The notes under the pieces: model-generated | Database searches by the model: none | Told to the model about the DNA's origin: nothing | What the model saw: the letters and a program-made list of their open reading frames with translations, nothing else | Shown here: positions 1-64,000 of the stretch, piece after piece | Numbering within the stretch: position 1 is the stretch's first letter | Layout: each line of letters begins with the position of its first letter | Translations under genes and position numbers: made by a program | Virus record (IMG/VR): IMGVR_UViG_3300034073_003340 | Coordinates: 1 to 64,000 of that record | Reading direction: 5' to 3' (one strand) | Length of the DNA: 64,000 nucleotides

Positions 1-1599
1 AATAAGCGACTCGATATCACTATCATACTCAGCATCATTATCGCCGCTATATGGATTTGGGTTGTAATATGACTCGTCAACTTCTCCGGCATTCAAATCA
101 TCTTCAAGCGTCTGAATCAATTTGCTCGCAATGGTCTTTTCAGCACCGTCTAGCTTTTTACCTTCAGCCATCTTATCAATGATGGTCCCAACGTAGTTCA
201 GTGTAGCAGGATTAGCCAAAGCATGTTGACCCACATACAAATCTAGATAAAAACGCGCCTTAGCGTTCATGTCAGCAAAACCGGGAACTCTTTCAGGAAA
301 CTCTGGAATTTCAAAATTGCCAGCCAAAATAGCACGCAATCCATCAGCCAACTCTTCAATACCCTTTTCTTGATCCTTGTCTAGTTGTGCTGGGCGACCA
401 GCATCGTCAACTTGTCCCGAAGCCGCATGACGCGATTTAGTCCAAGCAGTGGCATAGTTCAAAACCGCATCCTCTTCGTTGATCTGATATGGTGTTTCCA
501 TCAGATCCAAGAAACCAGTTGCGTCTTCGAAGATTTCACTTTCATTGAACGCCATACTAGAACCAAATCGGGTCCAGCTTTCTTCGTTGTGTCCATATTC
601 ATCCAGAAGAGCCTCGACTAACGCGTCAGCAGCGGCATCCTCGAGAGTGAGGACGCTATGGAACATTTTGTTCATATTGGTCATATTTTCACCCATTTGT
701 AGCAGAGCGACTGGCATCAAAGACTCTGCCAGAGCATGGTTGGAGTCAATCATTAGAATATCCTGTAGGTGGCTGATTCTATCACCGACTGATTCATTAA
801 GATTGACTGTATTTAACGGAAGGGACTCTTTTATTTTGTGATAACCGCGTGGTCTACTCATTGTCATGAAGGCTTTACGAAGCTCAACAATGCGATTTTT
901 GATAGGGGTTCTCAGAGAAAGTGCTTCTTCACCTAGTAAATTTCTAGCATGATGAATATAGCGGCTAACCTGGGCCAGATTCAAACTTTCTTGTGCCAGA
1001 ACTGATATCTTGTTCCCAATATCATCATAAGGTCTTCCGCCTTGATTGATATGTTGGGCAAACGCACGTCCTGCGCTCAAATGGTTCTCCGAGAACTTAA
1101 ATCGTTCTCCTTCTTTGGTCTCAACAAAAAGACCTAGGATATTTCGACCACGAGCACCAATTACCCCTTCAACTACAGGACGACAGTGTCGTACAATCAA
1201 TTTAGTGGGACCAAACTTTTGATAACTGGTCTTTGTAGACCCCCACATATTTGCTTCATTCATACTTGCCTGATAAGCAAAATCTTTGGGTTGAAGCTCG
1301 CGACCATATTTTCTAACATTGAACAATACATTATAGCGAGTCGTAATCTGTCTAAGAGTATTGATCAGCTTGCTAATGGCTTTGACATCAGTGCTTTGGC
1401 TGAGGTAAAGCTTCACCTCAGAATCACTTCCTGCTTCAATAACACTCACCATCAGGTTGTCTGGAGTGGCGAATACTCTACGAGCTGATTTGGGCTCATA
1501 GGTTTTGTTGCCATCATCGCCATACAGCGTAAGGGTCTTTCCTGATCCTTTCAGGACTTGAAATAACTCTTCGCTAAGGCTGTCAAACAACGAGCTCAT
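1..1599 (-). CDS. Conserved jumbo-phage hypothetical protein downstream of terminase (partial, runs off left edge)
   Basis: ATG at 1599 with GGAGG RBS and upstream CTAAATA. My translation (MSSLFDSLSEELFQVLKG...GARGRNILGLFVETKEGERFKFSENHLSAGRAFAQH...) stays open to position 1. Absent from the ORF track because it has no stop in the window. Confidence 0.8.
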   Translation of the reverse strand, partial: MSSLFDSLSEELFQVLKGSGKTLTLYGDDGNKTYEPKSARRVFATPDNLMVSVIEAGSDSEVKLYLSQSTDVKAISKLINTLRQITTRYNVLFNVRKYGRELQPKDFAYQASMNEANMWGSTKTSYQKFGPTKLIVRHCRPVVEGVIGARGRNILGLFVETKEGERFKFSENHLSAGRAFAQHINQGGRPYDDIGNKISVLAQESLNLAQVSRYIHHARNLLGEEALSLRTPIKNRIVELRKAFMTMSRPRGYHKIKESLPLNTVNLNESVGDRISHLQDILMIDSNHALAESLMPVALLQMGENMTNMNKMFHSVLTLEDAAADALVEALLDEYGHNEESWTRFGSSMAFNESEIFEDATGFLDLMETPYQINEEDAVLNYATAWTKSRHAASGQVDDAGRPAQLDKDQEKGIEELADGLRAILAGNFEIPEFPERVPGFADMNAKARFYLDLYVGQHALANPATLNYVGTIIDKMAEGKKLDGAEKTIASKLIQTLEDDLNAGEVDESYYNPNPYSGDNDAEYDSDIESLI

Positions 1600-1641
1600 G
1601 CGCAATCCTCCACTAAGTGTGATATTTAGCGAAAAATATCA

Positions 1642-4221
1642 TTAGAAGCTCATAGGCATAGGAGCGGATCCTATATCATCCGTGTCACCTATGCTTTTCA
1701 AGTTTTCTTCAATCTGCTCTTCCCAGTCGGCGCAAATCTGTAGTAATCTGACTATCTGTAGGGTTCCCATAACCAAGTCGTCATTTACCCCTATTTTGCC
1801 CTTGTAGGAGCCGCCACCGCGTACAAAGTTCTTGAGCTCCGTGAGTAGTGCTCTACTCTTCAAGGTCATTCTACGGGTCTCTACGAGCGTTTTAAAGCGA
1901 GCACAGGCGGTCATCTTTGTTCTACTATTGGTATTCAGACCTTTTCGACCTTTGCCGCCGCCGCTTTTGCGAGGTTCATGTGTGAAAATGCCTGGAAAGT
2001 TCTCCTCCCCAATATTATCAATATGAACCAGGGCTGCTTCACCCAAGCTGTTGTTTTCAACCGACCAGTAGATCTCTGGATCGCCATCTTGGTCTGGGTG
2101 ATTAGCCAAACTGTGATGGATATAAAGAAGAGCCTTACGAAGAATCTCAACCTGATCTTGCGTTACCGTCTTATTATGTCTCCACTCTGCTACTTGCGTC
2201 AAAGTTGTGAGATCAAATACCTGTATTGCCGAGAAGTCAGATCCGGTTCCCATCGAGGGATCAAGTGTTGCGCCATAAATGTGATTGGGTTGAGGCTCTT
2301 CAAACCAGCGCATTTGGCCAATCTTAAAGATCGGTTCCTGTGGGCTCAAGTTGGCTAATGTGAGTGGATTGATAAGAGTTTCATCCTCAGAAACGAACTT
2401 ACACTCGTATTCTCGCTGGAATTTCTCTTCGCCAAGCTGTTGACGCTGGGTCTGGGCCCAAGCTTCATCTCGGGTTGGATTCTTGTCCCAAGTAATTTCC
2501 AGGGGCTTATAACCATTACGACCCAATCCACCAGGAATTACTTCACCATTGTCGTCAATGTTATTCTTAGCACCAAACCAAATCTCAGCGAACTGATCTT
2601 CGTCGTTGTTTGGAGTAGAAGTGATGATACAGCTACCACCCGTAGACAGGGTTGGCGCAATAGCCGACCAGAACTCAACTGCTTTATTGGGCTGAACGAA
2701 CGCAAACTCGTCCAAGTACAGTAGGGAGATGGAAAGACCACGACCTGCGTCCTTGGACGTAGCTCGTGAAATGATTCTGGAGCCGTTGTCAAACGCAATT
2801 GTGCCCTTGTTGTATTCCACAACACCGCTGCGGAGCCAGTTGTACTGCTCGAGATTCTCATAAGCAAAGCGGATACGATCCATGATCTCTAGAGCAGATA
2901 CGAACTTGTTTGCCGCAATGAGAATCGTGGTATCGGGTTCAAACATTGCCTTCCAAAGAAGGAAACCAGCCGCACAAGTCGTATTGTGAGTTGGCACAAG
3001 AGTTTCACCACAAAGGAACAAATGATCCTCATTGTCTACTTGTAGACAACGAACCGGAACGCTAGTGGTGGACTCAATTGATTTGATATAGATTCTAGAA
3101 TTCTTTGGATGATTCTTACAACGCTTTTGACGTTCTAGTTTTCTTTCCAATTTGAAAATATCAAATAGCGACGTAGTAAATCGAACGGACCAGGCCGTCT
3201 TATAACCAGTTTCCCTGCTAGAAACTGTTGATTTGATACCTAGACTACTCAATAGTAGGCGAACTTTTCGCACCATGTTTTCATCACTCTGATAGAAATT
3301 ACAGGTGCCATTCTTTTCCACTGAACCATCGGTATCCATAAGACCGCGGAGAAGTTCAAGACGATTTTCTACTGAGGTGAAGATATACGAATCAGGTATA
3401 TGCTTATTAGAGATCACTCCCAAGTCACGCAACGCAACTTTGAAACCACCAGCAATATTGAAACTACCAGTCGTGTCACTTCTCTTATCTAGCCTAAACT
3501 GAGACGTTCTGAATCCAGCTTCTTCTACAGCCATCTGGTAAGTGGGAAAGTCATCAATATGACAGGTCACACCAGAAGAATTTCTTCCACCATCCCCAAG
3601 CCAGACTCCAAGCAGGTATGGATCTACAGGAAGCTTGCTATCGCTAAACTCTATAGCGGCACAATGTTTAATATGAACGCTCTGTGTGCTTTCGGGTCCA
3701 TATTTTTTGAGACAGTCAATCAGTTCAAGGGTCGTGATTGTCCTCGTCCTATCCTTTTTTAATGGCAATTCAACAGTCCAGAGATGATCCGCATCAGCAA
3801 TAACAGTCTCGCCATGGCTGAATTCTACCCTATAACAGGGGCGATCGTTCATAGTTTCAGTTATGAACTGAATTCTTGTTGGCTTACCATCAGCACCATA
3901 GATAGTGTCACCCACCCTCAGATCACCCATTGTGGTGAATCCACTAGGTGTCAGTATCGGAGTATCCAATGCCAAGGCTTTTCCCATTTGTCGAGCCGTT
4001 AGGGCAATAGTATAGCGATTCTTATGAAAAGCATCGATCATCTCTTCCTGGTAAGGCCAAAGCTTAAAAGGAACTCGACCTTGGGTGGGATGCTGGATCT
4101 TCACATAATTCTTACAGAAGTAGATAGGGTCAGACATACACTTTCTGAGCTCTTCAATCTGATTTAGATTAAAGCGGTCTTTGCTGTACCCTTTTTTAAT
4201 AATTTCAATATCTTTAGCCAT
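1642..4221 (-). CDS. terL: Terminase large subunit (T4 gp17-like) containing an intein
   Basis: Walker A ARQMGK|T split by the intein, Walker B LLYLDEFAF, ITSTPN coupling motif, and RNase H-like nuclease (LDPSMG, NDDLVM). Confidence 0.95.
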   Translation of the reverse strand: MAKDIEIIKKGYSKDRFNLNQIEELRKCMSDPIYFCKNYVKIQHPTQGRVPFKLWPYQEEMIDAFHKNRYTIALTARQMGKALALDTPILTPSGFTTMGDLRVGDTIYGADGKPTRIQFITETMNDRPCYRVEFSHGETVIADADHLWTVELPLKKDRTRTITTLELIDCLKKYGPESTQSVHIKHCAAIEFSDSKLPVDPYLLGVWLGDGGRNSSGVTCHIDDFPTYQMAVEEAGFRTSQFRLDKRSDTTGSFNIAGGFKVALRDLGVISNKHIPDSYIFTSVENRLELLRGLMDTDGSVEKNGTCNFYQSDENMVRKVRLLLSSLGIKSTVSSRETGYKTAWSVRFTTSLFDIFKLERKLERQKRCKNHPKNSRIYIKSIESTTSVPVRCLQVDNEDHLFLCGETLVPTHNTTCAAGFLLWKAMFEPDTTILIAANKFVSALEIMDRIRFAYENLEQYNWLRSGVVEYNKGTIAFDNGSRIISRATSKDAGRGLSISLLYLDEFAFVQPNKAVEFWSAIAPTLSTGGSCIITSTPNNDEDQFAEIWFGAKNNIDDNGEVIPGGLGRNGYKPLEITWDKNPTRDEAWAQTQRQQLGEEKFQREYECKFVSEDETLINPLTLANLSPQEPIFKIGQMRWFEEPQPNHIYGATLDPSMGTGSDFSAIQVFDLTTLTQVAEWRHNKTVTQDQVEILRKALLYIHHSLANHPDQDGDPEIYWSVENNSLGEAALVHIDNIGEENFPGIFTHEPRKSGGGKGRKGLNTNSRTKMTACARFKTLVETRRMTLKSRALLTELKNFVRGGGSYKGKIGVNDDLVMGTLQIVRLLQICADWEEQIEENLKSIGDTDDIGSAPMPMSF
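2983..3978 (-). mobile_element. Class 3 intein (332 aa) with LAGLIDADG homing endonuclease, in the terminase P-loop
   Basis: Starts ALALDTPILTP (Ala1) and ends PTHN|T. WCT signature: block B DHLW, block F VRCLQV, block G PTHN. LAGLIDADG motifs LLGVWLGDG and LLRGLMDTDG. Confidence 0.93.
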
Positions 4222-4266
4222 AGATGAACAAGGGCTCTGATCAACAGACCAGAGCCCTTTCCTATT

Positions 4267-6177
4267 TTAATCGAAGGTCTTTACAGACAGCTTCTTGGTT
4301 GGAGAAACACCGTGTTTAGACATCATATCAACGACCATTTCATAGTTGTTGATAAGATCAAGGGAGGTGAAACTAGCAATCACCTTTCCAGGACGATATT
4401 TGCTTCCGGTAGAGGTCTGAGTAACACAAGTAACTGGTGTCCCATTAGGAGTTCTGCTTAGCCCAGTTACATAGTTGAGACCCTTCTTTCCATTACGATC
4501 AATTTCTAGAACAGTTACACCAGCCCTGCTGCTACCGCTACTCATATCATCAAAATATTGTGCGGTTCCATTCTTGATATCTTCCAAACTAGCGTATCCG
4601 CAATCGGTGTTTAGATAGAAAGGCTCTCCGTATTTGGTATGTGGTGACTTGGAATAGTAGAGTTGAACCTCATCCAGATCTGAATTCTTGAATTCGTCCA
4701 ATAAACTCTCAGCCGTTGGTTCCAAACGGTCTAAGCCTTTTTCACGCTTCCAAGCAATGCGATCATGAGCATTGCGCCATTTTGCCACTCTTTTACCTGC
4801 ACCCTTACGCATAATACCCATGCGTTCAGCTTCTTCAGCATCATGGACTAAATCGTCCAGATCGCCCGCTTTCTTCTCATGATGAGCCTTGCTGTCTCGA
4901 GCCTTGGCAGCATAGCGTCCCTTGAGATCACCACTTAGTTCGTTCAGCTCAGTTTCATCAGAAGCCGTTTGGCTTTCACCAAAATCACCACCCATATCAA
5001 AGCCCAACTCTGCACTGGTGTCTTCTCCGTGATCCTCTTCGCGATTATGTCCAAAATAGCCTACGCCATAGATACCATAACCAAACTTTGGGTTATTGGA
5101 CTTCTTGGAAGCTTCCTCGACATAATCACGAAAGCTTTTTGGAGAAACCGACTCTTCTTGATGGAACTGATTGGTGCTGTGATCAACGGCTTCTTGTCTA
5201 ATTCTATCCATTGTCTTTTGATCGATACGATCAATAATGTCTTCACCAGTTGATTTAACCACTACTGCGGTAAGGTCTAGCGTGCCGCCCATGCTAGCAA
5301 CTGGCATGTGATCCAATCCAGTATCAAAGTCTCCTGAGTCCCAATCATAATGAACGGTAACTTCAACTTCGCCCTGTGGGTGAGTCTCATCTTCAATCCA
5401 GGTGTCAAACTCTTCACTGCCACCGGGCTTATAAGGAGATTCAGTAACCTGCTCGGATACATCAACGTCTTCAAAATCCATATCGTTTAGATAGACAATG
5501 GACTTACCGCCCTTGTGGGTTACTAGCCAAACGCCATCTACCATTGAATCAGGCTTTGCGGTGGCACCATCCATATCATGAGTGCTCATGAAATCTAGAA
5601 ACGCGATCGCACCTTCTTCGGTGTCAGGAAACTTAGTCTTCAGCTTGTCTTCAAACGGTCCTTCGGATAGTGGGTTATCGCCTGAACGAGCTGGAACTCT
5701 TTTTGTATCCGGCTGAACTACTGTTCGGCTAGCAATGCCTGCGTATTCCTGAGGATCAGTTTCATTCGTGCGGTAATCATAATTGGCTTCTTCACCAATC
5801 TTTGGATCAACTAGGTCACTACCCATATCCACTTCTTTGGAAGCTGCCTCTGGACCGTTTGGATCAATTGGATCCACCATATGATCATCGTCGCCGTCCG
5901 AATAGCTCATTGCTGCGAACTGTGGTTCCAAGAGATTCATGATAGAACGTAGATCTGGTGAATTGATGGTGGAGGTCATTGTCGCTCCACCCTCTTGAAC
6001 ATCAACGGTCAAAGTAGCTGGACCATTGAAGGCAGCACTATTACCAGCAATGCCTGCGTTCTTGAGAACCTGAGCCAGTTCAGGAATATCAGCCGCTGTA
6101 ATTGTGGTATTTGATGTCATATCACCATTGCTATTGGAGATATTGAGACTCACTGCCTCATCAATCTTCTTAGTCAT
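4267..6177 (-). CDS. Acidic probable head-internal/prohead core polyprotein
   Basis: 636 aa, very acidic, many (I/L/V)xE-S/A sites. The ELSGDLKGRYAAKA motif resembles ELSRDTQMAYAKKA in 44827..46290. Confidence 0.5.
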   Translation of the reverse strand: MTKKIDEAVSLNISNSNGDMTSNTTITAADIPELAQVLKNAGIAGNSAAFNGPATLTVDVQEGGATMTSTINSPDLRSIMNLLEPQFAAMSYSDGDDDHMVDPIDPNGPEAASKEVDMGSDLVDPKIGEEANYDYRTNETDPQEYAGIASRTVVQPDTKRVPARSGDNPLSEGPFEDKLKTKFPDTEEGAIAFLDFMSTHDMDGATAKPDSMVDGVWLVTHKGGKSIVYLNDMDFEDVDVSEQVTESPYKPGGSEEFDTWIEDETHPQGEVEVTVHYDWDSGDFDTGLDHMPVASMGGTLDLTAVVVKSTGEDIIDRIDQKTMDRIRQEAVDHSTNQFHQEESVSPKSFRDYVEEASKKSNNPKFGYGIYGVGYFGHNREEDHGEDTSAELGFDMGGDFGESQTASDETELNELSGDLKGRYAAKARDSKAHHEKKAGDLDDLVHDAEEAERMGIMRKGAGKRVAKWRNAHDRIAWKREKGLDRLEPTAESLLDEFKNSDLDEVQLYYSKSPHTKYGEPFYLNTDCGYASLEDIKNGTAQYFDDMSSGSSRAGVTVLEIDRNGKKGLNYVTGLSRTPNGTPVTCVTQTSTGSKYRPGKVIASFTSLDLINNYEMVVDMMSKHGVSPTKKLSVKTFD

Positions 6178-6179
6178 GA

Positions 6180-6884
6180 TTAGCCCTTCCTTTTGACGTT
6201 TTCGTCATAGTTACCATGGTTACCAACTAGACTGGGCTTTGACGTCTTGGTGCCGGCCTTTTTGGTGTTAACGTGGACAGGCTTGACCGTATCCATGTCT
6301 TTGTTGAAATCATCAGCGACTTCAGTGCTCTTTTTGTTAAGCCAGGAAAACTTATTGGTTTTCCTAATCTCTTCAATTGCCGGAACGGTTTCTGCTTCAG
6401 CGTCTGCTTTGATCTGCGCTAGATAGTTCAGGAATTTCTTATTGTATTCGTCACCAAAAGCGACTTCTTTGGGCTGGTCTTCCTTTTCATAAAAAGGATC
6501 TTCTAGAACAGCCTGATGATCATCCTTATGAATTTCTTCAAGGGCTTCTGCCTCAATAGCCACTGGTTCGTTCTCGCCTCTGACGATTAGGGCGCTATCC
6601 GCGATCTGAAAGGCTTGGCGCAGCTCAGTGGCCAAAACATAGCTAGAGGCAGAAACACCAGTCTTGATATCCAGGACCCAAATCTCTGCCATTGGATAAT
6701 TCTTAAAATCCAGGGGAGACTTTTGAGCCATCAGCTTCTTTGGTGTAGAAACACTTTGGATGTCATACTTGAAAAGAGCCTTTTTGAGCGTTTCGACGAA
6801 GTGGGCGTCCATGGGAACAACCGACTTGACGCGATACCCAAAGCTCTTGGCAGATTCTGCCAGATAGTGGTAAAATGATTTCAT
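6180..6884 (-). CDS. Conserved virion-associated hypothetical protein
   Basis: Start MKSFYHYLAES with GAGG RBS and a late-promoter motif at 6912-6917. Confidence 0.6.
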   Translation of the reverse strand: MKSFYHYLAESAKSFGYRVKSVVPMDAHFVETLKKALFKYDIQSVSTPKKLMAQKSPLDFKNYPMAEIWVLDIKTGVSASSYVLATELRQAFQIADSALIVRGENEPVAIEAEALEEIHKDDHQAVLEDPFYEKEDQPKEVAFGDEYNKKFLNYLAQIKADAEAETVPAIEEIRKTNKFSWLNKKSTEVADDFNKDMDTVKPVHVNTKKAGTKTSKPSLVGNHGNYDENVKRKG

Positions 6885-6927
6885 GGCGTCCCTCACACTT
6901 GGAGTTTAGCCTATTTAGCGGAAATCT

Positions 6928-7434
6928 TTAGATCTCGCCTTTGCGGATCTTAGCCATAAGATCATTACGGTTTGCGGTAATACTAGAACCGTTATCTATG
7001 AACTCCCCATCTTCAACACCATCGTTCATGTCACGCTTGTGTTTATCCTGCTCCATTATCAGACGGATCTCTTCCATTCGTCTTTCTGACTTCGAACGGG
7101 AAGCCTTAAGAGCGATCTCCAGAGCTTTGAGGGCAGGAGTAAAAGCATTGGGTCCTGCATTCTTGGGTTCAATATTGAACCCAAGGTCCATGAGATCCTT
7201 GTGAGCGCGCATTGCGACATCGTAGATTTCATCAGTCTCTGCGGTGTGTTCCTTTACCCCGGTTGGATCTGTGGAGGCAGACAACGCCAGAGGGCTAGCA
7301 TTAGCTAACGCATTAGCCATCTGAGATACCTCTGCGTTCACAGCAGGAGTTTCTTCAACTTGACCCTCAGCGAGCTCTTTTAGGGCATCTTCCAAACGCG
7401 GTAGATTTAGTTCGTCTTCTAAAGCTTTTGTCAT
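6928..7434 (-). CDS. Conserved helical hypothetical protein (possible small terminase)
   Basis: 168 aa helical/coiled-coil ORF in the packaging cluster. The function is inferred from position only. Confidence 0.4.
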   Translation of the reverse strand: MTKALEDELNLPRLEDALKELAEGQVEETPAVNAEVSQMANALANASPLALSASTDPTGVKEHTAETDEIYDVAMRAHKDLMDLGFNIEPKNAGPNAFTPALKALEIALKASRSKSERRMEEIRLIMEQDKHKRDMNDGVEDGEFIDNGSSITANRNDLMAKIRKGEI

Positions 7435-7862
7435 TTGTCTTCATCCCTGGGCAACTCAAATTCGACAATAGGAGCGTTTGGCTTCAATTTTCTAAACTGA
7501 GATGCTTCACGGAGGCTTTGCTTGCCACCACCAACGCGAACTAAGGCATCTATATAAGTCAGAAAGGTTTCACTTTCATCACCCCAATCTTTCCCAACAA
7601 TGATTTTATCATCTACGGGAAAGCAAGGATAATCTGATGCTTTTGAACACGCGATACCAACGGTGGTCATTTCACCACCGAGTGGATCAACCGCGATTCT
7701 ATAAGCCAAACCTGGTATTCCTTGATCTGTAAGACCAGAAACCATATGGGTTACCATTTTCCCACTTGTAGATTCAACATGATAGATACCTAGGACTATG
7801 AGACGCTTTGCTTCAGTCTCATCAAAAGTACCTTCGCTATAACCAACAATACCAAGTTTCAT
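7431..7862 (-). CDS. SLOG/LOG-superfamily nucleotide-binding protein
   Basis: Rossmannoid pattern MKLGIVGYS...VSGLTDQG...VRVGGGKQSLRE, similar to the LOG/SLOG GGxG(T/S)xxE motif. Confidence 0.55.
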   Translation of the reverse strand: MKLGIVGYSEGTFDETEAKRLIVLGIYHVESTSGKMVTHMVSGLTDQGIPGLAYRIAVDPLGGEMTTVGIACSKASDYPCFPVDDKIIVGKDWGDESETFLTYIDALVRVGGGKQSLREASQFRKLKPNAPIVEFELPRDEDK

Positions 7863-7884
7863 AAATACACCTCTGTGTATTTAC

Positions 7885-8319
7885 TCACCTTTTACCAGCT
7901 TGTCTGTAAAGTTGGCGTTCAGTCATGATACGAAACTTTATGCCATTGGATTTACACCAATTATAGGCAGCTTCCCACTTGGCTTCATTTAGCGTGATGG
8001 CATCAATATCCTTTTGCGTTCGAGCAGCTTCTGGGATGCTCTGACTCAAAGGTTTGATCTCAATTATCTCAGCGTGCTTGGCACCAGTTTTGTCGGTGTA
8101 AAGTATAAAGAAGTCTGGGATATAATTGCGAATCTTTCCAGTGAACGGATCCTGATACTGTATCTTAAGAGACTCGCTTGCCCATTGTTCAACATAAGGA
8201 TGTTGGTCGCATAGATTCATAAAGGTCAATTCCCAAGCGGACCTATATGTGATAGGAAGAGTCCCAACGTATTTTTCTGGGTTCTTGGGTTCAAACGTTC
8301 CTTGATTATAAAACGCCAT
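7885..8319 (-). CDS. Head completion nuclease (T4 gp4-like)
   Basis: F-x-PKNPEKY, YRSAWE, WASE, YIPDF and IEIKP motifs. Confidence 0.88.
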   Translation of the reverse strand: MAFYNQGTFEPKNPEKYVGTLPITYRSAWELTFMNLCDQHPYVEQWASESLKIQYQDPFTGKIRNYIPDFFILYTDKTGAKHAEIIEIKPLSQSIPEAARTQKDIDAITLNEAKWEAAYNWCKSNGIKFRIMTERQLYRQAGKR

Positions 8320-9383
8320 TAGAATAGCTTTCCAGGTCTACCAAACAAGGCACCTTTTAAAAGACCTTGGACACCCTGTCTGGCCGCTCCAGTATTACCA
8401 GAGACGATGTTTTTTAAACTAGATGCGGCAGTCTTACCAATAGCAAGACCTCTATTGGCATCATAAGATCCTGCTATTTCGCTGATAATACGACCAGGAC
8501 TACCGAAGCCTTGGCCGGTTATACCACTCAAGAGATTTCTCTGTAAGGTCGCACCAATGGTATCATCTAAACTACGGGTTATAGCATTTGGAGTTGTCGC
8601 CAGACCAGGAGTAATATCTAGATTTGGTAGATCGTTTGGAACGTCCCAATATTGACCAAAATCCAAACCAGCATCCTCAGCAATTTCCTGTGTTATGGGT
8701 TCGGGGTCAGCGTAAACTATTCCCTCAAAATCAATAGACATCTGAATTTCGTTGGTAACGGCACCAACGCTATAATCAAAATCGTCTGGGTTGAAGCTGG
8801 AGATCTTTGGATTGATCAGATCAAATCGTTCCATTACACCATTGTAGAATTGATACACCGAGATATGACTAAAGAAATAGGCGTAGTTCTGCTCTACCAT
8901 TGGGGGTAGAAAACCCCAGCGACCCAGTTCAAAGGACTCGCCAGTTACGATATCATAGACCGTTGATCCACTTGAACCTGCACCGTATATCTTACTATCA
9001 CCATAATAATATTGGTAATATTCAACAAACATATTTCGCAGATCCTGCGAAATGGTATCATGAAATCTAACCTGGAGCGGCTCAAAGTCATGACCGGTTT
9101 GAACAATACGTTTACGATTATACTGATTCAGCGTCTCTTGGCGAAAGGTAACTTTGGGTCGATCAATATTCTTGACAACTAGTCCAATTCCTCTTTCCCA
9201 TCCACTACCACCAGTAGACTCCGGGCGATAGAACTTCATCCAAAAAAGGAATTTGTTCTTGGGAACATTGGCGAATCTAGTTCCGCCCAAACCAAAATTG
9301 TTTGAAGCGTGATGGCTGTCCCCCAACATGAGGGACAGCCCATTAGGATCAGAAGTCCTACCGCCTCTTGAAGTTTCAGTCAC
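8319..9383 (-). CDS. Tail tube-like protein (baseplate tube initiator/gp54-like)
   Basis: PKVTFRQETLNQYNRKRIVQT...F-x-P-x-x-V-x-FHD tube-fold motif, directly downstream of the tail tube gene. Confidence 0.6.
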   Translation of the reverse strand: MTETSRGGRTSDPNGLSLMLGDSHHASNNFGLGGTRFANVPKNKFLFWMKFYRPESTGGSGWERGIGLVVKNIDRPKVTFRQETLNQYNRKRIVQTGHDFEPLQVRFHDTISQDLRNMFVEYYQYYYGDSKIYGAGSSGSTVYDIVTGESFELGRWGFLPPMVEQNYAYFFSHISVYQFYNGVMERFDLINPKISSFNPDDFDYSVGAVTNEIQMSIDFEGIVYADPEPITQEIAEDAGLDFGQYWDVPNDLPNLDITPGLATTPNAITRSLDDTIGATLQRNLLSGITGQGFGSPGRIISEIAGSYDANRGLAIGKTAASSLKNIVSGNTGAARQGVQGLLKGALFGRPGKLF

Positions 9384-9393
9384 TGACTAAACC

Positions 9394-10232
9394 TTATAGA
9401 CGGTTGCCAGGAATCTGCTCAGGAAGCGCGGTCATTAGACCGTTTGCCTGCGTTGCGTTATCAAAACGAACAGTCAACGTAATGGTCTGGAAACCGGATT
9501 CAGCATAGTCCAGATCCATGTAGTCAACGTTCTGTAGGAAGCAACCTTCAAGCGTCCATGTCTCAACGACAGTGTCATTGCCACCGTCCATGGTCTCAAT
9601 AATGGTTACAAACTTATAGTTGATACCAGAAGCAAAAGCCGTCTGCTCAAAGTGGTTGAGCTGCTTCTGTAACTGGTGCCCAACAAGCTTAGCAACGTTG
9701 TTGGTCAAGTCATCCTTGAGAACAATCTGCAAGGTCTCCCACGTATGCTTACCAGCATAGTAGGCGGTGCTGTTGTAACTATGAACAGGAACTTCTTCGT
9801 GGGCAATTTTTGGTTTGCCAACGCTCTGAACCTGCTGGGTGAAGTCGAGACCACCTGCGATTGGACCAAAGTTAACCACGCGGACGCGGAAGCGATACTT
9901 ATACTTGAGTTGGAGAAGACCACCGCGGCCCTGTCCGCCTCCAAGTGGAACCATTTGTATTCAATCAGTGTCGTTAATACTGATCCGCCTTACGGCTGCT
10001 CATTGTTACCAATGAGATTAGACTATATCATGACCCACTTGGGGCCCCACCCGTTTCAGCCCACTTGGGCCTACGACCTTTCGGTCTAGTCGTTGAACGT
10101 TCCGGTTCATAACTCCGGCTTCGCTGCTGATTGTCCCTGAGGGATTTTCCAGCAATTAGAGTGGTTTTTCGACCAGGATCACTCCTGGAAGCAGCTATTC
10201 CTTTAACCGAACTTAGATAGAGTTTCTGCCAT
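9394..10232 (-). CDS. Tail tube protein (T4 gp19-like), spliced: exon 1 10232-10206, exon 2 9951-9394 (194 aa)
   Basis: GGAGG RBS plus ATG GCA GAA ACT CTA TCT AAG TTC GGT (MAETLSKFG) joins in frame to GTT CCA CTT (VPLGGGQGRGGLLQ...KYRFRV). Also YYAGKHTW and W-x-L-x-GCF tube motifs. Confidence 0.92.
9952..10205 (-). mobile_element. Group I intron (subgroup IA-like, 254 nt, no internal ORF)
   Basis: P AATTGCTGGAAA, Q AATCAGCAG, R GTTCAACGACTA, S ATGATATAGTCT. Exon-terminal U pairs with G in P1 (CGGU|UA with UAGCUG). P10 GGAAU pairs with exon 2 GUUCC. P3 CCACTC/GGGTGG. P7.1 GACC-GAAA-GGTC and P7.2 GCCC-AAGT-GGGC. Terminal omega-G. Confidence 0.95.
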
Positions 10233-10329
10233 GACGATATCACCTCCTAGGTAACGATCTATTTTGATTATTTAGCGTTTCAGATTGTAAATAGAAACAA
10301 TTAGAAACTTTTAGAAGATTTGGAGTTCA

Positions 10330-11142
10330 ATGTATTACGTTTATACCTTGTGTGATCCAAGAAGAGATGACCAACCATTTTATGTTGGCAAGGGATCACG
10401 AGACCGATGTAAGTCCCATCTATATGAAACGTATCAGAATACGAGCAATCGCCGCAAGTGGTGTAAGATAGCTGCTATTAAGAAGTCCGGGCTTGAAGTT
10501 ACTATCAAAAAGATTCAAGAGGATTTATCAGAGTCTGATGCTTATGATCTGGAAGAAGAATTAATCAAGAAGTACGGTAGAATAGGCTATGAATCCAATG
10601 GCATCTTAACCAACATATGTGAATCTTCTCGTCCTCCCTCTGCTAAAGGAAGAATGATATCAGATGAAACTCGTAGAAAGCATAGTGAACGCCAAAAAGG
10701 TCCACTAAATCATAGATATGGTATCAAGATGTCAGATGAGGAAAAGGAATATAGGCGTCGATTTAATTTAGAAAATGGTATCAGACCGCCTGATAGGACA
10801 GGGGTTTCCCACACTGAAGAGACCAAAATCAAGATGAGTCTAGCCAGCAAAGGTAAGAAGAAAAGCCCTGAGCATTGTAAGGCGATTGGTGAAGCTCGTC
10901 GTGGAAAATCTCTAGGACCATGTTCCAATGAGAAAGCCAAGAAAATAGCAGAATCACAGTATAGAAACTATCAGCTTACTAGCCCTGAAGGTAAAAATTA
11001 CACAGTGAACACAAGTAAACTAAGAGAGATGATAAAGATATTCAATTGGTCATATGGGGGAATCATGGCAGCTAAAATTGCTGGGAGAAAATATCGAGGT
11101 TGGACTATTTTAGATCTGGGACGATCTAAAATACCAGATTAA
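10330..11142 (+). CDS. Free-standing GIY-YIG-type homing endonuclease with NUMOD3-like repeats
   Basis: YYVY...PFYVGKG...R...H catalytic module and basic GxxxSxETxxKxS repeats. Opposite strand to its neighbours. Confidence 0.85.
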   Translation: MYYVYTLCDPRRDDQPFYVGKGSRDRCKSHLYETYQNTSNRRKWCKIAAIKKSGLEVTIKKIQEDLSESDAYDLEEELIKKYGRIGYESNGILTNICESSRPPSAKGRMISDETRRKHSERQKGPLNHRYGIKMSDEEKEYRRRFNLENGIRPPDRTGVSHTEETKIKMSLASKGKKKSPEHCKAIGEARRGKSLGPCSNEKAKKIAESQYRNYQLTSPEGKNYTVNTSKLREMIKIFNWSYGGIMAAKIAGRKYRGWTILDLGRSKIPD

Positions 11143-12051
11143 CTAGTATTCCTGAACCGCGACGATTTTAGCCTTAGTGGTCAGATATTCCCAAAGAGGA
11201 TCATCAGTTGGTTTCCCAGCCCAATAATTTTCTGCGGCTGTTTTGAGTTCCTGGCTATCATAGTCGTGTCCGTCGTCTACCAGGGAAGATATAAGACTAG
11301 ACCAGTTCATATCATGCTTATAAACAGGCCCTAGAGGTTGTAAGGTGAACACGTATTCAGTTGAGCCTCCCGCCGAATCCAAATCATCTTCATTACTAAC
11401 CATGAAAACCGCATCACGGTGAGAAAGCTTGTCGGCTGGTCGATAGCGTTCTAGAACTTCAAAAAACGGCACATATCCCCAGTCACGATCATAATCACTT
11501 CCTCGACCGGTTAGGATCGTTCCTACGTCTAATTCATTGACGCTGGAGTGATAATAGAGACGAGTATTCAAAGATTCTTCCAGTTGTCCTGGAGTGATAG
11601 ATTTCATAAATTTCAGGAAAGTGGAGGTAGAAATGTTCCAATCTGTGGAATTTTCAACCATTCTTACCAAATTAGGCGCATACAGATCAAAATTAAAAAC
11701 CGCAGACTCAAAATCGTTGTATTCTCGTTCTATCCAATCAGCAATAGAATCATTGGTGACTTTTCCGTCGCCGTCAAACAGAGAACCCCTTACATAAACC
11801 GCAACGTGATAGACTCTAGCATCCGAAGTCAGAATATCTTCTGGCTCAGCTTCATCTCCATCTCCATATACGTCCTCACAGATTACTACTATTCTGGGGA
11901 CCTCACCTTGCTCTTCGAGAATCGTAGCCAAAGCCAAGGCAAATGTCCCACAGTTTCCTGAGAATAGATTACCACTACCAAAATGAGATTGGCAAGAATT
12001 TATCAAACCAACAATATCCAATTTGGATTCAGAGATTTCAGACCAGCGCAT
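11143..12051 (-). CDS. Two-domain protein: papain-like Cys-His-Asp domain plus Arr-like ADP-ribosyltransferase-like domain; probable head-packaged effector
   Basis: NCGTFALAL / YHVAVY / FDGDG in the N-half. LYYHSS...L-x-VGTIL...AVFMV...YW-x-G...WEYL in the C-half. Each domain is preceded by an xxES site. Late promoter upstream. Confidence 0.55.
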   Translation of the reverse strand: MRWSEISESKLDIVGLINSCQSHFGSGNLFSGNCGTFALALATILEEQGEVPRIVVICEDVYGDGDEAEPEDILTSDARVYHVAVYVRGSLFDGDGKVTNDSIADWIEREYNDFESAVFNFDLYAPNLVRMVENSTDWNISTSTFLKFMKSITPGQLEESLNTRLYYHSSVNELDVGTILTGRGSDYDRDWGYVPFFEVLERYRPADKLSHRDAVFMVSNEDDLDSAGGSTEYVFTLQPLGPVYKHDMNWSSLISSLVDDGHDYDSQELKTAAENYWAGKPTDDPLWEYLTTKAKIVAVQEY

Positions 12052-12064
12052 ACATATATTTAGT

Positions 12065-12100
12065 CATGGAAATAGCCCCAGTTTCCCAGGACCATTCCTT
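12065..12100 (-). terminator. Hairpin following the stranded Ro60 3' end (probable original Ro60 terminator)
   Basis: AAT-GGTCCTGG-GAAA-CTGGGGCT-ATT on the minus strand, just after the stranded TAA at 12106. Confidence 0.5.
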
Positions 12101-12105
12101 TTGCC

Positions 12106-12150
12106 TTACTTGCTGAAGAAGTCCGACATGATCTGCGGAGCCGCAGTGTC
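12106..12150 (-). pseudogene. Stranded duplicate of the last 14 codons of Ro60 (DTAAPQIMSDFFSK*)
   Basis: Translates to DTAAPQIMSDFFSK*, versus the current Ro60 end SQDAPQVMSDFFSK*. Same length and recoded codons. Confidence 0.92.
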
Positions 12151-12464
12151 AATAGGCTTTAATCATTTTACCATTTATAGCCATATTTTCAGTTAAGCAA
12201 AAATCTGGATTATTTTTCTGAATCTCTTTCTTCAATTCATCAATTTGCTTCTCTAGAAGCTTGATATGATTTTTCAAAAAAGTGATATCTGATTGTTTTG
12301 CTGGATCGTTTAGCATAGTTTCTCCATTTATATTCTTTGTTTTAGCATAGCAAATATAAATGTATTTTTCAATAAATAGGAGTGGTAAGCCAGAGGGGTC
12401 GGATCCTCTGGCAACCTAGCTTGGAGCAAACAGGCTGTCCCACTTGATATTTATTGGAGCTCAT

Positions 12465-13337
12465 ATGAGTCAGATCTGCGACTATGGCTGTGGTCGTCTT
12501 GCCACAACATTCAAACCCTATTCTAAACGCTGGTGCTGTGAAACATCTCAGAACAAGTGTCCTGCAATCAAGACCAAGCAGAATACCCAACAGGCGATCG
12601 AAGCCCGTAAGCAAGGTGTGAGGAGCAAATACGGGGTAGATAACATCTCACAAATACAAGCCGTTAAGGACAAGAAGATCGCAACTTGCTTGAGCAATTA
12701 CGGTGTTGAGAATCCCAATCAATCTTCAATCATCCGTCAAAAAGCTGAAGCCACTAACCTAGATAGGTATGGTGGAACAAATCCTCGTCATTGTGACAAA
12801 GTTAAGGAGAAAGGACGTCAGACTTGTCTTGAACGTTACGGAGTAGATAACGGAAGCAAGACTGAGCAAGCCAAAACAAAAATATCATCACACAAGCTAG
12901 GTCTCACTGATCAGGAAAAGCTACAGATAGCCAAGAGAAGAGAAGAAACTTGTTTAGAACGCTACGGAGTGAGGAATGTATCTCAGAACGAGAAGATCCA
13001 TTACTCTAAGCTAGTCACGGCCAGGGCCAAAACCTACACCTTTCCCTCAGGACAAATAGCAACGGTACAAGGATATGAACCACAGGTTTTAGATTCGTTA
13101 TTAAAAGCCGGTATTAGAGAGCAGGATATCAAAGTTGGACGTCGCAACGTGCCAACTATTCGCTATCACTATGAGGGCAAGGACAGATTCTATTTTCCTG
13201 ATATCTATATAGCCAGTCACAACTGGATCATTGAGGTCAAGAGTCTTTTTACATTCCGACTTGAACGCGAGAAGAACATGGCAAAAAGAGTAGCCACCAA
13301 AGCTGATGGCTACTCCTTTAGTTTCGTGATACGGTGA
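12465..13337 (+). CDS. Free-standing PD-(D/E)xK endonuclease with N-terminal Cys cluster and five YGVxN repeats (homing-type)
   Basis: CDYGCG...CC...CP; KYGVDN/NYGVEN/RYGGTN/RYGVDN/RYGVRN; YFPDIYI...IIEVKS. GGAG RBS before ATG 12465. Confidence 0.75.
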   Translation: MSQICDYGCGRLATTFKPYSKRWCCETSQNKCPAIKTKQNTQQAIEARKQGVRSKYGVDNISQIQAVKDKKIATCLSNYGVENPNQSSIIRQKAEATNLDRYGGTNPRHCDKVKEKGRQTCLERYGVDNGSKTEQAKTKISSHKLGLTDQEKLQIAKRREETCLERYGVRNVSQNEKIHYSKLVTARAKTYTFPSGQIATVQGYEPQVLDSLLKAGIREQDIKVGRRNVPTIRYHYEGKDRFYFPDIYIASHNWIIEVKSLFTFRLEREKNMAKRVATKADGYSFSFVIR

Positions 13338-15080
13338 TTACTTCGAGAAGAAATCGCTCATCACCTGGGGAGCATCCTGGCTAAAGCCAACTACGTCCAA
13401 CATACCAGCGTCCTTGGGGTCCGCAATGGTACAGCTGGTCGCAGTCATACCAACCACAACAGACTTAGCAGGGATGCCAGTCTTCTGTCGGTAAGTCTTC
13501 AGAGCCTGAGAAGGAGCCTGACGACCCGCATAGGTCTCGTTGTCCGTGTAGACAGCGAAGTTCTCCACGGGCAGCTTGTTATCAAGCGCCCACTCAAAGG
13601 GTAGCGAGCAGTCCGTGTTACCGAACGGCAGGCCCGAGATCGTGTTGATCACGTCATCCAGTCGCTGACGCGGACTGATCTTCAGGATCGACACCGGACC
13701 AGCATCCTTGACGTTGGCGTTCATGCGACCTCCATAGCCGTAACCATAGCCGCTACGACCACTGCCACCAGTGAATCCAATGAACTCATAAGAGTTCTCG
13801 ACATTCGCCGTGATCAACGCCATAGCCGCCGAAGCGTCACGAGCAGTTAGTCCCGGAATGTTGCCGATGGCAGCACTGCCCATGGACCCCGACACGTCAA
13901 GAGCTAGCAGCGTATTCTTGCCGGTCGGGGCCACATTGCCAAACGAGGCATAAAATGCCTGGTCGAGCGAGTCTACAACGCCGCGAACGACGTTCCAGGA
14001 CAGACTACCCTTGAAACCACGACCCTGACCGTAGGTCTTCATCGCAGCAAGGATAGCAATTGGGTGAACACGAGCCTTGCGAAGAGCCTCACCATCGGAA
14101 AGCTTGGCCTTGACCAGCTTCTCGGCGGCAGACATCGGAGTCAGAAGACCAACACTTGACATCTTGCCCAGGTTACGAATCATCGCAGTCAGCGACATGT
14201 TGGTCAGCAAAGCCTCCCAAACATTGGCATCGTTAAGGAACTGAGTGGGAATCGCCTCACGAGGAAGGTTGTGATCCACAATCAGCTGGATGATCTCCTT
14301 GGCAGAAGTTGCCTTCTTTGCCGCCTCAAATGCGAGAATCTGAGGGTGGAGAACACCAGACACGTCAGAACGGGACAGGCGAACCTCGCTTTCAAGATTT
14401 GCCGAGCCACGAACGTAGTCCGTAGCACCAACATTCGACATTCCACCAACCATCCAACGCAGGACAGCATCACGCGCAACATCGTCCGTCTTGGGGTGAC
14501 CCAGACGAAGCATGTCACGGTGCGACCATCCATCGCGCTGCTGATACTTGATCGCCTGGTTAGCCAGCCGGTCAAGTGGCATCTCTAGATACCAGTTACC
14601 TACTGCTCGACGTAGAGCGCGCCCCCAACCGCGAACGCCGTCCACAAAGGCAGCAAAGTGGAACAGATGGGTTCCAATCCGAGCGACCTTGGGTAGAGCG
14701 TCAAGAGCAGCCTTACGAGTTGCCTCGCTGTCAGCTGCCGATGCTAGAGCCAGAACGAATAGAGCAGGGTCGTTCTTGGGAGCGCGGCCAGAGTCACTGA
14801 TCTCTACCACACGATTTACAACGCGGATGCCATCCTCGTCAATTAGACGCAGGACGTTCTGAGCATTGGACTTGGTCAGCTCGCGCTCACCCACATAGTA
14901 GGTTCCACCCTCGGTTCCGAGGATCAGGAAGCGATCAAGCTGATCCCATGGAGAAACCACGAAGGTGAATCCACCGGCGTTATTCTTGGCCATTTCCGAC
15001 TCACGGCCCGGAATGGGCTGAGTCTGCGGCGTCTGCTTGGAAGCAATGGCACCCATCAGGACGTTCTTGGAATTACTCAT
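13338..15080 (-). CDS. rsr: Ro60/TROVE-vWA RNA-binding protein (Rsr)
   Basis: NNAGGFTF, LDRFLILGTEGGTYY, IKYQQRDGWSHRD, ALDVSGSM (MIDAS), VYTDNET and GMLDVVGF. GAGGAG RBS before ATG 15080. Confidence 0.95.
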   Translation of the reverse strand: MSNSKNVLMGAIASKQTPQTQPIPGRESEMAKNNAGGFTFVVSPWDQLDRFLILGTEGGTYYVGERELTKSNAQNVLRLIDEDGIRVVNRVVEISDSGRAPKNDPALFVLALASAADSEATRKAALDALPKVARIGTHLFHFAAFVDGVRGWGRALRRAVGNWYLEMPLDRLANQAIKYQQRDGWSHRDMLRLGHPKTDDVARDAVLRWMVGGMSNVGATDYVRGSANLESEVRLSRSDVSGVLHPQILAFEAAKKATSAKEIIQLIVDHNLPREAIPTQFLNDANVWEALLTNMSLTAMIRNLGKMSSVGLLTPMSAAEKLVKAKLSDGEALRKARVHPIAILAAMKTYGQGRGFKGSLSWNVVRGVVDSLDQAFYASFGNVAPTGKNTLLALDVSGSMGSAAIGNIPGLTARDASAAMALITANVENSYEFIGFTGGSGRSGYGYGYGGRMNANVKDAGPVSILKISPRQRLDDVINTISGLPFGNTDCSLPFEWALDNKLPVENFAVYTDNETYAGRQAPSQALKTYRQKTGIPAKSVVVGMTATSCTIADPKDAGMLDVVGFSQDAPQVMSDFFSK

Positions 15081-15097
15081 GATCTGTACTCCTCTTT

Positions 15098-15252
15098 TCG
15101 GCTCGTGAAACCCACGAGCAAGGTTGGCCTCTGACATCAAGGCCGGTAGTTCGATCTAGGGAGTGGGGTGACGGCCACTCGGCTCACAGCTTACGCTGTG
15201 ATTGAGAAACGGACGGTTTTCTATAGAAACACAAAGCGGACGGGCTTTGTGA
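15098..15252 (-). ncRNA. Structured RNA immediately upstream of rsr (leader or Y-RNA-like candidate)
   Basis: Six consecutive hairpins in about 155 nt. Three have CCGUC-containing loops and one has a GUAA tetraloop. Confidence 0.5.
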
Positions 15253-15259
15253 TAATGCC

Positions 15260-15562
15260 TTATAACTGGGCTTGGTTTGCCTCGTCAAGAGTCTTTTTTA
15301 GAACTTCTAGCACTTCTGCCTTGCTTCCAAAAATACCACTCATTGAGACTGGATTTGTAATAGCAACATGGATTACCGTCGGACTAAAAAATCTGATGAT
15401 TCCATAGCCTTCAAATCGACCGTTTCCAGGCTTGCGATTGTTCCATCTGGTTCGATACTTACCGCCCACACTGTAGACGTCATATCTATAATTGTTTTCG
15501 ATGCCCAGCAAATCTGAGACATCCTGGTAGAACTTTTCTACCTCACTGATTTCCTTTTCCAT
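15260..15562 (-). CDS. Phage hypothetical protein
   Basis: 100 aa ORF (RWNNRKPGNGRF motif) with TTGACA-N17-TTAAAT directly upstream. Confidence 0.7.
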   Translation of the reverse strand: MEKEISEVEKFYQDVSDLLGIENNYRYDVYSVGGKYRTRWNNRKPGNGRFEGYGIIRFFSPTVIHVAITNPVSMSGIFGSKAEVLEVLKKTLDEANQAQL

Positions 15563-15604
15563 ACTCTATTTAAGCATAGATTTGGAATCTTGTCAACTCA
15601 ATGG

Positions 15605-16425
15605 TTGTCGGGTAGCACGAACTCTACCCGACGAGGCTCCACCACCATATAGGTATTGGATAAAAGTAAAGGTCTCGTTCGTGAGACCACCCCTGCGTCA
15701 TCAACAACATGGCACTTTGGACCGCAAGGTCCGAAGAGCAAGTAACGAGGTGGACCGGGCTAGTGTATTGAGATCGAAATCTTAATACCTATATCTCCCT
15801 AAGCAGACCGAAGCCTGTTTCCATGTTGTTGAGTCAGCGTGTTAGGTTACTTTCTAGTAAGATAACCCACCATCATCGGCTCTCGATCTATTTATTTGGG
15901 GGTCTCCGGAGACCGAAGTCTCCGGAGGGCAAGTTGACTAGGTCTTTCCAGCGCCAACTTGCGGGGCTTGATAAATCAGATACTTGGTCTGATCACACCT
16001 ACTGAGTCCTATGCCTTTCAGACCCAACGCGTCTAGGGGAAGTTACTCAAGGCCCCCATGTTTCCGATCAAGGTAGTTAAGGAGGAACCAAATCTAGGCC
16101 TTATGACCGAAGCCCGCCTATCCTCTTTATTCGTTTTAATAGCGTTGGTGACACTATTTAAACTACTAAACCTCACCGTCGCACGCTAGGATGAGGGTGA
16201 GGGGTGATCCTTCCCTCAACATAACTACCATGTGGGACCGAAATCCCAGATCACTAGGGACACTCGCAAGCGCCCCGTCGCACTTTACCAGGTCGATTCC
16301 TGGACTTTTGTTCTCCTCCGGTGCCGTCCGGCAGATACCTTTATGTGTCAGCACACACCCCAGTCGCCAAGAACAAAATATATGGGTTCAAGAGCCTAGG
16401 CTCCTCCGTGCCGTTTAACCGTTGT
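15605..16425 (-). ncRNA. Large structured non-coding region, possibly three tandem ~250-280 nt RNAs
   Basis: No credible ORF. Five UUCG-capped hairpins, G-U pairs that only work on the minus strand, a 12-bp and an 11-bp long-range helix in pseudoknot order, and internal TAAATA motifs at 16155-16160 and 15889-15894. Confidence 0.7.
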
Positions 16426-16464
16426 ATATTAGATCCTTTTGAATCGCAATATTCTATTCATGGA

Positions 16465-16492
16465 AATGGAGAGAGTTTTACCTCTCTCCATT
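16465..16492 (-). terminator. Hairpin terminator after tail sheath
   Basis: AATGGAGAGAG / CTCTCTCCATT 11-bp stem just after the sheath stop. Confidence 0.7.
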
Positions 16493-16495
16493 CTC

Positions 16496-18910
16496 TTAGT
16501 TAAACAGAGCGCCTAAATCATCACCGGTGGCAACAATGCGAACCGGAATATAGATGAATTCAATTGCCTGAACTGGCTGGATAGCAATATCTACCCATAG
16601 TTCCTGGCGATCAATTCGCTCTGGTGTGTTGTTGGTTTCATCACAAACCACAATGAAGTCGTAAAGACCACGTAGACCTACTAGATCTGCTAGAAAACGC
16701 TCAAAGGTCGTTCTCACAGAATCTCGAGTCTGGAAGTCGTTTGGTTCAAAGAGGAACGGCTTGCTGATGTTATCCAAGTTGTAACGTAGGTAATTGACCA
16801 AACGAGCAACGTTGATGCGATCAAGAGCTGTTTCTAGGCTGTGACGAGTCTTCTGCCCATATACCACCAAACCACGATTTGGAATAAACGCGATTGGGTT
16901 GATCTTATTGGAATACAGAATATCACGCTGACCAGGGTTCAAGATAGCAGCCTTGAATTCACCCTCATCATCAAGATATCCAACGCTAGAGGCATTGTTA
17001 ACAAGACCACGAGTGAAACCAGCAGGAGCCATCCAAGGGTAGCTGATGCTATCATTGTAAGCCAGAGTTCTAAGAGCAATCGTCGACGGTGGGACCATGA
17101 TCTCGTTACCATCAACATTGGTGCTCAGACCCCATGGATAATACATACCAACATATGGGTTGAAAGTGCTGACACCATTTTCAGTGTTACCATTTCCAGC
17201 ATTGTTGGCAAACTCTGTGATTGCCGCGCCAGTTGGCTTCAAGCGGATTGGAGTGTCACCTACAATAAATGCCACTTCCTTCATGTCCGTGTTCAAAGTA
17301 ACCATCTCATCGATTAGTTCAATGTAACCAGGAGCAGCCAGGAGGTTAAAGTAAACCGTTTCTGCACGGATGTCTTCATTTGCGGAAATCGTTGCCGCAA
17401 GCGAGCGGACAATCATCTGACGCTGCGCACGACGTCCAAAGAACGGAACACCATTTGTCTGGAAGCCAGAAACGTTTGACCACTTGCCTTCAGAAGCATT
17501 GTATTGCTTGACGTCGTTGGTAGACGCAGCAAGATCAAACAACTTCATACCTTCAGCATAGTTGAGTGACTCGGTAGTTTCAGCTTCACCAAACGCAATA
17601 CCGTCAATTGGGTCAATGTTGTTTTCAACATTAATAACCTTCCACAAGCCACCGGTTCGACGATACATCTTTGGATAATTTTCCAAATCCGAAGTATCAA
17701 CCCAAAGATCGTTTTCGACCAGTGGAGCACCAGTGGACTGAACCGTTGGTGCCGATCCCAGCAGGATCACACCGTTGGCATCAGTTGCTGGATAAACTGT
17801 GCGGTATGGACGCCATTCTCCGCCTTGGTTAACCTTGACGTTTACTACTAGATTCTGGTTATTGAACCAGAGAGTTCCATCATCGGCTGTGTTGGTTGGC
17901 TCAGTCGCACTAGCTTCTTCCCCAAGAGCTTCCCAAACATCAGTATTTTCGTTATAACGAAGGAACTCAAAAACCGCACGAGTATCTTCATAACTCAAGA
18001 ATACTGAACCAGCAACTCTAGTTAGAGTGTTGACCTTTGACAAGCTGTAGATAGGAACTAGGGTTTCTGCCCAAATGCCAGTTCCGGCATTATAGGTTTT
18101 TAGAAGCCAGGTCGCTGCCGCACTAATGCTGGTAATAACATCAGGGGTATTGAGAACTAGAACGTCGCCAATGTTTCCAGTAGCAGGACGGAAATTGTTG
18201 TATTTTAGTTCCAGAGAAGCCGAAGATCCTTCAGCAACCTTAGCTGTCTTCCATTCTGGTGTTCCTACAACAAACCATTCGTCGGCAATACGCTGATAAA
18301 GAACCTTCTTTGAATACAACACTACCATGGCAAAATCACCATTGGCAGAATCTACCAGAAGAGGAACTTTCTGTCCAGGAATGATTTCAGGAGCCGCGCT
18401 ATCAAGAGAAGACTCATCTTCTACGATCCAAAGATCGCGCTCAGTCCATTCACTACCAGTATATTCGTAAATACCCCAGGTATTGTTTTGCGTATCTAGC
18501 CAGTTCGTGCCATTGGTAGCTTCGGCACGAGGCTCAGAAGCCTGTGGCATCAGCTGCCCATAGTCGATCGCAGCACGAATGACAAACGCACGGTTAGCAA
18601 TACCAAGATACTGGTAAGCAGCATGAAGACCATACTCGTTTAGTTCGTAACCATGAACGGCAGAGCCATTTCTGGTGTAAAAAATTGGGTTGCCAAACGT
18701 CTGGAGGAGTTCGCGCTGGCTCGTGATAGGGTAGAGCTTGTTCGCGTTCTCGGGCAAGGTGCCTTCGGCCACGCCGCTACCCGAAGGCAGAGACTTGAAT
18801 TCGTGCGTGCCGATAATAATCAGCGGAACAGTGCCTTCACCAGCCGTTGCGTAGTTGGATTCGTCGGTTACGGTAACAGATGTACCGGGCGACACTAGAG
18901 GATATACCAT
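16496..18910 (-). CDS. Tail sheath protein (T4 gp18-like)
   Basis: LVSPGTSVTVTDES N-terminus; YPWMAPAGFTRG, INPI, RINVARL, FLFEPND and PVQAIEFIYIP. Confidence 0.95.
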   Translation of the reverse strand: MVYPLVSPGTSVTVTDESNYATAGEGTVPLIIIGTHEFKSLPSGSGVAEGTLPENANKLYPITSQRELLQTFGNPIFYTRNGSAVHGYELNEYGLHAAYQYLGIANRAFVIRAAIDYGQLMPQASEPRAEATNGTNWLDTQNNTWGIYEYTGSEWTERDLWIVEDESSLDSAAPEIIPGQKVPLLVDSANGDFAMVVLYSKKVLYQRIADEWFVVGTPEWKTAKVAEGSSASLELKYNNFRPATGNIGDVLVLNTPDVITSISAAATWLLKTYNAGTGIWAETLVPIYSLSKVNTLTRVAGSVFLSYEDTRAVFEFLRYNENTDVWEALGEEASATEPTNTADDGTLWFNNQNLVVNVKVNQGGEWRPYRTVYPATDANGVILLGSAPTVQSTGAPLVENDLWVDTSDLENYPKMYRRTGGLWKVINVENNIDPIDGIAFGEAETTESLNYAEGMKLFDLAASTNDVKQYNASEGKWSNVSGFQTNGVPFFGRRAQRQMIVRSLAATISANEDIRAETVYFNLLAAPGYIELIDEMVTLNTDMKEVAFIVGDTPIRLKPTGAAITEFANNAGNGNTENGVSTFNPYVGMYYPWGLSTNVDGNEIMVPPSTIALRTLAYNDSISYPWMAPAGFTRGLVNNASSVGYLDDEGEFKAAILNPGQRDILYSNKINPIAFIPNRGLVVYGQKTRHSLETALDRINVARLVNYLRYNLDNISKPFLFEPNDFQTRDSVRTTFERFLADLVGLRGLYDFIVVCDETNNTPERIDRQELWVDIAIQPVQAIEFIYIPVRIVATGDDLGALFN

Positions 18911-19024
18911 AAACCAGCCCCTTTTGCAATCGGTGGATTTCGTTACCAGTATTTATCCAGCGCGCAGAAAGGTAGCGGTATTAAGTGCTAGGAGAACCTA
19001 ACCTAAATTTAGACTATAGTCAGA

Positions 19025-19627
19025 TTAATCTTTTATCCAACCAAATAGGTTGCGAATCGCCCATTTACCAGCATTGTTTAGGTCACGGGTTCCAATACCT
19101 GCCCATATACCCGAGGGCTTAGGTGGAGCATCAATTGGTTTCCATCCACCAATCCATTGAAACCATTGTTCTTTGCTTTGGTCGAAAACATAACAAGGGA
19201 TAGGTTCAAACTGAGCAAGTTTTTCGTGGCGATCCAAGAACATCTGAACCGCCCAGCCTGTCCCACCATCAACAAGATTACGAGCGTTGATCGTTGATAC
19301 CGCGTAAACAGCTTCAGCCCACTGAACTTGATACCAGTTGCGTCTCAGAAGGGATTTGACGTTATGAGATCGTTTGCCTGGCCAAGGACGCTTGATCGTC
19401 TTACTGGCCCTGAGAAGTGCTGAATCAGCCTTCTCTAGTTGCTCTTGGGAGAGGACTACAATCTCTTGTTTGGGCGCGTCACTACGGTGCTTTTCAAAGG
19501 ACCAATGGATAACGCTTTGCCCGTCGCGCCCAGCATTCATACCCCACTGTAGATCAGAACCAATTGCCCCACCACTTAGACAAATGTTTCCAGTCAGGGC
19601 TTCAAAAAGTGATTCTTCAGTAGACAT
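19025..19627 (-). CDS. SLOG/DprA-like nucleotide-binding protein
   Basis: CLSGGAIGSD, LLRRN-x-x-QV, DGGTGWAV and WAGIGTR motifs. Confidence 0.6.
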   Translation of the reverse strand: MSTEESLFEALTGNICLSGGAIGSDLQWGMNAGRDGQSVIHWSFEKHRSDAPKQEIVVLSQEQLEKADSALLRASKTIKRPWPGKRSHNVKSLLRRNWYQVQWAEAVYAVSTINARNLVDGGTGWAVQMFLDRHEKLAQFEPIPCYVFDQSKEQWFQWIGGWKPIDAPPKPSGIWAGIGTRDLNNAGKWAIRNLFGWIKD

Positions 19628-20256
19628 TGTGTTTTACCATATAGATCTTGAATGGTCCCGTCATTGTCTATAACGGGCGCAGGTTCCCCTAGCCATGCCC
19701 ATTCAGATACATGGACGGTGGGATGCGAAATAGCCATAGCTGAACGAACGGGACTATCATCAAGGGCAGTTTTCAACGCCAGATCAAACCATTCAGGCTC
19801 TGGTCCTCTTTTTACTCTGAAGAGGAGACCATTGTATTGACGGATCAAAGCACATTCATTTGGAAAGCGACAATCAGTTACTACCACTCTCTCTTTGCCA
19901 CGTAGCCGAGACTCCAAGCTTTTGATCCAGAGATTGTTGTCAAAATGCTCACGCATTACATCAGTTCCAATTACCTGCATTGCCGTTCTTGGAGTGAATC
20001 GGCCTAGGTAATTGTAAGGGCTTTCATGCCAGTTAAGCTTTTGTTCCCACCATTCATCCGGGGTCTCTCGCCAGGTTCTACTATCAGTGGTGTTGCCTTC
20101 TAATAGCGCACGATCCCAGCCAAATACAGCAGCCAGCAAGTCTTTTAGAGGGTTAGCAAAGCTTTCTACTTCAAATCCATGCTCACGAACGAGATATTCA
20201 CCCGCCGTATCTTTTCCTGATCCTTTGAAGCCAAGGATTCCTACAACTTGAATCAT
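19594..20256 (-). CDS. Deoxynucleoside monophosphate kinase (T4 gp1-like)
   Basis: GFKGSGKDT P-loop, SFANPLKD, TPR-x-x-MQ-x-x-GT and VTDCRFPNE. Confidence 0.92.
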   Translation of the reverse strand: MIQVVGILGFKGSGKDTAGEYLVREHGFEVESFANPLKDLLAAVFGWDRALLEGNTTDSRTWRETPDEWWEQKLNWHESPYNYLGRFTPRTAMQVIGTDVMREHFDNNLWIKSLESRLRGKERVVVTDCRFPNECALIRQYNGLLFRVKRGPEPEWFDLALKTALDDSPVRSAMAISHPTVHVSEWAWLGEPAPVIDNDGTIQDLYGKTQCLLKNHFLKP

Positions 20257-20313
20257 ATTCTCACCTGTTTATTTTAGGTGAGAATAACAGATCAAACTAC
20301 ATAGTGTCAGTAT

Positions 20314-20667
20314 TCAGGTGGGAAGAAACTCTTTGAGGCGCGCAATGGCTTCAAGATGAATGGGAACAATATAGACTCTACCAATACCAATGGGATCGGC
20401 AGGAATTTTCAATTCCTCGATAAGAGCATGGATTTCATCGGGATCGAAGGCGTGGCCCGCTTCGAGTTTTTCAATCATCCCTGCGGCTCGAATCTGAATC
20501 TCCGGTTGATTTTCAAACTTTCGAACGTGATGAGGCTGACCATCTAAGATGATCTCACCCTCTAGAGGTCCCAGACCATCGTTGATAGGAATAGCGTAGA
20601 TCCCTCCAAGTCGGCGAACCAACGAGGAGGGATCATACCATTCAGGAGTCGCATAGGGATCAGTCAT
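20314..20667 (-). CDS. Hypothetical protein
   Basis: ATG 20667 overlaps the upstream gene stop; 117 aa. Confidence 0.6.
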   Translation of the reverse strand: MTDPYATPEWYDPSSLVRRLGGIYAIPINDGLGPLEGEIILDGQPHHVRKFENQPEIQIRAAGMIEKLEAGHAFDPDEIHALIEELKIPADPIGIGRVYIVPIHLEAIARLKEFLPT

Positions 20668-21148
20668 TGGGGTAAAGGCCAAAGCGAGCCAACAGGATCG
20701 CCAGTTCAGCCTTGTCACCGAACACATAGGCAGTGGTCACTTCCTTGCGGAAGCATACCATCTTACCCGGAGGACCATATACCGGCGGCATCGTATGAAC
20801 CGAGGCGTCCATGAACTGGACGATTTCCTTGTCCACCAAGTAGGGATACGTGGGGTCGACCACCAGGTCAGCAACAAAGCCCAGCTTCTTGGCAGCGTCG
20901 ACCACTGACGTAATAGTCGTGATATCCAGCTGGTTCTTATCACCCAGTGCGATCGTGGTTCCGAAACCGCCGGCGCTGTTGTGCCAGGTCATGATGTCCG
21001 CATTGGGCTCTTCGCCCTTACTCAAGGGCATCACAACTTCACGCCACGTCATCTGGTTGCCGGCGTGCATCGCATGGGCAATTGCCTTCCCGGCACCCAG
21101 GCTGGGCAGGTCAGTGCGGATCAAACAATATCCGATCAAATCAGGCAT
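20660..21148 (-). CDS. Peptidyl-tRNA hydrolase type 2 (PTH2)-like protein
   Basis: YCLIRTDLPSLGAGKAIAHAMHA matches the PTH2 R-x-DL...GK...Q/H-x-x-HA motif. GGAG RBS. Confidence 0.6.
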   Translation of the reverse strand: MPDLIGYCLIRTDLPSLGAGKAIAHAMHAGNQMTWREVVMPLSKGEEPNADIMTWHNSAGGFGTTIALGDKNQLDITTITSVVDAAKKLGFVADLVVDPTYPYLVDKEIVQFMDASVHTMPPVYGPPGKMVCFRKEVTTAYVFGDKAELAILLARFGLYPND

Positions 21149-21198
21149 AAATACTTTTCTCCTATTCAGTTTCAAATAATCTAACACCAGGTGGCTAG

Positions 21199-21834
21199 AT
21201 GTCAAATGATTTCTACGTCTATCTTCTACTTGATCCTAGAAGATACTATCTACCATTTTATATCGGCAAAGGCAAAGGTGATAGAGCAAACCATCATTTG
21301 AAATATGAGAGTCACGCAAAAACCAATACTTTCAAAAAATCAGTCATACAAAAGATTAGAATTAGTGGTCAAGAACCAAAGGTTATGTTCTGGGCTGTAA
21401 ATCTAACTGAATCAGAGGCTTTTGACTTAGAAAAGCAACTTATAGCAAGATTTGGTAGAAGAGATCTGAAAACTGGTATTCTAACCAATCTGTCAGAAGG
21501 TGGATTCGGAAATGCTGGAAGAAAATTCACAGAGGAACATCGAAGGAAGATGTCTGAAGCTGCTAAAGGTAGAAAACACACTGACGAATCCAAAGCTAAA
21601 ATTAGTCTGAAACGTAAAGGCGTTTTGGCCTCAGAAGAAACTAAAAAGAAACTATCTGAAGCGAAAAAGGGGAAAGGTGTCGGATCGGCCAATCCAATGT
21701 ATGGACGGCGTGGAGAATTACATCACAACTACGGAAAAGAAGGTCTTACTGGTGAAAAGAATGGAATGTTCGGTCGCAGACATTCACCGGAAACCATAGA
21801 AAAGATCCGTCAGAAAGCATTAGCTAGGAAGTAA
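21199..21834 (+). CDS. Free-standing GIY-YIG-type homing endonuclease with NUMOD3-like repeats
   Basis: FYVYLL-x-DPR...PFYIGKG...R...H; G-x-K-x-T/S-EE-x-R/K-x-K repeats and NPMYG/NGMFG. Confidence 0.85.
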   Translation: MSNDFYVYLLLDPRRYYLPFYIGKGKGDRANHHLKYESHAKTNTFKKSVIQKIRISGQEPKVMFWAVNLTESEAFDLEKQLIARFGRRDLKTGILTNLSEGGFGNAGRKFTEEHRRKMSEAAKGRKHTDESKAKISLKRKGVLASEETKKKLSEAKKGKGVGSANPMYGRRGELHHNYGKEGLTGEKNGMFGRRHSPETIEKIRQKALARK

Positions 21835-21894
21835 AGATCTTTCATATTAGCCTCCTGTGCTGTTAAAAAGGATCTAGCATATATTTGCTGGTTG

Positions 21895-22353
21895 TCAACC
21901 AGCTTGACTCAGATAGTGAGCCTGTCGTTTCGCCTGATACTTGATGGCGTCTTTCTGGCTGCTAAAGTAGCAGTGGTTGTAGAAATTGTTGTTATTGACC
22001 GAATTACCCACAGTGATGCGATGTAGAGCGCCGCCGGTGTGATTCACATATTCGTAGTCGCGTATCTTCTCCAAGGTATCGAGGCATTCACCGTTTGCCC
22101 CTCTTGGCCTATAGTTGTGAATCACGTTGATCTGGCTGGAAATCGTATTGCCATTTCTGGTAACGATAACTTGGTATATCCTAGACTGTGTGAGGCTGAT
22201 CAGTTGCTCAGGGAAGATGATAGCACTCTTATAGGCACGGAGCATCTTTTCACGATCGCGATAGGTCTGGGCCCATTCACCAGAGGCTGACAGGATTCGC
22301 CAGGCTTTGTAGCCCTTGGTTCCCACTTTCTTGAAATCAACTGCTCCAGCCAT
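21895..22353 (-). CDS. Hypothetical protein
   Basis: 152 aa ORF with an upstream TTGACA promoter. Confidence 0.65.
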   Translation of the reverse strand: MAGAVDFKKVGTKGYKAWRILSASGEWAQTYRDREKMLRAYKSAIIFPEQLISLTQSRIYQVIVTRNGNTISSQINVIHNYRPRGANGECLDTLEKIRDYEYVNHTGGALHRITVGNSVNNNNFYNHCYFSSQKDAIKYQAKRQAHYLSQAG

Positions 22354-22485
22354 AAAGAGAGTCCTTTAGATGTTCTGATATGAATATGTCAACCATATTT
22401 TCGGTGTTGGTTATCATGAACATCAGAACATCGTGATTTATAGCACATCTTGATTTACGAGAGGATAACAGTAGATCCCAGGGTG

Positions 22486-22965
22486 TCAATCAGGATATCC
22501 ATCATAGTCTATAAGACTTGGACCGCGACGACCAATATATTTTCCCCAATCTTTATCGAGGGCATCATAGGTATAATCAAACATCTGCTGGCGTGAAATT
22601 CCCTTGATGTTGAAAACGTGACGGGCACGAAACCTATTGTGGTTTTCCCAACCGGAGCCAAGGTCGTTACCCAAGCGATCAAACTTCCTGCAAAAGGTTT
22701 TGAACTCTTCCACAAAGCAAGTATAGCTGAGACAGCGGATAGGACAACTCATTTTGAAGACTATGACTCGCTGACGATCTCTAGGAAGCAGATCATCGAA
22801 ATTGGTATAGAGGACACGAGCAATATCGGTTGGTTTATAGAAATAATCTTCTACACCAATAAATCGATCGCGAAGCTGTAGCGCAACGAGAGCTCGCCAA
22901 ACATCAAATGGATGCTGACGGTTCATTCTGCGGTTGGGATCAATCTTGCGGCCAATAGGTCTCAT
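22486..22965 (-). CDS. Hypothetical protein
   Basis: 159 aa ORF with upstream TTGACG-N16-TAATCA. Confidence 0.6.
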   Translation of the reverse strand: MRPIGRKIDPNRRMNRQHPFDVWRALVALQLRDRFIGVEDYFYKPTDIARVLYTNFDDLLPRDRQRVIVFKMSCPIRCLSYTCFVEEFKTFCRKFDRLGNDLGSGWENHNRFRARHVFNIKGISRQQMFDYTYDALDKDWGKYIGRRGPSLIDYDGYPD

Positions 22966-23002
22966 GTGTCTTGATTAACACAGAGCCACATGGCGTCAAC
23001 CT

Positions 23003-23776
23003 TTAACCGAACAAAAACCCGTACCCAATATTTTGCTCAACTTGATTACTGAGCTCCAAGAGTAGAGCATCCATTTCCTGTTGGCCTTCAGCCTTTAAAG
23101 CAGCGCCATTCAAAGTAGTTCCACCTTGTGGGCCAATGAAGGTTCCAAATCTATCACGTGCTTCACCCAACATGACTTTTGCCTGAGCCGTAGTAAATCG
23201 AACCAACCAAGGTCTAGCGTAAGTGTCTGTTAGAATAAGTTCATCAGGACGATGCGCATAAACCCAAAGCATAACAGTCTCATTGGCAACAGGTTTACGT
23301 AGAATGTCCAAACGGTGTCGGGTTGGATGCCAGTTAAACATGATATGAAAACCAAACATTCTACCCACTAATTCTTGGAAACCTGTAAAAAGTTCATAGG
23401 TAACCAAGCTGGGAATACCTCCACCATTTCCACCAAAACCGCCGACACCAGCGGATCCAAGTAGAGTATGATTGGCCACCGCAGCCGCAAATGGTTCAAA
23501 GTCGGAACCAACGTTTGACATGGCGCCGCCGTATCCTCCTCGGAAAATTTGACGAACTTCCTGTATTTCATCCGGAAGGATATATTCAGATTGGTCTGGT
23601 TGAAGTTCGAGGAACGCATATCGTTCCTCGACGGAATTACTGGACCTTTGACGATAAGTTGCGAGAGCAAAGTCTAGAGCATCTTCATAATGCTCCGGAG
23701 TCAGTTCGATCTTAACCATACCGCCGCCAAGGCGACGAAACACCTCTTGAATCAAGATTTCGCGCTGAGTTTTCAT
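23003..23776 (-). CDS. Neck protein (T4 gp13-like)
   Basis: RRLGGGMVKIELT-x-EHY, K-x-MLGEAR-x-x-F...GPQGGTTLNG-x-x-LK. Confidence 0.88.
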   Translation of the reverse strand: MKTQREILIQEVFRRLGGGMVKIELTPEHYEDALDFALATYRQRSSNSVEERYAFLELQPDQSEYILPDEIQEVRQIFRGGYGGAMSNVGSDFEPFAAAVANHTLLGSAGVGGFGGNGGGIPSLVTYELFTGFQELVGRMFGFHIMFNWHPTRHRLDILRKPVANETVMLWVYAHRPDELILTDTYARPWLVRFTTAQAKVMLGEARDRFGTFIGPQGGTTLNGAALKAEGQQEMDALLLELSNQVEQNIGYGFLFG

Positions 23777-23850
23777 AATAGATCCTCCACCTGGGCTCTA
23801 CCTATTTAGTGGGTGACCGCGGATAAGTAATAGAGAACCGGAGGATCGAT

Positions 23851-24975
23851 ATGGCCAAGATGTCAATGTGGGATCGTCACAAAAATGACGATTACTACTT
23901 TATTGATGAACAAGTTAGGGAGCAATTCAACATTGGCGGTGTTGAAGTTCTCCTACACAAATATCTTGGAATTCATGATCAGGGAGAGCAGGGGGACGCT
24001 ACTCAACCCAGCAAAGCCAAAAGCAAAAAGCAGGGTATACGTCAAATCCAAGATCTTTTCTTTCTGGAAAATAGAGATCGAGCCTACGATCCTAACGTTT
24101 ACGAGATGAGAGCCTCCTATAACGTTCAGGACACTGAATTTGATATTAGACAGTTTGGTTTATTCCTAGAGGCAGATACTCTTTATCTGGAGTTTCATAT
24201 AAATGATACTCTAGAAAAGATTGGACGTAAACTAATGTCCGGCGATGTGCTTGAGTTTCCACATATGAGAGACGATGCGCTCCTGGAAGAAGACGCACCA
24301 GCTATCAACAAATATTACGTCGTCAACGATGTAAGTCGAGCAGCCGGAGGGTGGTCCCAAGTATGGAGACCACACATCTTCAGAGTCAAATGTAAGCCTC
24401 TGACTGATAGCCAGGAATATAAAGATATCCTGGATAAGGCAGCCACTGATGCTAACGGCGATGACACTGGTTTCAACATTCGTGATCTAATAAGTGACTT
24501 CAGAGATCAAATTGAAATCAGTGATGCCATTGTGGAACAAGCAAACAATGACGTCTCTCTGAGAAATTTCGAAACTGCTCAATTCTACGTAGTACCTGGA
24601 GATGAGATGGGTAAACAATACCCATGGATTTTTGCCGGTGACGGAAAGCCTCCAAATGGAGCAGAATTAGCCGGAGCAGGCATGAGCTTTCCAGACGAAC
24701 CCAGAGACGGTGATTGGTTTTTACACCTTGGGATGGAACCCAACGTTCTCTATCAATTTGTGGGTAATCAGGAAGTAGATCAATTTGGTCAACCAATTGG
24801 AGCAGGCGGAGGTTCTTGGCATCGTAGAGAAGTAGACTTGAGGAAAAAATGGCAAGCTGCTCACCGAATTCTTCAAAGCTTCATTAACAATGATCGCACC
24901 GGTAATATTGGCGGAGACCAGGTCAAAGAAAAAGTGGCTCTGTCAAAGGCAGTAAAGCCCCGTGCGGATTTTTAA
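23851..24975 (+). CDS. Neck/head-closure protein (T4 gp14-like)
   Basis: IQDLFFLENRDR-x-YD, FG-x-FL...F-HIND...GR-x-LM-x-GDVLE-x-PH. Confidence 0.8.
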   Translation: MAKMSMWDRHKNDDYYFIDEQVREQFNIGGVEVLLHKYLGIHDQGEQGDATQPSKAKSKKQGIRQIQDLFFLENRDRAYDPNVYEMRASYNVQDTEFDIRQFGLFLEADTLYLEFHINDTLEKIGRKLMSGDVLEFPHMRDDALLEEDAPAINKYYVVNDVSRAAGGWSQVWRPHIFRVKCKPLTDSQEYKDILDKAATDANGDDTGFNIRDLISDFRDQIEISDAIVEQANNDVSLRNFETAQFYVVPGDEMGKQYPWIFAGDGKPPNGAELAGAGMSFPDEPRDGDWFLHLGMEPNVLYQFVGNQEVDQFGQPIGAGGGSWHRREVDLRKKWQAAHRILQSFINNDRTGNIGGDQVKEKVALSKAVKPRADF

Positions 24976-24985
24976 GGAGAGTGAA

Positions 24986-25426
24986 ATGAAAACAGGTTCA
25001 AAAGGAATTGAATTAATCAAAGCATTTGAAGGGTTTAAGGCAGAAGCCTATCTCTGCCCAGCCAATGTTTGGACGATCGGATATGGAACAACCTCTGGTG
25101 TAAGAAGAGGTCAGATTGTTACGATCAAAGAAGCTGAAGAACTACTTCAAAAGGATCTGGAAAAGTTTGAAAGATCTGTCAACAGTTTGGTAAAAGTAAA
25201 ACTCACACAGGATCAATTCGATGCTCTTATTTCTTTTGTCTACAACGTGGGTTCTGGTAATTTCAGAGGTTCAACCCTTTTAAGCCTACTAAACCAGGGA
25301 GACTACGCATCTGTACCATTTCAGATGGCACGATGGAACCGAGCAAACGGACGAGTTCTCGCTGGTCTGACTCGTCGTAGAAAAGCTGAAGGCGATCTAT
25401 TTAGAACTGGTAGATTCACCGCTTAA
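24986..25426 (+). CDS. GH24 lysozyme (endolysin-like)
   Basis: E-8x-C-5x-T triad (EGFKAEAYLCPANVWTIGYG), QFDAL-x-SF-x-YNVG and GL-x-RRRKAE. AAGGAG RBS. Confidence 0.92.
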   Translation: MKTGSKGIELIKAFEGFKAEAYLCPANVWTIGYGTTSGVRRGQIVTIKEAEELLQKDLEKFERSVNSLVKVKLTQDQFDALISFVYNVGSGNFRGSTLLSLLNQGDYASVPFQMARWNRANGRVLAGLTRRRKAEGDLFRTGRFTA

Positions 25427-25435
25427 GGAGTCGTC

Positions 25436-26827
25436 ATGTCGCTAGACTATTGGTATGATGGGCAGTTACGTCGTTATTGGCTTCAATTCTGCCGCATCTT
25501 TGAAGGGTTTCAGTATGAAAGTGGGGTAGGCGCCAATGGCACCAAGACCCTTCGTACCTTTCCAGTAAGTCTGGGCGGTAAGAATAGACAAGTGGGTCAT
25601 ATTCTAAGAAATGGTAGCGAAAACACGATGTTATCCACTCCCAGGATAACTTGTGAAATGACAGAAATCGTGCCTTCCAGCGAAAGACGTCAAACTCCAA
25701 ATCATGTTTCAACTGTCAACATCTTTGAAAGAGCAATTGATCCAAATACTAATCTTTACACCAATGAACTGGGAAAGACATACACCGTAGAACGATTTAT
25801 GGCGATCCCATACGATATTACGATGCGGGTCAACGTTTGGACTTCTAACGAGCAACAAAAACACCAGTTCATGGAACAAGTATTGGTCCTATTCAATCCT
25901 AGCATCGATATTCAGACTGGTGATAATCCAATCGACTGGACCAGTCTGACTATTGTTGAGTTGGATTCCATAACCTGGACGAATCGAGAATTGCCTATTG
26001 GCACAGAAGACGATATCGAAATTGCTACATTGACATTCAAAATGCCCATTTGGCTAACTCCGCCTGCTAAGATCAAGAGACAAAACATTATTCATCAGAT
26101 TATAACCAACATTGGCGAAATGAATAAAAGCTATGTTGGTGAGCAAGCCGGTGGGTATAATTTTTCTCCAAACGATCTTCACACTAGAGTCATTGTAACT
26201 CCTGGTAACCATCAGGCAAGAGCCGAGGTTCTCTTGGATTCTGCCGGTAGACCATATTGTGAAATCACTCTCTTGAGTGAAGAGGGGCTTGTCACAAAGC
26301 CAAACGGGGAGGATGTATGGGAATGGAGAGAACTGCTCACTAGATATGGACAATATCGAAAAGGCGTCAGTCAGTTTCGTCTCAAAACTACCGATGATCT
26401 CGATGATGAAGATTCTGATATCATTGGTATCTTTGACTTCCACCCAACCGAAGCCAATAAGATTCTCTGGACACCAGATCCTGAGACCTTACCAGTTAAT
26501 ACCCTACAGACCATAAATGGTATGATAAGTCCAAACGCAGGTCATGCGCCCGGTCGCGGATTACCAGACGCAGAAGAAGGCCAGCGATATCTACTAGCCG
26601 ATGACTTAGATGCTGTCCCAGAATGGACAAATCTAAAGGCTTCTGCCAATGATATTATAGAATTTGATGGGACAGAATGGAAGGTTTCTTTTGACGCATC
26701 AGTTAATACTGATATCAAAGTAGTTCTAAACGGTAGATCAGGAAAGCAACTTCGCTGGACGGGGGAAATTTGGGTTGATGCTATATCAGCCGACTATAAT
26801 CCCGGATACTGGAGAATCTTTCTGTGA
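25436..26827 (+). CDS. Tail terminator/sheath stabiliser (T4 gp15-like) with C-terminal extension
   Basis: YWYDGQLRRY-x-x-QF-x-RIF, P-x-PY...NVWTSN-x-x-QK-x-Q-x-x-EQ-x-L-x-x-FNP. Confidence 0.8.
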   Translation: MSLDYWYDGQLRRYWLQFCRIFEGFQYESGVGANGTKTLRTFPVSLGGKNRQVGHILRNGSENTMLSTPRITCEMTEIVPSSERRQTPNHVSTVNIFERAIDPNTNLYTNELGKTYTVERFMAIPYDITMRVNVWTSNEQQKHQFMEQVLVLFNPSIDIQTGDNPIDWTSLTIVELDSITWTNRELPIGTEDDIEIATLTFKMPIWLTPPAKIKRQNIIHQIITNIGEMNKSYVGEQAGGYNFSPNDLHTRVIVTPGNHQARAEVLLDSAGRPYCEITLLSEEGLVTKPNGEDVWEWRELLTRYGQYRKGVSQFRLKTTDDLDDEDSDIIGIFDFHPTEANKILWTPDPETLPVNTLQTINGMISPNAGHAPGRGLPDAEEGQRYLLADDLDAVPEWTNLKASANDIIEFDGTEWKVSFDASVNTDIKVVLNGRSGKQLRWTGEIWVDAISADYNPGYWRIFL

Positions 26828-26887
26828 CGGCATAGAAGCCCGTGCGGCACATTGTGAACACCTAGCCGGACGTAACCAGTAGACTGG

Positions 26888-27112
26888 TCAAATATCCGGT
26901 GTAACGTTCTTGCGGGCTTCTATCTGCTCCACAAACCATTGCGTTGAATGCTCTGCTGAGCAAAAGTCTACTCTTACTTCAGTGTATTCACAGATATCAG
27001 GATTGGCCCAATATATACCACGGCCATACTCGTCTTTGACGTAGCTGGGATCAGAAACCGGCTTACCACAAACCTTACACCTGGACACAAGAGAATTCAT
27101 CAAATCAAACAT
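26888..27112 (-). CDS. Small Cys-rich hypothetical protein
   Basis: 74 aa with CxxC...C...FCS pattern. Confidence 0.5.
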   Translation of the reverse strand: MFDLMNSLVSRCKVCGKPVSDPSYVKDEYGRGIYWANPDICEYTEVRVDFCSAEHSTQWFVEQIEARKNVTPDI

Positions 27113-27142
27113 ATTGACTCCGTTCGTGCGAACTCATTACTG

Positions 27143-27556
27143 GTGTCGCAAAGAAAGGTCAAGGATATGCGCGAAACTATCAGCAGAAAACTTCTTATAC
27201 GATATCAGGACGATGACGGCGAATATGTGTTCTTGTCTGGTTTTGAGAACGGTAAACGCGGGGAAATGGCTGTTTTTGAAGGCTTTTCAATTGAAGATGC
27301 TAGAAATCTCGAAGGGCTCTGCGACGATGTAGTTCTAGAAGTTTTTGAGGCTTTTCAAAAAGCCAATAGACTCAAAAGCTGCGAATTTGTGAGAATCACC
27401 ACATCCGAAATTATAGATGATTTCCTAGAAGGCGATGAACGTCTGCGTGAAGTTCGACAGATGGCCGCAATATCAAAGCTCACTGAGAGTGAAATCAAGG
27501 CTCTGGATTTGACCAATATCGCGGTCTATATCAAAACCAAGTATCATAACACATGA
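27143..27556 (+). CDS. Hypothetical protein, paralog family A
   Basis: C-terminal LR...A-x-x-KLT-x-x-E-x-x-AL...VY-x-K-x-K-x-HNT, shared with the next gene. Confidence 0.7.
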   Translation: MSQRKVKDMRETISRKLLIRYQDDDGEYVFLSGFENGKRGEMAVFEGFSIEDARNLEGLCDDVVLEVFEAFQKANRLKSCEFVRITTSEIIDDFLEGDERLREVRQMAAISKLTESEIKALDLTNIAVYIKTKYHNT

Positions 27557-27987
27557 AAACTTTCATAGAAAAAAGAAGAGTCATTCTCATCAAAACCCTT
27601 TGGGAAATTGGCGAGTTCGCTCCAAACGAATGCTATTTCTACGAGAGACCTCGAGGAATGAGCGACAACAAGGGAAAATCTTTGGCTGGCCATGCCCGAT
27701 GGGCTGGGGTGAATGATATAAGAGATGCTACCAATTTAGAAGGCATGAGCTCTGACGAGGTCCTGGATCTTTTTTACCAGATAAAAGATTTGCTAGACGA
27801 CGGTGATACCATAGAAATAATAGATCTCGTTCTTACAATGAGCCATACGCCAGTTTCATTTGATCCCGATTTGGAAAAAGAATTCCTACGCGAAAAAGCT
27901 TTGAAAAAGCTCACACTGGATGAAATAGCAGCTCTCGGAGTAACCAATCTCGCCGTCTATTCAAAGGTAAAAAACCATAATACTTGA
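27553..27987 (+). CDS. Hypothetical protein, paralog family A
   Basis: C-terminal LREKALKKLTLDEIAALGVTNLAVYSKVKNHNT. Confidence 0.7.
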   Translation: MKTFIEKRRVILIKTLWEIGEFAPNECYFYERPRGMSDNKGKSLAGHARWAGVNDIRDATNLEGMSSDEVLDLFYQIKDLLDDGDTIEIIDLVLTMSHTPVSFDPDLEKEFLREKALKKLTLDEIAALGVTNLAVYSKVKNHNT

Positions 27988-28011
27988 CTCCTGAGCACAA
28001 TCTGTTAGATC
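27984..28011 (+). promoter_or_regulatory. Early/host-sigma promoter TTGAC(A/T)-N16-TA(G/A)AT (representative)
   Basis: Same 16-nt spacing, usually with TG(T/C) before the -10, at + 33514-33541, 34651-34678, 37931-37958, 46372-46399 and - 21178-21205, 21871-21898. Confidence 0.75.
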
Positions 28012-28029
28012 AAAAATCGAGGAGAATTT

Positions 28030-28674
28030 ATGACTACCAGGAAAGTCTACAAGGTAAAGGATTTATCAACTGGTCTCTATATGGGAAAAGGCGGGGGTTG
28101 GGATAAAAAAGGCAAAACCTGGGAGTCAATCGGTCAGCTCAAACTTACTTTGGGAAATTGCGGCTGGTGGTCTAGAAGCAATGAAAAAATGAATGACAAT
28201 GATCTTCCCAATTCTGATATAAAGATCATCGAGATTGTCATTGTTGAAGACGAAAACAATATGACTGATCTGGCTGAAATTGTTGCTCGCCAGAGGCGCT
28301 ATATCAAACTTGAAGAGAAATTCGGCAGCTCGTTCAGAGAGCTAGTAGAGAGGATCGAGGCACAAGGCCAGGTCAATCAGTTCCAGTGGGTTATGATTGT
28401 TGAATCAAGCTACGACTATAACAACAAAGCCCACAAAGGCGATATCGTGGAAATGCTTGATATGATTAAGCATTTGAAACTCAAACAAAACAAAGACTAC
28501 AAGAAGGCCTCAAGCTATTTCAACCAGCAAGCCGCTATAGCATTTGCTAGCAAGCAGGTTGCCATGCAGGTGAGGCTAGGAATGAAGGCAAGAGTCCAAG
28601 GTGTGGATATCAAGGATTTTGTTGAAACAAATCTTGACGAATCGGAAAAACCCCTGCTAAATAGTAGCACATAA
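28030..28674 (+). CDS. Hypothetical protein, paralog family B
   Basis: VYKVKDLSTG...GKTW N-terminus and C-terminal layout similar to 37329..37910. Confidence 0.7.
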   Translation: MTTRKVYKVKDLSTGLYMGKGGGWDKKGKTWESIGQLKLTLGNCGWWSRSNEKMNDNDLPNSDIKIIEIVIVEDENNMTDLAEIVARQRRYIKLEEKFGSSFRELVERIEAQGQVNQFQWVMIVESSYDYNNKAHKGDIVEMLDMIKHLKLKQNKDYKKASSYFNQQAAIAFASKQVAMQVRLGMKARVQGVDIKDFVETNLDESEKPLLNSST

Positions 28675-28739
28675 GGAGATGCGAATCCATACGGGGTTGC
28701 GCACACTTATAAACATAGCCTATCGAAAGGTAAGGTAAC

Positions 28740-29735
28740 ATGACACTGAAATCACAAATTCTCGATCTGTCGCGTCAGAATAACATTGGCGCACTTTCCC
28801 CATTCATCGATAAGCTGTTTGATGAACAGATTGAACGGGGACTTTTCCCCACTACGTCTGATCTCGCAGCGACCAAGGACGCCATCATCAAGTTTCTTGA
28901 AGACTATCGTGAGCAGACCGGTCGACAGACGGTAGTCCTGGGGATGAGTGGCGGTGTAGACTCGGCACTGACTGCCGCACTTTTCAAAAGCGCAGGCTGG
29001 CGCGTTATTGGCGTTACCATGCCAATCCATCAGAACCCCGAGGAAACCGCCCGAGGCAAGGAAGCTTGTGAGGCTCTCGGTATTGAAGCTCGTCATATCG
29101 ATCTTTCCGATCTGTATGATGTCACCCTGAAGCACGAAGCCGTTCTGGACCCTGAGCTCAATGGTCCGATTATGGAAACCTTTGGTAACGAATTGCGTGT
29201 GGCAATTCGCAAGGGTAATATCCGGGCGCGCCTTCGCATGGTCACCCTCTACAACCTTGCTGCCAAGGAAGGCGGCATCGTGGCTTCAACTGATAACTTC
29301 AGTGAACTCGGAGCCGGTTTCTGGACGCTACACGGCGACGTGGGCGATGTTTCACCCATCCAGGCGCTGCTGAAAAGCTGGGAGGTACCATACATCTCGA
29401 GCATTGCTGGTGTTCCTGAAAGCACCTATCGCGCGACGCCAACCGACGGACTCGGCATCAGCAATGGTGACGAAGCTCAGCTAGGAGCCAGCTACCTCGA
29501 GTGGGATATCATGGTAAACGCCATGATGACGCTGGATCTGCATTCTCTGAAGAAGTTCATTGAAGCCAGCCAGGACGAACGAGCCATGGTGGTATTTTCA
29601 GCGGTTAGCCAGCGACTTGGTAGCAGCTGGTTCAAGCGTATGAACCCGGTCAATACCAAGCATCCCCTATTCCCTGACCGTTATGAGCAGCTTGCTGGCT
29701 TGGATCAAGAATTCCAGCCCAAGGTGGTCCTCTAA
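28740..29735 (+). CDS. nadE: NH3-dependent NAD+ synthetase
   Basis: VVLGMSGGVDS PP-loop, GNIRARLRMVTLY, TDNFSE...GFWTLHGD and PTDGL. No glutaminase domain. Confidence 0.92.
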   Translation: MTLKSQILDLSRQNNIGALSPFIDKLFDEQIERGLFPTTSDLAATKDAIIKFLEDYREQTGRQTVVLGMSGGVDSALTAALFKSAGWRVIGVTMPIHQNPEETARGKEACEALGIEARHIDLSDLYDVTLKHEAVLDPELNGPIMETFGNELRVAIRKGNIRARLRMVTLYNLAAKEGGIVASTDNFSELGAGFWTLHGDVGDVSPIQALLKSWEVPYISSIAGVPESTYRATPTDGLGISNGDEAQLGASYLEWDIMVNAMMTLDLHSLKKFIEASQDERAMVVFSAVSQRLGSSWFKRMNPVNTKHPLFPDRYEQLAGLDQEFQPKVVL

Positions 29736-29802
29736 ACACAATCTGGTTGCGATAGCGCGAAAACGTGCTATCGCACCATTTGTAACTGAATAGGAGGATC
29801 AT

Positions 29803-31116
29803 ATGGTCGATCTCGCAACTCGCGCCCACAATCACAACTGGCGCATGGATCCCATTATCAGGTCCCTATTGGACACTGATTTTTACAAGCTTATGATGGG
29901 CCAGTTCATTTTTGAACGTCATCCCAATCATATCATCACTTTTGGTCTCAAGAATCGAACCAAGACCTTTGTTCTTGCTGATCACATCAACATCAATGAT
30001 CTAACTGAGCAGCTTGATCATGTGAGATCTCTTCGATTCACTCCTCAGGAGTTGATCTGGCTCCAGGGCAATACATTCTATGGTCAAGAAAGAATCTTCA
30101 AGCCCGCATATATCAATTTCCTACGGACTTTGAAACTTCCTCCATATAGCATCGGGTTCAACGAGGATGGAGATTACTCCATCACCTTTACTGGGACTTG
30201 GGCCGAAGTGACCTTCTGGGAGATTTATTGTCTCTCAATTGTAAGCGAGCTCAAGACTCGTGCCGCACTTCGGACGCTCAGCAAGTTTGAACTTGATATT
30301 CTCTATTCAAATGCCAAGTCTAAGCTTTGGAAGAATTTGAAGAGGATTCGCAAAGCGGAAGTTCGTGGTCTATCGGATATGGGAACGCGTCGTAGACATA
30401 GTTTCCTCTATCAGGAATGGGCGGTGCTCGCTGCGGCTGAAGCCTTGGACCAAGGGTTTGCTGGAACCAGCAACGCATATCTTGCTATGAAGTATGGCTT
30501 TGAAGCTATCGGAACTAATGCTCATGAGATGCCCATGGTATTAGCTGCTATCAAAGCAAGTCAGGGCGGCACCGATGAAGAAATCCGCCAAACCCAGTAT
30601 GATTTTCTACAGGGATGGCAGAATGGATACTCCGGAAACGTGTTGGTGGCTTTGCCTGATACTTTTGGAACAACACAGTTTCTCAGGGACGCACCACAGT
30701 ATCTAAGCAATTGGCGTGGATTCCGTCCTGATAGCAAAAAGCCAGACGAGGCAACTGAAGAGCTTATTGCTTTTTGGAAGCGTATGGGTGTTGATCCTTT
30801 GAAGAAGCTGGTTCTTTATAGTGACGGACTGGATGTGGATGAAATTATTCGCATTTGGAATAAGTGGAACGGTATCGTCCAAATTGGTTTTGGATGGGGG
30901 ACCAACCTGACCAATGACTTCAGGGATTGTCACCCGCGCGGGGAAACTACGCTGGATCCACTATCACTGGTTTGTAAGGTAATTGAAGCCAATGGTCATC
31001 CGGCGGTCAAGCTGTCTGACAATTACTCTAAGGCCACTGGTGATAAGGCCGAAGTAGATCGCTATCGTAGAATTTTCGGTAGCGAAGGAATGAGCAACAT
31101 TGGAGTTGTGGTATAA
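29803..31116 (+). CDS. pncB: Nicotinate phosphoribosyltransferase
   Basis: SLLDTDFYKL, DMGTRRRHSF, GTSN, GTNAHE (phospho-His), LPDTFGT, RPDS, SDGLD, FGWGTNLTND and VKLSDN. Alphaproteobacterial-style N-terminus. Confidence 0.95.
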   Translation: MVDLATRAHNHNWRMDPIIRSLLDTDFYKLMMGQFIFERHPNHIITFGLKNRTKTFVLADHININDLTEQLDHVRSLRFTPQELIWLQGNTFYGQERIFKPAYINFLRTLKLPPYSIGFNEDGDYSITFTGTWAEVTFWEIYCLSIVSELKTRAALRTLSKFELDILYSNAKSKLWKNLKRIRKAEVRGLSDMGTRRRHSFLYQEWAVLAAAEALDQGFAGTSNAYLAMKYGFEAIGTNAHEMPMVLAAIKASQGGTDEEIRQTQYDFLQGWQNGYSGNVLVALPDTFGTTQFLRDAPQYLSNWRGFRPDSKKPDEATEELIAFWKRMGVDPLKKLVLYSDGLDVDEIIRIWNKWNGIVQIGFGWGTNLTNDFRDCHPRGETTLDPLSLVCKVIEANGHPAVKLSDNYSKATGDKAEVDRYRRIFGSEGMSNIGVVV

Positions 31117-31457
31117 TGACAGCCAATCCTAGATATGCTTGTACCACCCCTGGTTGTGGTATGAAAAATACCCGCAAGCAACTTAGGATCAATAATGGCA
31201 TTTGTCCACATTGTAAGACCGCGATGTCTCATAAGGATTGGATGGGACAACATACTGCCACAATAGCGCAAGTTCTTTCTCTTCCCAAAGCTGATGAAAT
31301 CAGCGTAGGAGACATTGCGGAAATCGTCGGTATCAGTCGGGTTGATTTGATCAATTTGGCTGTCCAGGAAAAGATTAGGGTTTGGACTTCTGACCCAAAT
31401 AATATAGAAGCTGCTGTGAAGCAGGATTTAATGCTCGCAAAGCTCTATAGGAGATAA
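31116..31457 (+). CDS. Zn-ribbon plus HTH-like protein
   Basis: CxxxxC...CPHC followed by SVGDIAEIVGISRVDLINL. Confidence 0.5.
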   Translation: MTANPRYACTTPGCGMKNTRKQLRINNGICPHCKTAMSHKDWMGQHTATIAQVLSLPKADEISVGDIAEIVGISRVDLINLAVQEKIRVWTSDPNNIEAAVKQDLMLAKLYRR

Positions 31458-31461
31458 AGAT

Positions 31462-32139
31462 ATGGCTTATTGTTATCCGTTTCGCATGGCAAGTGGCACA
31501 GCCACTATGCTGCCAATTGATGCTAAGAATCAAAGGGTTCTTCTTGGGGTTCGTTCTAAGAACGCTTGGGTATATCCTGGAAAGCTCAGCCTCGCAGGTG
31601 GCTTTATGGAAGCTCGCTTTGTTGAGGAGCAGGATCACGATCTGATGAAGCAGGCCCGGCAGTTTGTTATGAATCTCCTGGGGTGGAAGTTGGTCGCAGA
31701 CGAATACGCCGAGGGTGAAAATCTCGAAGAATGCGCGATTCGTGAACTGGAAGAAGAAATGGGCATCAAAGTTGATATTGATCAGCTCAAGATGTTCTCG
31801 GTGCGATCAAACTGTCGCACCGATACTCGTGCCCATGTGATCAATGCCTGTTACTACTTTGAGATGACTGACGAGCAAATCAAAGCTGCTACGGCCGGTG
31901 ACGATCTCGATTTTCTGGTCTGGCACTACATGGCCGACTTTGATATTGAGATTCCATATCAGGCACTGGAAGCCAAATATGATATGGCGTTCAACCACTT
32001 CGAGGTCATGATTCAGGGAATCGCAGCTTGGCGCAAGGAACAGCGATACAAGAACCTCGAAGCCGAGGTCGCTAGACTGCGCGAGCAGGTTAGCAACCTT
32101 AGCTGGGGAATGGCTGGCGATCGCCAGGGAGGCGTATAA
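31462..32139 (+). CDS. Nudix hydrolase (ADP-ribose pyrophosphatase/NrtR-type domain) with C-terminal coiled coil
   Basis: LAGGFME, Nudix box GENLEECAIRELEEEMGI, RTDTRAHVINACY and MAFNH. Confidence 0.85.
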   Translation: MAYCYPFRMASGTATMLPIDAKNQRVLLGVRSKNAWVYPGKLSLAGGFMEARFVEEQDHDLMKQARQFVMNLLGWKLVADEYAEGENLEECAIRELEEEMGIKVDIDQLKMFSVRSNCRTDTRAHVINACYYFEMTDEQIKAATAGDDLDFLVWHYMADFDIEIPYQALEAKYDMAFNHFEVMIQGIAAWRKEQRYKNLEAEVARLREQVSNLSWGMAGDRQGGV

Positions 32140-32744
32140 TGGCAAAAAGAACCGCACTAGCAGCAATGCGAACTATGCCTCTACATAAGGGGCATACTAT
32201 GATTGCCCAGCAGATGGTTGACAACTATGACACGGTGATCATTTGTAATGGTTCGGCAGACAAACCGATCACAATTCAGAATCCATTTCCTGTACAGGTT
32301 CGTATGGAGATGTGGAAGAGAGTGTTTGGTGATCGTATCAAGCTGGTTCCAGTATCTGATCTTGGAGCCACCCGTGACACCAACGAGTGGTGCGACTATC
32401 TTTTGAGCAAAATCAAGGGTCTTGGTTTGCCTGATCCCACCGATTACTGGACTGGTTCACCGGCAGATGCTATTTGGTATCGGGGTCGATTCTTCAATAA
32501 GGAGTGTGGCTCACCGGCTGATGATAATACCGATGAGTTCATCCAGCGATACATGCCAAATGGGGTCTTCCGTCAGCTTCATATGGTCGAGCGGACTGGA
32601 AACTATATTCCCAGCGCCACTGAACTGCGCCAGTTCATGGTTACCAGAGATGACGGTTGGAAACGCTGGGTTCCAGCTGTAATACATGATCTAGTCGAGG
32701 AGCATTTTCCCGAAGAGTTCAAAGTGGGACACGGAGACAAATAA
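32139..32744 (+). CDS. NadM-like NMN/NaMN adenylyltransferase
   Basis: PLHKGH (HxGH), GSA...NPF...R-x-EM and SATELR. Confidence 0.85.
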   Translation: MAKRTALAAMRTMPLHKGHTMIAQQMVDNYDTVIICNGSADKPITIQNPFPVQVRMEMWKRVFGDRIKLVPVSDLGATRDTNEWCDYLLSKIKGLGLPDPTDYWTGSPADAIWYRGRFFNKECGSPADDNTDEFIQRYMPNGVFRQLHMVERTGNYIPSATELRQFMVTRDDGWKRWVPAVIHDLVEEHFPEEFKVGHGDK

Positions 32745-33082
32745 TGGGTGACATGGGAGATCTGTTCAAGGATCTTAAGGATATCAAGAAACAGCGGGCC
32801 CAATCAAGAGTTGATGAGTTTAAACAGAAGAAAGAATTCATTGAAAACTCTATCACCCAATCGGCCAACGAACGACGTGGAGAAGTCTATTTCAGAGTCG
32901 ATGATAGTGGAACCTTTAACGTCCATCTGATTAGTAACCGGATTACTGGAACCAGGAACAACAGAGCTACGATACAGTTCTATCCTACCAAGGGATCATG
33001 GCAGTTCAAGGGAAAAATGTTTCACGGTGGTGTAGACGCCTTTGTGGCATGGGCCACAAAAACGATAAGGAAGACATTATGA
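32744..33082 (+). CDS. Hypothetical protein
   Basis: 112 aa, translationally coupled; MGDMGD...QFYPTKG pattern. Confidence 0.65.
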   Translation: MGDMGDLFKDLKDIKKQRAQSRVDEFKQKKEFIENSITQSANERRGEVYFRVDDSGTFNVHLISNRITGTRNNRATIQFYPTKGSWQFKGKMFHGGVDAFVAWATKTIRKTL

Positions 33083-33507
33083 GTGCGATCATCCAGACCG
33101 TAGCATCAGTTGAGCCATATGGTGAAAACCTCTCCATCGTGACCACTAGCGAAGGACACAAGGTTATCGCGAATCGCAAAGAAGATGGCAGTTTTCGCTG
33201 GACCACGGGAGAAGTCATCTGCTATGTCAGCGAAGGATCCATTATCCCTGACGACGTCCTCAAGGAGCGTGGCTACTGGGACGCTGAAAAGGATCGAGGT
33301 CTACTCGACGGTGGCAAGCGAAATCGCGTCAAGATGAAGAAGTTGGCCGGCTTCGAATCACGTGGTTTGCTTTTCAAAGTCATGGAAGGCGGAGCAGGTC
33401 CTCTAAATGGAGACCTTTGGATAGTTCGAGGTGATCAGTCTAGCAATATGTTGACTCTAGGCGATGATGTATCAGAATTCCTAGGTATTGTTGAATTTCA
33501 GGGATGA
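33079..33507 (+). CDS. Stand-alone OB-fold resembling the N-terminal domain of DRB0094/Rnl5-type RNA ligases
   Basis: GEVICYVSEGSIIP...RVKMKKLAGFESRGLL...GDDVSEFLGI pattern. ATG 33079 overlaps the upstream stop. Confidence 0.6.
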   Translation: MSAIIQTVASVEPYGENLSIVTTSEGHKVIANRKEDGSFRWTTGEVICYVSEGSIIPDDVLKERGYWDAEKDRGLLDGGKRNRVKMKKLAGFESRGLLFKVMEGGAGPLNGDLWIVRGDQSSNMLTLGDDVSEFLGIVEFQG

Positions 33508-33560
33508 TCCAGATTGACAACTTGAAACTAGGATGTAGATAAAAAGGATTGGAGAATAAA

Positions 33561-34181
33561 ATGTCAAAGTTTCTCATAGTTGTCGATACACAAAGGGATT
33601 TTATGTATCCAGACGGCGCCCTGTATGTCAGCGGTGCTGATACTTTTATTCCTGCTGCCAATAGCTTTTTGCGTAATTTAGACGCACCGGAATATTCTGG
33701 TGTTCTGTTTACCATGGACACCCACACTCCTGAGGAATATGCCGGCTCACCTGAGAGTGAGATGTTTGGTCCACATTGTGTAAAGGGAACAGACGGTTGG
33801 ACCAATGTGTTCGATCCCGAATATATGAGCAAAGCGTTTCCGATCTATTATCTAGAAAAGGGCGTTTTCAATATGTGGGAAGAGCCCGGTCTCCAGATAT
33901 ATCCGACTAGTGGGGTCCTGAATTCCTATGACCATACTCGCGGGCTCCAGGGAGATGAAGAAGGTATTGATCGTGATCAATTCTTCCAGCAGCTTTTAAG
34001 TCAGGGTATGACTATTCAAGTATTTGGTGTTGCGAGCGATTACTGCGTCAAATGGGCAGTAGATGGTTTGATCCGTCGAGGATTTACCGTAGAGGTTATC
34101 GACGATCTCTGCCGGGGCATATCCACGCCGGCAAGCGAGGTATTTGCAGGTTCGGAATATCAACAGGTGAGGATCGTATAA
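33561..34181 (+). CDS. pncA: Nicotinamidase
   Basis: LIVVDTQRDF, DTH, PHCV-x-GT-x-G, KG and GVASDYCVK. GGAG RBS. Confidence 0.9.
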   Translation: MSKFLIVVDTQRDFMYPDGALYVSGADTFIPAANSFLRNLDAPEYSGVLFTMDTHTPEEYAGSPESEMFGPHCVKGTDGWTNVFDPEYMSKAFPIYYLEKGVFNMWEEPGLQIYPTSGVLNSYDHTRGLQGDEEGIDRDQFFQQLLSQGMTIQVFGVASDYCVKWAVDGLIRRGFTVEVIDDLCRGISTPASEVFAGSEYQQVRIV

Positions 34182-34654
34182 TGGGCATAGTAATTAAAAG
34201 CCCAAATAGCCTGCTACCTATTCGCAATCGTAGTATTTTCTTGGCTGGTGGGATTAGCAATTGTCCCGACTGGCAGGAGACGACTGCTCAGCGCATTGCC
34301 AATAGCGTGGATGACTGTATTGTCTATAACCCCCGGCGTGATGACTTTGATATGTCAGCGTATGAGGAAATCAGTAGACAACAGATCACCTGGGAATATC
34401 ATGCCCTCCGAATGTCCTCGGTGAACCTTTTTTGGTTTCCGGCCGAGACTCTTTGTCCCATTACTCTCTTTGAGTATGGTAGTGCGATAGAGCGTCTCCC
34501 CGACGGTGCGGTAATGTGTGGCACCCATCCCGACTATGAGCGTCGCTTCGATCTCGTTGAGCAGACACGCTTGCGAAACGGTATGCCAATCTTCAATGAT
34601 CTGGATCAACTTATCAAAGAAACCATCATACTGCTGAAAAGCATTCCTGCTTGA
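34181..34654 (+). CDS. Nucleoside 2-deoxyribosyltransferase-like protein
   Basis: IFLAGGI...WQ...NPRR...QI-x-WE...FWF...PITLFEYG. ATG overlaps the pncA stop. Confidence 0.8.
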   Translation: MGIVIKSPNSLLPIRNRSIFLAGGISNCPDWQETTAQRIANSVDDCIVYNPRRDDFDMSAYEEISRQQITWEYHALRMSSVNLFWFPAETLCPITLFEYGSAIERLPDGAVMCGTHPDYERRFDLVEQTRLRNGMPIFNDLDQLIKETIILLKSIPA

Positions 34655-34699
34655 CATATCTCCTTTCTCTGCTAATCAGGTGGGGAAAGGAGATACATC

Positions 34700-35359
34700 G
34701 TGACACCGCCAAAATATCCGCGCACATTCCACTGGCCATGGTCCCAGCAGGTTCACAGTGATGACTCCTATCATCAAGATCCTGAATTCTTTGTTGGCAA
34801 GGATGTTGTCGTAACTGAAAAGCTTGATGGTGGAAATACTGCTCTCAATGGGGGAAGTGTCTATGCCCGATCAACAGGTCAAGAAGCAACGCAAGGCTGG
34901 TTTGCCCATGTGAAGAAGTATCACGCATGGAAATCCACTGGTCTTGATCCTGATATTACCATTTACGGCGAAGATTTAGCGGCTCTTCATTCCATCAAGT
35001 ATCAGATTCCAATGGATAAAACCTATAAGGTTTTTGCGGTAAGGGAAAAAGATCAGTTCCTTTCCTGGGAGTCAGTGGTTTCCACTGCTAGCCAAATTCA
35101 TCTGGATATTGTTCCCGTGATTTTCAACGGTCGTTTCAACAGCATCAAGGAAATCACCAAGTTCTTTGAAGACGAGATTCGCAAGCCAAGTAAGTTCGGC
35201 ACAGAACGCGAAGGGTTTGTGATGAGAACTGTTGATGGGTTCGATGCCAGCAAATTCTCTCAGAATGTCTGTAAGTATGTGAGAAAGAACCACGTTCAAA
35301 CAGACGAGCACTGGACCAAGAACTGGACTTGGAACGATTTGAGCCAGCCCGGTTACTAA
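34700..35359 (+). CDS. ATP-dependent RNA ligase (nucleotidyltransferase domain only)
   Basis: KYPRT-x-H, motif I TEKLDGGN, IYGE, FAV, EGFVMR and KYVR. Confidence 0.85.
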   Translation: MTPPKYPRTFHWPWSQQVHSDDSYHQDPEFFVGKDVVVTEKLDGGNTALNGGSVYARSTGQEATQGWFAHVKKYHAWKSTGLDPDITIYGEDLAALHSIKYQIPMDKTYKVFAVREKDQFLSWESVVSTASQIHLDIVPVIFNGRFNSIKEITKFFEDEIRKPSKFGTEREGFVMRTVDGFDASKFSQNVCKYVRKNHVQTDEHWTKNWTWNDLSQPGY

Positions 35360-35405
35360 ATTGACTCTTTGGGCCTTTTGAGCACAAAGTAAGCCCAAAG
35401 AGTCA

Positions 35406-35912
35406 ATGGAGTATGCGGTGTTTAAACCAGGTAAATTCTATGCCATCCAGGCCCGAGAAAGAGACGGAAATATCGTTTTCTGTGAGGCCGTCAATCAATA
35501 TCTAAATCACTCAGATAGATTGAAGTCCATTGCTCGCCAGGCCGCCAGAGGTGGTATGAACGACTTCCAAGACAATATTGACGACGTCCATGTGATGACT
35601 CGGCCTAACCCGTTTAGTTCAAAACTATGGCCAACTGGTTCAGACATTAATGAAATAATAGATCATATGCGGTCTATACGAAACTCCTCAAGCAAATCAG
35701 ACATAGATCCAAATAGTCTAAAGATTGTTGTCATCAACTGTAGTGTTGATTCATATGTGCCTGAAAGTCCAAGTGACGAAGAAACTGAATTGAGAAGGTT
35801 TGTCCTAGAAAAACTGAATAAAGAGGAAAAGCGTTTGTTAAAGGTTGATCATTGGGACGTATATAACAAACTAGCTGATCGTTCATCTATCGATACACAT
35901 GAAGACGATTGA
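35406..35912 (+). CDS. Hypothetical protein, family A C-terminal motif
   Basis: LRRFVLEKLNKEEKRLL...VYNK. Confidence 0.65.
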   Translation: MEYAVFKPGKFYAIQARERDGNIVFCEAVNQYLNHSDRLKSIARQAARGGMNDFQDNIDDVHVMTRPNPFSSKLWPTGSDINEIIDHMRSIRNSSSKSDIDPNSLKIVVINCSVDSYVPESPSDEETELRRFVLEKLNKEEKRLLKVDHWDVYNKLADRSSIDTHEDD

Positions 35913-36900
35913 CATGCCCAAATCAGGAGTATATAAACCTGGAATGAATATGTCCAAGACAAATACACCACAGGGTCAAACTAATAGTGCCAACCCTACT
36001 AGTTTGAAAAAGCTACAAGCATCATATGATGCTTTGAAGCGCGTCGAAGACATGAGTATCCCAAAAAAATCACCAAAGCCTACCAAACAGTCTCCCCATA
36101 TCGAGGGACGATACAAGAAAATGGGCGAGGCTATAGGCATCTGCCCCTATGAGCTAAAAGCCATAATGAATGGCTCGTTTAGTGAGGATCAGATGTTGAT
36201 CCTCACTCTTCTCAAAAAGTTTGTTACTGCTGCCAAGCTTAGTGGTGCCGTGGATCTTTCCCCAATCCATACTGCTTTGAAGGAATCTGAGGAGCGATAT
36301 CAGAATGATCTCGAACAATGGAAAATATCAAGTAGAAAGATTGAAGGTGCCCAACGGCTTCATGAAAAAGAACTAGCAGAAAAGCAAAAGGACTTCAGCA
36401 CCACATGGGGTGATATCCTCATCGATCTAGTCACTAAGATTAGTCGAAACAACGATATCAAGAGCCTTGGCGAAATGGACCAACTAATGGTCTTGGCTAT
36501 AGCCAGGACAGGGTCCAAATATTGTAAGGTGGTAAAAGACAAGATCAGTCTTGACTTCAATAATTGTAAAAAGATGCCAGCCGAGGATATTATCAGTCTC
36601 CGAGATGTTGCCAATACCATCAAGGAAGAACGAAAATACAATGAGTGGATGACATGGCTCAACACAGCTTCTCTTGAAGAAATGAAAAGTGAGCTCCTGA
36701 AATCTGAACGTGGCCTCGTTGATTTGTCATATGATCAGATCTCCGATATCAGCTTTGCCATTTCGAAGAAAATAGGCATTACCGCAGGTTTTGATGATAA
36801 TGGTGACTTCGTTTACCTATATGACGGTTCTGATAGTGATGAATGGTTTGACCGACCACAATATGATTGGTATGGCAACCCACGTCATTGGAAACTCTAA
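35899..36900 (+). CDS. Hypothetical protein
   Basis: 333 aa helical ORF. Confidence 0.65.
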   Translation: MKTIDMPKSGVYKPGMNMSKTNTPQGQTNSANPTSLKKLQASYDALKRVEDMSIPKKSPKPTKQSPHIEGRYKKMGEAIGICPYELKAIMNGSFSEDQMLILTLLKKFVTAAKLSGAVDLSPIHTALKESEERYQNDLEQWKISSRKIEGAQRLHEKELAEKQKDFSTTWGDILIDLVTKISRNNDIKSLGEMDQLMVLAIARTGSKYCKVVKDKISLDFNNCKKMPAEDIISLRDVANTIKEERKYNEWMTWLNTASLEEMKSELLKSERGLVDLSYDQISDISFAISKKIGITAGFDDNGDFVYLYDGSDSDEWFDRPQYDWYGNPRHWKL

Positions 36901-36987
36901 TATAACAGAATGAGAATACAAATATAGACAGGTGACAGTTCACCTGTCTACCGTGTCCAAGAAGGTTAAAAACCACTTGGAGCACCA

Positions 36988-37329
36988 ATGTCTAGTTCAC
37001 CCGAAAATGATGATCTTGTAGCAGAAATGCAGGATCGCGCATATACCACAATAGCATATGTCATTCGCAATCTAGCGCAGTCCTACAACGCTAAGGTCAA
37101 CGACCCACTAATCATCAACAATGCTTTACTGAATACCGTGGCTCAAATGGTGGGCGAAATGATCGCCTGCTATCCCGCTAATGAGCGAGAAGAAGTTTCC
37201 CTCTCAACAGTCAAGCATATGAACTATGCTCAGGATATGATGGTCCTCGAGCTTGACCAGAAGAACAATCCTCCGTCCGGCGAAGAAGCTTTGGATCTAT
37301 CCAGCATGACCCCAAAGGGTAACTGCTGA
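36988..37329 (+). CDS. Hypothetical protein
   Basis: 113 aa ORF with GGAG RBS. Confidence 0.65.
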   Translation: MSSSPENDDLVAEMQDRAYTTIAYVIRNLAQSYNAKVNDPLIINNALLNTVAQMVGEMIACYPANEREEVSLSTVKHMNYAQDMMVLELDQKNNPPSGEEALDLSSMTPKGNC

Positions 37330-37910
37330 TGACAAAGCTATTCAAAGTTCGAGACAAGGTAACTGGTAAGTTTTGGAACGGAAACTATCGCAGGTCAGCT
37401 TTTGACGATCAGGGTAAAACTTGGAAGAAAGTAGATAAGGTAGAAAACTCCATTGGCCACTTTATAAACTACCGCAATCGTTACAACCCCCAAACCTCGC
37501 ATAGCCTGCCAGACTCCTGGGAAATCGTAACAGTTGAACTGGTAGAAAAAGAAGTAGACAAAGAAAGTCTAAATGACTTCATGAAATTCCTGTTGCTGAA
37601 GACTGAAGTTGAGAAGTCAGGCTATCAGTTTTCATATTTTGTTGAAAAGATGAGAAACAAGAAAGTTTTAGATCAGATAGAATTCTTGATTCTCTTAAAA
37701 CCCAGTGAAGGACGTCGCTATGTGGACATGGAACGAATCATAGAGGCTAGGTCGCATATTCGAGGACTCGGCATTAAGACTAGGACTTTTAGAGAAAGTT
37801 CTGGAGTGTTTGGCATGATGGATCGTCAGCAAGCCCTCAGAGCTCGAATGACCCTAGACGTTGAGGCTACAATTGATCTCAGAGAATTACGAAATAGATT
37901 AGGTCTCTAA
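37329..37910 (+). CDS. Hypothetical protein, paralog family B
   Basis: LFKVRDKVTG...GKTW; similar layout to 28030..28674. Confidence 0.7.
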   Translation: MTKLFKVRDKVTGKFWNGNYRRSAFDDQGKTWKKVDKVENSIGHFINYRNRYNPQTSHSLPDSWEIVTVELVEKEVDKESLNDFMKFLLLKTEVEKSGYQFSYFVEKMRNKKVLDQIEFLILLKPSEGRRYVDMERIIEARSHIRGLGIKTRTFRESSGVFGMMDRQQALRARMTLDVEATIDLRELRNRLGL

Positions 37911-37992
37911 TCAAACCTTTGCCTTTCTGGTTGACATCCTATCTTCTGAGTGTAGAAATAGGATATAGACAGCAAGGCAAAGGAGATCGAAA

Positions 37993-38364
37993 TTGGGCAC
38001 TACTACACTCAAGGATTATGGTCGCCATTCGGAACGGCACGGTGACATTCCTTTTTACTATGGCTTTCCGTTCCGCTTTTGGTTTGGCGAGCATCAGCTG
38101 GCACCCGAAGATGTCGAAACCTGGTGCCGTGAGAATTGTGTGGGCTTTTATAAGACCGTGAGCTACACGCATAAGTCGTCAGTTCGGGTCAAGGGACAGC
38201 CCAGCAAGTTCGACACCAAGGTCGTATATATCGACAAGATCTACCTCGCCGACGAGGCCGACGCAATGCGCGTCAAGCTTCAATTCGACGTTCGCAGCGA
38301 GGTCGTCAAGCGGCCGGAGCGCCTCAAGGCTCGGCGCAAAAAGCGCAAGGTCGTCAAGGCCTAA
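37993..38364 (+). CDS. Hypothetical protein with basic tail
   Basis: 123 aa, early promoter upstream, AAGGAG RBS, terminator downstream. Confidence 0.65.
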   Translation: MGTTTLKDYGRHSERHGDIPFYYGFPFRFWFGEHQLAPEDVETWCRENCVGFYKTVSYTHKSSVRVKGQPSKFDTKVVYIDKIYLADEADAMRVKLQFDVRSEVVKRPERLKARRKKRKVVKA

Positions 38365-38378
38365 TAGCACATATAAGG

Positions 38379-38414
38379 AAAAGGTCGGGTGAAATCAAAA
38401 CCCGACCTTTTTTC
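38379..38414. terminator. Bidirectional terminator
   Basis: AAAAGGTCGGGT / ACCCGACCTTTT stem with A and T tails. Confidence 0.8.
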
Positions 38415-38491
38415 TTATTTTGAGTATTGATCTTTTGGATCTTGCTCAGTATATAATGTTTTACCCATTGAACAACAAAAGGATATCGTTC

Positions 38492-38992
38492 ATGAAGACT
38501 ATCGTTCTCGCCGCCGTTGCGGCTCTGGCCGCAATGGCAACTCCTGCCGCAGCGCAGGATTTCACTGGTGCCCGTGTTGGTGCTACGGTGGGTTATGACA
38601 ACGTTCAGGGCGTCGAAGACGTCGCCTACAACGCCGTTGTCGGATATGACCTGGCCGTTGCTCCCCGCGTAACGCTGGGCGCAGAAGCTACCCTGGGTGA
38701 CTCGGAAGTTTCGACGGCCGGTGTGGCTGCTTCGCGCGACGTGGGTGTGTCGCTCCGTGCAGGTTACGTTCTGACCCCTCGCCTGCTGGCGTTCGGCAAG
38801 GTCGGCTACGCAACGACCCGCGTGGAAACTCTGGTGGGTAACACCAACTTCGAAGGCGTCCGTTTTGGCGGCGGTCTCGAAATGGCAGTGACCAAGGACC
38901 TCTATGTTTCGGCCGAATATGCTCGCACCGAGTATGAAGCCGGCATTGGTGGCCGTGACCAGGCTCTGATTGGTTTCGGCGTCCGCTTCTAA
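38492..38992 (+). CDS. Outer-membrane 8-stranded beta-barrel protein (Omp25/RopB/OmpA-TM-like)
   Basis: Signal peptide MKTIVLAAVAALAAMATPAAA, alternating beta strands and C-terminal GFGVRF beta signal. Confidence 0.88.
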   Translation: MKTIVLAAVAALAAMATPAAAQDFTGARVGATVGYDNVQGVEDVAYNAVVGYDLAVAPRVTLGAEATLGDSEVSTAGVAASRDVGVSLRAGYVLTPRLLAFGKVGYATTRVETLVGNTNFEGVRFGGGLEMAVTKDLYVSAEYARTEYEAGIGGRDQALIGFGVRF

Positions 38993-39007
38993 TCCAAGCG
39001 GTTTAAT

Positions 39008-39043
39008 AAATGGGCAGTCGGGCACAAATCCGACTGCCCATTT
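39008..39043 (+). terminator. Terminator after the OMP gene
   Basis: AAATGGGCAGTCGG / CCGACTGCCCATTT 14-bp stem. Confidence 0.75.
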
Positions 39044-39087
39044 CCATGAATATAGCATCTATATGAATATGGTGTTAACCAACAATA

Positions 39088-39636
39088 ATGATAACCTTAT
39101 TTCTTCTTGCCTGCGCTCTAGCAGCCGATGGCTTTGCTGTTTCAATTGCTCGCGGAGCAGCTAGTGATCATAGCTGGAAGAATGCTTTTGTTACTGGAAT
39201 AGCGTTTGGATTAACGCATGTTGCCATGATAGCGTTGGGCTGGTTTGTTGGTGATATCATATATGATTGGAAAGATGTTGCTCCTTGGATAGCCTGTGTG
39301 ATACTTTGCCTATTGGGCGGAAAAATGATCTTAGAGGGTTGCGACAACTCCAGTGAATGCGAAACTAATCAAGTTAGCAACAACAACGCATTTGCCCTCA
39401 TAGGGCTTCTGAGCGCGTCTCTGGCTACTAGTTTGGATGGCGCTGCCGCAGGTATTACCCTTCCTCTTATGGGTCTATCTTTTGCTTTAAATGCGATTGT
39501 TATAGGAGGAGTGACCACGTTACTCTGTGTTGCCGGATACCGAGCAGGAGCCCTCATAGGGGCTCGTTGGGGCAAATACGCAGAGTCTGCTGGTGGTGTT
39601 GTCCTTATAGTAATTGGGATGAACCTTATTCCTTGA
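39088..39636 (+). CDS. mntP: Manganese efflux pump MntP-like membrane protein
   Basis: Twin motifs ALAADGFAVS and ATSLDGAAAG, six hydrophobic segments, G-x-x-AE-x-x-GGVVLI-x-IG. Confidence 0.82.
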   Translation: MITLFLLACALAADGFAVSIARGAASDHSWKNAFVTGIAFGLTHVAMIALGWFVGDIIYDWKDVAPWIACVILCLLGGKMILEGCDNSSECETNQVSNNNAFALIGLLSASLATSLDGAAAGITLPLMGLSFALNAIVIGGVTTLLCVAGYRAGALIGARWGKYAESAGGVVLIVIGMNLIP

Positions 39637-39684
39637 CAAATAGGCCCAAGATATAGCAAATAAGCCACAAGCAAGGAGAAAACT

Positions 39685-40044
39685 ATGTTTGAGAAGACTC
39701 AGAAGGCAGTCAATGATCTTAGTTCGGCGCTTGCCGAAGACGCCACAAGTGCCTTAGCCGTTGCCAAAGCGACGGTTATTCCGGCGGTCAGTGGGCTGTT
39801 GAACAAGATCGCTAATGCGGCCAACACGGTAGCCCAGGGTGTTGAGGACGGTTCGCTGTTCAAGGCAGATCCTGACGACAATGACCTGGCAAAGGCACAC
39901 GACGGCGGCGGTTTCCCTGATCCACTTCCCACTGAAACCGAAAACAACGCCATCAAGATCCTACGGGCTCTCGGAAAGACTGACGAAGAGATCGCCCAGG
40001 CAGTTGGTGTTTCCCTGTTGACTGTAAAGATGTCCACCGAATAA
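39685..40044 (+). CDS. Hypothetical protein
   Basis: 119 aa with AAGGAG RBS. Confidence 0.65.
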   Translation: MFEKTQKAVNDLSSALAEDATSALAVAKATVIPAVSGLLNKIANAANTVAQGVEDGSLFKADPDDNDLAKAHDGGGFPDPLPTETENNAIKILRALGKTDEEIAQAVGVSLLTVKMSTE

Positions 40045-40052
40045 GTCAGTGG

Positions 40053-40090
40053 CAGAAAAGCCCGTTACGTTTCCGTAACGGGCTTTTCTG
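40053..40090. terminator. Bidirectional terminator between convergent units
   Basis: CAGAAAAGCCCGTTACG / CGTAACGGGCTTTTCTG. Confidence 0.85.
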
Positions 40091-40135
40091 TCCTTGAATT
40101 CCTTCAAGTGTGGGGGCCGAAGCCCCCAGCACCGA

Positions 40136-41359
40136 TTAGAGGAATTTCAGGTTGCCTGTGTTGATTCCAACCAGACCTAGGTAATCCGCAGCGTTACCCA
40201 GCGACGATGCGCTGTTGGTGAGCTCCAGGTAACCATAACGGGTCATGAACGAAACCACTGGCTCGAAAGTCTGTGGATCGATAACAACGCCCGAAGAGGT
40301 CAGTGGGACGTATGGGCAGTAGTATGCCGCAGCGTCGATTTCACCCTGGCCCTTGTAACCAACAAGAACAGGAGTGTCGTCCTGTGCGTACTGGTCAACG
40401 TAGACGCGCAGCGAGTTGTTCAGCGTACCAACATACTTGGTGTTGGTTGGTGCTTCAAACACGCCTTCGGTGGTGCGAGCGAACGCCGAAGTAGTAGCAG
40501 ACTGCAGGATGGTCAGAGCGGTTGGGCTCACAACAATCCAGTTAGCTGCGCCACGACGGGTGCGCTGTGCGATCAGGTTAGCCTGACGGTTGATCAGAAC
40601 CGAAAGAGCGGCGTGCTCGTCACCGACGAACGTTGCGGTGCCCGAAACGGAACCCTGATCGTAAATGGCAGTAGCAGCACCTGGAAGCATACGCAGCGAG
40701 TTCAGGATTTCCTGGTCGATTTCTGCGGTGATTTCCTGGGCTAGAGCAGCCATGATTTCAGCTTCAATGTCGATGCCCTGCTGAGCCTGTGCGTCCTGCT
40801 GAGCCTCGAAGGTCCAACGAGCGCTCAGACGACGGGTCTTAGCTTCGACGGTTTCCTTCAGGATCTGGATCGACAGACGGTTACCTGGGCGACCTTCAAG
40901 AGCTGCGGTTGAAGCAGCACGTGGGTTACCTGAGTTAGCTTCACCGTTACCCGAATATGCCTTAGCAATATCGAATGGGCTTAGTGCTTCTGCGCCAGCG
41001 GTCACACCAGCAGCGTTGTCCGCATAGCGAACGCGCAGAGTGTGGATCTGAGCAACAGGACCAGTCATTGGCTGAACACCAATGATTTCGTTAGCAATAA
41101 CGGTTGGCATAACGCGACGCAGAACTGGAAGGATAACCTTGTTCATTGTTGCGACGTTACCAGCAGCGGTGCCACCAGCGGACGCGGTTTCCATCAGAGG
41201 GTTACGACGCATTAGATCCTGGCGAGTGTTCTCAAGAACAGTCTCCATTACCTTCTGCTTGTTGGGGTTTGGCGAGCCATCCATGTTGACCTGCAGGTCG
41301 CGACCCTCGCAGAGAGCCTCCTTGGTAGCCTTCCAATTGCTTTCAAAAAGATTAGCCAT
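40136..41359 (-). CDS. Major capsid protein (T4 gp23-like)
   Basis: LP-x-LRRVMP-x-x-IANEI-x-GVQPMTGP, KTRRL-x-ARWT-x-EA-x-QD, EI-x-AEIDQE and FMTRYG. Confidence 0.97.
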   Translation of the reverse strand: MANLFESNWKATKEALCEGRDLQVNMDGSPNPNKQKVMETVLENTRQDLMRRNPLMETASAGGTAAGNVATMNKVILPVLRRVMPTVIANEIIGVQPMTGPVAQIHTLRVRYADNAAGVTAGAEALSPFDIAKAYSGNGEANSGNPRAASTAALEGRPGNRLSIQILKETVEAKTRRLSARWTFEAQQDAQAQQGIDIEAEIMAALAQEITAEIDQEILNSLRMLPGAATAIYDQGSVSGTATFVGDEHAALSVLINRQANLIAQRTRRGAANWIVVSPTALTILQSATTSAFARTTEGVFEAPTNTKYVGTLNNSLRVYVDQYAQDDTPVLVGYKGQGEIDAAAYYCPYVPLTSSGVVIDPQTFEPVVSFMTRYGYLELTNSASSLGNAADYLGLVGINTGNLKFL

Positions 41360-41373
41360 TGTAAAGATTCTCC

Positions 41374-42783
41374 TTATTCTTCAATTCCAGCCAGTCGGCG
41401 AAGCTCTGCAATTTCGGAAGTCGACTTTGCAGGGGCATCCTCCGCGCGGGCAGATTCAGCAAGTGGGTTGACGCGGTTGCCAGTTACGGCCACCGTCTTC
41501 TTAGGTTCGGCAGCAGTCTCAGACAGCGTGCGACGACCCTGGTTTGCGCTCCTCATGCCCTCGTTGAGGACAGTTGGAAGGTACTTTTGGAAGGCTTCTT
41601 TGAGCTTATCCGTTTTCACGGTATCAAGAAGTTCTTCCATCACGTTCCTCTTCTCCTTACTTAGTGGGGAGAGAAGTTCGTTCTTGATCTGAATTCGAGC
41701 AGCACGCTCTTCAGCTAGCTTGGCCTTGCGGGCGGCTAGCGTGATTTGCTCGTTCTTCTCGTTCAGAATCTGGTTAGCAGCTTCTAGCTGGCTCTTGCTT
41801 TCGTTAAGCTGCGCTTGTAGCTTACGAACTTCAGAACCTTCGCTGAGGTAGCTGGTCATGAACTCGGCCGAGAAAGCTTCAAACAGTCGGCGACCGAACA
41901 TATTGTTGCGGGCTTCCTGGATGTCTTCCTTGAGCTGGGTCAGTTCGCTGCGAATCTGAGCGTCGATGGTCGATTCAACTAGCTTGCTTGCGCGAGCAAT
42001 GAATGCCTTCTTGGTCTCATCTAGCTTTGCCTTAGACTCAGCAATCAAACGAACCTTGGCTTCAACAAGAGCATTCTTGTCTTCTTCCAGTTCCTTGATT
42101 TCCTTGTTCAGGTTTTCGAGAACAAAGTTCTCGAGTTTGTTAATACGGGCAGCGGTCTGCTCGTTCATCGAAATGCGGTGCTCACGAAGCTTCTTCGCAT
42201 CAGCGACGCGTTGCTCAGCAAGTGCCTTTTCCTGTGCCTTAACCGAGCCAATCTCTTCAGATAGCTTGGTCATGACAAACTGTTCGATGCGAGAAGTATG
42301 CTCGGCTAGCTTGGCATCATAAGAAGCCTTGGCTTCCGAGATTTCCTTTGCCAGCTTGACACGCTGTTCCTTCATTAGAGCGTGATCTTCTGCGATGCCC
42401 TTTAGCTCTTCAGCCAACTGGGACATAACAAACTGCTCAAGCATCTTAATATGCTCAGCAGTCTTAGCCTTGTAGGACGCACGAGCTTCCTTGATGGCCA
42501 CTGTTAGATTAGCGCGCTCTTCATTTAGTGCCTTGGTCGCAGCAACCGACTCAGCCGCATACTGCTTAACAGCATCGGTGAGCATGTTGTCCATTGCTTC
42601 AACAAGGTTTCCCTTGTCTGCTTCAAAGCGAACCGAAAACTCTTCGCGGACCTGTTCTTCAACTTCCTCACGGATAGAAGAACGGACCTCGTCAAGCTTT
42701 GCGTTCCAGGCTTCCTCGAGTGCGGTTTTAGTGTCTTCATTTAGAAGACCCGACTCCAGGAGTGAATTTAGTCCATTATCCAT
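41374..42783 (-). CDS. Prohead scaffold/core protein (T4 gp22-like)
   Basis: Long coiled coil between protease and capsid; GRRLFEAFSAEF and C-terminal LRRLAGI. Confidence 0.85.
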   Translation of the reverse strand: MDNGLNSLLESGLLNEDTKTALEEAWNAKLDEVRSSIREEVEEQVREEFSVRFEADKGNLVEAMDNMLTDAVKQYAAESVAATKALNEERANLTVAIKEARASYKAKTAEHIKMLEQFVMSQLAEELKGIAEDHALMKEQRVKLAKEISEAKASYDAKLAEHTSRIEQFVMTKLSEEIGSVKAQEKALAEQRVADAKKLREHRISMNEQTAARINKLENFVLENLNKEIKELEEDKNALVEAKVRLIAESKAKLDETKKAFIARASKLVESTIDAQIRSELTQLKEDIQEARNNMFGRRLFEAFSAEFMTSYLSEGSEVRKLQAQLNESKSQLEAANQILNEKNEQITLAARKAKLAEERAARIQIKNELLSPLSKEKRNVMEELLDTVKTDKLKEAFQKYLPTVLNEGMRSANQGRRTLSETAAEPKKTVAVTGNRVNPLAESARAEDAPAKSTSEIAELRRLAGIEE

Positions 42784-42794
42784 GAAACTTCTCC

Positions 42795-43433
42795 TTAGGC
42801 TTTGAGGTTGTGGATCCAGTTCAAGAGCTCCTTTGCGAGGTGCCCTTGTGCCTTTGGATCATGCTTCACGGCATGTGCCAGATCTTCAATGACCGCACCA
42901 CGACGACGCATGTTTAGCGCCTCGTAGACTGCCTTGGGGTAAGCCTCTGGAGCCGATGGACGTGCCACAATATCAACAGTAACAATTTCAAAATCTGAAA
43001 CGTTACCGTGATCGTCCACGTTACCGGAACCACGAGAACTAACACCAAGCTTCACACCATTCTCAAGAAGGGTGCGAACGATGTTGCCCATTGGAGTTGG
43101 GAGGATTTTCAGTTTACCCATACCATTTGGACCGTCCATATACATCTCGGTGATCATATGAGATACACGGTCGATATTGATGTTCAGTTCCTCAGGGTGA
43201 TCAGCTTCACCTAAAACACTCTCGCCTCTACGTAGGGTGTCATTGATACTATCAACAGCCATACGAATTTCGCTAACTGGATAGATTCTCTGGTTATGGT
43301 TCTTGGTACCGCCCTGGACGAAAATACCGCGCATAAACAAGTCCTTGGGCTTGCCATCTACGCCACTTGCGCCCTCTTCAACGACGCACTTGGCTTCGTC
43401 AAAGTTCATTCTTTCGGTGAGAACCAATGCCAT
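42795..43433 (-). CDS. Prohead protease (T4 gp21-like)
   Basis: N-x-N-x-RIYP, GEADHP, RVSH, LGVSSRG-x-G and DIVA-x-PSAP. Confidence 0.95.
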   Translation of the reverse strand: MALVLTERMNFDEAKCVVEEGASGVDGKPKDLFMRGIFVQGGTKNHNQRIYPVSEIRMAVDSINDTLRRGESVLGEADHPEELNINIDRVSHMITEMYMDGPNGMGKLKILPTPMGNIVRTLLENGVKLGVSSRGSGNVDDHGNVSDFEIVTVDIVARPSAPEAYPKAVYEALNMRRRGAVIEDLAHAVKHDPKAQGHLAKELLNWIHNLKA

Positions 43434-43438
43434 GTTGC

Positions 43439-44662
43439 TTACTTCCTCTTGAAGTCGGAACCGCGTAGATCAGTTGCCTGACCAATTGGGCTCTTTGGCG
43501 AATCGGAACCGAAACCATCCTTGGAGTTCAGCTTTGCCGACTTATCGCCTTCTTTGCTGACCTTTGTCTGGCCATCAGTTGCCTTCTTAACCTGATTCTT
43601 CAGTAGAGGACGTGCCTTGACTTCTGGAGCCGCTTCACGCTCATGACCTTCGTGATGATCGCTGTGGATTTCCACAGCCTTACCACCAACGCGGGCATCT
43701 GCGTCGTGCTCTGGAAGTGGGCTCTTGTCGTTAACAGCAACCTTCGCACCGTCAGCGCCAATTTCCTTACCACCGTTGAGGTTTGGATCCTTTACAGGCT
43801 CTAGAGTCCATGACTCTTCGAGATCAGCAAAATCGTCTTCCGACTCAGTTACTACTGATTCATCCATTTCGTCTTCAGACTTTTCAAAAGAGATAAGAGC
43901 TAACGCCTTGCCATCACTGGCGTATGCCTGTGCCCAAGCATCTCCTTTATCAACTCCTAGACTTGCTGCGATTTGTTCGATGTTAGGAACAACGTCAACG
44001 CCTGGGTTGTAACCCTCGTCATCGCCATCTTCATCCTCATCCTCATCACCGTCAACATCAGGAATGTCTTCACTGTAAGGGATAATAGCAACAACGAAGT
44101 GATAGTAATCACTTTCATCACTATCTATGAATACACCGTTAGATGCCTGGGCTTTTGCGTAGAACTCATCAAAGTCACCCTTGACGCGGTCTTCATAATC
44201 CCACTGGTCATCATCCATACTTTCGACAACTGGTGTTTCTTCACCTTCTTCGTCAGTACCGGTGATTTCAGCAAATTCTGCCTTGAGGCGAGCCATAACG
44301 GCTTCGAGATCCTCAATGGTATCTGCAATTGTTTCTTCAGCTGGAAGCTCTTCGCCACCAACCATGTCTGCGTCCATATCAGCTGGCAGTTCTTCACTGT
44401 CAGCTTCTAGATCCGCATCAGTCTCTTCGCCTTCAGCTTCTTCTTCGGCGTCATCGCCTTCAGCTTCGCTGTAAAACTCTTCAGACTCGATTGCTTCCTG
44501 GTCATCTTCGATGTCCTGGGAAAGCGAATTGTCCTCACTCATAAGCTCTTCGTGGATCTGCTTGCTGCGCTCCACAAACCACTCATGAAGGAGACCAGCT
44601 GCCTCGTTCTGCTCCTCATTGACGAGCATTTCGAGCACCTTATTCAGGTCAACTGTCTTCAT
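43439..44662 (-). CDS. Acidic prohead core-like protein, paralog 1
   Basis: A-x-x-LLHEWFVE N-terminus and shared C-terminus (RVGG-x-AVEI...KSA-x-LN...SPI) with the upstream paralog. Confidence 0.6.
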   Translation of the reverse strand: MKTVDLNKVLEMLVNEEQNEAAGLLHEWFVERSKQIHEELMSEDNSLSQDIEDDQEAIESEEFYSEAEGDDAEEEAEGEETDADLEADSEELPADMDADMVGGEELPAEETIADTIEDLEAVMARLKAEFAEITGTDEEGEETPVVESMDDDQWDYEDRVKGDFDEFYAKAQASNGVFIDSDESDYYHFVVAIIPYSEDIPDVDGDEDEDEDGDDEGYNPGVDVVPNIEQIAASLGVDKGDAWAQAYASDGKALALISFEKSEDEMDESVVTESEDDFADLEESWTLEPVKDPNLNGGKEIGADGAKVAVNDKSPLPEHDADARVGGKAVEIHSDHHEGHEREAAPEVKARPLLKNQVKKATDGQTKVSKEGDKSAKLNSKDGFGSDSPKSPIGQATDLRGSDFKRK

Positions 44663-44704
44663 AGTTGCTCTCCTTGTTACATTGAACATCGCGTGGCTCT
44701 GTTC

Positions 44705-44720
44705 ACCAAGTATTTAACCA
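44705..44720 (-). promoter_or_regulatory. Late promoter TAAATA (T4 TATAAATA-like; representative)
   Basis: TAAATA shortly upstream of many structural genes (around 1623, 6912, 7878, 10269, 12057, 18951, 23803, 44713, 49233, 51659). A gp55-like sigma is present. Confidence 0.75.
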
Positions 44721-44826
44721 AAGTGCTTCACAGCTAAGTGAAAAGGGTCAAAAACTTAGATTTTTGAGTATTTGATGTTCAGATTAGTATGGTAGGGGAT
44801 TTTCATCCCCTACCATTATTGTCTCT

Positions 44827-46290
44827 TTACTTTTTGAGACCCTTCGCACCCTTGCCACTAATTGGCGATTGGGTATTCACCGAACCATCCATCTTATTCA
44901 GAAGAGCCGACTTTTCGGTCTTGACCTTCTTTGGATCGTCCTTGGAATTCTGAATGTGGTGCTTGACTGGAGCATCCTTGACCTTTGGAGCCTTTTCAAG
45001 AGCATGACCCTTGTGGTCCTTGCTCTTGATCTCAACAGCTTCACCGCCTACTCGCTTGTCACCCTTCTTGGAAGGAAGGGTCGACTTGGTGTTCACTGGC
45101 ACTTTGCCTTCTTCACCAACTTGCGCTCCTTCAACATTCTGAAGCTTATCAGAAACGGCTTCCAGACCAGCAAAGCTTTCCTGTAGCTCAGCAATAAGAG
45201 ATTCAACAGTATTTGCCCTGGTGTCATTTCTCAGTGCGCGTTCAGCAGCGTTGCTTTCTCTATCGAACACTCTAGAGTGTTCCTCGTCAGATGAATTGTC
45301 TTTGGACGACTCTTTGATCTCATCTTCATCTTCATCTTCATCTTCATCGTCAAATTCTTCGTCGTCATCGTCACTATACGAATGCTCTTCTTCTATACTC
45401 TTTTCGATATGATCGAGCATTGCTTTTGCCAGAGGTATTTTGATTTCATCTGGCATTTCCGACGTTGGTAGATCATCATCGCCGTCGATTTCGTCACTAT
45501 CAGAAAGCTTCTTTAAAATTTCCTCTAGAGTGAGATCATCGTACATTTCAGAAAACAGAAGATTTACGAAATATCCTTCGACAATGCCAGTGTAACCAAC
45601 CATTACTCCGGCCGTTGGGTTACCATCCTGCTCTACTTCTAGATCTGGATAACCGTTTAGAGAATAAAGGTCGAATTCCTCATCGTTGGCATCTTTTTCT
45701 TCATATTGAAGAGCCGCTCTTTCCTTGCGAGCCTTGTTGGCAACCATGTCCAGACCAACAACTCTGCGACCTACTTTCTCAAGATCAGCACTTGGTTGAT
45801 CACGAAACTTGCGAGCTTTTTTCGCATATGCCATCTGAGTATCGCGAGAAAGTTCATCAACGCGAGCTTCATCCATGTCTTCAGACGGAGTGAAGATCAC
45901 ATAAGCAATAGAAATCTGCCTGTCTTCATCAGGCCAAATTCCACTGTCGTAAACCGCGTCTGGATCGATATCAGACATAAGTCGAGTCATAACCTCAGAA
46001 TGACCATCAAACACGCCTTCTTCGTATGGGACTTGCTCCCAAGAAGCTAGGGCAAGATCCCCATCTAGCTCAAACTCGGTCTCACCTGAAGTTTCACCAC
46101 TTTCAATCATCCCGCCAATCTCATCCAAGACGTCGAAAACCTCGTCTTCGGAATTTTCCATGATAGGATTAGTGATTGAATTGTGAACCTTTTTACCTTG
46201 CTCAACAAACCACTCATGTAGAGCAGCCTGGGCATCTTCCACGTTATCGCTGTTTAGCGATTCCATGATATCCATTAGAGTGATTTTCAT
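44827..46290 (-). CDS. Acidic prohead core-like protein, paralog 2
   Basis: Start MKITLMDIMES; ALHEWFVE; C-terminus homologous to 43439..44662. Confidence 0.6.
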   Translation of the reverse strand: MKITLMDIMESLNSDNVEDAQAALHEWFVEQGKKVHNSITNPIMENSEDEVFDVLDEIGGMIESGETSGETEFELDGDLALASWEQVPYEEGVFDGHSEVMTRLMSDIDPDAVYDSGIWPDEDRQISIAYVIFTPSEDMDEARVDELSRDTQMAYAKKARKFRDQPSADLEKVGRRVVGLDMVANKARKERAALQYEEKDANDEEFDLYSLNGYPDLEVEQDGNPTAGVMVGYTGIVEGYFVNLLFSEMYDDLTLEEILKKLSDSDEIDGDDDLPTSEMPDEIKIPLAKAMLDHIEKSIEEEHSYSDDDDEEFDDEDEDEDEDEIKESSKDNSSDEEHSRVFDRESNAAERALRNDTRANTVESLIAELQESFAGLEAVSDKLQNVEGAQVGEEGKVPVNTKSTLPSKKGDKRVGGEAVEIKSKDHKGHALEKAPKVKDAPVKHHIQNSKDDPKKVKTEKSALLNKMDGSVNTQSPISGKGAKGLKK

Positions 46291-46397
46291 TTTTTCTCCT
46301 TCGCGAAAGGAATCAGAGTCAAGGCTCTGATATTCTTTTGTATTTACCGTAATGACAAACACCTTTGATGTTTGACAGGTGATCCTCGGCTGCTAAT

Positions 46398-46868
46398 ATG
46401 ATATCAAAGGAGAAAAGCGTGACACCGATTGATACCAAGCTCATTGAAGGGGTTGAAACCTTCAAAGATTGCGCAGATCGTTCATTTCTGAATATTCTTC
46501 GGGGAATGGATCGAGATGATATTCAAGGCCAGGCAACAATTCGTTACCTAATTCAAATCAAGCATTGGCCTTTTACTCAAGACAGTGAGTTCGCTGAACT
46601 ACTGGAACATTTCTTTGGATCATATGTTGGACGTAAGTCTCTGCCTGCTGAGGAATATCAGAAGAAAACTTTTGATATGATCAAAGACGCTTGGAATTAT
46701 GAATGCGTTGTACCGGTTGTTGAGCCAAAGGAACCAATCGCAGATAAACCCAAAGCTGGCAAAAGAGCCGCAAAGCCCAAAATGGTAAGCGAAAATCATT
46801 TGGACGAAGAAGGAGAAAGTGGCTCAAAAACCTTCAAGTCGATCAATCAAGCCGCTTCTAGCACTTGA
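46398..46868 (+). CDS. Hypothetical protein
   Basis: 156 aa with early promoter at 46372-46399. Confidence 0.65.
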   Translation: MISKEKSVTPIDTKLIEGVETFKDCADRSFLNILRGMDRDDIQGQATIRYLIQIKHWPFTQDSEFAELLEHFFGSYVGRKSLPAEEYQKKTFDMIKDAWNYECVVPVVEPKEPIADKPKAGKRAAKPKMVSENHLDEEGESGSKTFKSINQAASST

Positions 46869-46910
46869 TCTAGAAACAAATAATCTAGAATAGGTGTAGG
46901 GAGTTTTTGA

Positions 46911-47198
46911 ATGCAGAGCGAAAAGATCAAGACCATTGTTGCCCAAGTCAAGGCATTGTCTCGAGGAGAGGAAGATGCCGAGAATGTAATGGTAGCAATG
47001 TTAAGAGACATGGCCAAATCACCAACATTTGCTGTTGCGATCATCCATCGTCTAAAAGATGAGGGTATAGATCTGTTAGACCATGACGGCGAAGCCGCAG
47101 AAGCATTCAAGGCCAAATTTAGACCACAAATGGAAAAACTGGGTGAGCGAGAACTCACCCAGATCAAAAAGATTTCAGGAAAATTATTTCAAGAATAG
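46911..47198 (+). CDS. Hypothetical protein
   Basis: 95 aa with GGAG RBS. Confidence 0.65.
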   Translation: MQSEKIKTIVAQVKALSRGEEDAENVMVAMLRDMAKSPTFAVAIIHRLKDEGIDLLDHDGEAAEAFKAKFRPQMEKLGERELTQIKKISGKLFQE

Positions 47199-47201
47199 TG
47201 T

Positions 47202-47468
47202 TTATTCTTCTCCGGCATTGACACCGTTCAGACCATACATGATACCAAGCAGTTCCTGCTTACGTGTCATTTCAAGATTTTTAGTGGACCGGATCTTTTT
47301 AAGACGATTGATCATCTTCAAAGTAAGCTTTGGCTTTCTAGTCGCCTCAATGTCTGGTCCACTGATTTCATCTTCTTCAGGACTATAGCGTGAATTAGAT
47401 TCTTGGTCTCTGACCGTTTCAACCCTTTGGGCATCTTCAGTTATCTTTGAAAATTCACGATATCTCAT
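47202..47468 (-). CDS. Small conserved protein downstream of portal
   Basis: TRKPKLTL-x-x-IN-x-L-x-K-x-R...MYG; overlaps the portal stop. Confidence 0.7.
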   Translation of the reverse strand: MRYREFSKITEDAQRVETVRDQESNSRYSPEEDEISGPDIEATRKPKLTLKMINRLKKIRSTKNLEMTRKQELLGIMYGLNGVNAGEE

Positions 47469-49204
47469 TCTACGTCCTCTCCGTCGTCAGTAGACGATTC
47501 ATCACCACTTATTGGACTCGCTGATCCATCATCAGCGTTATCATCAAAAGTTTCATCTTCTAGATCGTCGCCCATATCCAGATCATCATTTGGTCTGATT
47601 CCAATACTATCTAGACCGGCGGGGGTCGCTCCAGCAAAACTATCGTCGGCAGCAGTTCCCTTTGTGGCGTCTCGATTTTCTTCACGCCACATACGTTCAT
47701 TTTCGTTAATTTCTTCTTCTGACATACCCAACTTATTGAGCATCAGCCATCTCTTGGAGAAATGTTTCATTTCTGCCAGAGGTTGATACACACTGATAGC
47801 AGCGGCATCTCGTTCCAACTTAGCATAAACACCAAAGTTCTCGGGTGGATTAAAGTTCAGTTCATATAGACTAGCATCTATATTGTATCCGCGTCGACGA
47901 ACGAAAAGTTTGAATTCATCATCAAATACTGGCGCTAGGAGATTTTGTAGACGCTGACAGTATTGGGCAAAACGAAACTCTTGAATATAAGCAGTTCCCA
48001 CACGGCCATCGTTAAAACTCTGCATTCCATCATCTGGCCCAGTTGGCAAATAACTTGAAGGAACACGGAGACCTCGAAGCAATTTGTTAGACCAAAATCG
48101 CAAGTCATCAATCTGACCTAGGTTTTCACCGGCTGGTAATGTCTCAACGCGCGATCCGCGGCCCTCAGCACTTTGAGCAAAGAAGAAATCTTCCATCATG
48201 CTCATTGGATTATAGGTGGCATCACCTATACTCGCACCACCACCGGTTCGGTTTGGATATCGGCGCTGATGTATCTCGTTTTTGACCTTTTCAAGATAAC
48301 CACCAACCTTGTGAAGAGGCATACCACCAACGTCCACATAAAAGACGCGACGCTCGGGAGCGCGCTGAATTCGGTAGATGATTACAGCTTCTTCAAGCAG
48401 GCCTTTTTCACGCCATACTTTGTAGACACTCTCAAGAATGGACGTTCCAAATGGCCAATTAGCATCAAGTCCTTCGCTGAGACTGAGATGAACTACATGG
48501 GTTGCCTCAATAGCGGTCTGGGTTGAATCCCTGTCAAAACGAGTGTTATTGGGATGACCACGACCCCAACGCTTCAAATCCTTACTGGGTTGCTGAACGC
48601 TCATTTGACTTGAGCCACCTGTCAAGTTCTGCCCATAGGCATCAGGGGCAGTAGCCGTAAAACTGTTTAAATTGACATCAAGGTCACTGAAAACATACGC
48701 CTCGGGCTGTTTGCCCTCGGCTTCATTGACTAAAATTTTATCAACTTTCGTGGGATCAACCCAAAACCAACGAAGAGTTTCAGGATCACGAATAAAGAAC
48801 TGATCACCATACTTTAGAGTAGAGCGAAACATTCTCCAAGTTCTACGCTTGAAATCGTTGATCTTACTCCACTGCATCAAACAGTTTTTTAGAATCTCTA
48901 CTTCTGTGTCGCTTGCTTCTTTGCGATAGTTGATTTCAAAGACTTCATCAGTTTTTGTGTCCTTTTGAACACAAAAATCTGCGATTGTATCCAAAGCAGC
49001 ATTTACTTCTGAATCATTATCCATGTCATCGTATTGACCATATCGGTCAATACGCATTGGTGAACCTTCATAAACTTCTGGTAAGATGCTAGCATAGTTG
49101 GCGCTACTCCCACCGGTGGTTGGATCATAGTCGCGAGAACGAGCCAGCTGGTTCTTCAACCGCTGGTTCATTGGTACAACCTGCATATGCTTTTTATAGG
49201 ACAT
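47465..49204 (-). CDS. Portal protein (T4 gp20-like)
   Basis: IYRIQRAPERRVFYVDVG, EDFFF...EGRGS-x-VETLP-x-G-x-NLG and L-x-VP-x-S. Confidence 0.96.
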   Translation of the reverse strand: MSYKKHMQVVPMNQRLKNQLARSRDYDPTTGGSSANYASILPEVYEGSPMRIDRYGQYDDMDNDSEVNAALDTIADFCVQKDTKTDEVFEINYRKEASDTEVEILKNCLMQWSKINDFKRRTWRMFRSTLKYGDQFFIRDPETLRWFWVDPTKVDKILVNEAEGKQPEAYVFSDLDVNLNSFTATAPDAYGQNLTGGSSQMSVQQPSKDLKRWGRGHPNNTRFDRDSTQTAIEATHVVHLSLSEGLDANWPFGTSILESVYKVWREKGLLEEAVIIYRIQRAPERRVFYVDVGGMPLHKVGGYLEKVKNEIHQRRYPNRTGGGASIGDATYNPMSMMEDFFFAQSAEGRGSRVETLPAGENLGQIDDLRFWSNKLLRGLRVPSSYLPTGPDDGMQSFNDGRVGTAYIQEFRFAQYCQRLQNLLAPVFDDEFKLFVRRRGYNIDASLYELNFNPPENFGVYAKLERDAAAISVYQPLAEMKHFSKRWLMLNKLGMSEEEINENERMWREENRDATKGTAADDSFAGATPAGLDSIGIRPNDDLDMGDDLEDETFDDNADDGSASPISGDESSTDDGEDVE

Positions 49205-49239
49205 CTGGCGCCTTTGCGGATAAACTCCAGATATTTAGC

Positions 49240-51636
49240 TTAGAAGGAATGCTCGGCTATAGACTTTGTATTCTTGTTTCCTTCTTGTAGCAGACGATCC
49301 ATTCTATCGCTCATATTGCGGATCACCGCAATTTCCTCACGAACTGCTTCCAAATGTCTATCACTATTATCTTTGATTTGTTTTAGAAGACCAGTTGAAC
49401 GTTCGCTTGCTTCCATGATACGGTTTGTCATCTGATCGACCGTAAGAGAAGTTCTAGAACGCTGCCCAGTGGCGTCAGCAGGAGCAGCAACGTTACGTGA
49501 TCTAGACATGGGAGCACTTGACCCTGCGCGGGCTGCTCTGGGGCTCTGAGAAGCATCACTGCTACCAGTTAAGTTATCCCAATCATTATAGATAGCACCA
49601 CCAAGCCCGGTGAGACCGCCTAGGACAGCTCCAGGAATGGCACCTACACCGGCGAAAGCTGATCCGGCCAGTGCGCCGCTTCCTGCTCCACTTAAAATGC
49701 TAGTCAGATAGCTTGAACTACGTGATCCAAAGAATCCTTTTTCGTTGGCACCAGTCCCAGTAAAGCTTTCACCCTTACGACTTTGGATTTGCTCACCAGA
49801 AAGGTACATGCCGCCTATTCCGGCCGCAACACCGCCAGCAATACCTAGAGCTGGTGCTGCTACTCTAGCTAAACCGGCGAACCTACCAGCGCCTCCGGCC
49901 GCACCTGCTGCTCGACCAATACCACTAGCACCTCTACCCCCAGACCCTAGAACTGAACTAAGACCGCGGAACAATTTCAATGAACCAGCTGCGGCGGTCA
50001 AACCCCCAGAGAAAATAGCCAAACCACCTGCGACTGCGAGGGCGGCGGTACCTATAGAACCCATGGTGTTAGTTTGAAGAGATGCGCTCATTGCTGCTTC
50101 TTGTAGCTTTACGTTGAAAGCGTCCATACTAGGAAGGATATCATCTCTTAGCTTGGGACCCAACATATCAACCATTGGATTGAATACCGCGGTGACTCCA
50201 GAATCAATGGTTACCATTGCCTTATTGAATGATTCAGCAAGCTGTAGAGCTCCTGTCGCTGCTCTCTGTTCATTGTTTTGATTCTGATCTGATGCTCTGT
50301 TGAAATCCCCATCCGTATTGTTGCTTTGGGAAACAAAACGATTCTGCAGAACTGATTTTAAAGCGCCACTGAGTGGATTATTATCAAGCTGCGCTTGTTG
50401 GGCAAATTGGAGTTGGAGATCTTTATTCTTCGCTAGATTTGCTCCATTTTCCTTTAGAGCCCTTGCCACTTCCAACTGAACTTGATCCGAAGATGCGCCA
50501 TTTCTCAGCATACCTTCAGCAAGAGCCAACGCCTTTTGTAAATCAGGATTGACTGCCGCTAGTTCAGCGGCTGGCTTGTTGACAACTTGACCAAAAGTCA
50601 GCTGATCAGTAATTGCTTGAACGCCGACGTCACCAAAGTTGTTTTTAAAAATATCCCTTACAGCATTAGCAGCCTGAGCGTCAAAGCCCTTGGAGTCAGC
50701 TACCGCATTAAACTGATAATCTGCGGCTGCTAGCTTTTGGGCTTCAAGGGCTTCTTCCCTAGTCTTACCTAAGATATGAGCAGTGGTTTCACTGGTCTTT
50801 ACGAGGTTTAAGATGCCCGCCGCCATTTGCTCACTGGAGCGATTCTGACCCGCACCCTGAAGCCTCAAAATTTCAGCATATGTGGACGTGACTTCGGTAA
50901 TTTGGTCTGGCAACATTCCCATATAACCAGATGCTCTAGTCATCTCCAACAGAGACTTTCGCACGTCACCAAACTTGATAGCCCCAAGCTGACGAGCACC
51001 CTGCGTTCCATTGCTCATTGCTTCAACGAACTGTTTTACAGTCATGCCAGCGGCGGACGCTTGGCGTCCCATATCCTGCATTGACATGACCGAACCTTCG
51101 CCAGTTGCCATCAACTGTCTATAGAAGTCAATTCGTTCTGCACCAACAGAAAAGCTTTTTGCCACAAAAGCAGAAGCTGATGAGGCGACCGCCCCAAAAG
51201 AACTATTAGCCGCCGCTAATCTCTCTCCAAAAGTCTTGGTATTCTTACCGGCAGTATCCACAGCATCAGAAAATTCGTTTGCCTCTGATCCTGCTTTTCT
51301 AAGGATTTGATCCAAAATGGTATTACCATCCGTGGATCCTTGACGACGAGTCTTTTCCTCAGTGATTATGGTATTTCGTTTGGTAGTAGGAGATTGGACA
51401 GGACCAGTACCCGGCCTTGGAGCGCCTTTGCGCATTTCCTTGACCAACTCACTTATGATAGTTTTTCTATCCTGAGTTGTTGAATCACCTTTACCAATTG
51501 ATCCACTCATTTTGTTGAGGATCATTCTGATACGATAAAGCTCGTCACGGGAAAGCTGATCACCTTTGGTTCGCTCTAGGCGGTCACCAAGGTTTTCAAT
51601 GATCGTCTTGAGTTGTTCAAGGTCAAAATCAGCCAT
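49240..51636 (-). CDS. Tape-measure-like/baseplate hub protein
   Basis: About 800 aa, Ala/Gly-rich helical with glycine-zipper segments. Probable start MADFDLEQ; late promoter upstream. Confidence 0.6.
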   Translation of the reverse strand: MADFDLEQLKTIIENLGDRLERTKGDQLSRDELYRIRMILNKMSGSIGKGDSTTQDRKTIISELVKEMRKGAPRPGTGPVQSPTTKRNTIITEEKTRRQGSTDGNTILDQILRKAGSEANEFSDAVDTAGKNTKTFGERLAAANSSFGAVASSASAFVAKSFSVGAERIDFYRQLMATGEGSVMSMQDMGRQASAAGMTVKQFVEAMSNGTQGARQLGAIKFGDVRKSLLEMTRASGYMGMLPDQITEVTSTYAEILRLQGAGQNRSSEQMAAGILNLVKTSETTAHILGKTREEALEAQKLAAADYQFNAVADSKGFDAQAANAVRDIFKNNFGDVGVQAITDQLTFGQVVNKPAAELAAVNPDLQKALALAEGMLRNGASSDQVQLEVARALKENGANLAKNKDLQLQFAQQAQLDNNPLSGALKSVLQNRFVSQSNNTDGDFNRASDQNQNNEQRAATGALQLAESFNKAMVTIDSGVTAVFNPMVDMLGPKLRDDILPSMDAFNVKLQEAAMSASLQTNTMGSIGTAALAVAGGLAIFSGGLTAAAGSLKLFRGLSSVLGSGGRGASGIGRAAGAAGGAGRFAGLARVAAPALGIAGGVAAGIGGMYLSGEQIQSRKGESFTGTGANEKGFFGSRSSSYLTSILSGAGSGALAGSAFAGVGAIPGAVLGGLTGLGGAIYNDWDNLTGSSDASQSPRAARAGSSAPMSRSRNVAAPADATGQRSRTSLTVDQMTNRIMEASERSTGLLKQIKDNSDRHLEAVREEIAVIRNMSDRMDRLLQEGNKNTKSIAEHSF

Positions 51637-51726
51637 ATGTCTCCCCGATCTTACATCATTATTTAGTGACCTATTAACCGTGCGGTTAATCAACCGATAA
51701 GTAGACATATGACAGAGGAGACAAAA

Positions 51727-52587
51727 ATGTCCGACAATCCATTAGCAGCATATTTTCGTGGGGCAGACGTCCACCAGATGCTACCAACTCAAGGTCAGTT
51801 CTTTGATGAAAATGAAATTGAACTGGCTATCAACGGAGAAGTGGCAGTTCTACCAATGACTGCTGCTGATGAAATTATCCTAAAGAACCCTGATGCTCTA
51901 CTAAATGGTGATGCGTTGGAGCGACTCTTTAAAAGTTGTGTTCCTGCCATCAAGGCTCCTCGAAAGATTAGCGTTCCTGATATGGACGTCTTGCTACTAG
52001 CTATCAAATTAGCCAGTTATGGCGATACGTTGGAAATATCCACTACTTGTCCTAATTGTAAGACTGAATCTTCTTTTGAAACTAGCATCAGAGGAATCTT
52101 GTCAGATATAACCCTAGTCAAAGATGAAGATACCTTGGTCCGTATTGATGATGACATGGTAGTGTATTTGAAGCCCTATGATTTTGAAAGCAAGACCAAG
52201 CTGGACTTAGCAGCATTTGAAGAAGCCAAACTTCTCCAACACCTATTGAGCATGGATGCTGATGATGAAGAGAAGGCCAAACTCTTCAATGAGTCATTTG
52301 AAAAAATCGCAGAACTCAATCTGGATCTTTTGAGTCATTGTATAAGACACATTCAAATTCCCAATAAGGCTGATGCCGGTAAGACTATCATGGTGTCAGA
52401 TCAAAAACATATCAGGGAATTTATTCGTAACGCTGACAAGAATAAAATCAAAAAGATCAATGAAAAGCTGGCCCATCTGAGCAAAAGTGGAGTCAATCGC
52501 GATATTGACGTTCAATGCTCAAATGAAGAATGTAAGCACGAATGGACAACTCAAATGACGTTCGATGCTGCCCATTTTTTCGCCTAA
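51727..52587 (+). CDS. Baseplate hub/tail assembly chaperone (T4 gp26-like)
   Basis: NPL-x-x-YFR...LPT-x-G, MTA-x-DEI-x-LK-x-PDAL-x-NG, D-x-D-x-LL-x-AI-x-x-ASYG, two CxxC motifs, ends HFFA. GAGGAG RBS. Confidence 0.8.
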   Translation: MSDNPLAAYFRGADVHQMLPTQGQFFDENEIELAINGEVAVLPMTAADEIILKNPDALLNGDALERLFKSCVPAIKAPRKISVPDMDVLLLAIKLASYGDTLEISTTCPNCKTESSFETSIRGILSDITLVKDEDTLVRIDDDMVVYLKPYDFESKTKLDLAAFEEAKLLQHLLSMDADDEEKAKLFNESFEKIAELNLDLLSHCIRHIQIPNKADAGKTIMVSDQKHIREFIRNADKNKIKKINEKLAHLSKSGVNRDIDVQCSNEECKHEWTTQMTFDAAHFFA

Positions 52588-52811
52588 GGCTCTTGGGAAC
52601 TCCACCTGAAGATGTTCCAATGATTCTTCAGGAATATGTAGACGACGCAAGAGCCTTAGAAAATCAGCTTATACAGATTGCGTTTTATATGAGAGGTGGT
52701 TGCCCTCTTGATCAAGCTTATAAGCTAACGAATCGTCAGAGAAAGAACACTCTGAAGTTCATTGAAGAAAATATCGAGAGAACAAACAAGACCGGGGTCA
52801 TGATGCACTAA
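52582..52811 (+). CDS. Small gp51-like chaperone domain, possibly expressed by -1 frameshift from the gp26-like gene
   Basis: Open -1 frame across T TTT TTC at 52575-52581; I-x-FYMRGG...AY...QR...FI-x-EN motif. Confidence 0.55.
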
Positions 52812-53188
52812 AGAGTTCCATGCTCTAGAAAAATTCCGGCCAGATTGGAGTCACGACGAACATGACAAAGCTCAAGATCAAGACCCTGAGAGACCTCCTT
52901 GAATTGTTTGAACAAGTCGATAAGCAATTGGTTATTGATCTTCCAAAGACCAGAAGCTTGATTGATGACCAATTGACTGTCACCAAAAATGACAGCCTTT
53001 TGGATGCCATTGTCTTTGGCCCAAATAACCGCCCAGACCAAAGCTGACCATTCAGCGATATTATTGGTTCCCTGACCCAGGTCCTTCATCGTAAGGGCTT
53101 GAGGCTTTTCCCCATCCCTGCATATAACAATACAGCTAGACATCTTTCCTGGGTTTGGGGAACAACCACCATCAAAATATATGTTCAT
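52808..53188 (-). CDS. rnhA: Ribonuclease HI-family protein
   Basis: FDGGCSPNPG, TNNIAEWSAL, GDSQLVINQ...W and HV-x-R-x-x-N. Confidence 0.88.
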   Translation of the reverse strand: MNIYFDGGCSPNPGKMSSCIVICRDGEKPQALTMKDLGQGTNNIAEWSALVWAVIWAKDNGIQKAVIFGDSQLVINQASGLWKINNQLLIDLFKQFKEVSQGLDLELCHVRRDSNLAGIFLEHGTL

Positions 53189-53244
53189 TCACCAATTTAG
53201 CTTATCTGAATCCTCGGTGTCAATCAGTCGCAGATATTCCAAAC

Positions 53245-54060
53245 CTCTTTGGGCTATTAGCCCATAACGTTCACCTCGAACTTACGTTCGAGGACTAAGG
53301 TGTTTCATTTAGCTTTCTTCGCTTACGCTCATTCGCTAATTCAACACCTTAGTGAGGACATTGTTCAATGCTGTTCTGAAAAACTAGATTTATCATCAAT
53401 CAACATCACCAATTGCCAGAACTTTAACGACATATCAATTACTCAGGACGAATTAATTGATAACAAGTAACTGAGCTTTCTGGCATGCCAGAAAGTGAAG
53501 TAGGACTTGCGTTGCGAAGCTAGCAAGGCCTCTTAACCTTAATGGATAATCGATCAATTCATTCAGTCACACTGACTTCCCCCGTCTCCGGGAGAAGTTC
53601 AAAAAATGAATGAAATCTACAATTTTAGGGATTCACACAATATGACTGGCGTGGACAGTTCAGAGGATCCTAGGTCTGCCATTATATCCTGCACCTTTTC
53701 AGTGCTCACTGCCGCTTCTGTGTAATCGGTCTCCAGCTGGAGTACCTTTCCACACAGGACGGTCGGTAGTTCGTTACGCTACCACTCAACATCTCCATTG
53801 CTCACGCCAGCGGCTCCGGAGACTTGCTCGTTTCTTTTCAAAACGAGTCTAGTCTTTGACTAGGGCGTCCCACTCTTTGGAGAGCGAGGGACCTGCCTAG
53901 ATTTCCAGGACGTTGCCGAAGCCATCTCCAGATCCATTCTAGATCCGTTGAAGTTCCTCTGGGGTTTAGCACGTAGCCACTTTCCCAGCCCATGGTCGCC
54001 GCCCAATACAGCGCTCTCCGGGGGTTCGAGGGCATGATCTGCGCCTCCACTGCCTTATCT
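53245..54060 (-). ncRNA. Large ornate structured non-coding region (ncRNA and/or replication origin candidate)
   Basis: No credible ORF. Nested hairpins capped by GUAA, GAGA, GAAA and C(UUCG)G loops on the minus strand, with G-U pairs favouring minus. Perfect 20-bp palindrome at 53476-53495. Confidence 0.65.
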
Positions 54061-54190
54061 TTCTCACACTTCAGCTTCCAAAAACTGATAAATAAGTATG
54101 TAAAGGACGGGTATGTTATTGGGTGTGTTTTTAGCTCAATAATAAATTACAAGGTGTCGTGGTAGTCCCAGGTGACCGTTCTTAGTGTAT

Positions 54191-54240
54191 GGGCCCCGGT
54201 TGGAACTTCTAGTTCCTCCGGGGCTCTTTGTTTTTGTTTT
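54191..54240 (+). terminator. Plus-strand intrinsic terminator within the non-coding region
   Basis: GGGCCCCGG...CCGGGGCTC stem followed by TTTGTTTTTGTTTT. Confidence 0.7.
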
Positions 54241-54368
54241 GTGTTCAAGAGCTATAAAGTAGAATCTGTAACTATCCTCTTGTGGGATATTTAGTACACA
54301 GATCAGACCGTTTCTACGGCCTCGATTCAGCTACATCTGATAATCGATCTGAGGAGAATGTTGGTCTC

Positions 54369-55196
54369 TCATTCAAAACATCTCCTATTCGTATTCATCA
54401 TAATAGATGTTTTGATCATAGGAGCATTCGTATACTCTAGATAGTATGGTACCTGGCTATGCTTTATGTCAACAAACCAGGATTCTTTTTCTTCATTGGA
54501 TTGATAATGGAGTATAGCCATATTCCAGCGACGATCAGACGCTAGATCATATCCATCAACTTTTACCGGTGTTTTACTATATGGTGTATAGATATGGGTT
54601 TGATCTAGATCACTGAGATACTCAATTCTCGATAGTGCCATTCTGGGCATCTGGAGACAGCTTCGGTGATTTAAATCACACTCTCCCAATAGGTTGATTG
54701 GCTTAGAAAGTTTGTCTTTTTTCATGAACTTGGAGGCCTGGATTCTATAGAAATCCAAGAATACTCTCGCCATGCTCTTTCTAATCTGAGGGTCAATCCT
54801 GGTCTCTTTAGCAGCCAGGTTAAGAGTGTATAAAATACTCTCATTCAGAAACCGCTGGCCCAGAACGTTTCTACCTAGCAACATCCTCCGGTGTGGTTCC
54901 AAATGTTCAGGTAGAGAGATATCTTCAGATGCGTTTAAAAATGGAGTAATGGACGTTCCATACTCAGCCAAAGTTTCCCAAAGTCTTGTCCAATCCTTAT
55001 GAAGAGAAAGCAAAACAGTAGGATTGGTTCGAACTTTGGAACTCAGCCCAGATACTAAATGATTGTGATAGTAGAGTTCCTCTTTTATGAACCCTTTGAA
55101 GCAAGTCTTGTCAGCAAAAGCTAGATTAATCATAATTCTCAAATCACGAAATTTAGCGTTCACATTCAACTCCTTTCTGATATCAACATGCGGCAA
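54369..55196 (-). CDS. Hypothetical protein resembling the WED/REC half of TnpB/Cas12f, lacking RuvC
   Basis: By-eye register with TnpB: INL...YYHNHLV ~ LYP...FVYNHFL; HIYTPYSKTPVKV ~ LKLPKLGWVK; WNMAILH ~ LNVTVRR; SWFVDIK ~ HYEASV. The ORF ends before any RuvC-I Asp. Confidence 0.4.
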   Translation of the reverse strand: MPHVDIRKELNVNAKFRDLRIMINLAFADKTCFKGFIKEELYYHNHLVSGLSSKVRTNPTVLLSLHKDWTRLWETLAEYGTSITPFLNASEDISLPEHLEPHRRMLLGRNVLGQRFLNESILYTLNLAAKETRIDPQIRKSMARVFLDFYRIQASKFMKKDKLSKPINLLGECDLNHRSCLQMPRMALSRIEYLSDLDQTHIYTPYSKTPVKVDGYDLASDRRWNMAILHYQSNEEKESWFVDIKHSQVPYYLEYTNAPMIKTSIMMNTNRRCFE

Positions 55197-55261
55197 TCAG
55201 GGTTACCTTGTCTATATTCTGGTGTTAATAAATACCTACATAATTGGAAAAAGGATACTTC

Positions 55262-55801
55262 ATGACTAGCCGACAAAAATCCAAAGGTAACGCCTGGGAA
55301 AACGAAATTTGTAAGTTCTTTGGAGAAACCCTGGGAGGTAACTTTCAGCGAGTCCCAAACTCAGGAGCATACATCGGTGGTAAGAACGTATACAGAAAAG
55401 ATCAATTATCTGAGGGACAGGCGCGAGCTGCCAAAGGGGATATCATCCCACCGGATGATCTACCAAAATTGAATATCGAAGCCAAGAACTATGGTGATAT
55501 TGCGTTCCATCAGATTCTTGACGGATGCTGTAAGCAACTTGACACCTGGATTGATCAAACTGAGGAACCAGCAGATCCTGGTGATTTCTCTATGACCATT
55601 TTTAAGATCACCCGCAGGGGAAGTTGGGTCGCTTTCAAATCAGAGAATCTGGCTAATTTTGATATGACTGGCTTGTCTTATGTTACGTATCGAAAAGGCT
55701 TTGGATCTGAAAATGCCTGTGATTATATCATTGTCAGTCACGTCCCATTTTTCACCCAAAACAAGTTGGCAGTGAGAAAATTAGGTGGCGCTGAAAATTG
55801 A
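55262..55801 (+). CDS. Holliday junction resolvase (Hjc-type PD-(D/E)xK)
   Basis: SKSKGN-x-WE-x-EI, F-x-RVPNSGA, GDII-x-P and IEAKNY. Confidence 0.85.
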   Translation: MTSRQKSKGNAWENEICKFFGETLGGNFQRVPNSGAYIGGKNVYRKDQLSEGQARAAKGDIIPPDDLPKLNIEAKNYGDIAFHQILDGCCKQLDTWIDQTEEPADPGDFSMTIFKITRRGSWVAFKSENLANFDMTGLSYVTYRKGFGSENACDYIIVSHVPFFTQNKLAVRKLGGAEN

Positions 55802-55868
55802 CCTTTGGTCACCATTTATAGCATAAAGAAAGCCGGGATAGTTTTCCGGCTTTCTTTATGGAGTAACA

Positions 55869-56219
55869 ATGAGTAAACTGAGCCTCAAGCAGCTTGAACG
55901 CAAGCACCTTCCATATGGAAAGTTCAAATTCATCGTTCTCTTGAAAAGAGAATCCCGTCGCATATGGCGTTGCTCTAGCAACGCATCAATGGTTGAGCAA
56001 ATGCGTGGATTTCTGAGAACCACCGTCAACGGATCTTTTAAATTGGTTCATGAATACAATTACAAAGGCCGTAGGGTATATACTCATCTATATCTGACTG
56101 AGCCAATGGATCTAGCCATGCTCAAGCTAGTTCATGGTGATAGGCTTTTTAAGATTTACAAGGTAAAACTGGTTCAGCCTCACGAATCACCTTTAGGTGA
56201 TGGTCAAACTGAATCCTGA
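55869..56219 (+). CDS. Hypothetical protein
   Basis: 116 aa with GGAG RBS. Confidence 0.6.
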   Translation: MSKLSLKQLERKHLPYGKFKFIVLLKRESRRIWRCSSNASMVEQMRGFLRTTVNGSFKLVHEYNYKGRRVYTHLYLTEPMDLAMLKLVHGDRLFKIYKVKLVQPHESPLGDGQTES

Positions 56220-56394
56220 CCACAAAGACGTCTTGGAGCTCGTTTGTATAAAACGAGTCCCCTATGATTTCATATTCACCAACAAATCTACCAGCGAACC
56301 AGTCATCGACTTGTTTGGCTTTGTCTTTGTGGATAAACTGTGCTTGGTAACGCCACTTATTGAAAAATTTACTCGTCGTCTTTTGAAATCTCAT
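56149..56394 (-). CDS. Small hypothetical protein
   Basis: 81 aa, coupled to the upstream minus-strand ORF. Confidence 0.5.
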   Translation of the reverse strand: MRFQKTTSKFFNKWRYQAQFIHKDKAKQVDDWFAGRFVGEYEIIGDSFYTNELQDVFVVRIQFDHHLKVIREAEPVLPCKS

Positions 56395-56725
56395 CAGGAT
56401 CGTCCGTATGCTGCTCTACCCGGTCGAACAGCGTTTTGAATGCTTCATGATCCTGAAGTTTCCACATCAACAAAGTTCCAGAGTTCTGTAGATACAGCTC
56501 AACTTCGTTTGTGGCTGGATGATTCTGGAGTTTCCAATCAACATCCTCTTCTCCGACTTCTCGCCGTAGTCGCTTTTCCAGCCGACTTTTTTGCGAAATA
56601 GCAGTGATCACATCATTTGTTTTGGCGAGAACAGCCCGGATTTTGAAACCAGTGAAAATCGTCGAGGGGTCCCAGTCCGCATCATAGCGGTTGACCTTGC
56701 GAATCTCAAGCTTGTTGCTGCTCAT
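56369..56725 (-). CDS. Hypothetical protein
   Basis: 118 aa with GGAG RBS. Confidence 0.6.
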   Translation of the reverse strand: MSSNKLEIRKVNRYDADWDPSTIFTGFKIRAVLAKTNDVITAISQKSRLEKRLRREVGEEDVDWKLQNHPATNEVELYLQNSGTLLMWKLQDHEAFKTLFDRVEQHTDDPDEISKDDE

Positions 56726-56787
56726 TGCTTACTCCATATTTAACCATCGGGAAATGGCATAACACAGACAGCTATAGAGTCAACCAA

Positions 56788-57102
56788 TTAGGTCCAAACT
56801 AATTTGAACATTAAAGCGTGATCAGGGTTTTTAAAGAAGATCTTCATATGTGTTTGTCTATTTGTAAAATGAGGTTCAAGATATGGGTCTATATCGCCGT
56901 ATGGAATCCATGCCCAATTGTAATGAAATTGGGTTATTGCCGCGATAGCTTCGTCTTCAGTCCACCATATCATGGTATCACCGGGTCCAGCTATACTCTC
57001 AAGGCAACTTTTTATCTCATTACTCATATAGCATCTGGACTGAGTTTTAGACCAGACACTAGCAGACTGTAGAGGAAGTATAATGCTCTTGATTACAGCC
57101 AT
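56788..57102 (-). CDS. Hypothetical protein
   Basis: Ends F-x-N-x-x-HALMFKLVW, similar to the next gene. Confidence 0.6.
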   Translation of the reverse strand: MAVIKSIILPLQSASVWSKTQSRCYMSNEIKSCLESIAGPGDTMIWWTEDEAIAAITQFHYNWAWIPYGDIDPYLEPHFTNRQTHMKIFFKNPDHALMFKLVWT

Positions 57103-57317
57103 GTGAGTTTGAACCTCAACGCATCACTTATGTTCTTAAAAGAAAAGATTGTTGAAAACGCGTCTGGATTCGCTGTCCAAGACCATTCCTTTTCATTCAA
57201 GTTATCCAACAACCACTTATGGCAATCTGGGGTTATTTGTATTCTCTCCCAGATATCGTATGATACACCTTGTCTGCCATCAGCATGTGGTGCTACTTCA
57301 ATGTTGATGTGGATCAT
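57093..57317 (-). CDS. Hypothetical protein
   Basis: Ends F[13 protein letters not shown]. Confidence 0.6.
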
Positions 57318-58176
57318 CTACAAACATTCCACAACTAGCCTTGACATCAAAGCCGACTCTTGGAACAATCCTACTACTCTCATTACCAAACGCCTCAGCA
57401 AGAATATCAAAGTTTCGCTGTATGATCTCTTCACTGGGTTCATTACCTTGAGCTGGGCTATAGGGATTATAGCGAACCAAATTGAACTTTACATCTAGAC
57501 TGCGAACCAAGATAGCCATAATGATTTCTTCCAAGACTTCAAGACTATCATTTTGGTCCTCAATAAAAGACCAATGAAGAGTAACAAGCTGACCAGTCTT
57601 TTGCTGCCATTCCACAAGCTTCCATAACGCATCATGTGGGTTCATTGACTTAGGAAGCCATCTTTTTCGAAAGTCGTCTCTCATAGAATAGAGAGAATAA
57701 TAGATCTGTGCCCCAGTGTCACCAAAGATGTCATAAAGACTACGATCTGAAACCTCTTCTGGCATAATTGTGCTGATGTTGTATTTGGCTATCAGAGCGT
57801 GTTGCTCTGCGAGGCTCTGTAAGGGCCTACAAACATCATCCCACTTAGATAGCACTGTGGGGTTAGATAACGGCTCACCACGCGCCATGAAGTTGAAATT
57901 GACCCTCTGGGCATCATCAAACTGACGATAATGACGAAACACCTGCAGGGCTTGGTTTTCGTAGTCCCAAGCACTAGCAGGTGTCATCATAGTTTGGCGA
58001 GTCTGAGTCAAATGACAAAACCTACAAGCTTTATTACAACCTGTGTGGCTGCTCAAATAGGTTATAAAATAATCCTCTTGGCGCCGTACATACCTAGCCT
58101 CAAAGGCTCCTTTGTCATCGTGTGGGATGACAAAATTTACACTGGCATCTTCGGCGCTATAGAGGACTCTAGTCAT
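57298..58176 (-). CDS. RlmN/Cfr-like radical SAM enzyme
   Basis: [13 protein letters not shown] (CxxxCxxC), FMARGEP (cf. MGMGEP), SL-x-S, ND, NL-x-x-YNP and ASCG. Confidence 0.8.
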
Positions 58177-59953
58177 TGGCTTCCGTATCTGTTACAAATG
58201 TTGTGAAGTTGTTTTCCTTTTGAACCAGAAGTATCCGTGGCACACGACTGACCAAGCTGTCATTATGTGAAATTAGAAAAACGTTCTTACCACGGTCGCG
58301 GGTCATCTTCTTGAGAATCTCGAGAGCCAAATCCATACCAGCCGGATCCATACCAGAGTCAACGAGTTCGTCAATCATCAGTAGGTTCAGGGGCTTGTTC
58401 ATGGTTTCCCAAACATCTCTAAACGACCACGCTAGTGAAAGAACCAAACGGTTGGCTTCACCATTGCTCAGCTGCGCAAAGTCATATTCCTTACCAAGCA
58501 ACATGATCTCAACAGACAGATCGCTCTGGAAGCTTACTTCGTGAGGAAGCTGAACCTTGTCCAGATAACTGTTGAGACGGACGTTCAGATAGCTTAGGTT
58601 CTGATCAATAATCTTTTTGCGAATAAAGGAGTTCTTGTCTGTAAGCAGCTTGACCAGAAAGTTCTGATGTTCCTGAAGTCGACTCAACTCGTTGAGGTAG
58701 TCATAGGAGATATCTTGAAGACCAGAAGTGCTCAAAGTGGCAATCTGATCAAGATATGGCGACTCGACCGCCACTTCTCTGTTGATATCGCTTATCAGTT
58801 TGTCCAGAGTATGACGATGATTTAGAGCTTGTTCCATGTTGTCATAATTGACAACAGGCGCGCTTCCCAAAGCCTCGAGATCACCTATTGCCTTTTCTAG
58901 ATCCGTCGCCGCAGCATAGAGATCAGTTGCGGCAACTTCTCGTTCCTGTAAAAGTTTGGATTTGCGATCCTGTAAATCTGCTAGAATTTCCGCATGTTTT
59001 TCACTGTGAACTTCCTGGCCACAAGTGTGACATAGGTTTTCATTAGCCATGCTGAGCTGGCTTTCGATGCGCTCAATATTACTATCAATTGAGTTGAAGG
59101 CTCTTTCTAGTCTAGAAGCATCGCGTTCAAAGCGAGCAACTTCCTGACTAAGGCGATTGAATTCAACTAGAGTTCTCTGATTGTTGATTTCAACTTCAAT
59201 ATCAATCTCGTTTAGATTGTCTATCGCCTTTTCCAGTTTAAGCAACTTGGCGGTATGTTCCTTATCCCATACTTTGTTTTTGAAATTGAGCTCATTAATA
59301 GTCTTTTGGATCTTTTCGTTGGAATCTTTGACAGTCTTAATACGGATTTCTTCTCCTTTGATCTCGTCCTTGATCTGCTTGACGAGTTCTTTGAGCTGAT
59401 CAGCTTTGCTTGACAGCTGGGTGATACCTAGCAATTCTTCAATTACATCACGCTGATCTTTGGCGCTCATATCAAGGAATGGAACGGTCTTGCTGTGAAG
59501 CGCGACAATATGCTTGAATAGCAAATGGGAACACCCAATCGTCTTTTCAATTTCAGCCTGAGTTACTTTGCTTTCGCCATGGGCTTCATCGGTCCCTTCA
59601 GCATTCACCAATCCATCGTTTACATAAAAGCGCAAAAAGTTTGGTTTGCGGCCGCGCTCAATACGGTAATTCTTGTTACCGATATCAAAATCCAGACTTA
59701 CGCTCATCTGCTTTTGATTGGTTTTGTTGACGAGGTTATCTCTTTTAATCGCAGTAAGAGGAAGACCATAAATCGCATAGCAGATGGCTTGTATCAAGGT
59801 CGTTTTACCAACACCATTTCTGCTACCACCTGACCCCAGATCTACATTTTCACCAAGAATCAGTGTCAAGCCGTGCTCGTCAAGATTCACGGCCTGCGTG
59901 GTGTTTCCTACACTGAGGAAGTTCTTCATCGTAACGGTTCGAATTTTTATCAT
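58169..59953 (-). CDS. SbcC/Rad50-like ATPase (T4 gp46-like)
   Basis: NFLS-x-G, NGVGKTT Walker A, CHTC zinc hook, LSNGE signature, IDE Walker B and ISH. Confidence 0.95.
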
Positions 59954-60294
59954 TCTGTGTTCTTTCGACCCAAATAGAGGTTTACCCGTGCTAGAACTGA
60001 TGAGGCATTGCCCACCTGTCCTTCAAAATTTATACCGGTAGACAGTTTGACCAGAACGGCGTCTAGTTCCAAAGGGTCTACCGTGAATACCATGAAGCCA
60101 TTCATGAGCATCAGGATACCATACTCTACATTCTGATGATCTAGAATGTCAGTTACTGCGTTGGCGGTATTTTGAAAATCTGCTGAGCTCATGATTTGAT
60201 TCTTTTTTACAAACTCATATACGAACTCAAATTTTCTAGAGCTGTCTGGTTTACTAGCCGAAATGAAATCAATCTGCCACGGTTCCAAAATCAT
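59950..60294 (-). CDS. Hypothetical protein between gp47 and gp46
   Basis: 114 aa, coupled on both sides. Confidence 0.6.
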   Translation of the reverse strand: MILEPWQIDFISASKPDSSRKFEFVYEFVKKNQIMSSADFQNTANAVTDILDHQNVEYGILMLMNGFMVFTVDPLELDAVLVKLSTGINFEGQVGNASSVLARVNLYLGRKNTE

Positions 60295-61319
60295 GAAAGA
60301 CCTCGGTAAATTTCAATCAGTAGATTCTTGTCTACGGTCAGGCTATCAATACCCTTGAGGCCTTCGATGACAATCTGATCAACCGATTGGAAGATAACGT
60401 CCTCACCAAAAGATTGCTCTTCATTTTCCTTGGTTCCGGGCATGATATCAATTTTGCGAGGACTGAATTGAGCAGCAAATGTGTCCTTTATAAACTGCGC
60501 CTCATCATGATTGACCGGAATATCACAGGTGATACGAGCATAGGTTTTGTCATCAATAAAGCTAGTTGGTGATTCCAGGATCTCAGTCAGCTTCAGAGTT
60601 CGATACTTTGGAGCATCAGGCCATGCTATGAACTCGGGTTCCTGCCCCCATTCCAGGAACATCATACCACGCTCATCATCCCACGCATCAGCAAAGTTGT
60701 GCGGGAATGGATTGCCCAGATAACAAATTTTGTTCTTGGCTTGTCTCTTATGGAAATGACCCGAGAATGCCCAATATTTGACGTCATCAAAGGCTGAAGC
60801 ATTGATCCCACCATGGTCTGGCATTTCAACCATGGCGTTCATCATAAAATGTGGCAACTCAAAATGACCAAACATATAGTCTGACTTTTTGGCCAGTTTG
60901 CTTACCTTTTTGCTATCGTCACCCACTAACCAGGGACAGAATGTAACTCCTCCAACTGTTAGAAAGTCATTGATAATCGTGACGTTCTTGAGATTTCTAC
61001 CAATAGCCACGCTGCTGATTTCACGCTTCTCTTTGTAATAGAGATCATGGTTACCAGGAATAAAGTAAAAGTGCTCAAAGGCATCTGCTAACCTTTCCAT
61101 ATTGGAAAGTGAATAGTTCAGCGTTGAGACATGGATTGCGTGCCGATTGTCATGCCAATCACCTGTGAAGATGATGGTGTCAACATCCCTTGATTTGGCT
61201 TGTTCAATAAACCATTTTACAAAATTTTCACAATCCTGGTTGTGCTGTCGGTCATTGTTCTTTTTACCGAAATGGATATCTGTAAAAACTGCTGCTCGCT
61301 TGAAGAGCTTTTCGCTCAT
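60291..61319 (-). CDS. SbcD/Mre11-like nuclease (T4 gp47-like)
   Basis: TDIHFG, GDW, GNHD, GHFE and SGHFH metallophosphoesterase motifs. Confidence 0.95.
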   Translation of the reverse strand: MSEKLFKRAAVFTDIHFGKKNNDRQHNQDCENFVKWFIEQAKSRDVDTIIFTGDWHDNRHAIHVSTLNYSLSNMERLADAFEHFYFIPGNHDLYYKEKREISSVAIGRNLKNVTIINDFLTVGGVTFCPWLVGDDSKKVSKLAKKSDYMFGHFELPHFMMNAMVEMPDHGGINASAFDDVKYWAFSGHFHKRQAKNKICYLGNPFPHNFADAWDDERGMMFLEWGQEPEFIAWPDAPKYRTLKLTEILESPTSFIDDKTYARITCDIPVNHDEAQFIKDTFAAQFSPRKIDIMPGTKENEEQSFGEDVIFQSVDQIVIEGLKGIDSLTVDKNLLIEIYRGLS

Positions 61320-61375
61320 GGAAACCTCGCTATCTTATTTGTTCCAGTATTAAGACCCTTGACCCCTAGAAGTCA

Positions 61376-62344
61376 TTATTGGTCTGGCATCTGGTTCTTC
61401 GCTAGATAAGCGGCGACACGAGCTTTGCGGGCTTCCTCTTCTTCGGGAGTCAAGACAACCTTTTCAATTTTCACGTTGTTTGGTGAAGTCTTGCGGACAA
61501 GCTTCTTGGCCTCTGGTGCTTCCCCGTTGGCGATAGCCCTCTGACTCAGGGAGTTATCTACCTGTCTAGTCATCGATGGAGTTACACCGTGCATAACCAA
61601 CATATCGTCCCTGATATTCTGATTACGCTTTTCTAGATTTAGAACGCGAGTAAATGCGTTGCTAACTGTCACGGTATAGTAGGCAAAAGGGTTGTCTGAG
61701 CGAGCTTCGTTGAACTGAAGGCCAACTAGACTTAGCTGAAGCAATGCCTGACTCCTCATTTCATCAACATAGGTGTAGCCACGCCAGTTTCCGCGCTGCG
61801 AATATCTTTCAACCAGTTTCATAAACATATTGGCCAAACGATTTGTAATCTTACCATGTGTTTGGCAGAATTCACCGTTTTCCAAGGCATCCTTCCAATG
61901 AGATCTACCAACTTCCTTGGCACCCTCATCTTCGGTTATGATGTAGTGTTTGAAAGGTGGAAAGTTCAAACGAACATGGTTATCTGCCACACTTTTAGGA
62001 TTCTTTACACGACCGTCTTCCAGAGGAATGTGCTCATGTGTCATTACTCTCCACACAATACTATCAACTGGAATCGACAGTGGGTCAATTTCTTCAATTT
62101 TGATCTGATGATTTTTAAGACCTTTTTCCTTTTGGATTAGCTTTTCAGCCTGCATCATCTTCTTGGCCTTGCTCTCACGAACCGACTGGATGAGCTCTAG
62201 ATTGATTTCATCAAGCGATCCTACGATACAGTCATAGGATGAATACTTGGGATCTACAAAATAGGAAAAGGTATTCTTGGACTTGTGAATCTCGCTCAGG
62301 AGTTCTTTGTTGGTTAGATAATTGACCTTGGGTGTAATAGCCAT
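61376..62344 (-). CDS. Late-transcription sigma factor (T4 gp55-like)
   Basis: NYL-x-NKELL, NWRGYTY-x-DEM and NPFAYYT. Confidence 0.85.
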   Translation of the reverse strand: MAITPKVNYLTNKELLSEIHKSKNTFSYFVDPKYSSYDCIVGSLDEINLELIQSVRESKAKKMMQAEKLIQKEKGLKNHQIKIEEIDPLSIPVDSIVWRVMTHEHIPLEDGRVKNPKSVADNHVRLNFPPFKHYIITEDEGAKEVGRSHWKDALENGEFCQTHGKITNRLANMFMKLVERYSQRGNWRGYTYVDEMRSQALLQLSLVGLQFNEARSDNPFAYYTVTVSNAFTRVLNLEKRNQNIRDDMLVMHGVTPSMTRQVDNSLSQRAIANGEAPEAKKLVRKTSPNNVKIEKVVLTPEEEEARKARVAAYLAKNQMPDQ

Positions 62345-62579
62345 ATGTGGCGCCGCTCCTTATGTTTTTATTATTGGCGGTTAATGTAAAAAGCAGTCTC
62401 TGGGTCATTGCCAGCGCATCGCTTGTATTCTTTTTATAGACTAATAGACACCAGAAATCTATAAATTATACACTCGCCATACCCTTGACTGATTGAAATA
62501 AAAGAATAATGACATCTTATTATGGTGTCTATAGAGAGAAGACAGGTTTATTAAAACTCAGGTTTATAGGTCGGTAAAT

Positions 62580-63152
62580 ATGAATAGAGGCAGTAACAAA
62601 GTGGTCTTTGGAGTTGGGCGTTTGAATCCGCCTACTAGGGGTCATGATGTGATGGTTCAACAGGTCAAGGAAGCTGCTGAGCGTCTTGGAGCCCGAGCAA
62701 TGCTCTACATCGTAGATGGAGAGAAATCAGGTCAGGACAAAAGCAAAAATCCTTTAACTGGTGAACAACGTGTTGCGATTGCCCGCAGGCTCTTTCCAGG
62801 GGTCACTGTTGATGTCGTTGGATCAGCCTACGAAGCCCTGGAAGTGTTAGACCTACAATACCTTGAACCAAAGGTATGGGTTGCGGGATCTGACCGTGCT
62901 GCCAAATACCGCAAGCTTCTTGCTAGTGAACAACTAGATTGTGAAGTGCTTGAGGTGGACCGTAGTGCAGGTGAAGCAGATGGTGTAAGCGCCACTGCCG
63001 CACGCAAAGCAGCCCTTGAGGGTAACATGGAAGAGTTCGCTCACCATATGCCCTCAGACCTTAGCCCACAGGAACTTGCGGAGATAGCAGATATGATTCG
63101 TGAGGTGTCCTTGTGTCAGAACCCAATAAGAGTAATACATCAACTGGGCTAG
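62580..63152 (+). CDS. Cytidylyltransferase-like HxGH nucleotidyltransferase
   Basis: GRLNPPTRGH, KNPL, AGSDR and SAT-x-x-R. Confidence 0.8.
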   Translation: MNRGSNKVVFGVGRLNPPTRGHDVMVQQVKEAAERLGARAMLYIVDGEKSGQDKSKNPLTGEQRVAIARRLFPGVTVDVVGSAYEALEVLDLQYLEPKVWVAGSDRAAKYRKLLASEQLDCEVLEVDRSAGEADGVSATAARKAALEGNMEEFAHHMPSDLSPQELAEIADMIREVSLCQNPIRVIHQLG

Positions 63153-64000
63153 TATCCAGCGGTAGCGGACAAAGCGTAAACGCTAAGGCTATCAGTGCCG
63201 GTGACTTTGCTTATGGTGCTCTAGGCAATGGTACGGCCGGTGGACTAGGTAACGCTGCTCTATTGAGCACCACTACAATTCTTCCCAACACTCGCAGAAC
63301 CAAGATCAGCAGAACCCAATTGGAAGCGGCGGATAAAGAGTATACCCGCCAGATGAATATCCTCAGCCAGTTTTGGTCCGTAAAGGATACTTCTAGCCCT
63401 GAATACGCGGCCCAAAAACAAAATGCTATGATGGCACAATACCAGTGGGAACTGGCAAGAAACAATCTTGAAGAAGTTGTCTCTTCTGAATTGTCAAGAC
63501 AAGATCAACCAATCGAAGTTCTACCCGGCGACATCGTAACCTCTCCAACCATCATAGGAGATCTTGAAGGTATTGTCCCCCAAGTTGACGCTGCCCCGGT
63601 AGAAGACGAGATTGTAGTTATTGGTCGCCCCAGAGATAGTAGAATTCGAATCTCTCCAAAGGAAGGCCAACGAGAAGAAATCTTTGGTGACGAAGAATCC
63701 ATTCTCTATATGTTGCGAGAAACAGATGGGGTATTTTTCCCCTATACTCCAACGATAGATTTCAGTCACCGCGCTGAATACTCGTCTATGGCTCCTACAC
63801 ATGCGAATACTAGCTATTATACCTATACCCATACCCCAGCAGTGCAGATCACCATACAGGGGCAATTCAGTGCCCAGAACTTGGCCGAAGCCAAATATAC
63901 TCTAGCGGCGATACACTTCTTTAGAACGGTAACTAAGATGCATTTTGGTGCTCAAGAAGCTGAAGAAGGCACAGCCGGTCTTCCCCCACCAGTTTTGAAC
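63113..64000 (+). CDS. Probable baseplate/tail protein (partial, runs off right edge)
   Basis: GTG start with GAGG RBS, open to 64000 in my translation; GVFFPYTP...HFFRTVTKMHFG...GLPPPV motif. Confidence 0.7.
   Translation, partial: MSEPNKSNTSTGLVSSGSGQSVNAKAISAGDFAYGALGNGTAGGLGNAALLSTTTILPNTRRTKISRTQLEAADKEYTRQMNILSQFWSVKDTSSPEYAAQKQNAMMAQYQWELARNNLEEVVSSELSRQDQPIEVLPGDIVTSPTIIGDLEGIVPQVDAAPVEDEIVVIGRPRDSRIRISPKEGQREEIFGDEESILYMLRETDGVFFPYTPTIDFSHRAEYSSMAPTHANTSYYTYTHTPAVQITIQGQFSAQNLAEAKYTLAAIHFFRTVTKMHFGAQEAEEGTAGLPPPVLN

What the first reader, a model, noticed from the sequence alone, without database searches (positions are those of the whole stretch)
9394..10232. Hidden ORF-less group IA intron splits the tail tube gene after codon 9
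Seen: the ORF caller starts the tube at an intron-internal ATG. The true RBS/ATG is at 10232, followed by 9 codons, an in-frame TAA and a 254-nt intron with complete P/Q/R/S, P1, P3, P7, P7.1, P7.2, P8 and P10 pairings. Splicing gives MAETLSKFG|VPLGGG. Established: most phage group I introns sit in nucleotide-metabolism or replication genes. A high-copy structural protein that depends on self-splicing is unusual.
Basis: seen in the sequence. Interest (0 to 1): 0.7.

Follow-up and report, generated by a model that had tools for sequence, protein, structure and literature searches.

The report
Self-splicing intron splits phage tail-tube gene
The single tail-tube gene of this 436-kb jumbo phage is interrupted after codon 9 by a 254-nt group I intron, which always occurs next to a separate homing-endonuclease gene and appears to move with it between phages; this is a clear new example of a known kind of selfish element.

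Summary
On the minus strand there is an RBS (10247-10243) and an ATG at 10232. Nine codons (MAETLSKFG) end in U at 10206, followed by an in-frame TAA. A 254-nt intron (10205-9952, last base G) follows, then exon 2 (9951-9394). Rfam scores the intron at 85 bits (E 3e-20). Nine natural variants show compensatory changes in 42 of 71 predicted pairs. Intronless orthologues read MAETLSKFGVPLGGG without interruption and are 194 aa long, exactly the predicted spliced product. The tube gene is single copy.

An intact GIY-YIG/NUMOD3 homing endonuclease gene (10330-11142, + strand) lies divergently just upstream. It is present in all 10 intron-bearing loci found, but in only 2 of about 77 intronless ones. 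Two pairs of phages show recombination boundaries 0-23 nt from the intron insertion site. In one pair the endonuclease gene and intron are 100% identical while the flanks are 77-89% identical.

The likely mechanism is self-splicing plus endonuclease-driven "collaborative" homing. Splicing itself was not shown, because no usable RNA data exist. It is not unprecedented: the Twort tail-tube gene has three group I introns, and jumbo phages rich in ORF-less introns are described. I rate it a new member of a known kind.

The parts
10243..10247 (-). Shine-Dalgarno GGAGG of the true tube start, 10 nt before the ATG
   Evidence: Read directly. Conserved as GGAG(G/A) in intron-bearing relatives.
10206..10232 (-). 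Tube exon 1: ATG plus 8 codons (MAETLSKFG). The last base, U at 10206, forms the U.G wobble of P1.
   Evidence: The same peptide is contiguous with VPLGGG in intronless orthologues. The Gly9 codon is GGT in all intron-bearing alleles, against GGC 20, GGT 7, GGA 3 and GGG 2 in intronless ones.
9952..10205 (-). Group I intron, 254 nt, no ORF. It begins with an in-frame UAA and ends with omega-G at 9952. Helices in window coordinates: P10 strand 10201-10197, P1 guide 10197-10192, P2 10188-10173, P3 10164-10159 / 10052-10047, P4 10155-10149 / 10130-10124, P5 10144-10134, P6-6a 10123-10098, P7 10091-10087 / 10025-10021, P7.1 10086-10075, P7.2 10071-10058, P8 10046-10032, P9 10016-9999, P9.1 9996-9987, P9.2 9984-9964.
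   Evidence: Rfam 85.2 bits; covariation; P1, P7 and P10 check; fold z = -3.2.
9394..9951 (-). Tube exon 2: 185 codons plus stop (VPLGGG...PGNRL). Together with exon 1 it gives a 194-aa tail tube protein.
   Evidence: The intronless orthologue P0002 matches PHROG 4542 'tail tube protein' at E 1e-59 from residue 1. It is annotated as tail tube in phages Phosso, Atu_ph07 and PA5oct. It is the only copy in the genome.
10330..11142 (+). Free-standing GIY-YIG + NUMOD3 homing endonuclease gene (270 aa), divergent from the tube gene. Its start lies 124 nt from the intron insertion site.
   Evidence: Pfam PF22945 at 38.8 bits and PF07460 at 31.7 bits; PHROG 314 'homing endonuclease'. Intact homologues (49-80% identity) lie at the same place in every intron-bearing locus.
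11143..12051 (-). 302-aa ORF of unknown function. It is a passenger in the cassette in some lineages only.
   Evidence: Found only in the intron-bearing loci window, L010, L011 and L088 (57% identity). It is absent from L091 and from all intronless loci. It lies inside the 100%-identical block shared by L010 and L011.
9952..12102 (.). Segment that replaces 0.8 kb of unrelated DNA in the near-identical intronless phage L002. Its right edge is the 3' splice site.
   Evidence: blastn of window against L002 gives 99.64% identity from 9951 down to 5000 and nothing upstream until the Ro60-like gene.

Best explanation
The tail-tube gene of this jumbo phage, a relative of Agrobacterium phage Atu_ph07 and Sinorhizobium phage Phosso, is split by a group I (IA-type) ribozyme intron after codon 9.

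Proposed splicing mechanism (inferred, not observed):
- The pre-mRNA folds so that exon-1 bases CGGU plus intron UA pair with the internal guide UAGCUG, forming P1 with a U.G wobble at the splice site.
- An external guanosine attacks after U10206.
- The guide segment GGAAU holds exon 2 (GUUCC) in P10.
- Omega-G at 9952 is exchanged and the exons are ligated, giving mRNA for a 194-aa tube protein that begins MAETLSKFGVPLGGG.
- The in-frame UAA at the first intron codon stops ribosomes from running into the ribozyme.

Proposed mobility mechanism (inferred):
- At the DNA level the intron is one half of a two-part mobile element. The other half is the free-standing GIY-YIG endonuclease gene immediately upstream.
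- The endonuclease most likely cuts intronless tube alleles at or near the conserved KFG|VP site during mixed infection.
- Repair from the donor then copies the endonuclease gene, exon 1 and the intron together, and in some lineages a 302-aa ORF as well.
- The intron interrupts the target site and so protects its own genome. This is 'collaborative homing'.

What is shown: the intron, its structure, the exon junction, the co-occurrence with the endonuclease gene and the recombination boundaries. What is inferred: catalysis, the cleavage site and immunity.
For: Intron and junction:
- Rfam full-length hit, E 3e-20.
- 42 of 71 pairs show compensatory changes across 9 natural variants.
- The guide pairings covary with exon codons. 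In P10, GUUCC:GGAAU (window) becomes UCCC:GGGA (L026) and GUAC:GUAU (L099). In P1, exon TTC changes to TTT with the guide changing G to A in L100.
- Omega-G is present in all variants, and U at -1 in all 10.
- Intronless orthologues are 194 aa and read MAETLSKFGVPLGGG.
- In L026 the intron ends ACG, so there is no internal ATG there.
- The tube gene is single copy.

Mobility:
- All 10 distinct intron-bearing loci carry an intact homologous endonuclease gene upstream. This holds whether loci were sampled from the tube side or from the endonuclease side.
- In the unbiased IMG/VR set, 3 of 3 intron-bearing loci have the endonuclease gene, against 2 of 77 intronless loci. My own Fisher calculation gives about 1e-4.
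- L010 and L011 share a 2.3-kb block at 100% identity: the 303-aa ORF, the endonuclease gene, exon 1, the intron and 23 nt of exon 2. Their flanks are 77-89% identical.
- The window and intronless L002 are 99.64% identical starting exactly at exon-2 base 1. Twelve of the 18 mismatches fall within the 558-nt tube exon 2, and none in the next 1,077 nt. This looks like a co-conversion tract.
- The intron label needs at least 4 gains or losses on the tube tree.
Against: - No spliced RNA was seen. No RNA run holds the tube gene. The runs that were laid gave no joints, and a few contigs cross the splice sites unspliced; these may be DNA.
- P1 is short: 6 pairs, 4 of them with the exon.
- The stop codon sits on P1, so a terminating ribosome could transiently mask the guide.
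- The endonuclease's cleavage site is unknown.
- Two intronless loci (L004, L074) carry intact but more distant endonucleases of the same family at the same place. The endonuclease therefore does not strictly need the intron.
- Higher identity of the intron than of the exons is partly explained by structural constraint.
Confidence: 0.85

Rival explanations
1. The endonuclease mobilises the intron only as a hitch-hiker. It cuts somewhere else, for example in the upstream intergenic region or the neighbouring gene. The intron is dragged along by co-conversion because it lies about 125 nt away, as in T4 mobE trans-homing of the nrdB intron. On this reading the intron does not provide target-site immunity.
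For: Strict linkage and shared recombination blocks fit this reading equally well. L004 and L074 keep an endonuclease of this family without any intron. The left boundary of the exchanged blocks lies 2 kb away in the Ro60-like gene.
Against: In two independent pairs the right-hand boundary falls 0-23 nt from the intron insertion site, as expected if the break is there. No intron-only allele was seen among 10 loci. The insertion site lies in the most conserved N-terminal motif of the family, which is typical of homing-endonuclease targets.
Confidence: 0.2
2. The intron and endonuclease gene are old and inherited vertically. The patchy distribution reflects repeated precise loss rather than gain, so no active homing occurs today.
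For: Identities of intron, endonuclease and tube fall roughly in parallel across lineages, including the distant L026, L099 and L100. This is consistent with long co-residence.
Against: The 100%-identical 2.3-kb block sits in backgrounds that are 77-89% identical. The window and L002 are 99.6% identical yet differ by the whole cassette, with divergent exon 1 and a mismatch gradient in exon 2. Both indicate recent lateral exchange. All endonuclease genes are intact.
Confidence: 0.07
3. The ribozyme is inactive and the tube protein is made from the intron-internal ATG at 9954 as a 186-aa protein lacking the first nine residues. This is how gene callers annotate it.
For: The ATG is in frame, and most variants end ..AAUG. 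Gene callers produce 186-aa proteins for these loci.
Against: - There is no Shine-Dalgarno sequence before 9954.
- L026 ends ..AACG and L100 ends ..UAAG, so those alleles have no ATG there.
- Exon 1 with its own RBS is conserved as an open frame through synonymous and two-step codon changes, such as TCT/AGC for Ser.
- Ribozyme pairings are maintained by compensatory changes.
- The N-terminal motif TLSKFGVP is conserved across the family down to 55% identity.
Confidence: 0.03

Closest known systems
Staphylococcus phage Twort orf142 (tail tube gene) with three self-splicing group I introns (Landthaler & Shub 1999, PMC22036; identified as tail tube in PMC11878797)
   Same: Group I intron(s) of the phage IA type interrupt the tail-tube gene of a myovirus, directly in the sheath-tube module. 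I confirmed three Rfam introns at NC_007021 16606-17506, right after the sheath gene.
   Different: Twort has three introns in a Gram-positive herellevirus. Here there is one intron after codon 9 in a 436-kb proteobacterial-type jumbo phage. The tube proteins and insertion sites are unrelated. No partner free-standing GIY-YIG gene has been described for orf142, and I did not examine that.
Cyanophage S-PM2 psbA ORF-less intron plus adjacent free-standing endonuclease F-CphI: 'collaborative homing' (Zeng, Bonocora & Shub 2009, as summarised in PMC3984707 and PMC6083498)
   Same: [quoted passage not shown] The proposed logic is also shared: the endonuclease targets the intron insertion site and the intron confers immunity.
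   Different: The endonuclease family differs (GIY-YIG/NUMOD3 here, Endo VII-like F-CphI there), as does the host gene (structural tube against psbA). Cleavage at the insertion site is demonstrated for F-CphI and only inferred here.
T4 nrdB intron with defunct I-TevIII, mobilised in trans by neighbouring free-standing mobE (PMC2790892)
   Same: A free-standing endonuclease next to an intron-containing gene drives co-conversion of the intron. The flanking exon sequence is co-converted too.
   Different: The T4 intron still carries a decayed endonuclease ORF, whereas this intron has none. mobE is an HNH enzyme. The host gene is in nucleotide metabolism.
Jug jumbo gut phages: about 18 short ORF-less group I introns per genome and mostly stand-alone homing endonucleases interrupting essential genes (PMC12880540)
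   Same: Jumbo phages with short (about 200-nt) ORF-less group I introns in essential genes and free-standing endonuclease genes. For those phages splicing is supported by metatranscriptomes.
   Different: This genome has a single Rfam-detectable intron. The examples given in the passages I read are terL, nrdD and DNA polymerase; I did not check their tables for tube genes. Those phages belong to a different clade and host.
Phage IA2-type introns (T4 td; Bacillus SPbeta bnrdE, phiNIT1/SPG24; Pseudomonas 201phi2-1 RNA polymerase beta)
   Same: The core is 70-76% identical by blastn. P7.1 and P7.2 lie between P7 and P3', and there is no P5abc. An in-frame stop sits at the start of the intron; I recall the same for T4 td but did not check it here.
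   Different: The host gene and insertion site differ, and this intron has no internal ORF.

Membership tests
Group I intron (Rfam RF00028) | Conserved catalytic core (P3-P8 with the P, Q, R, S elements) matching the family model above its curated threshold | tested here: met
   85.2 bits against a gathering score of 50, model positions 1-253 of 253. Relatives score 82-93 bits.
Group I intron (Rfam RF00028) | Secondary structure supported by covariation in natural variants | tested here: met
   26 of 75 pairs (6 sequences) and 42 of 71 pairs (9 sequences) show double compensatory changes. P7 is invariant, so it is uninformative.
Group I intron (Rfam RF00028) | U at the last exon-1 position forming a U.G wobble in P1 with an internal guide sequence | tested here: met
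   U10206 pairs with G at intron position 11. P1 is CGGU+UA with UAGCUG. GGT is the Gly9 codon in all 10 intron-bearing alleles. The guide covaries with the exon in L100.
Group I intron (Rfam RF00028) | Terminal G (omega-G) and P10 pairing of the guide with exon 2 | tested here: met
   G at 9952, and in every variant. P10 is GGAAU:GUUCC, with compensatory versions in L026 and L099.
Group I intron (Rfam RF00028) | Guanosine-dependent self-splicing | not testable with these tools
   No RNA run holds the gene. Laid contigs gave no joints.
Subgroup IA (phage IA2-like) | Extra hairpins P7.1 and P7.2 between P7 and P3', and no P5abc extension | tested here: met
   Both hairpins are predicted independently and covary. 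P5 is a 4-bp hairpin. No subgroup-specific model was available, so the distinction between IA2 and IA1 was not tested.
GIY-YIG homing endonuclease | GIY-YIG catalytic domain plus a DNA-binding module (NUMOD3), with an intact ORF | tested here: met
   PF22945 at 38.8 bits (cut-off 27) and PF07460 at 31.7 bits (cut-off 20.4). PHROG 314 'homing endonuclease'. All 10 homologues are intact at 255-277 aa.
GIY-YIG homing endonuclease | Sporadic distribution among close relatives and location at boundaries of genetic exchange | tested here: met
   Present in 3 and absent from 75 of 80 related IMG/VR loci, with a more distant homologue in 2. Exchange boundaries are shown.
GIY-YIG homing endonuclease | Site-specific cleavage of the endonuclease-lacking allele | not testable with these tools
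   Needs a biochemical assay.
Collaborative homing pair (ORF-less intron plus free-standing endonuclease) | Intron lacks an ORF, and the endonuclease gene is outside the intron but adjacent | tested here: met
   No ORF is possible in the 254-nt ribozyme. The endonuclease start lies 124 nt from the insertion site.
Collaborative homing pair (ORF-less intron plus free-standing endonuclease) | The two parts are inherited and transferred together | tested here: met
   10 of 10 co-occurrence. A 100%-identical block spans both parts in diverged backgrounds.
Collaborative homing pair (ORF-less intron plus free-standing endonuclease) | The endonuclease target coincides with the intron insertion site, and the intron-containing allele is immune | not testable with these tools
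   Support is indirect only: exchange boundaries lie 0-23 nt from the insertion site in two pairs.
Contractile-tail tube protein (T4 gp19-like, PHROG 4542) | Sequence membership and position in the sheath-tube module | tested here: met
   P0002 matches PHROG 4542 at E 1e-59. Pfam PF06841 is weak on exon 2 alone, E 0.003. Annotated as tail tube in cultured relatives. The sheath gene is at 16496-18910.

The most novel reading that the evidence does not exclude
The locus may be a natural snapshot of the intermediate stage in the origin of mobile introns. On this reading the GIY-YIG endonuclease cuts the conserved KFG|VP codons of the tube gene. The ORF-less ribozyme sits exactly in that target and acts as the immunity half of a two-gene selfish cassette. 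The cassette sometimes carries a 302-aa cargo ORF and is currently spreading among environmental Atu_ph07-like jumbo phages. The extreme 5' position of the intron (codon 9) would then be explained by selection for tight linkage to an endonuclease gene that must stay outside the coding region. Because the invaded gene is a late, high-copy structural one, the endonuclease could also act as a weapon against co-infecting intronless relatives, as shown for the PhiPA3 intron endonuclease.
Probability: 0.5. Interest if true: 0.6.

Novelty: new member of a known kind. Interest (0 to 1): 0.42.

Why it matters
**Annotation.** Gene callers truncate this tube protein to 186 aa (MVPLG...) in this genome and in at least ten related metagenomic contigs. 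The true product is 194 aa, and the nine missing residues belong to the most conserved N-terminal motif of the family.

**Biology.** Assembly of this jumbo phage's tail depends on a ribozyme. The locus also adds a well-documented population-genomic case to the two or three known examples of collaborative homing. It includes intron-plus and intron-minus alleles in phages that are 99.6% identical, and a 100%-identical cassette in diverged backgrounds. Cultured intronless relatives (Atu_ph07, Phosso) would make the homing model directly testable.

**Limit.** It does not open a new category. Tail-tube introns (Twort) and intron-rich jumbo phages are already described.

Tried and rejected
- **RNA evidence.** I searched public runs twice. 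No RNA run holds the tube gene. Laying four runs, including a metatranscriptome, gave no spliced joints. Most laid contigs were unrelated introns sharing the P3-P6 core, with depth peaks at 10040-10160, plus a few contigs crossing the splice sites unspliced. This is uninformative rather than negative.
- **Near-identity search.** megablast of the locus against cultured phages found nothing.
- **Metagenome pattern scan.** An exon-anchored intron pattern returned only the contig already known.
- **First pairwise alignment.** MAFFT of the window against L002 was misleading because the intron has no counterpart there. I replaced it with blastn.
- **Promoter and terminator scan.** The locus gave no more sites than shuffled sequence, so no transcription signals are claimed.
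- **Internal-ATG start.** Considered and rejected as the true start; see the rival explanations.
- **Second tube gene.** Considered and rejected as a way to make splicing dispensable, because the genome has only one copy. The downstream 354-aa tube-like paralogue is also present in intronless phages.
- **Not run.** I did not fold the protein or model an endonuclease-DNA complex, because neither would change the conclusions. I did not run the count of structure pairs, because it needs a long typed structure string; the RNAalifold pair tables serve instead.

Full report
**1. What is in the sequence**

The window is the first 64 kb of a 435,856-bp virus record with direct terminal repeats. The tube protein is 67-78% identical to those of Agrobacterium phage Atu_ph07 and Sinorhizobium phage Phosso, both jumbo phages of 470-490 kb.

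On the minus strand I read the following:
- GGAGG at 10247-10243 and ATG at 10232.
- Nine codons, MAETLSKFG, ending in ggT at 10206.
- An in-frame TAA at 10205-10203.
- A 254-nt stretch ending ..AAAUG at 9952.
- gtt cca ctt gga ggc gga (VPLGGG) from 9951 onwards.

The mechanical ORF list starts the gene at ATG 9954, giving 186 aa. That ATG is the last three bases of the intervening sequence.

**2. It is a group I intron**

- Rfam RF00028 matches 9999-10215(-) over the whole model at 85.2 bits, against a gathering score of 50, with E 2.8e-20. It is the only Rfam hit in the window and the only group I intron in the genome.
- The helices can be written out by hand. P1 is exon CGGU plus intron UA paired with intron UAGCUG, with a U.G wobble at the splice site. 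P10 is intron GGAAU paired with exon-2 GUUCC. The remaining helices are P2, P3, P4, P5, P6/6a, P7 (GACUA/UAGUC), P7.1 (GAAA loop), P7.2, P8, P9 (GUAA loop), P9.1 (GUAA loop) and P9.2, followed by omega-G.
- P7.1 and P7.2 between P7 and P3', together with the absence of P5abc, are the subgroup IA architecture.
- The closest introns in cultured phages are 70-76% identical over the core. They are the Bacillus phiNIT1/SPG24 and SPbeta bnrdE introns, the Pseudomonas 201phi2-1 RNA polymerase intron and the Campylobacter phage introns.
- The minimum free energy is 3.2 SD below shuffles.

**3. Natural variants prove the structure and the splice sites**

I collected the same intron at the same codon position from nine further distinct contigs:
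- L010, L011/L088, L089, L091, L092 and L026.
- L096, L097, L099 and L100.

Tube identity to the window ranges from 91% down to about 60%.

RNAalifold, which knows nothing of group I introns, recovers P1, P2, P3, P4, P5, P6, P6a, P7.1, P7.2, P8, P9, P9.1 and P9.2. Compensatory double changes occur in 26 of 75 pairs with 6 sequences and in 42 of 71 pairs with 9 sequences.

The guide pairings covary with the coding exons:
- P10 is GUUCC:GGAAU in the window, UCCC:GGGA in L026 and GUAC:GUAU in L099.
- In L100 the Phe codon is TTT instead of TTC, and the guide carries A instead of G at the paired position.
- Every variant has U at -1, with Gly9 always GGT. Intronless alleles use GGC 20, GGT 7, GGA 3 and GGG 2.
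- Every variant ends in G.

**4. The spliced product is the real protein**

- Among 580 homologues, the common length is 194 aa, which equals 9 + 185.
- The intronless ones read MAETLSKFGVPLGGG.. without interruption. P0001 is 99% identical to the window's exon 2.
- The motif TLSKFG|VP is the most conserved N-terminal feature of the family, down to 55% identity. The intron therefore sits in a conserved site, as homing targets usually do.
- Exon 1 stays open, with its own RBS, in all intron-bearing relatives. It does so through synonymous and two-step codon changes such as TCT, TCA and AGC for Ser, and CTA, TTA, TTG and CTT for Leu.
- L026 and L100 have no ATG at the intron's 3' end (ACG and AAG). 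The caller's start is therefore an accident of the ..AAUG ending.
- The genome has no second tube gene.
- The intronless orthologue P0002 matches PHROG 4542 'tail tube protein' from residue 1 at E 1e-59.
- The sheath gene lies upstream at 16496-18910.

**5.

A 270-aa GIY-YIG + NUMOD3 protein is encoded at 10330-11142 on the + strand. It runs divergently from the tube gene, and its start is 124 nt from the insertion site.

Co-occurrence with the intron:
- Every intron-bearing locus with upstream sequence has an intact homologue (49-100% identical among themselves) in the same place and orientation.
- Starting from the endonuclease instead, its nearest homologues in a 5.8-billion-protein collection (79, 75, 54 and 49% identity) all sit next to an intron-split tube gene. 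A fifth contig ends too early to tell.
- In the unbiased IMG/VR sample of 80 tube loci, 3 of 3 intron-bearing loci have the endonuclease gene, against 2 of 77 intronless loci.
- Those two, L004 and L074, carry intact but more distant members of the family (34% identity, and 51% over the N-terminal half).
- No intron-only allele was seen.

**6. Footprints of recent lateral transfer**

Pair (a), L010 and L011:
- They have 100% identical introns and endonucleases, but tube exon 2 is only 81% identical at the DNA level.
- The identical block runs from the 3' end of the Ro60-like gene through a 303-aa ORF, the endonuclease gene, exon 1 and the intron.
- It stops 23 nt into exon 2. The flanks are 77-89% identical.

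Pair (b), the window and the intronless contig L002:
- They are 99.64% identical over 4,952 nt, and the alignment begins exactly at exon-2 base 1.
- Twelve of the 18 mismatches lie in the 558-nt exon 2. None lies in the next 1,077 nt. This looks like a co-conversion tract.
- Exon 1 differs at 6 of 27 positions.
- The 2.15 kb upstream of exon 2 in the window (302-aa ORF, endonuclease gene, exon 1 and intron) is replaced in L002 by an unrelated 174-aa ORF.
- Similarity resumes in the Ro60-like gene at 95%.

(c) On a maximum-likelihood tube tree the intron needs at least four gains or losses.

Together these results show that the intron and the endonuclease gene move as one unit between diverged phages, and that one recombination boundary lies at the intron insertion site.

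**7. Mechanism**

Shown:
- A structurally intact, covarying group I ribozyme at a precisely defined site.
- An exon junction that restores the conserved protein.
- Linkage to, and co-transfer with, an intact free-standing endonuclease gene.

Inferred:
- The RNA self-splices. The in-frame UAA at the first intron codon would keep ribosomes out of the ribozyme, as reviewed for phage introns in PMC3984707.
- The endonuclease cuts intronless tube alleles near the KFG|VP codons.
- The intron protects its carrier.

This is the collaborative-homing scheme, described for two phage systems in the review PMC3984707 (F-CphI with the psbA intron being one; see also PMC6083498). It also resembles T4 mobE-driven trans-homing of the nrdB intron (PMC2790892). 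The main open alternative is that the endonuclease cuts elsewhere and the intron merely hitch-hikes.

**8. Novelty**

- A tail-tube gene dependent on group I splicing is not new. Twort orf142, with three introns shown to splice and to skip exons, is the tail-tube gene (PMC11878797, citing Landthaler & Shub 1999). I confirmed three Rfam introns at 16606-17506 of NC_007021, directly after the sheath gene.
- Jumbo phages with many short ORF-less introns in essential genes and stand-alone endonucleases are published, with metatranscriptomic support for splicing (PMC12880540).
- I found no report of introns in Atu_ph07-like phages; the two papers that hold both terms mention introns only for other phages or in their reference lists. 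Atu_ph07 and Phosso themselves are intronless at this site.
- The finding is therefore a new member of a known kind. Its added value is an unusually clear comparative record of intron and endonuclease co-mobility, and a correction to the annotation of this protein family.

**9. Limits**

- There is no RNA or protein evidence.
- Subgroup assignment below IA was not tested.
- The endonuclease target is unknown.
- Some intron-bearing loci were found by searching for truncated tube proteins or for the endonuclease, so frequencies should be taken from the IMG/VR sample only.

Noticed in passing
L085:937-3562 (IMGVR_UViG_3300047476_001516): A phage contig carries an AmoC/PmoC gene (Pfam PF04896, E 8e-101) whose ORF stops at about position 200 of the 245-position profile. 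Four tandem group I introns follow immediately (1530-2561, 94-105 bits each), with a GIY-YIG/NUMOD3 endonuclease gene on the other strand (2753-3562). A fifth intron lies at the locus end (8670-8864). This may be a viral monooxygenase subunit gene split by multiple introns.
   Followed up: partly
window 12103-13385: A DUF7487 ORF (12444-13337, + strand; PHROG 'homing endonuclease') lies between two copies of the 3' end of the Ro60-like gene. Window 12103-12150 is 100% identical to L002 5176-5223, a stretch that also aligns to window 13338-13385. This looks like a second, independent endonuclease insertion with a 48-bp flank duplication. L096 has a DUF7487 gene at the same place.
   Followed up: partly
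window 13338-15140 (-): A 600-aa Ro60-like protein (TROVE plus Ro60 vWA domains, E 2e-40 and 1e-52) is encoded between the sheath and tube genes. It is conserved there in relatives (L002, L091, L096-L099). No Y-RNA-like Rfam hit occurs in the window.
   Followed up: no
window 8319-9383 (-): The 354-aa gene directly downstream of the tube gene is a tube paralogue (PHROG 4542, E 2e-16, over residues 40-228) with a long C-terminal extension. It is present in both intron-bearing and intronless relatives.
   Followed up: partly
window 8296-8334: Six of the 18 mismatches between the window and L002 cluster in 39 nt at the junction of the 354-aa gene and the next ORF (7885-8319). That ORF hits both PHROG 218 'head closure' and Pfam's Tn7 TnsA-like N endonuclease fold. 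The surrounding 4 kb has no other mismatch. This may be another small recombination patch.
   Followed up: no
L004:3203-3907 and L074:1284-1991: Two intronless tube loci carry intact GIY-YIG endonuclease genes of the same family (234 and 235 aa) at the same divergent upstream position. The endonuclease lineage therefore also exists without the intron, either at an earlier stage or after intron loss.
   Followed up: partly
window 10040-10161: In wastewater runs, the P3-P7 core of the intron attracts many unrelated contigs, with summed word depth up to about 18,000. These contigs diverge immediately outside the core. Closely similar IA-type intron cores are evidently very abundant in those samples.
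   Followed up: no
L097:1-48 and L097:5095-5801: The relative L097 has further endonuclease-like genes (a NUMOD3 hit and a GIY-YIG hit) on both sides of the tube module. Homing-endonuclease genes appear to be dense in this region of these jumbo phages.
   Followed up: no

Follow-up and report, generated by a model that had tools for sequence, protein, structure and literature searches.

What does an uncultured jumbo phage encode in a gene placed between its tail-sheath and tail-tube genes, and where would the product act? The gene in question specifies a protein of 302 aa that starts with MRWSEISES and lies in IMGVR_UViG_3300034073_003340, a virus record of 435,856 bp bounded by direct terminal repeats, whose first 64 kb are the window analysed here. 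Packaged and injected enzymes are the first strike of a phage on the defences of its host; to our knowledge, most of those described outside T4, N4 and the phiKZ-like phages are predicted ones. Packaged phage ADP-ribosyltransferases (ARTs) such as Alt, internal proteins and polyvalent effectors are already known. New here are the two domain families of this protein, their fusion, and a tag made of an N-terminal leader and a promoter motif, all of them variants of that known concept.

A conserved gene inside the structural module

On its minus strand the window has a structural module like that of T4 (Table 1). Among cultured phages, the closest major capsid proteins are those of Sinorhizobium phage Phosso (87%), Agrobacterium phage Atu_ph07 (70%) and Pseudomonas phage PA5oct (67%); these three relatives displayed neither of the two domains and no protein with an MRWxEI start. 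Going by Phosso and Atu_ph07, the phage probably infects an alpha-proteobacterium of soil. The runs found in a search for the phage sequence were all of DNA, from subsurface and soil metagenomes.

Word-based and exhaustive searches recovered 541 relatives of the protein at E<=1e-3, including an ortholog (P0002) of 303 aa that is 57% identical to it. The gene order sheath, Ro60, two-domain gene, GIY-YIG, tube is the same in three other contigs, so that the locus is syntenic in four contigs in total. Since a syntenic ortholog occupies the same position in other contigs, the gene is real and conserved, and the open reading frame with its leader was correctly recognised in the first-pass annotation. 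The protein had no match in Pfam even at E<=10, belonged to an unannotated family in PHROGs, and gave no match in tblastn and megablast searches against a phage genome collection.

Table 1. Positions of the features discussed, numbered along the virus record (position 1 is also the first of the window)
Feature	Position	Strand	Basis or remark
Large terminase with LAGLIDADG intein	1642-4221	-	
Tube-like and tube proteins	8319-9954	-	
GIY-YIG homing endonuclease	10330-11142	opposite to two-domain gene	tail-to-tail with two-domain gene
Two-domain gene (P0001), 302 aa and TAG stop	11143..12051	-	ORF and syntenic ortholog P0002
C-domain, residues ~166-302	11146..11556	-	alignments A2 and A4, model, fold matches
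E288, C-domain strand 5	11188-11190	-	
F216, C-domain strand 2	11404-11406	-	
H168, C-domain strand 1	11548-11550	-	
Interdomain linker, residues 152-165	11557..11598	-	low pLDDT at both model ends
Candidate prohead-protease site, L157-E-E159/S160	11572-11583	-	
N-domain, residues ~10-151	11599..12024	-	alignment A3, model, fold matches
D93, putative catalytic Asp of N-domain	11773-11775	-	
H82, putative catalytic His of N-domain	11806-11808	-	
C34, putative catalytic Cys of N-domain	11950-11952	-	
Leader MRWSEISE, codons 1-8	12028..12051	-	ends I-x-E; candidate capsid-targeting propeptide
CTAAATA promoter-like motif	12057..12063	-	5 nt (TATGT) before ATG
Relic copy of Ro60 gene 3' end	12105..12150	-	in front of two-domain gene; alignment A5
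Ro60/TROVE-vWA gene	13338-15140		upstream of two-domain gene
Tail sheath	16496-18910	-	
NAMPT (NAD+ salvage gene)	29803-31116		~18 kb from two-domain gene
Major capsid protein	40136-41359	-	
Scaffold-like protein	41374-42783	-	
T4 gp21-type prohead protease	42795-43433	-	PF03420, 86.6 bits; phrog_207
Portal	47465-49204	-	
Leader bearer: two-domain protein	start 12051		
Leader bearer: GNAT-like protein	start 311682		
Leader bearer: 227-aa protein	start 312863		LYRG...SxS pattern
Leader bearer: ART-PolyVal-like protein	start 318692		E 1e-5
Leader bearer: protein beginning ..VLYHAT	start 320753		
Leader bearer: DUF6934 protein	start 336073		
Leader bearer: 137-aa protein	start 366216		two HxT motifs
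Leader bearer: 63-aa ORF	start 411369		MRWSEIVGKPILE then TASSGATAAGAVAT

Two domains from a shuffled repertoire

Nearly all of the 541 relatives match either residues ~1-151 or residues ~160-302, not both. Homologs with a single half place the domain boundary at about residues 151-165, and the LEES linker proposed at first reading (residues 157-160) indeed falls in a junction of low pLDDT between two separate domains. Most relatives are stand-alone proteins of 140-170 aa and some are long fusions, such that each domain occurs alone or in other combinations in hundreds of metagenomic proteins. The two halves also differ in their conservation, the C-terminal half being 78% identical between the orthologs and the N-terminal half 38%. 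The N-terminal half is closer (59-66%) to the terminal domain of a 675-aa protein than to the corresponding half of the ortholog, a sign of domain shuffling.

The fusion partners found among the relatives included ART-PolyVal, GNAT, NUDIX, NT5C, ParB_N, DUF5872, DUF6934 and DUF5661. Meanwhile, the stand-alone relatives are neighboured by genes for ART-PolyVal, SprT-like, Zeta-toxin-like, WYL and ADP-ribosylglycohydrolase proteins, the SprT-like gene being merely a neighbour, in another phage. These partners and neighbours are the ones seen in the polyvalent proteins of phages and conjugative elements (Iyer et al. 2017, PMC5512222), which have been proposed to be packaged and injected and among whose modifying enzymes ARTs are the commonest (PMC5512222; PMC9503650). 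Like them, the protein studied here joins at least two effector-type domains from a shuffled shared repertoire, the criterion for a polyvalent protein: several effector domains stand on one polypeptide with predicted delivery along with the DNA, and both domains recur fused to ART-PolyVal, GNAT, ParB, NUDIX and similar modules. Unlike typical polyvalent proteins, our protein has two domains only, and a Pfam scan found none of their hallmark anchor or processing domains (MPTase, MuF, SNF2). Moreover, the Pfam families that grew out of that study (PMC5512222) match neither domain, and these jumbo phages mostly split the repertoire into separate leader-tagged genes.

The C-terminal domain has an ADP-ribosyltransferase fold

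The C-terminal domain was modelled by AlphaFold with a pLDDT of 94.1 from an alignment of 21 sequences. Its best fold match in VIA-align was BC2332 (2AUA; DUF2441), with Z 11.2, an rmsd of 3.3 and 133 of 145 residues aligned, followed by Arr (Z 6.5) and then by TreX, Scabin, the diphtheria, pertussis and cholera toxins, PARPs, Tpt1, DarT and RES. In all, more than 40 ARTs besides BC2332 and Arr were among the matches (Z 3.4-4.4 for those of cholera and pertussis type), and Foldseek was concordant. We know of no function for BC2332. BC2332-like proteins form a family (d.166.1.6) of the SCOP ADP-ribosylation superfamily (PMC3000352), and both DUF2441 and Arr-ms are members of the Pfam ART clan (PMC7955679). 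In the ESM Atlas, the neighbours of the domain included DUF2441 clusters and one cluster auto-named as a toxin-antitoxin protein. Sequence profiles pointed in the same direction at lower strength: Arr-ms (PF12120) gave weak matches in 16 of 97 relatives (best E 1.5e-4, under the 25-bit cut-off), and the YHGS..L.VG segment of the family profile aligned with the HGT motif of three Arr structures at E ~0.6, while the profile retrieved nothing significant from PDB sequences.

H168 and E288 are conserved in at least 90% of the 97 relatives; strand 1 carries a conserved H168-x-S170, strand 2 has F216 in place of Tyr with H211 shortly before it, and strand 5 starts with a conserved W287-E288. Conserved as well are H246-D247-x-N249-W250 after strand 4 and an N-Y276-W277-x-G motif. 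The Arr-like H...F...E domain of the first-pass annotation thus stands, both structure prediction and fold search returning an ART fold. With BC2332/DUF2441 and Arr the domain shares a compact fold of ~140 aa, the strand-1 motif YHG[ST]..L.VG and an acidic residue at the catalytic strand; it differs from them in that it reaches neither Pfam model, in the Phe instead of Tyr on strand 2, and in the extra conserved HDxNW and NYWxG motifs. Two more specific assignments were discarded. Membership of the R-S-E clade of T4 Alt and VIP2 conflicts with the His, rather than Arg, on strand 1, and membership of the Arr family (PF12120) by profile fails as the protein itself has no match and those of its relatives are sub-threshold.

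On the model, the H-[F]-E arrangement is closest to the H-Y-[EDQ] configuration, and ART activity is likely. NAD+ would be the predicted substrate, a prediction against which the strand-2 Phe in place of Tyr counts. Both D247 and E288 are candidates for the counterpart of the catalytic Asp of Arr.

Instead of a protein-modifying effector, the domain might be an RNA-end or small-molecule ADP-ribosyltransferase, in the style of KptA/Tpt1 or Arr, that works with the adjacent Ro60/TROVE RNA-quality-control protein. In every orthologous locus Ro60 is the gene directly upstream, Tpt1 is among the fold matches, of which BC2332 and Arr are the nearest, relatives are fused to the nucleotide-processing domains NUDIX and NT5C, and KptA-Nudix fusions and RNA-repair ARTs have been described in jumbo phages (PMC9503650). 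However, the gene has its own promoter motif and most of its homologs are not beside Ro60. The Tpt1 matches are weak (Z 3.9), the conserved Glu on strand 5 fits H-Y-[EDQ] rather than H-H-h (PMC7955679), and an intron was the sole RNA match of an Rfam scan near the gene. We therefore regard this role as improbable.

The N-terminal domain resembles papain- and transglutaminase-like enzymes

The model of the N-terminal domain reached a pLDDT of 91.6 with a 27-sequence alignment. Eight residues are invariant in these 27 relatives (G32, N33, G35, F37, Y81, H82, D93 and G96), and C34 is near-invariant, with Tyr replacing it in one of them. In the model, C34 (in GNCGxFA) caps the N-terminus of helix 34-47, and H82 (in YHV) and D93 lie on adjacent strands. 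A Cys at a helix N-terminus with His and Asp on neighbouring strands is also found in protein-glutaminase, SseI, PMT-C3, arylamine N-acetyltransferase (NAT) and vasohibin.

The top fold matches were two of protein-glutaminase (Z 6.9 and 6.2), NAT (6.0) and SseI (5.6), followed by the CPR cysteine protease (CPR-C4, Z 5.3) and vasohibin (5.1) and, further down, by PeiW, SpvD, PMT-C3, LapG, AvrPphB, OspI, TecA, PNGase, TGM2 and NlpC/P60. The top matches are almost all papain/transglutaminase-like Cys-His-Asp enzymes, with moderate scores (Z<=6.9). Because the Foldseek match was weak (E 0.12), the fold call rests on the consistency of this list and on the geometry of the triad. Additional indications came from Phage_YunG-like (PF24591), which gave weak matches in 17 of the 27 relatives (best E 5.8e-4) and no match in the protein itself (threshold 27 bits), and from the ESM Atlas, in which the neighbours carry YunG-like, Transglut_core3 and Gln_deamidase_2 domains. 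BFVD held uncharacterised look-alikes in several jumbo phages, and the domain profile found nothing significant among PDB sequences. The domain is thus like transglutaminase/papain-like enzymes in its length of ~150 aa and like Phage_YunG-like proteins in its weak profile matches; unlike members of either group, its sequence similarity stays under the family thresholds.

Structure prediction and fold search therefore concur with the papain-like C/H/D domain that had been proposed, and C34, H82 and D93 are conserved. At these moderate scores, the model points to a papain/transglutaminase-like Cys-His-Asp enzyme of protease, deamidase or acyl-transferase type. The protein as a whole is, according to its predicted structure, such a cysteine enzyme fused to a small H-type ART of the BC2332/DUF2441-Arr group.

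The linker carries a candidate prohead-protease site

The junction of the two domains reads L-E-E/S in the protein (the slash marks the putative point of cleavage) and L-T-E/S at the equivalent site of the ortholog. The family alignment matches this segment to the leaders found on C-domain proteins that stand alone, e.g. MRYFELSE/S, and a motif h-x-E[SAT] recurs 4-9 residues before YHGS inside other fusions. This is what would be expected if two leader-tagged genes had fused and the putative cleavage site had been kept.

T4 gp21 cuts after L/I-x-E (PMC9026906), and both I6-S7-E8 of the leader and L-E-E159/S of the linker fit this rule. Such three-residue motifs are common, the protein having six [LI]xE in all. 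Assuming that the gp21-type protease of this phage shares the L/I-x-E specificity, the scaffold-like protein shows what would be expected of a gp22-like substrate, with 34 [LI]xE motifs, or 7.2 per 100 aa vs 1-2 in other head proteins. The linker motif and its alignment with leaders therefore make it plausible that the prohead protease releases two enzymes.

The split could also be made without the prohead protease, if the N-terminal domain were a protease that cleaved its own polypeptide and so released the ART, either after delivery or after translation. A papain-like fold with an intact triad would suit such a role, and autoprocessing peptidases are familiar from polyvalent proteins and toxins (PMC5512222). 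Nevertheless, we consider it very improbable: the domain mostly stands alone or is fused to partners other than ARTs, proteases are no more prominent among its top fold matches than deamidases and transferases, and the junction motif matches the leader and protease rule.

A promoter-like motif abuts the start codon

The gene was annotated at first reading as lying under a late promoter. The T4 late promoter TATAAATA occurs 1 and 6 times in this genome vs ~12 expected per strand, and this T4-type element was dropped for lack of enrichment in favour of CTAAATA/ATAAATA. CTAAATA is found in 27 upstream regions vs 2.4 expected (~11-fold enriched) and ATAAATA in 20 vs 1.7 expected. A GGTTGACA motif, which looks like sigma-70-type promoters, was observed 34 times vs 6 expected. 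CTAAATA precedes the genes of the portal, a virion protein, the head-tail adaptor, the start of the tail tube, a sheath-like protein and three or four tail-fibre or tail proteins; the non-structural exceptions are ribonucleotide reductase (RNR) and a ClpX-like gene. Hence late expression of our gene is plausible, under a motif other than that of T4.

The CTAAATA motif stands 5 nt before the ATG, and the start has no Shine-Dalgarno sequence, from which we infer a late mRNA that is leaderless or nearly so. One orthologous locus (L003) displays the same arrangement of motif and ATG with a 4-nt spacer.

A leader shared by unrelated proteins

The start of the protein belongs to a family of leaders, MR[WL]xE[IL] or more broadly MR[WYL]x[EQ][ILV], found in at least 12 genes of this genome. 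We compared all ATG-opened frames of the genome, sorted by the presence of TAAATA 2-8 nt upstream, for a leader of the form MR[WYLFI]x[EQDK][ILVF]. It was found in 7 of 18 TAAATA-abutting frames vs 8 of 4254 others (Fisher p = 4e-14). The second Glu of the leader occurs in about two thirds of its bearers only. The leader is also present on many stand-alone relatives of the N-domain and of the C-domain. Beyond these, two unrelated contigs carry leaders of the same type (MRNFIDIVE, MRRYIDIIAE, MRHLINLFE, MRLNEIE and others), on nine neighbouring genes in one (L006) and on three genes in the other (L017), and several of these genes follow xTAAATA-N4-5-ATG. The occurrence of the leader on unrelated enzymes suggests, by analogy, capsid packaging and injection as in phage T4.

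Precedents come from T4. Alt loses a 7-residue propeptide (PMC9026906), while IPIII has a capsid-targeting sequence (CTS) of 10 residues (PMC9026906), MKTYQEFIAE (PMC8442874), which is enough for packaging (PMC9026906; PMC3012670; PMC8442874). ARTs encoded beside virion genes have been predicted to be packaged (PMC9503650). Based on these parallels, we propose that the gene encodes a late, leader-tagged pair of effectors that would be packaged in the prohead, processed by its protease and ejected with the DNA to modify host macromolecules, a reading to which we assign a probability of about one half. The 8-residue leader would act like the T4 capsid-targeting sequence and bring the protein into the prohead core. 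There, the prohead protease would remove the leader after I-S-E8 and would probably split the two enzymes at L-E-E159/S. Both products would then be ejected with the phage DNA, at the very start of infection, and would modify host macromolecules, the ART using NAD+.

The resemblance to T4 Alt and IPI-III includes a late gene beside virion genes, a short N-terminal leader that ends in I-x-E and is common to unrelated proteins, a gp21-type protease encoded in the same genome and, in the case of Alt, an ART as the (here putative) cargo. In contrast to Alt, which is of the R-S-E Alt/VIP2 type, the ART is of the H-type (BC2332/Arr-like), and the leader MRWSEISE differs from that of IPIII. Two enzymes are fused here, unlike in T4, and packaging has been demonstrated for the T4 proteins, whereas here it is predicted from sequence.

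T4 also has the ARTs ModA and ModB, which act inside the already infected cell. Likewise, the same two enzymes might be left unpackaged and act only within the infected cell, the leader serving the translation of leaderless mRNAs or targeting to the membrane or an assembly site. In most genes with the leader the promoter motif abuts the start, so the leader could be mechanistically tied to leaderless initiation. However, in five genes the leader follows an ordinary Shine-Dalgarno site, and its codons differ between orthologs (e.g. R2 is CGC vs AGA), so that it is conserved in its amino acids, not in its codons. The motif is also found internally, at the domain junctions of fusion proteins, and the 63-aa ORF continues after I-L-E into a near-repeat of the N-arm of the capsid protein, PLME/TASAGGTAAGNVAT. 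All of this argues against a role confined to the infected cell, which we consider unlikely.

Implications of a proposed injected effector pair

We tentatively extend the proposal of packaging and ejection to the lineage: jumbo phages distantly related to T4 and Atu_ph07 may mark their injected effectors with a leader of 8-10 residues (MR[WL]xE[IL]..E), frequently together with a late promoter directly before the start codon, which would give leaderless mRNAs. If true, the arrangement of leader and promoter would be a simple tag for predicting the injected proteome of uncultured jumbo phages. On the same reading of the leader, at least 12 proteins of this phage would be ejected, among them the papain-like/ART fusion and ART-like, GNAT-like, DUF6934 and 2H-like proteins, with the fusion as a natural polyprotein that the prohead protease would cleave. 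For this phage lineage, which infects soil bacteria, the leader may also be of use as a portable capsid-targeting tag. The present value of these proposals is that of a well-founded, testable hypothesis, not of a demonstrated mechanism. The analysis also places in an effector context two domain families outside Pfam coverage, an ART of the BC2332/Arr group and a YunG-like cysteine enzyme.

Other features of the genome

That NAD+ consumption by the ART is tied to the NAMPT salvage gene of this phage is speculation. The tail-tube gene is intron-split and was examined exon by exon. The relic of the 3' end of the Ro60 gene in front of the two-domain gene is what the insertion of a homing-endonuclease cassette left behind. 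Finally, scans of this genome with the ART-PolyVal and Macro families were blank; despite this, one leader-bearing ORF matched ART-PolyVal when scanned as a protein (Table 1).

Divergence of the two halves of the fusion gene

The 302-aa fusion gene P0001 and its syntenic ortholog P0002 (L003 6001-6912) displayed 78% identity over the ADP-ribosyltransferase (ART) half and 38% over the cysteine-enzyme half. Since the N-terminal half of P0001 was only 38% identical to that of P0002, and 59-66% identical to a domain within the 675-aa multidomain protein P0023, sequence comparison indicates that this half underwent domain swapping or fast evolution. The NAD+ salvage gene alluded to by the first-pass annotation was found to be a NAMPT/NAPRTase-family gene. 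The genome yielded no gene with a Macro domain.

Features of the window and of the whole genome (G000)
Feature	Position	Strand	Remarks
Group I intron	window 9999-10215	-	RF00028, 85 bits
GIY-YIG endonuclease gene	window 10330-11142	+	divergent, adjoining tube gene
Inserted cassette between Ro60 and fusion gene	window 12149-13337		contains DUF7487 gene and 55-aa ORF
55-aa ORF	window 12149-12316	-	within the insertion
DUF7487 homing-endonuclease gene	window 12444-13337	+	within the insertion
Ro60/TROVE protein with vWA domain	window 13338-15140	-	between sheath and tube
NAMPT/NAPRTase-family gene	window 29803-31116	+	PF04095, 158 bits
Small leader-tagged genes	G000:C1:311275-336777 (L008, L009) and 365803-366216 (L010)
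63-aa ORF	G000:C1:411178-411369	-	MRWSEI leader at start

Leader-tagged genes and possible prohead proteins

In the leader-bearing 63-aa ORF, TASSGATAAGAVAT comes after I-L-E and nearly matches the stretch after P-L-M-E57 in the capsid protein, which suggests that the two proteins have a protease site and an N-arm motif in common. The clustered leader-tagged genes are interspersed with apparent tRNA genes, and their products include proteins of GNAT-like, ART-PolyVal-like, R-S-E-like (LYRG..SxS) and DUF6934 type. Another leader-tagged protein, of 137 aa, contains two HxT motifs and is 2H-phosphoesterase-like.

The scaffold-like protein (window 41374-42783, -) contains 34 [LI]xE motifs. Two unannotated ORFs adjoining the prohead protease gene (43439-44689 and 44827-46362, both -) share an LHEWFVE segment, and these may encode prohead core proteins.

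Promoter-like motifs

Two classes of upstream motifs were identified across the whole genome (examples at window positions 6918, 10275 and 49238). Upstream [CA]TAAATA, enriched 11-12-fold genome-wide, mostly precedes structural genes. GGTTGACA has 34 upstream occurrences where 6 would be expected, and probably represents an early promoter of the sigma-70 type.

Mobile elements and the Ro60 gene

On one side of the group I intron is a short ATG start at 10232, with AGGAG and a CTAAATA motif ahead of it, and on the other is the tail-tube ORF (9394-9954); thus, the tube gene looks to be split by this intron, with the GIY-YIG gene beside it. In front of the fusion gene, a 46-nt relic (12105-12150) is identical to the 3′ end of Ro60 in relatives, and the functional Ro60 end (13338-13385) encodes the same residues with other codons. 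This pair looks like the trace of a homing event that would have brought in a recoded, cleavage-resistant end. The large terminase subunit (859 aa; 1642-4221, -) contains an intein, a LAGLIDADG/Hom_end insertion at residues ~275-350.

No Y-like partner RNA for Ro60 was found, with zero Rfam matches in the upstream gap (15141-16495). The sole ORF in this 1.3-kb stretch encodes 100 aa, and its start is abutted by TAAATA.

What the first reader, a model, noticed from the sequence alone, without database searches (positions are those of the whole stretch)
12065..13400. Endonuclease cassette replaced the 3' end of Ro60, leaving the original 14 codons and terminator stranded
Seen: the current Ro60 ends GF|SQDAPQVMSDFFSK* and abuts the endonuclease stop (13337/13338). 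About 1.2 kb downstream lies DTAAPQIMSDFFSK* with different codons, followed by a hairpin. Established: GFD-x-x-x-P is the usual Ro60 C-terminal motif, so the stranded copy looks ancestral. Inference: a PD-(D/E)xK homing endonuclease targets the conserved Ro60 GF|D codons and carries a recoded, resistant gene end. This also implies Ro60 is under strong selection.
Basis: partly seen in the sequence, partly recalled or inferred. Interest (0 to 1): 0.7.

Follow-up and report, generated by a model that had tools for sequence, protein, structure and literature searches.

The report
Homing-endonuclease cassette replacing Ro60's gene end
A selfish nuclease gene has lodged at the very end of a jumbo phage's Ro60 gene, bringing its own copy of the last 14 codons so that Ro60 stays intact. 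The original end is left behind as a dead relic, a trick known from fungal mitochondria that I could not find reported for phages.

Summary
Ro60 (minus strand, 13338-15080) ends GF|SQDAPQVMSDFFSK* and its stop abuts the stop of a convergent 290-aa nuclease gene (12465-13337). A second, out-of-context copy, DTAAPQIMSDFFSK* (12106-12150), lies 1.2 kb downstream and is followed by a conserved hairpin.

Eight nuclease-free relatives end in GFD...FFSK* or close variants and carry one copy only. The stranded copy is 48/48 nt identical to the working end of a near-identical relative (L002).

The nuclease (Pfam DUF7487) has an N-terminal Cys cluster (probable zinc finger), helical YGV repeats and a C-terminal PD-(D/E)xK domain. 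The invariant residues are E205, D246, E257 and K259. TnsA, Vsr and I-Bth0305I match at Z 7-9.

Comparative evidence points to homing:
- Two sister pairs are polymorphic for the gene.
- Nuclease-free alleles occur in runs of the same study.
- SNPs cluster in the flanks, as expected of co-conversion tracts.
- Nuclease alleles are saturated at synonymous sites while their flanks are not.
- Seven nuclease-carrying lineages were found, two of them with a different, HNH-like nuclease sharing the same Cys-cluster N-terminus, and in one of them also the 5' leader.

The cut site and the resistance of the replaced end are inferred, not shown. The closest analogue is the fungal mitochondrial mORF "C-terminal replacement" element. 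I class this as a new variant of a known kind.

The parts
13338..15080 (-). Ro60 gene (580 aa, TROVE + Ro60-type vWA domains). It is the only copy in the 436-kb genome.
   Evidence: Pfam TROVE E 1.7e-40 and vWA_Ro60 E 1.1e-52, with the profile matched to position 164 of 165, i.e. into the replaced end. The ATG at 15080 has an AGAGGAG ribosome-binding site. dN/dS is 0.03-0.08 against relatives.
13338..13383 (-). Cassette-borne replacement end of Ro60: the last 14 codons (SQDAPQVMSDFFSK) plus the stop, and the third base of the Phe codon (TTT here; TTC in all nuclease-free alleles).
   Evidence: Identity to L002 is 100% up to the Phe codon and then breaks down. The codon pattern AGY-GAT-TTC-TTC-TCN is shared with the cassette ends of L049 and L050 but not with the native ends of this clade.
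12465..13337 (+). Free-standing homing-endonuclease gene, 290 aa (Pfam DUF7487). It has an N-terminal Cys cluster (probable zinc finger, aa 5-33), five helical YGV-x-N repeats (aa ~40-185) and a PD-(D/E)xK nuclease domain (aa 187-290, nt ~13023-13334).
   Evidence: PF24308 E 2.7e-67. PHROG 'homing endonuclease' families match. E205, D246, E257 and K259 are invariant in 50 homologues. The AF2 model has pLDDT 93. TnsA matches at Z 9.1, Vsr at 7.2 and I-Bth0305I at 7.0 over residues 187-290. The gene is single-copy in the genome.
12369..12464 (+). Conserved promoter-like box (AATAAATAGG) and 5' leader of the nuclease gene, with an 8-bp-stem hairpin at 12389-12412 and a GGAG ribosome-binding site.
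   Evidence: It is more conserved than the coding region across six loci, and five stem pairs show compensatory changes. Homology between the window and L049 starts exactly at 12369.
12149..12316 (-). Lineage-specific 'cargo slot': an AT-rich segment with an orphan 55-aa ORF (GGAG ribosome-binding site). Its TGA stop overlaps the first two bases of the stranded Ro60 end.
   Evidence: There are no real homologues among 1.8 billion representatives and no Pfam or PHROG hit. Other lineages carry different ORFs at this position: 106, 139, 169 (a complete YfbU domain) and 138 aa.
12106..12150 (-). Stranded native Ro60 end (DTAAPQIMSDFFSK plus stop), not translated as part of any gene.
   Evidence: It is 48/48 nt identical to the working end of L002 and identical to those of L003 and L004. 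The same relic is shorter or absent in other nuclease-carrying lineages.
12061..12098 (-). Native post-Ro60 hairpin (12069-12098) plus a TTCCATGACTA motif, now separated from Ro60 by 1.2 kb.
   Evidence: Fold at -19.5 kcal/mol. It is conserved, with varied but still paired stems, directly after the Ro60 stop in the relatives aligned; L089 shows none. There is no U-run. A similar element follows the sheath gene at 16449-16492.
13384..14650 (-). Probable co-conversion tract: the part of Ro60 next to the cassette that is about 2.4% diverged from L002.
   Evidence: There are 30 SNPs in 13467-14643, against 4 SNPs in 14750-19500. The same pattern is seen in L049 versus L003.

Best explanation
This is a mobile homing-endonuclease cassette that occupies the 3' end of the phage Ro60 gene.

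The core cassette (about 12369-13383) has three parts: its own promoter and leader, a free-standing nuclease gene read towards Ro60, and a substitute copy of the last 14 Ro60 codons.

Proposed mechanism:
1. When a cassette-carrying phage and a cassette-free relative infect the same cell, the nuclease cuts the cassette-free Ro60 allele in or near its last ~60 nt, around GGY-TTC-GAY (inferred).
2. The break is repaired from the cassette-carrying genome. This copies the cassette together with flanking Ro60 sequence (shown as SNP-dense tracts).
3. The carrier's own allele is safe because the site is interrupted and diverged (inferred).
4. Because the cassette brings an in-frame gene end, Ro60 stays full length and functional (shown: complete domain match, low dN/dS).
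5. The native end and its hairpin are left downstream as an untranslated relic that erodes with time (shown across lineages). The relic may also serve as right-hand homology for repair (inferred).

Between the nuclease promoter and the relic lies a slot that holds a different small gene in each lineage.
For: The relic is of the native type: it is 48/48 nt identical to L002's working end, and eight nuclease-free relatives have a single end of this type.

The nuclease has a PD-(D/E)xK motif and fold and hits PHROG homing-endonuclease families. Other DUF7487 genes sit beside or inside ligase genes, as free-standing homing genes do.

Cassette presence is polymorphic between near-identical genomes: window versus L002, and L049 versus L003, whose flanks are 98.4-98.8% identical. 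Nuclease-free alleles also turn up in the same study's runs. One contig joins 13387 directly to 12150 at depth 480, against 11-25 for the cassette.

SNPs cluster next to the cassette: 30 in 1.27 kb, then 4 in 4.75 kb.

Between the window and L049 the nuclease genes are saturated at synonymous sites (pS 0.82), while Ro60 and its neighbours are at 0.40-0.53. The nuclease alleles therefore did not descend together with their flanks.

The cassette sits at the same place in at least seven lineages: window, L049, L050, L055, L008, L089/L090 and probably L051. In five of them the nuclease stop lies 0-17 nt from the Ro60 stop: adjacent in the window, L049 and L050, and 13-17 nt away in L008 and L089. 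In L055 the two stops are separated by about one codon.

All six nuclease-linked alleles examined have TTT (or TGG) at the Phe codon and GAT at the Asp codon. Eight of eight nuclease-free alleles have TTC, and seven of eight have GAC.

No intact ancestral junction exists anywhere in the genome.
Against: There is no biochemical evidence that the protein cuts DNA, or where.

The left edge of the exchanged tract is not fixed. It lies at the Phe codon here and about 13 nt upstream in L049, so the GF|D point may be an insertion point rather than the cut site.

The window differs from L002 over a whole ~5-kb block that also contains a GIY-YIG homing gene and a group I intron. Which nuclease drove that particular exchange cannot be told.

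Gain versus loss is inferred from parsimony, not rooted.

Nuclease-free alleles are far more abundant in some samples, so the element is not sweeping there.
Confidence: 0.8

Rival explanations
1. The nuclease is not a homing enzyme. It is an ordinary accessory gene (for example a defence or anti-defence nuclease) sitting in a recombination hot spot downstream of Ro60, and the duplicated gene end is a scar of illegitimate recombination.
For: The region between Ro60 and the tail-tube gene is highly mosaic and holds different genes in every lineage. No cleavage data exist. The family is an uncharacterised DUF.
Against: Two different nuclease types sit in the same convergent position within 0-17 nt of the Ro60 stop in at least five lineages; in L055 the two stops are about one codon apart, and each brings an in-frame Ro60 end. 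Synonymous markers in that end track nuclease presence. SNP tracts start at the cassette. PHROG homing-endonuclease families match.
Confidence: 0.1
2. The neighbouring GIY-YIG endonuclease and group I intron (9952-11142) are the active drivers, and the DUF7487 cassette is merely co-converted along with them.
For: The block that differs between the window and L002 runs from inside Ro60 to exactly the intron's 3' splice site at 9951. A second SNP-dense tract lies in the tube gene.
Against: L050 and L008 carry the Ro60 cassette without any GIY-YIG gene nearby. L003 carries a region homologous to the window's GIY-YIG gene and intron (~80% identity) without the Ro60 cassette. This reading does not explain why a substitute Ro60 end is always present. 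It may still hold for the single window/L002 exchange.
Confidence: 0.07
3. Local tandem duplication of the Ro60 end within this lineage, followed by divergence in place and later insertion of a nuclease gene between the copies. No transfer of a foreign gene end is involved.
For: The two copies are clearly homologous, and the last seven residues are identical.
Against: The working copy differs at 10 of 36 nt, including two Ser codon-family switches, while the rest of Ro60 differs from L002 by under 2.5%. Its codon pattern matches cassette ends of distant lineages and native ends of the L007/L051 type. The relic, not the working copy, matches the close relatives.
Confidence: 0.03

Closest known systems
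Fungal mitochondrial mobile endonuclease ORFs (mORFs) that create 'gene hybrids': Allomyces macrogynus atp6; Glomus sp. atp6, atp9, cox2, nad3; Rhizopus atp9; Mortierella cox2 (PMC3630166)
   Same: The layout matches: an inserted foreign C-terminal coding piece in frame with the host gene, then an endonuclease gene, then the displaced native C-terminus downstream. The native piece is (near-)identical to that of the closest element-free relative. The inserted piece is well conserved as protein but diverged as DNA.
   Different: The host is a 436-kb phage, not an organelle, and the target is Ro60. The nuclease is a PD-(D/E)xK/DUF7487 enzyme (or HNH-like in two lineages) rather than LAGLIDADG or GIY-YIG. 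It is encoded on the opposite strand with its own promoter, not fused in phase. There is also an extra variable cargo slot.
Free-standing phage homing endonucleases with 'intronless homing' and co-conversion of flanking markers (T4 seg and mob genes; my own knowledge; general discussion in PMC10448857)
   Same: The gene is free-standing and sits next to a conserved gene. It is present or absent among close relatives, exchanged tracts flank it, and nuclease genes lie at recombination boundaries.
   Different: Those elements sit between genes and leave no duplicated gene end. Here the insertion point lies inside the coding sequence and is compensated by a carried gene end.
Homing-endonuclease insertion that splits a gene into working pieces (Aeromonas phage Aeh1 mobE in nrdA; my own knowledge)
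   Same: A free-standing nuclease gene lies inside a conserved phage gene without an intron or intein. A DUF7487 relative does exactly this to an NAD-dependent ligase gene (L087).
   Different: Here the downstream piece is not used. It is replaced by a carried copy and left to decay.
PD-(D/E)xK and EDxHD homing endonucleases (I-Ssp6803I; I-Bth0305I, PDB 3r3p); families listed in PMC6083498
   Same: The catalytic domain has a restriction-endonuclease-like fold. I-Bth0305I matches at Z 7.0 and Vsr at Z 7.2.
   Different: There is no sequence-level match to any solved structure. The active-site signature is E...PD...ExK, not EDxHD. The DNA-binding part (Cys cluster plus YGV repeats) is different. 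The gene is free-standing, not intron- or intein-encoded.

Membership tests
PD-(D/E)xK nuclease superfamily | Catalytic signature E/D ... (P)D ... (D/E)xK, conserved across homologues | tested here: met
   E205, D246 (in FPDIY), E257 and K259 (in EVK) are invariant in an alignment of 50 homologues of 32-74% identity.
PD-(D/E)xK nuclease superfamily | Restriction-endonuclease-like alpha/beta core fold | tested here: met
   AF2 model with pLDDT 93. Residues 187-290 align to TnsA at Z 9.1, Vsr at 7.2, I-Bth0305I at 7.0 and Hjc at about 5. Foldseek E-values for the whole protein were weak (at or above 0.02), but almost all hits were PD-(D/E)xK nucleases.
Homing endonuclease gene (functional class) | Site-specific cleavage of the element-free allele | not testable with these tools
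   This needs an enzyme assay.
Homing endonuclease gene (functional class) | Presence/absence polymorphism at one fixed site among close relatives | tested here: met
   Window versus L002, L049 versus L003 and L008 versus L011. An element-free junction contig occurs in a run of the same study.
Homing endonuclease gene (functional class) | History of the nuclease gene discordant with that of its host gene; co-conversion tracts in the flanks | tested here: met
   pS is 0.82 for the nuclease against 0.40-0.53 for the flanks, window versus L049. SNP clusters abut the cassette in two independent pairs.
Homing endonuclease gene (functional class) | Carrier allele lacks an intact target | tested here: inconclusive
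   The ancestral junction is absent from the whole genome at up to 3 mismatches in 23 nt, and the carried end is diverged. However, the real recognition site is unknown.
mORF-type C-terminal replacement ('gene hybrid') | Carried C-terminal piece in frame with the host gene, completing the protein | tested here: met
   Ro60 is 580 aa with no stops. The vWA_Ro60 profile is matched to position 164 of 165, reaching nt 13350.
mORF-type C-terminal replacement ('gene hybrid') | Displaced native C-terminus downstream, matching element-free relatives better than the carried one does | tested here: met
   48/48 nt to L002, against 26/36 between the two copies in the window.
mORF-type C-terminal replacement ('gene hybrid') | Endonuclease ORF on the same strand, often fused in phase with the host gene | tested here: not met
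   The nuclease gene is on the opposite strand, convergent with Ro60, and has its own promoter-like box and leader.
Ro60/TROVE ribonucleoprotein | TROVE plus vWA domains | tested here: met
   Pfam E 1.7e-40 and 1.1e-52.
Ro60/TROVE ribonucleoprotein | Partner Y RNA encoded nearby | tested here: inconclusive
   There is no Rfam hit at E<=1 in 15050-16520 and no tRNA-like gene. A conserved structured ~95-nt island at about 15800-15890 is a candidate only.

The most novel reading that the evidence does not exclude
DUF7487 is a large, uncharacterised family of free-standing PD-(D/E)xK homing endonucleases. More than 2,000 homologues were found, in phages and giant viruses.

In a clade of jumbo phages, the Ro60 3' end is a homing hot spot contested by two nuclease classes, PD-(D/E)xK and HNH-like. 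Both share one Cys-cluster recognition module, and in one HNH-like lineage (L089/L090) also the structured 5' leader. This would imply catalytic-domain swapping on a common targeting chassis.

The cassette also acts as a shuttle. By carrying a spare gene end and a variable cargo slot (YfbU, DUF4238 and orphan genes), it moves accessory genes between phages without damaging the invaded gene.
Probability: 0.4. Interest if true: 0.72.

Novelty: new variant of a known kind. Interest (0 to 1): 0.6.

Why it matters
It shows that the 'bring your own gene end' strategy, described so far for endonuclease ORFs in fungal mitochondria, also operates in large phages, and with a different, uncharacterised nuclease family.

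It gives DUF7487 a concrete, testable function and a candidate target: the last ~60 nt of Ro60.

It offers a natural example of two nuclease classes sharing one N-terminal module at one site, which is of interest for engineering modular nucleases.

It provides indirect but strong evidence that phage Ro60 is worth keeping. Every one of the six invaded lineages in which Ro60 could be read has preserved a full-length gene.

It also warns annotators that short, perfectly conserved 'gene tails' downstream of nuclease genes are relics, not genes.

Tried and rejected
- A DNA search of GenBank phages found only distant Ro60 genes of actinophages and no relative of the locus.
- A sequence search of the PDB with the nuclease found nothing.
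- A literature search for DUF7487 found nothing. Three searches for a phage example of a duplicated gene end next to a homing gene found only organelle cases.
- I tested whether the cargo ORFs are 3'-truncated pieces of donor genes. This was rejected for L051, whose YfbU domain is complete (1-164 of 166). It is undecidable for the window's 55-aa ORF, which is an orphan.
- A protein-DNA complex prediction of the nuclease on the ancestral junction was not folded by the tool. It is no evidence either way.
- A structure prediction of the second, HNH-like nuclease was too poor to use (pLDDT 52). Its class rests on the HLDH...NLQ...N motif and a weak PHROG Endo VII hit.
- Rfam and ARAGORN searches for a Y RNA near Ro60 found nothing.
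- The sigma-70 and terminator consensus scans gave nothing above chance in the region.
- Simple 'clean insertion into an L002-like genome' was rejected as the history of this particular genome, because 1.3 kb of flanking Ro60 and the whole downstream block also differ.
Full report
**Setting**

The window is the first 64 kb of a 435,856-bp virus record with direct terminal repeats, a jumbo phage from a metagenome.

The region of interest lies between the tail-sheath gene (16496-18910, minus strand) and a tail-tube gene (PHROG tail tube E 2.3e-58). Ro60 is markedly G+C-richer (52-60%) than its surroundings (about 30-46%).

Ro60 (13338-15080, minus strand; TROVE and Ro60-type vWA domains) ends ...DVVGF-SQDAPQVMSDFFSK*. 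Its stop (13338-13340) touches the stop (13335-13337) of a convergent gene at 12465-13337.

On the Ro60 strand, 1.2 kb further on, the peptide DTAAPQIMSDFFSK* is encoded at 12106-12150. In-frame stops just upstream show it is not part of a gene.

The two copies share 10 of 14 residues. They differ at 10 of the 36 nt of the 11 shared C-terminal codons plus the stop, and both serine codons have switched between the AGC and TCG families.

A 13-bp hairpin follows at 12069-12098.

**The stranded copy is the native end**

A search of viral contigs with Ro60 returned 45 loci. Eight nuclease-free relatives from the same phage clade were examined at DNA level (L002 to L007, L009, L011).
- They end GFD-x-x-AP-x-[IVL]-[ML]-[SA]-DFF-x-x*.
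- They carry a single copy of that end.
- They have no nuclease gene after it.

L002 is essentially the same genome as the window: 98.5% identity over 7.7 kb and 99.65% over 5.2 kb. Its working Ro60 end plus 3 nt is 48/48 identical to the window's stranded copy.

The window is identical to L002 up to the Phe codon and then diverges abruptly. The inserted material is therefore 12151-13382 (1,232 nt), between GGC-TT(C) and GAC-ACT.

The hairpin after the stranded copy is the signal that directly follows the Ro60 stop in the relatives aligned, L089 excepted. Its stem sequence differs from lineage to lineage but stays paired, and a conserved TTCCATGAC motif follows. It has no U-run, so I call it a conserved post-gene hairpin rather than a proven terminator.

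**The inserted gene is a PD-(D/E)xK nuclease of an uncharacterised family**

It matches Pfam DUF7487 (E 2.7e-67) and PHROG families annotated as homing endonucleases. More than 2,000 homologues exist in metagenomes.

In 50 homologues the residues E205, D246, E257 and K259 are invariant.

A confident model (pLDDT 93) shows three parts: a small N-terminal Cys-cluster module (probable zinc finger), five helical YGV-x-N repeats and a C-terminal alpha/beta domain. The C-terminal domain aligns with TnsA (Z 9.1), Vsr (7.2), the I-Bth0305I homing endonuclease (7.0) and Hjc. Weaker Foldseek hits are almost all PD-(D/E)xK nucleases.

No solved structure matches by sequence, and no paper mentions the family.

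Other family members sit where free-standing homing genes typically sit:
- one lies antisense inside an NAD-dependent ligase gene, splitting it (L087);
- two lie after an ATP-dependent ligase gene;
- one lies after an RNA ligase gene.

**Comparative evidence for mobility**

1. *Same site, many lineages.* Homologues of 64-74% identity lie in the same convergent position next to the Ro60 stop in L049, L050 and L055; the stops are adjacent in L049 and L050 and about one codon apart in L055. One probably does so in L051, where the contig ends.

2. *Sister pairs.* On a Ro60 tree, window/L002 and L049/L003 are two separate, strongly supported sister pairs, each with one carrier and one non-carrier. 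L049 and L003 are 98.4-98.8% identical in both flanks.

3. *Discordant history.* Between the window and L049 the nuclease genes are saturated at synonymous sites (pS 0.82). Ro60 and its neighbours stand at 0.40-0.53. The two nuclease alleles are therefore older than the split of their host genomes and entered separately.

4. *Exchanged tracts.* Against L002 there are 30 SNPs in the 1.27 kb of Ro60 next to the cassette and only 4 in the following 4.75 kb. L049 versus L003 shows the same pattern over about 2 kb.

5. *Coexistence.* In one run of the same study, a contig at depth 480 joins 13387 directly to 12150 through GGT-TTC-GAC, i.e. a cassette-free allele. Cassette contigs there have depth 11-25. 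In two other runs the cassette form stands at depth 54-67.

**The substitute gene end travels with the nuclease**

All six nuclease-linked alleles examined have TTT (TGG in L050) at the Phe codon and GAT at the Asp codon. Eight of eight nuclease-free alleles have TTC, and seven of eight have GAC.

The window's substitute end uses the AGC...TCG serine codons that are native to the L007 and L051 lineages. It is best read as the natural end of a diverged Ro60 that was captured with the nuclease, not as a purpose-made recoding.

The intact ancestral junction is absent from the whole genome.

Ro60 remains complete. The vWA profile is matched into the substitute end, and dN/dS is 0.03-0.08.

**The relic decays, and there is a cargo slot**

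The stranded end has a different length in each lineage:

| Lineage | Stranded end |
|---|---|
| window | 45 nt |
| L051 | about 30 nt |
| L008 | 27 nt |
| L049 | 24 nt, with one replacement |
| L050, L089 | none |

Between the nuclease promoter and the relic, each lineage has a different ORF on the Ro60 strand: 55, 106, 139, 169 or 138 aa. The 169-aa one is a complete YfbU domain. The window's 55-aa ORF is an orphan.

In the window, L049 and L051 the ORF's TGA stop overlaps the first bases of the relic. In L008 the ORF's end overlaps the start of the relic.

In L049 the relic and hairpin are of the L002 type, not the type of its sister L003. There they arrived with the cassette.

**A second nuclease at the same site**

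In L008 and L089/L090 a 235-236-aa gene occupies the same convergent position, 13-17 nt from the Ro60 stop.
- It shares the N-terminal Cys cluster with the window's enzyme (47% over 36 residues).
- In L089/L090 it also shares the promoter-like box and 5' leader.
- Its C-terminus carries an HLDH...NLQ...N motif, with only a weak PHROG Endo VII hit.
- Its structure could not be modelled, so the nuclease class is an inference.

L008 has the full architecture: substitute end, nuclease, 138-aa ORF, relic identical to the native L009 end, then hairpin.

**History of this genome**

The window differs from L002 across one block, from inside Ro60 (about 14650) to the tube gene (about 9400). Besides the cassette, this block holds a 302-aa ORF, a GIY-YIG homing gene and a group I intron, all of which L002 lacks.

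The insertion that first created the duplicated end therefore predates this exchange. Which of the two nucleases drove the last exchange cannot be decided.

**Comparison with what is known**

The architecture matches the mobile endonuclease ORFs of fungal mitochondria. These insert a foreign C-terminal piece plus an endonuclease gene and leave the native C-terminus downstream. Examples are Allomyces atp6 and Glomus atp6, atp9, cox2 and nad3 (PMC3630166).

The differences here are:
- the host is a phage;
- the target is Ro60;
- the nuclease belongs to a different family;
- the nuclease is antisense, with its own promoter;
- there is a cargo slot.

I found no phage example in the held literature. 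That library is incomplete, so I rate this a new variant of a known kind.

**What remains unproven**

The enzyme's activity, its cut site and the resistance of the substitute end are all untested.

Noticed in passing
window 9952-10204 (intron), 10205-10231 (exon 1), 9394-9951 (exon 2), 10330-11142 (+): The tail-tube gene is interrupted after codon 9 (MAETLSKFG|VPLGGG) by a 253-nt ORF-less group I intron (Rfam RF00028, 85 bits). A free-standing GIY-YIG/NUMOD3 endonuclease gene lies about 100 bp upstream on the opposite strand, a layout like 'collaborative homing'. The near-identical relative L002 has the uninterrupted gene and lacks the endonuclease.
   Followed up: partly
window ~15800-15890, minus strand: A conserved ~95-nt non-coding island lies upstream of Ro60 and is shared with L003, L005, L006 and L007. 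It has a long bulged stem and a UUCG-type hairpin. There is no Rfam or tRNA hit. It is a candidate Y-RNA-like partner of Ro60, untested.
   Followed up: partly
window 12389-12412; L049 4923-4946: The hairpin in the nuclease gene's 5' leader keeps its stem through compensatory changes. Its 8-nt loop is reverse-complemented between lineages: GGTCGGAT in the window and L051, ATCCGACC in L049, L050 and L089. This is a small hairpin-mediated inversion.
   Followed up: partly
L008 5162-5872 (-); L089 1106-1813 (+): A second, HNH-like nuclease occupies the same spot after Ro60. It has the same N-terminal Cys cluster and, in L089, the same 5' leader as the DUF7487 enzyme. This suggests exchange of catalytic domains on a shared N-terminal module.
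   Followed up: partly
L087 3020-6302: A DUF7487 homologue lies antisense inside an NAD-dependent DNA ligase gene. It separates the adenylation/OB part (414 aa) from the BRCT part (312 aa), giving a 'gene in pieces' arrangement.
   Followed up: no
window 12061-12098 and 16449-16492: The hairpin plus TTCCATGA(C/A)TA motif that follows Ro60 in relatives also follows the sheath gene. It may be a phage-specific end-of-gene or promoter signal.
   Followed up: no
window 19500-21080 and 8296-8334: Two further SNP-dense patches against L002 lie in otherwise almost identical sequence: about 4% divergence over 1.6 kb, and 6 SNPs in 40 nt. They suggest other recent recombination patches.
   Followed up: no
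window 13300-15200: Ro60 is a compositional outlier at 52-60% G+C, against about 30-46% in the flanking genes. This fits a foreign origin of the gene in this phage clade.
   Followed up: no
L002 7699-7743, L003 7690-7734, L004 1696-1740: The native 45-nt Ro60 end is identical in L002, L003 and L004, although L003 and L004 differ from the window's gene, to which L002 is 98.6% identical, by 14-19% at the DNA level. This mild excess of conservation is unexplained.
   Followed up: no
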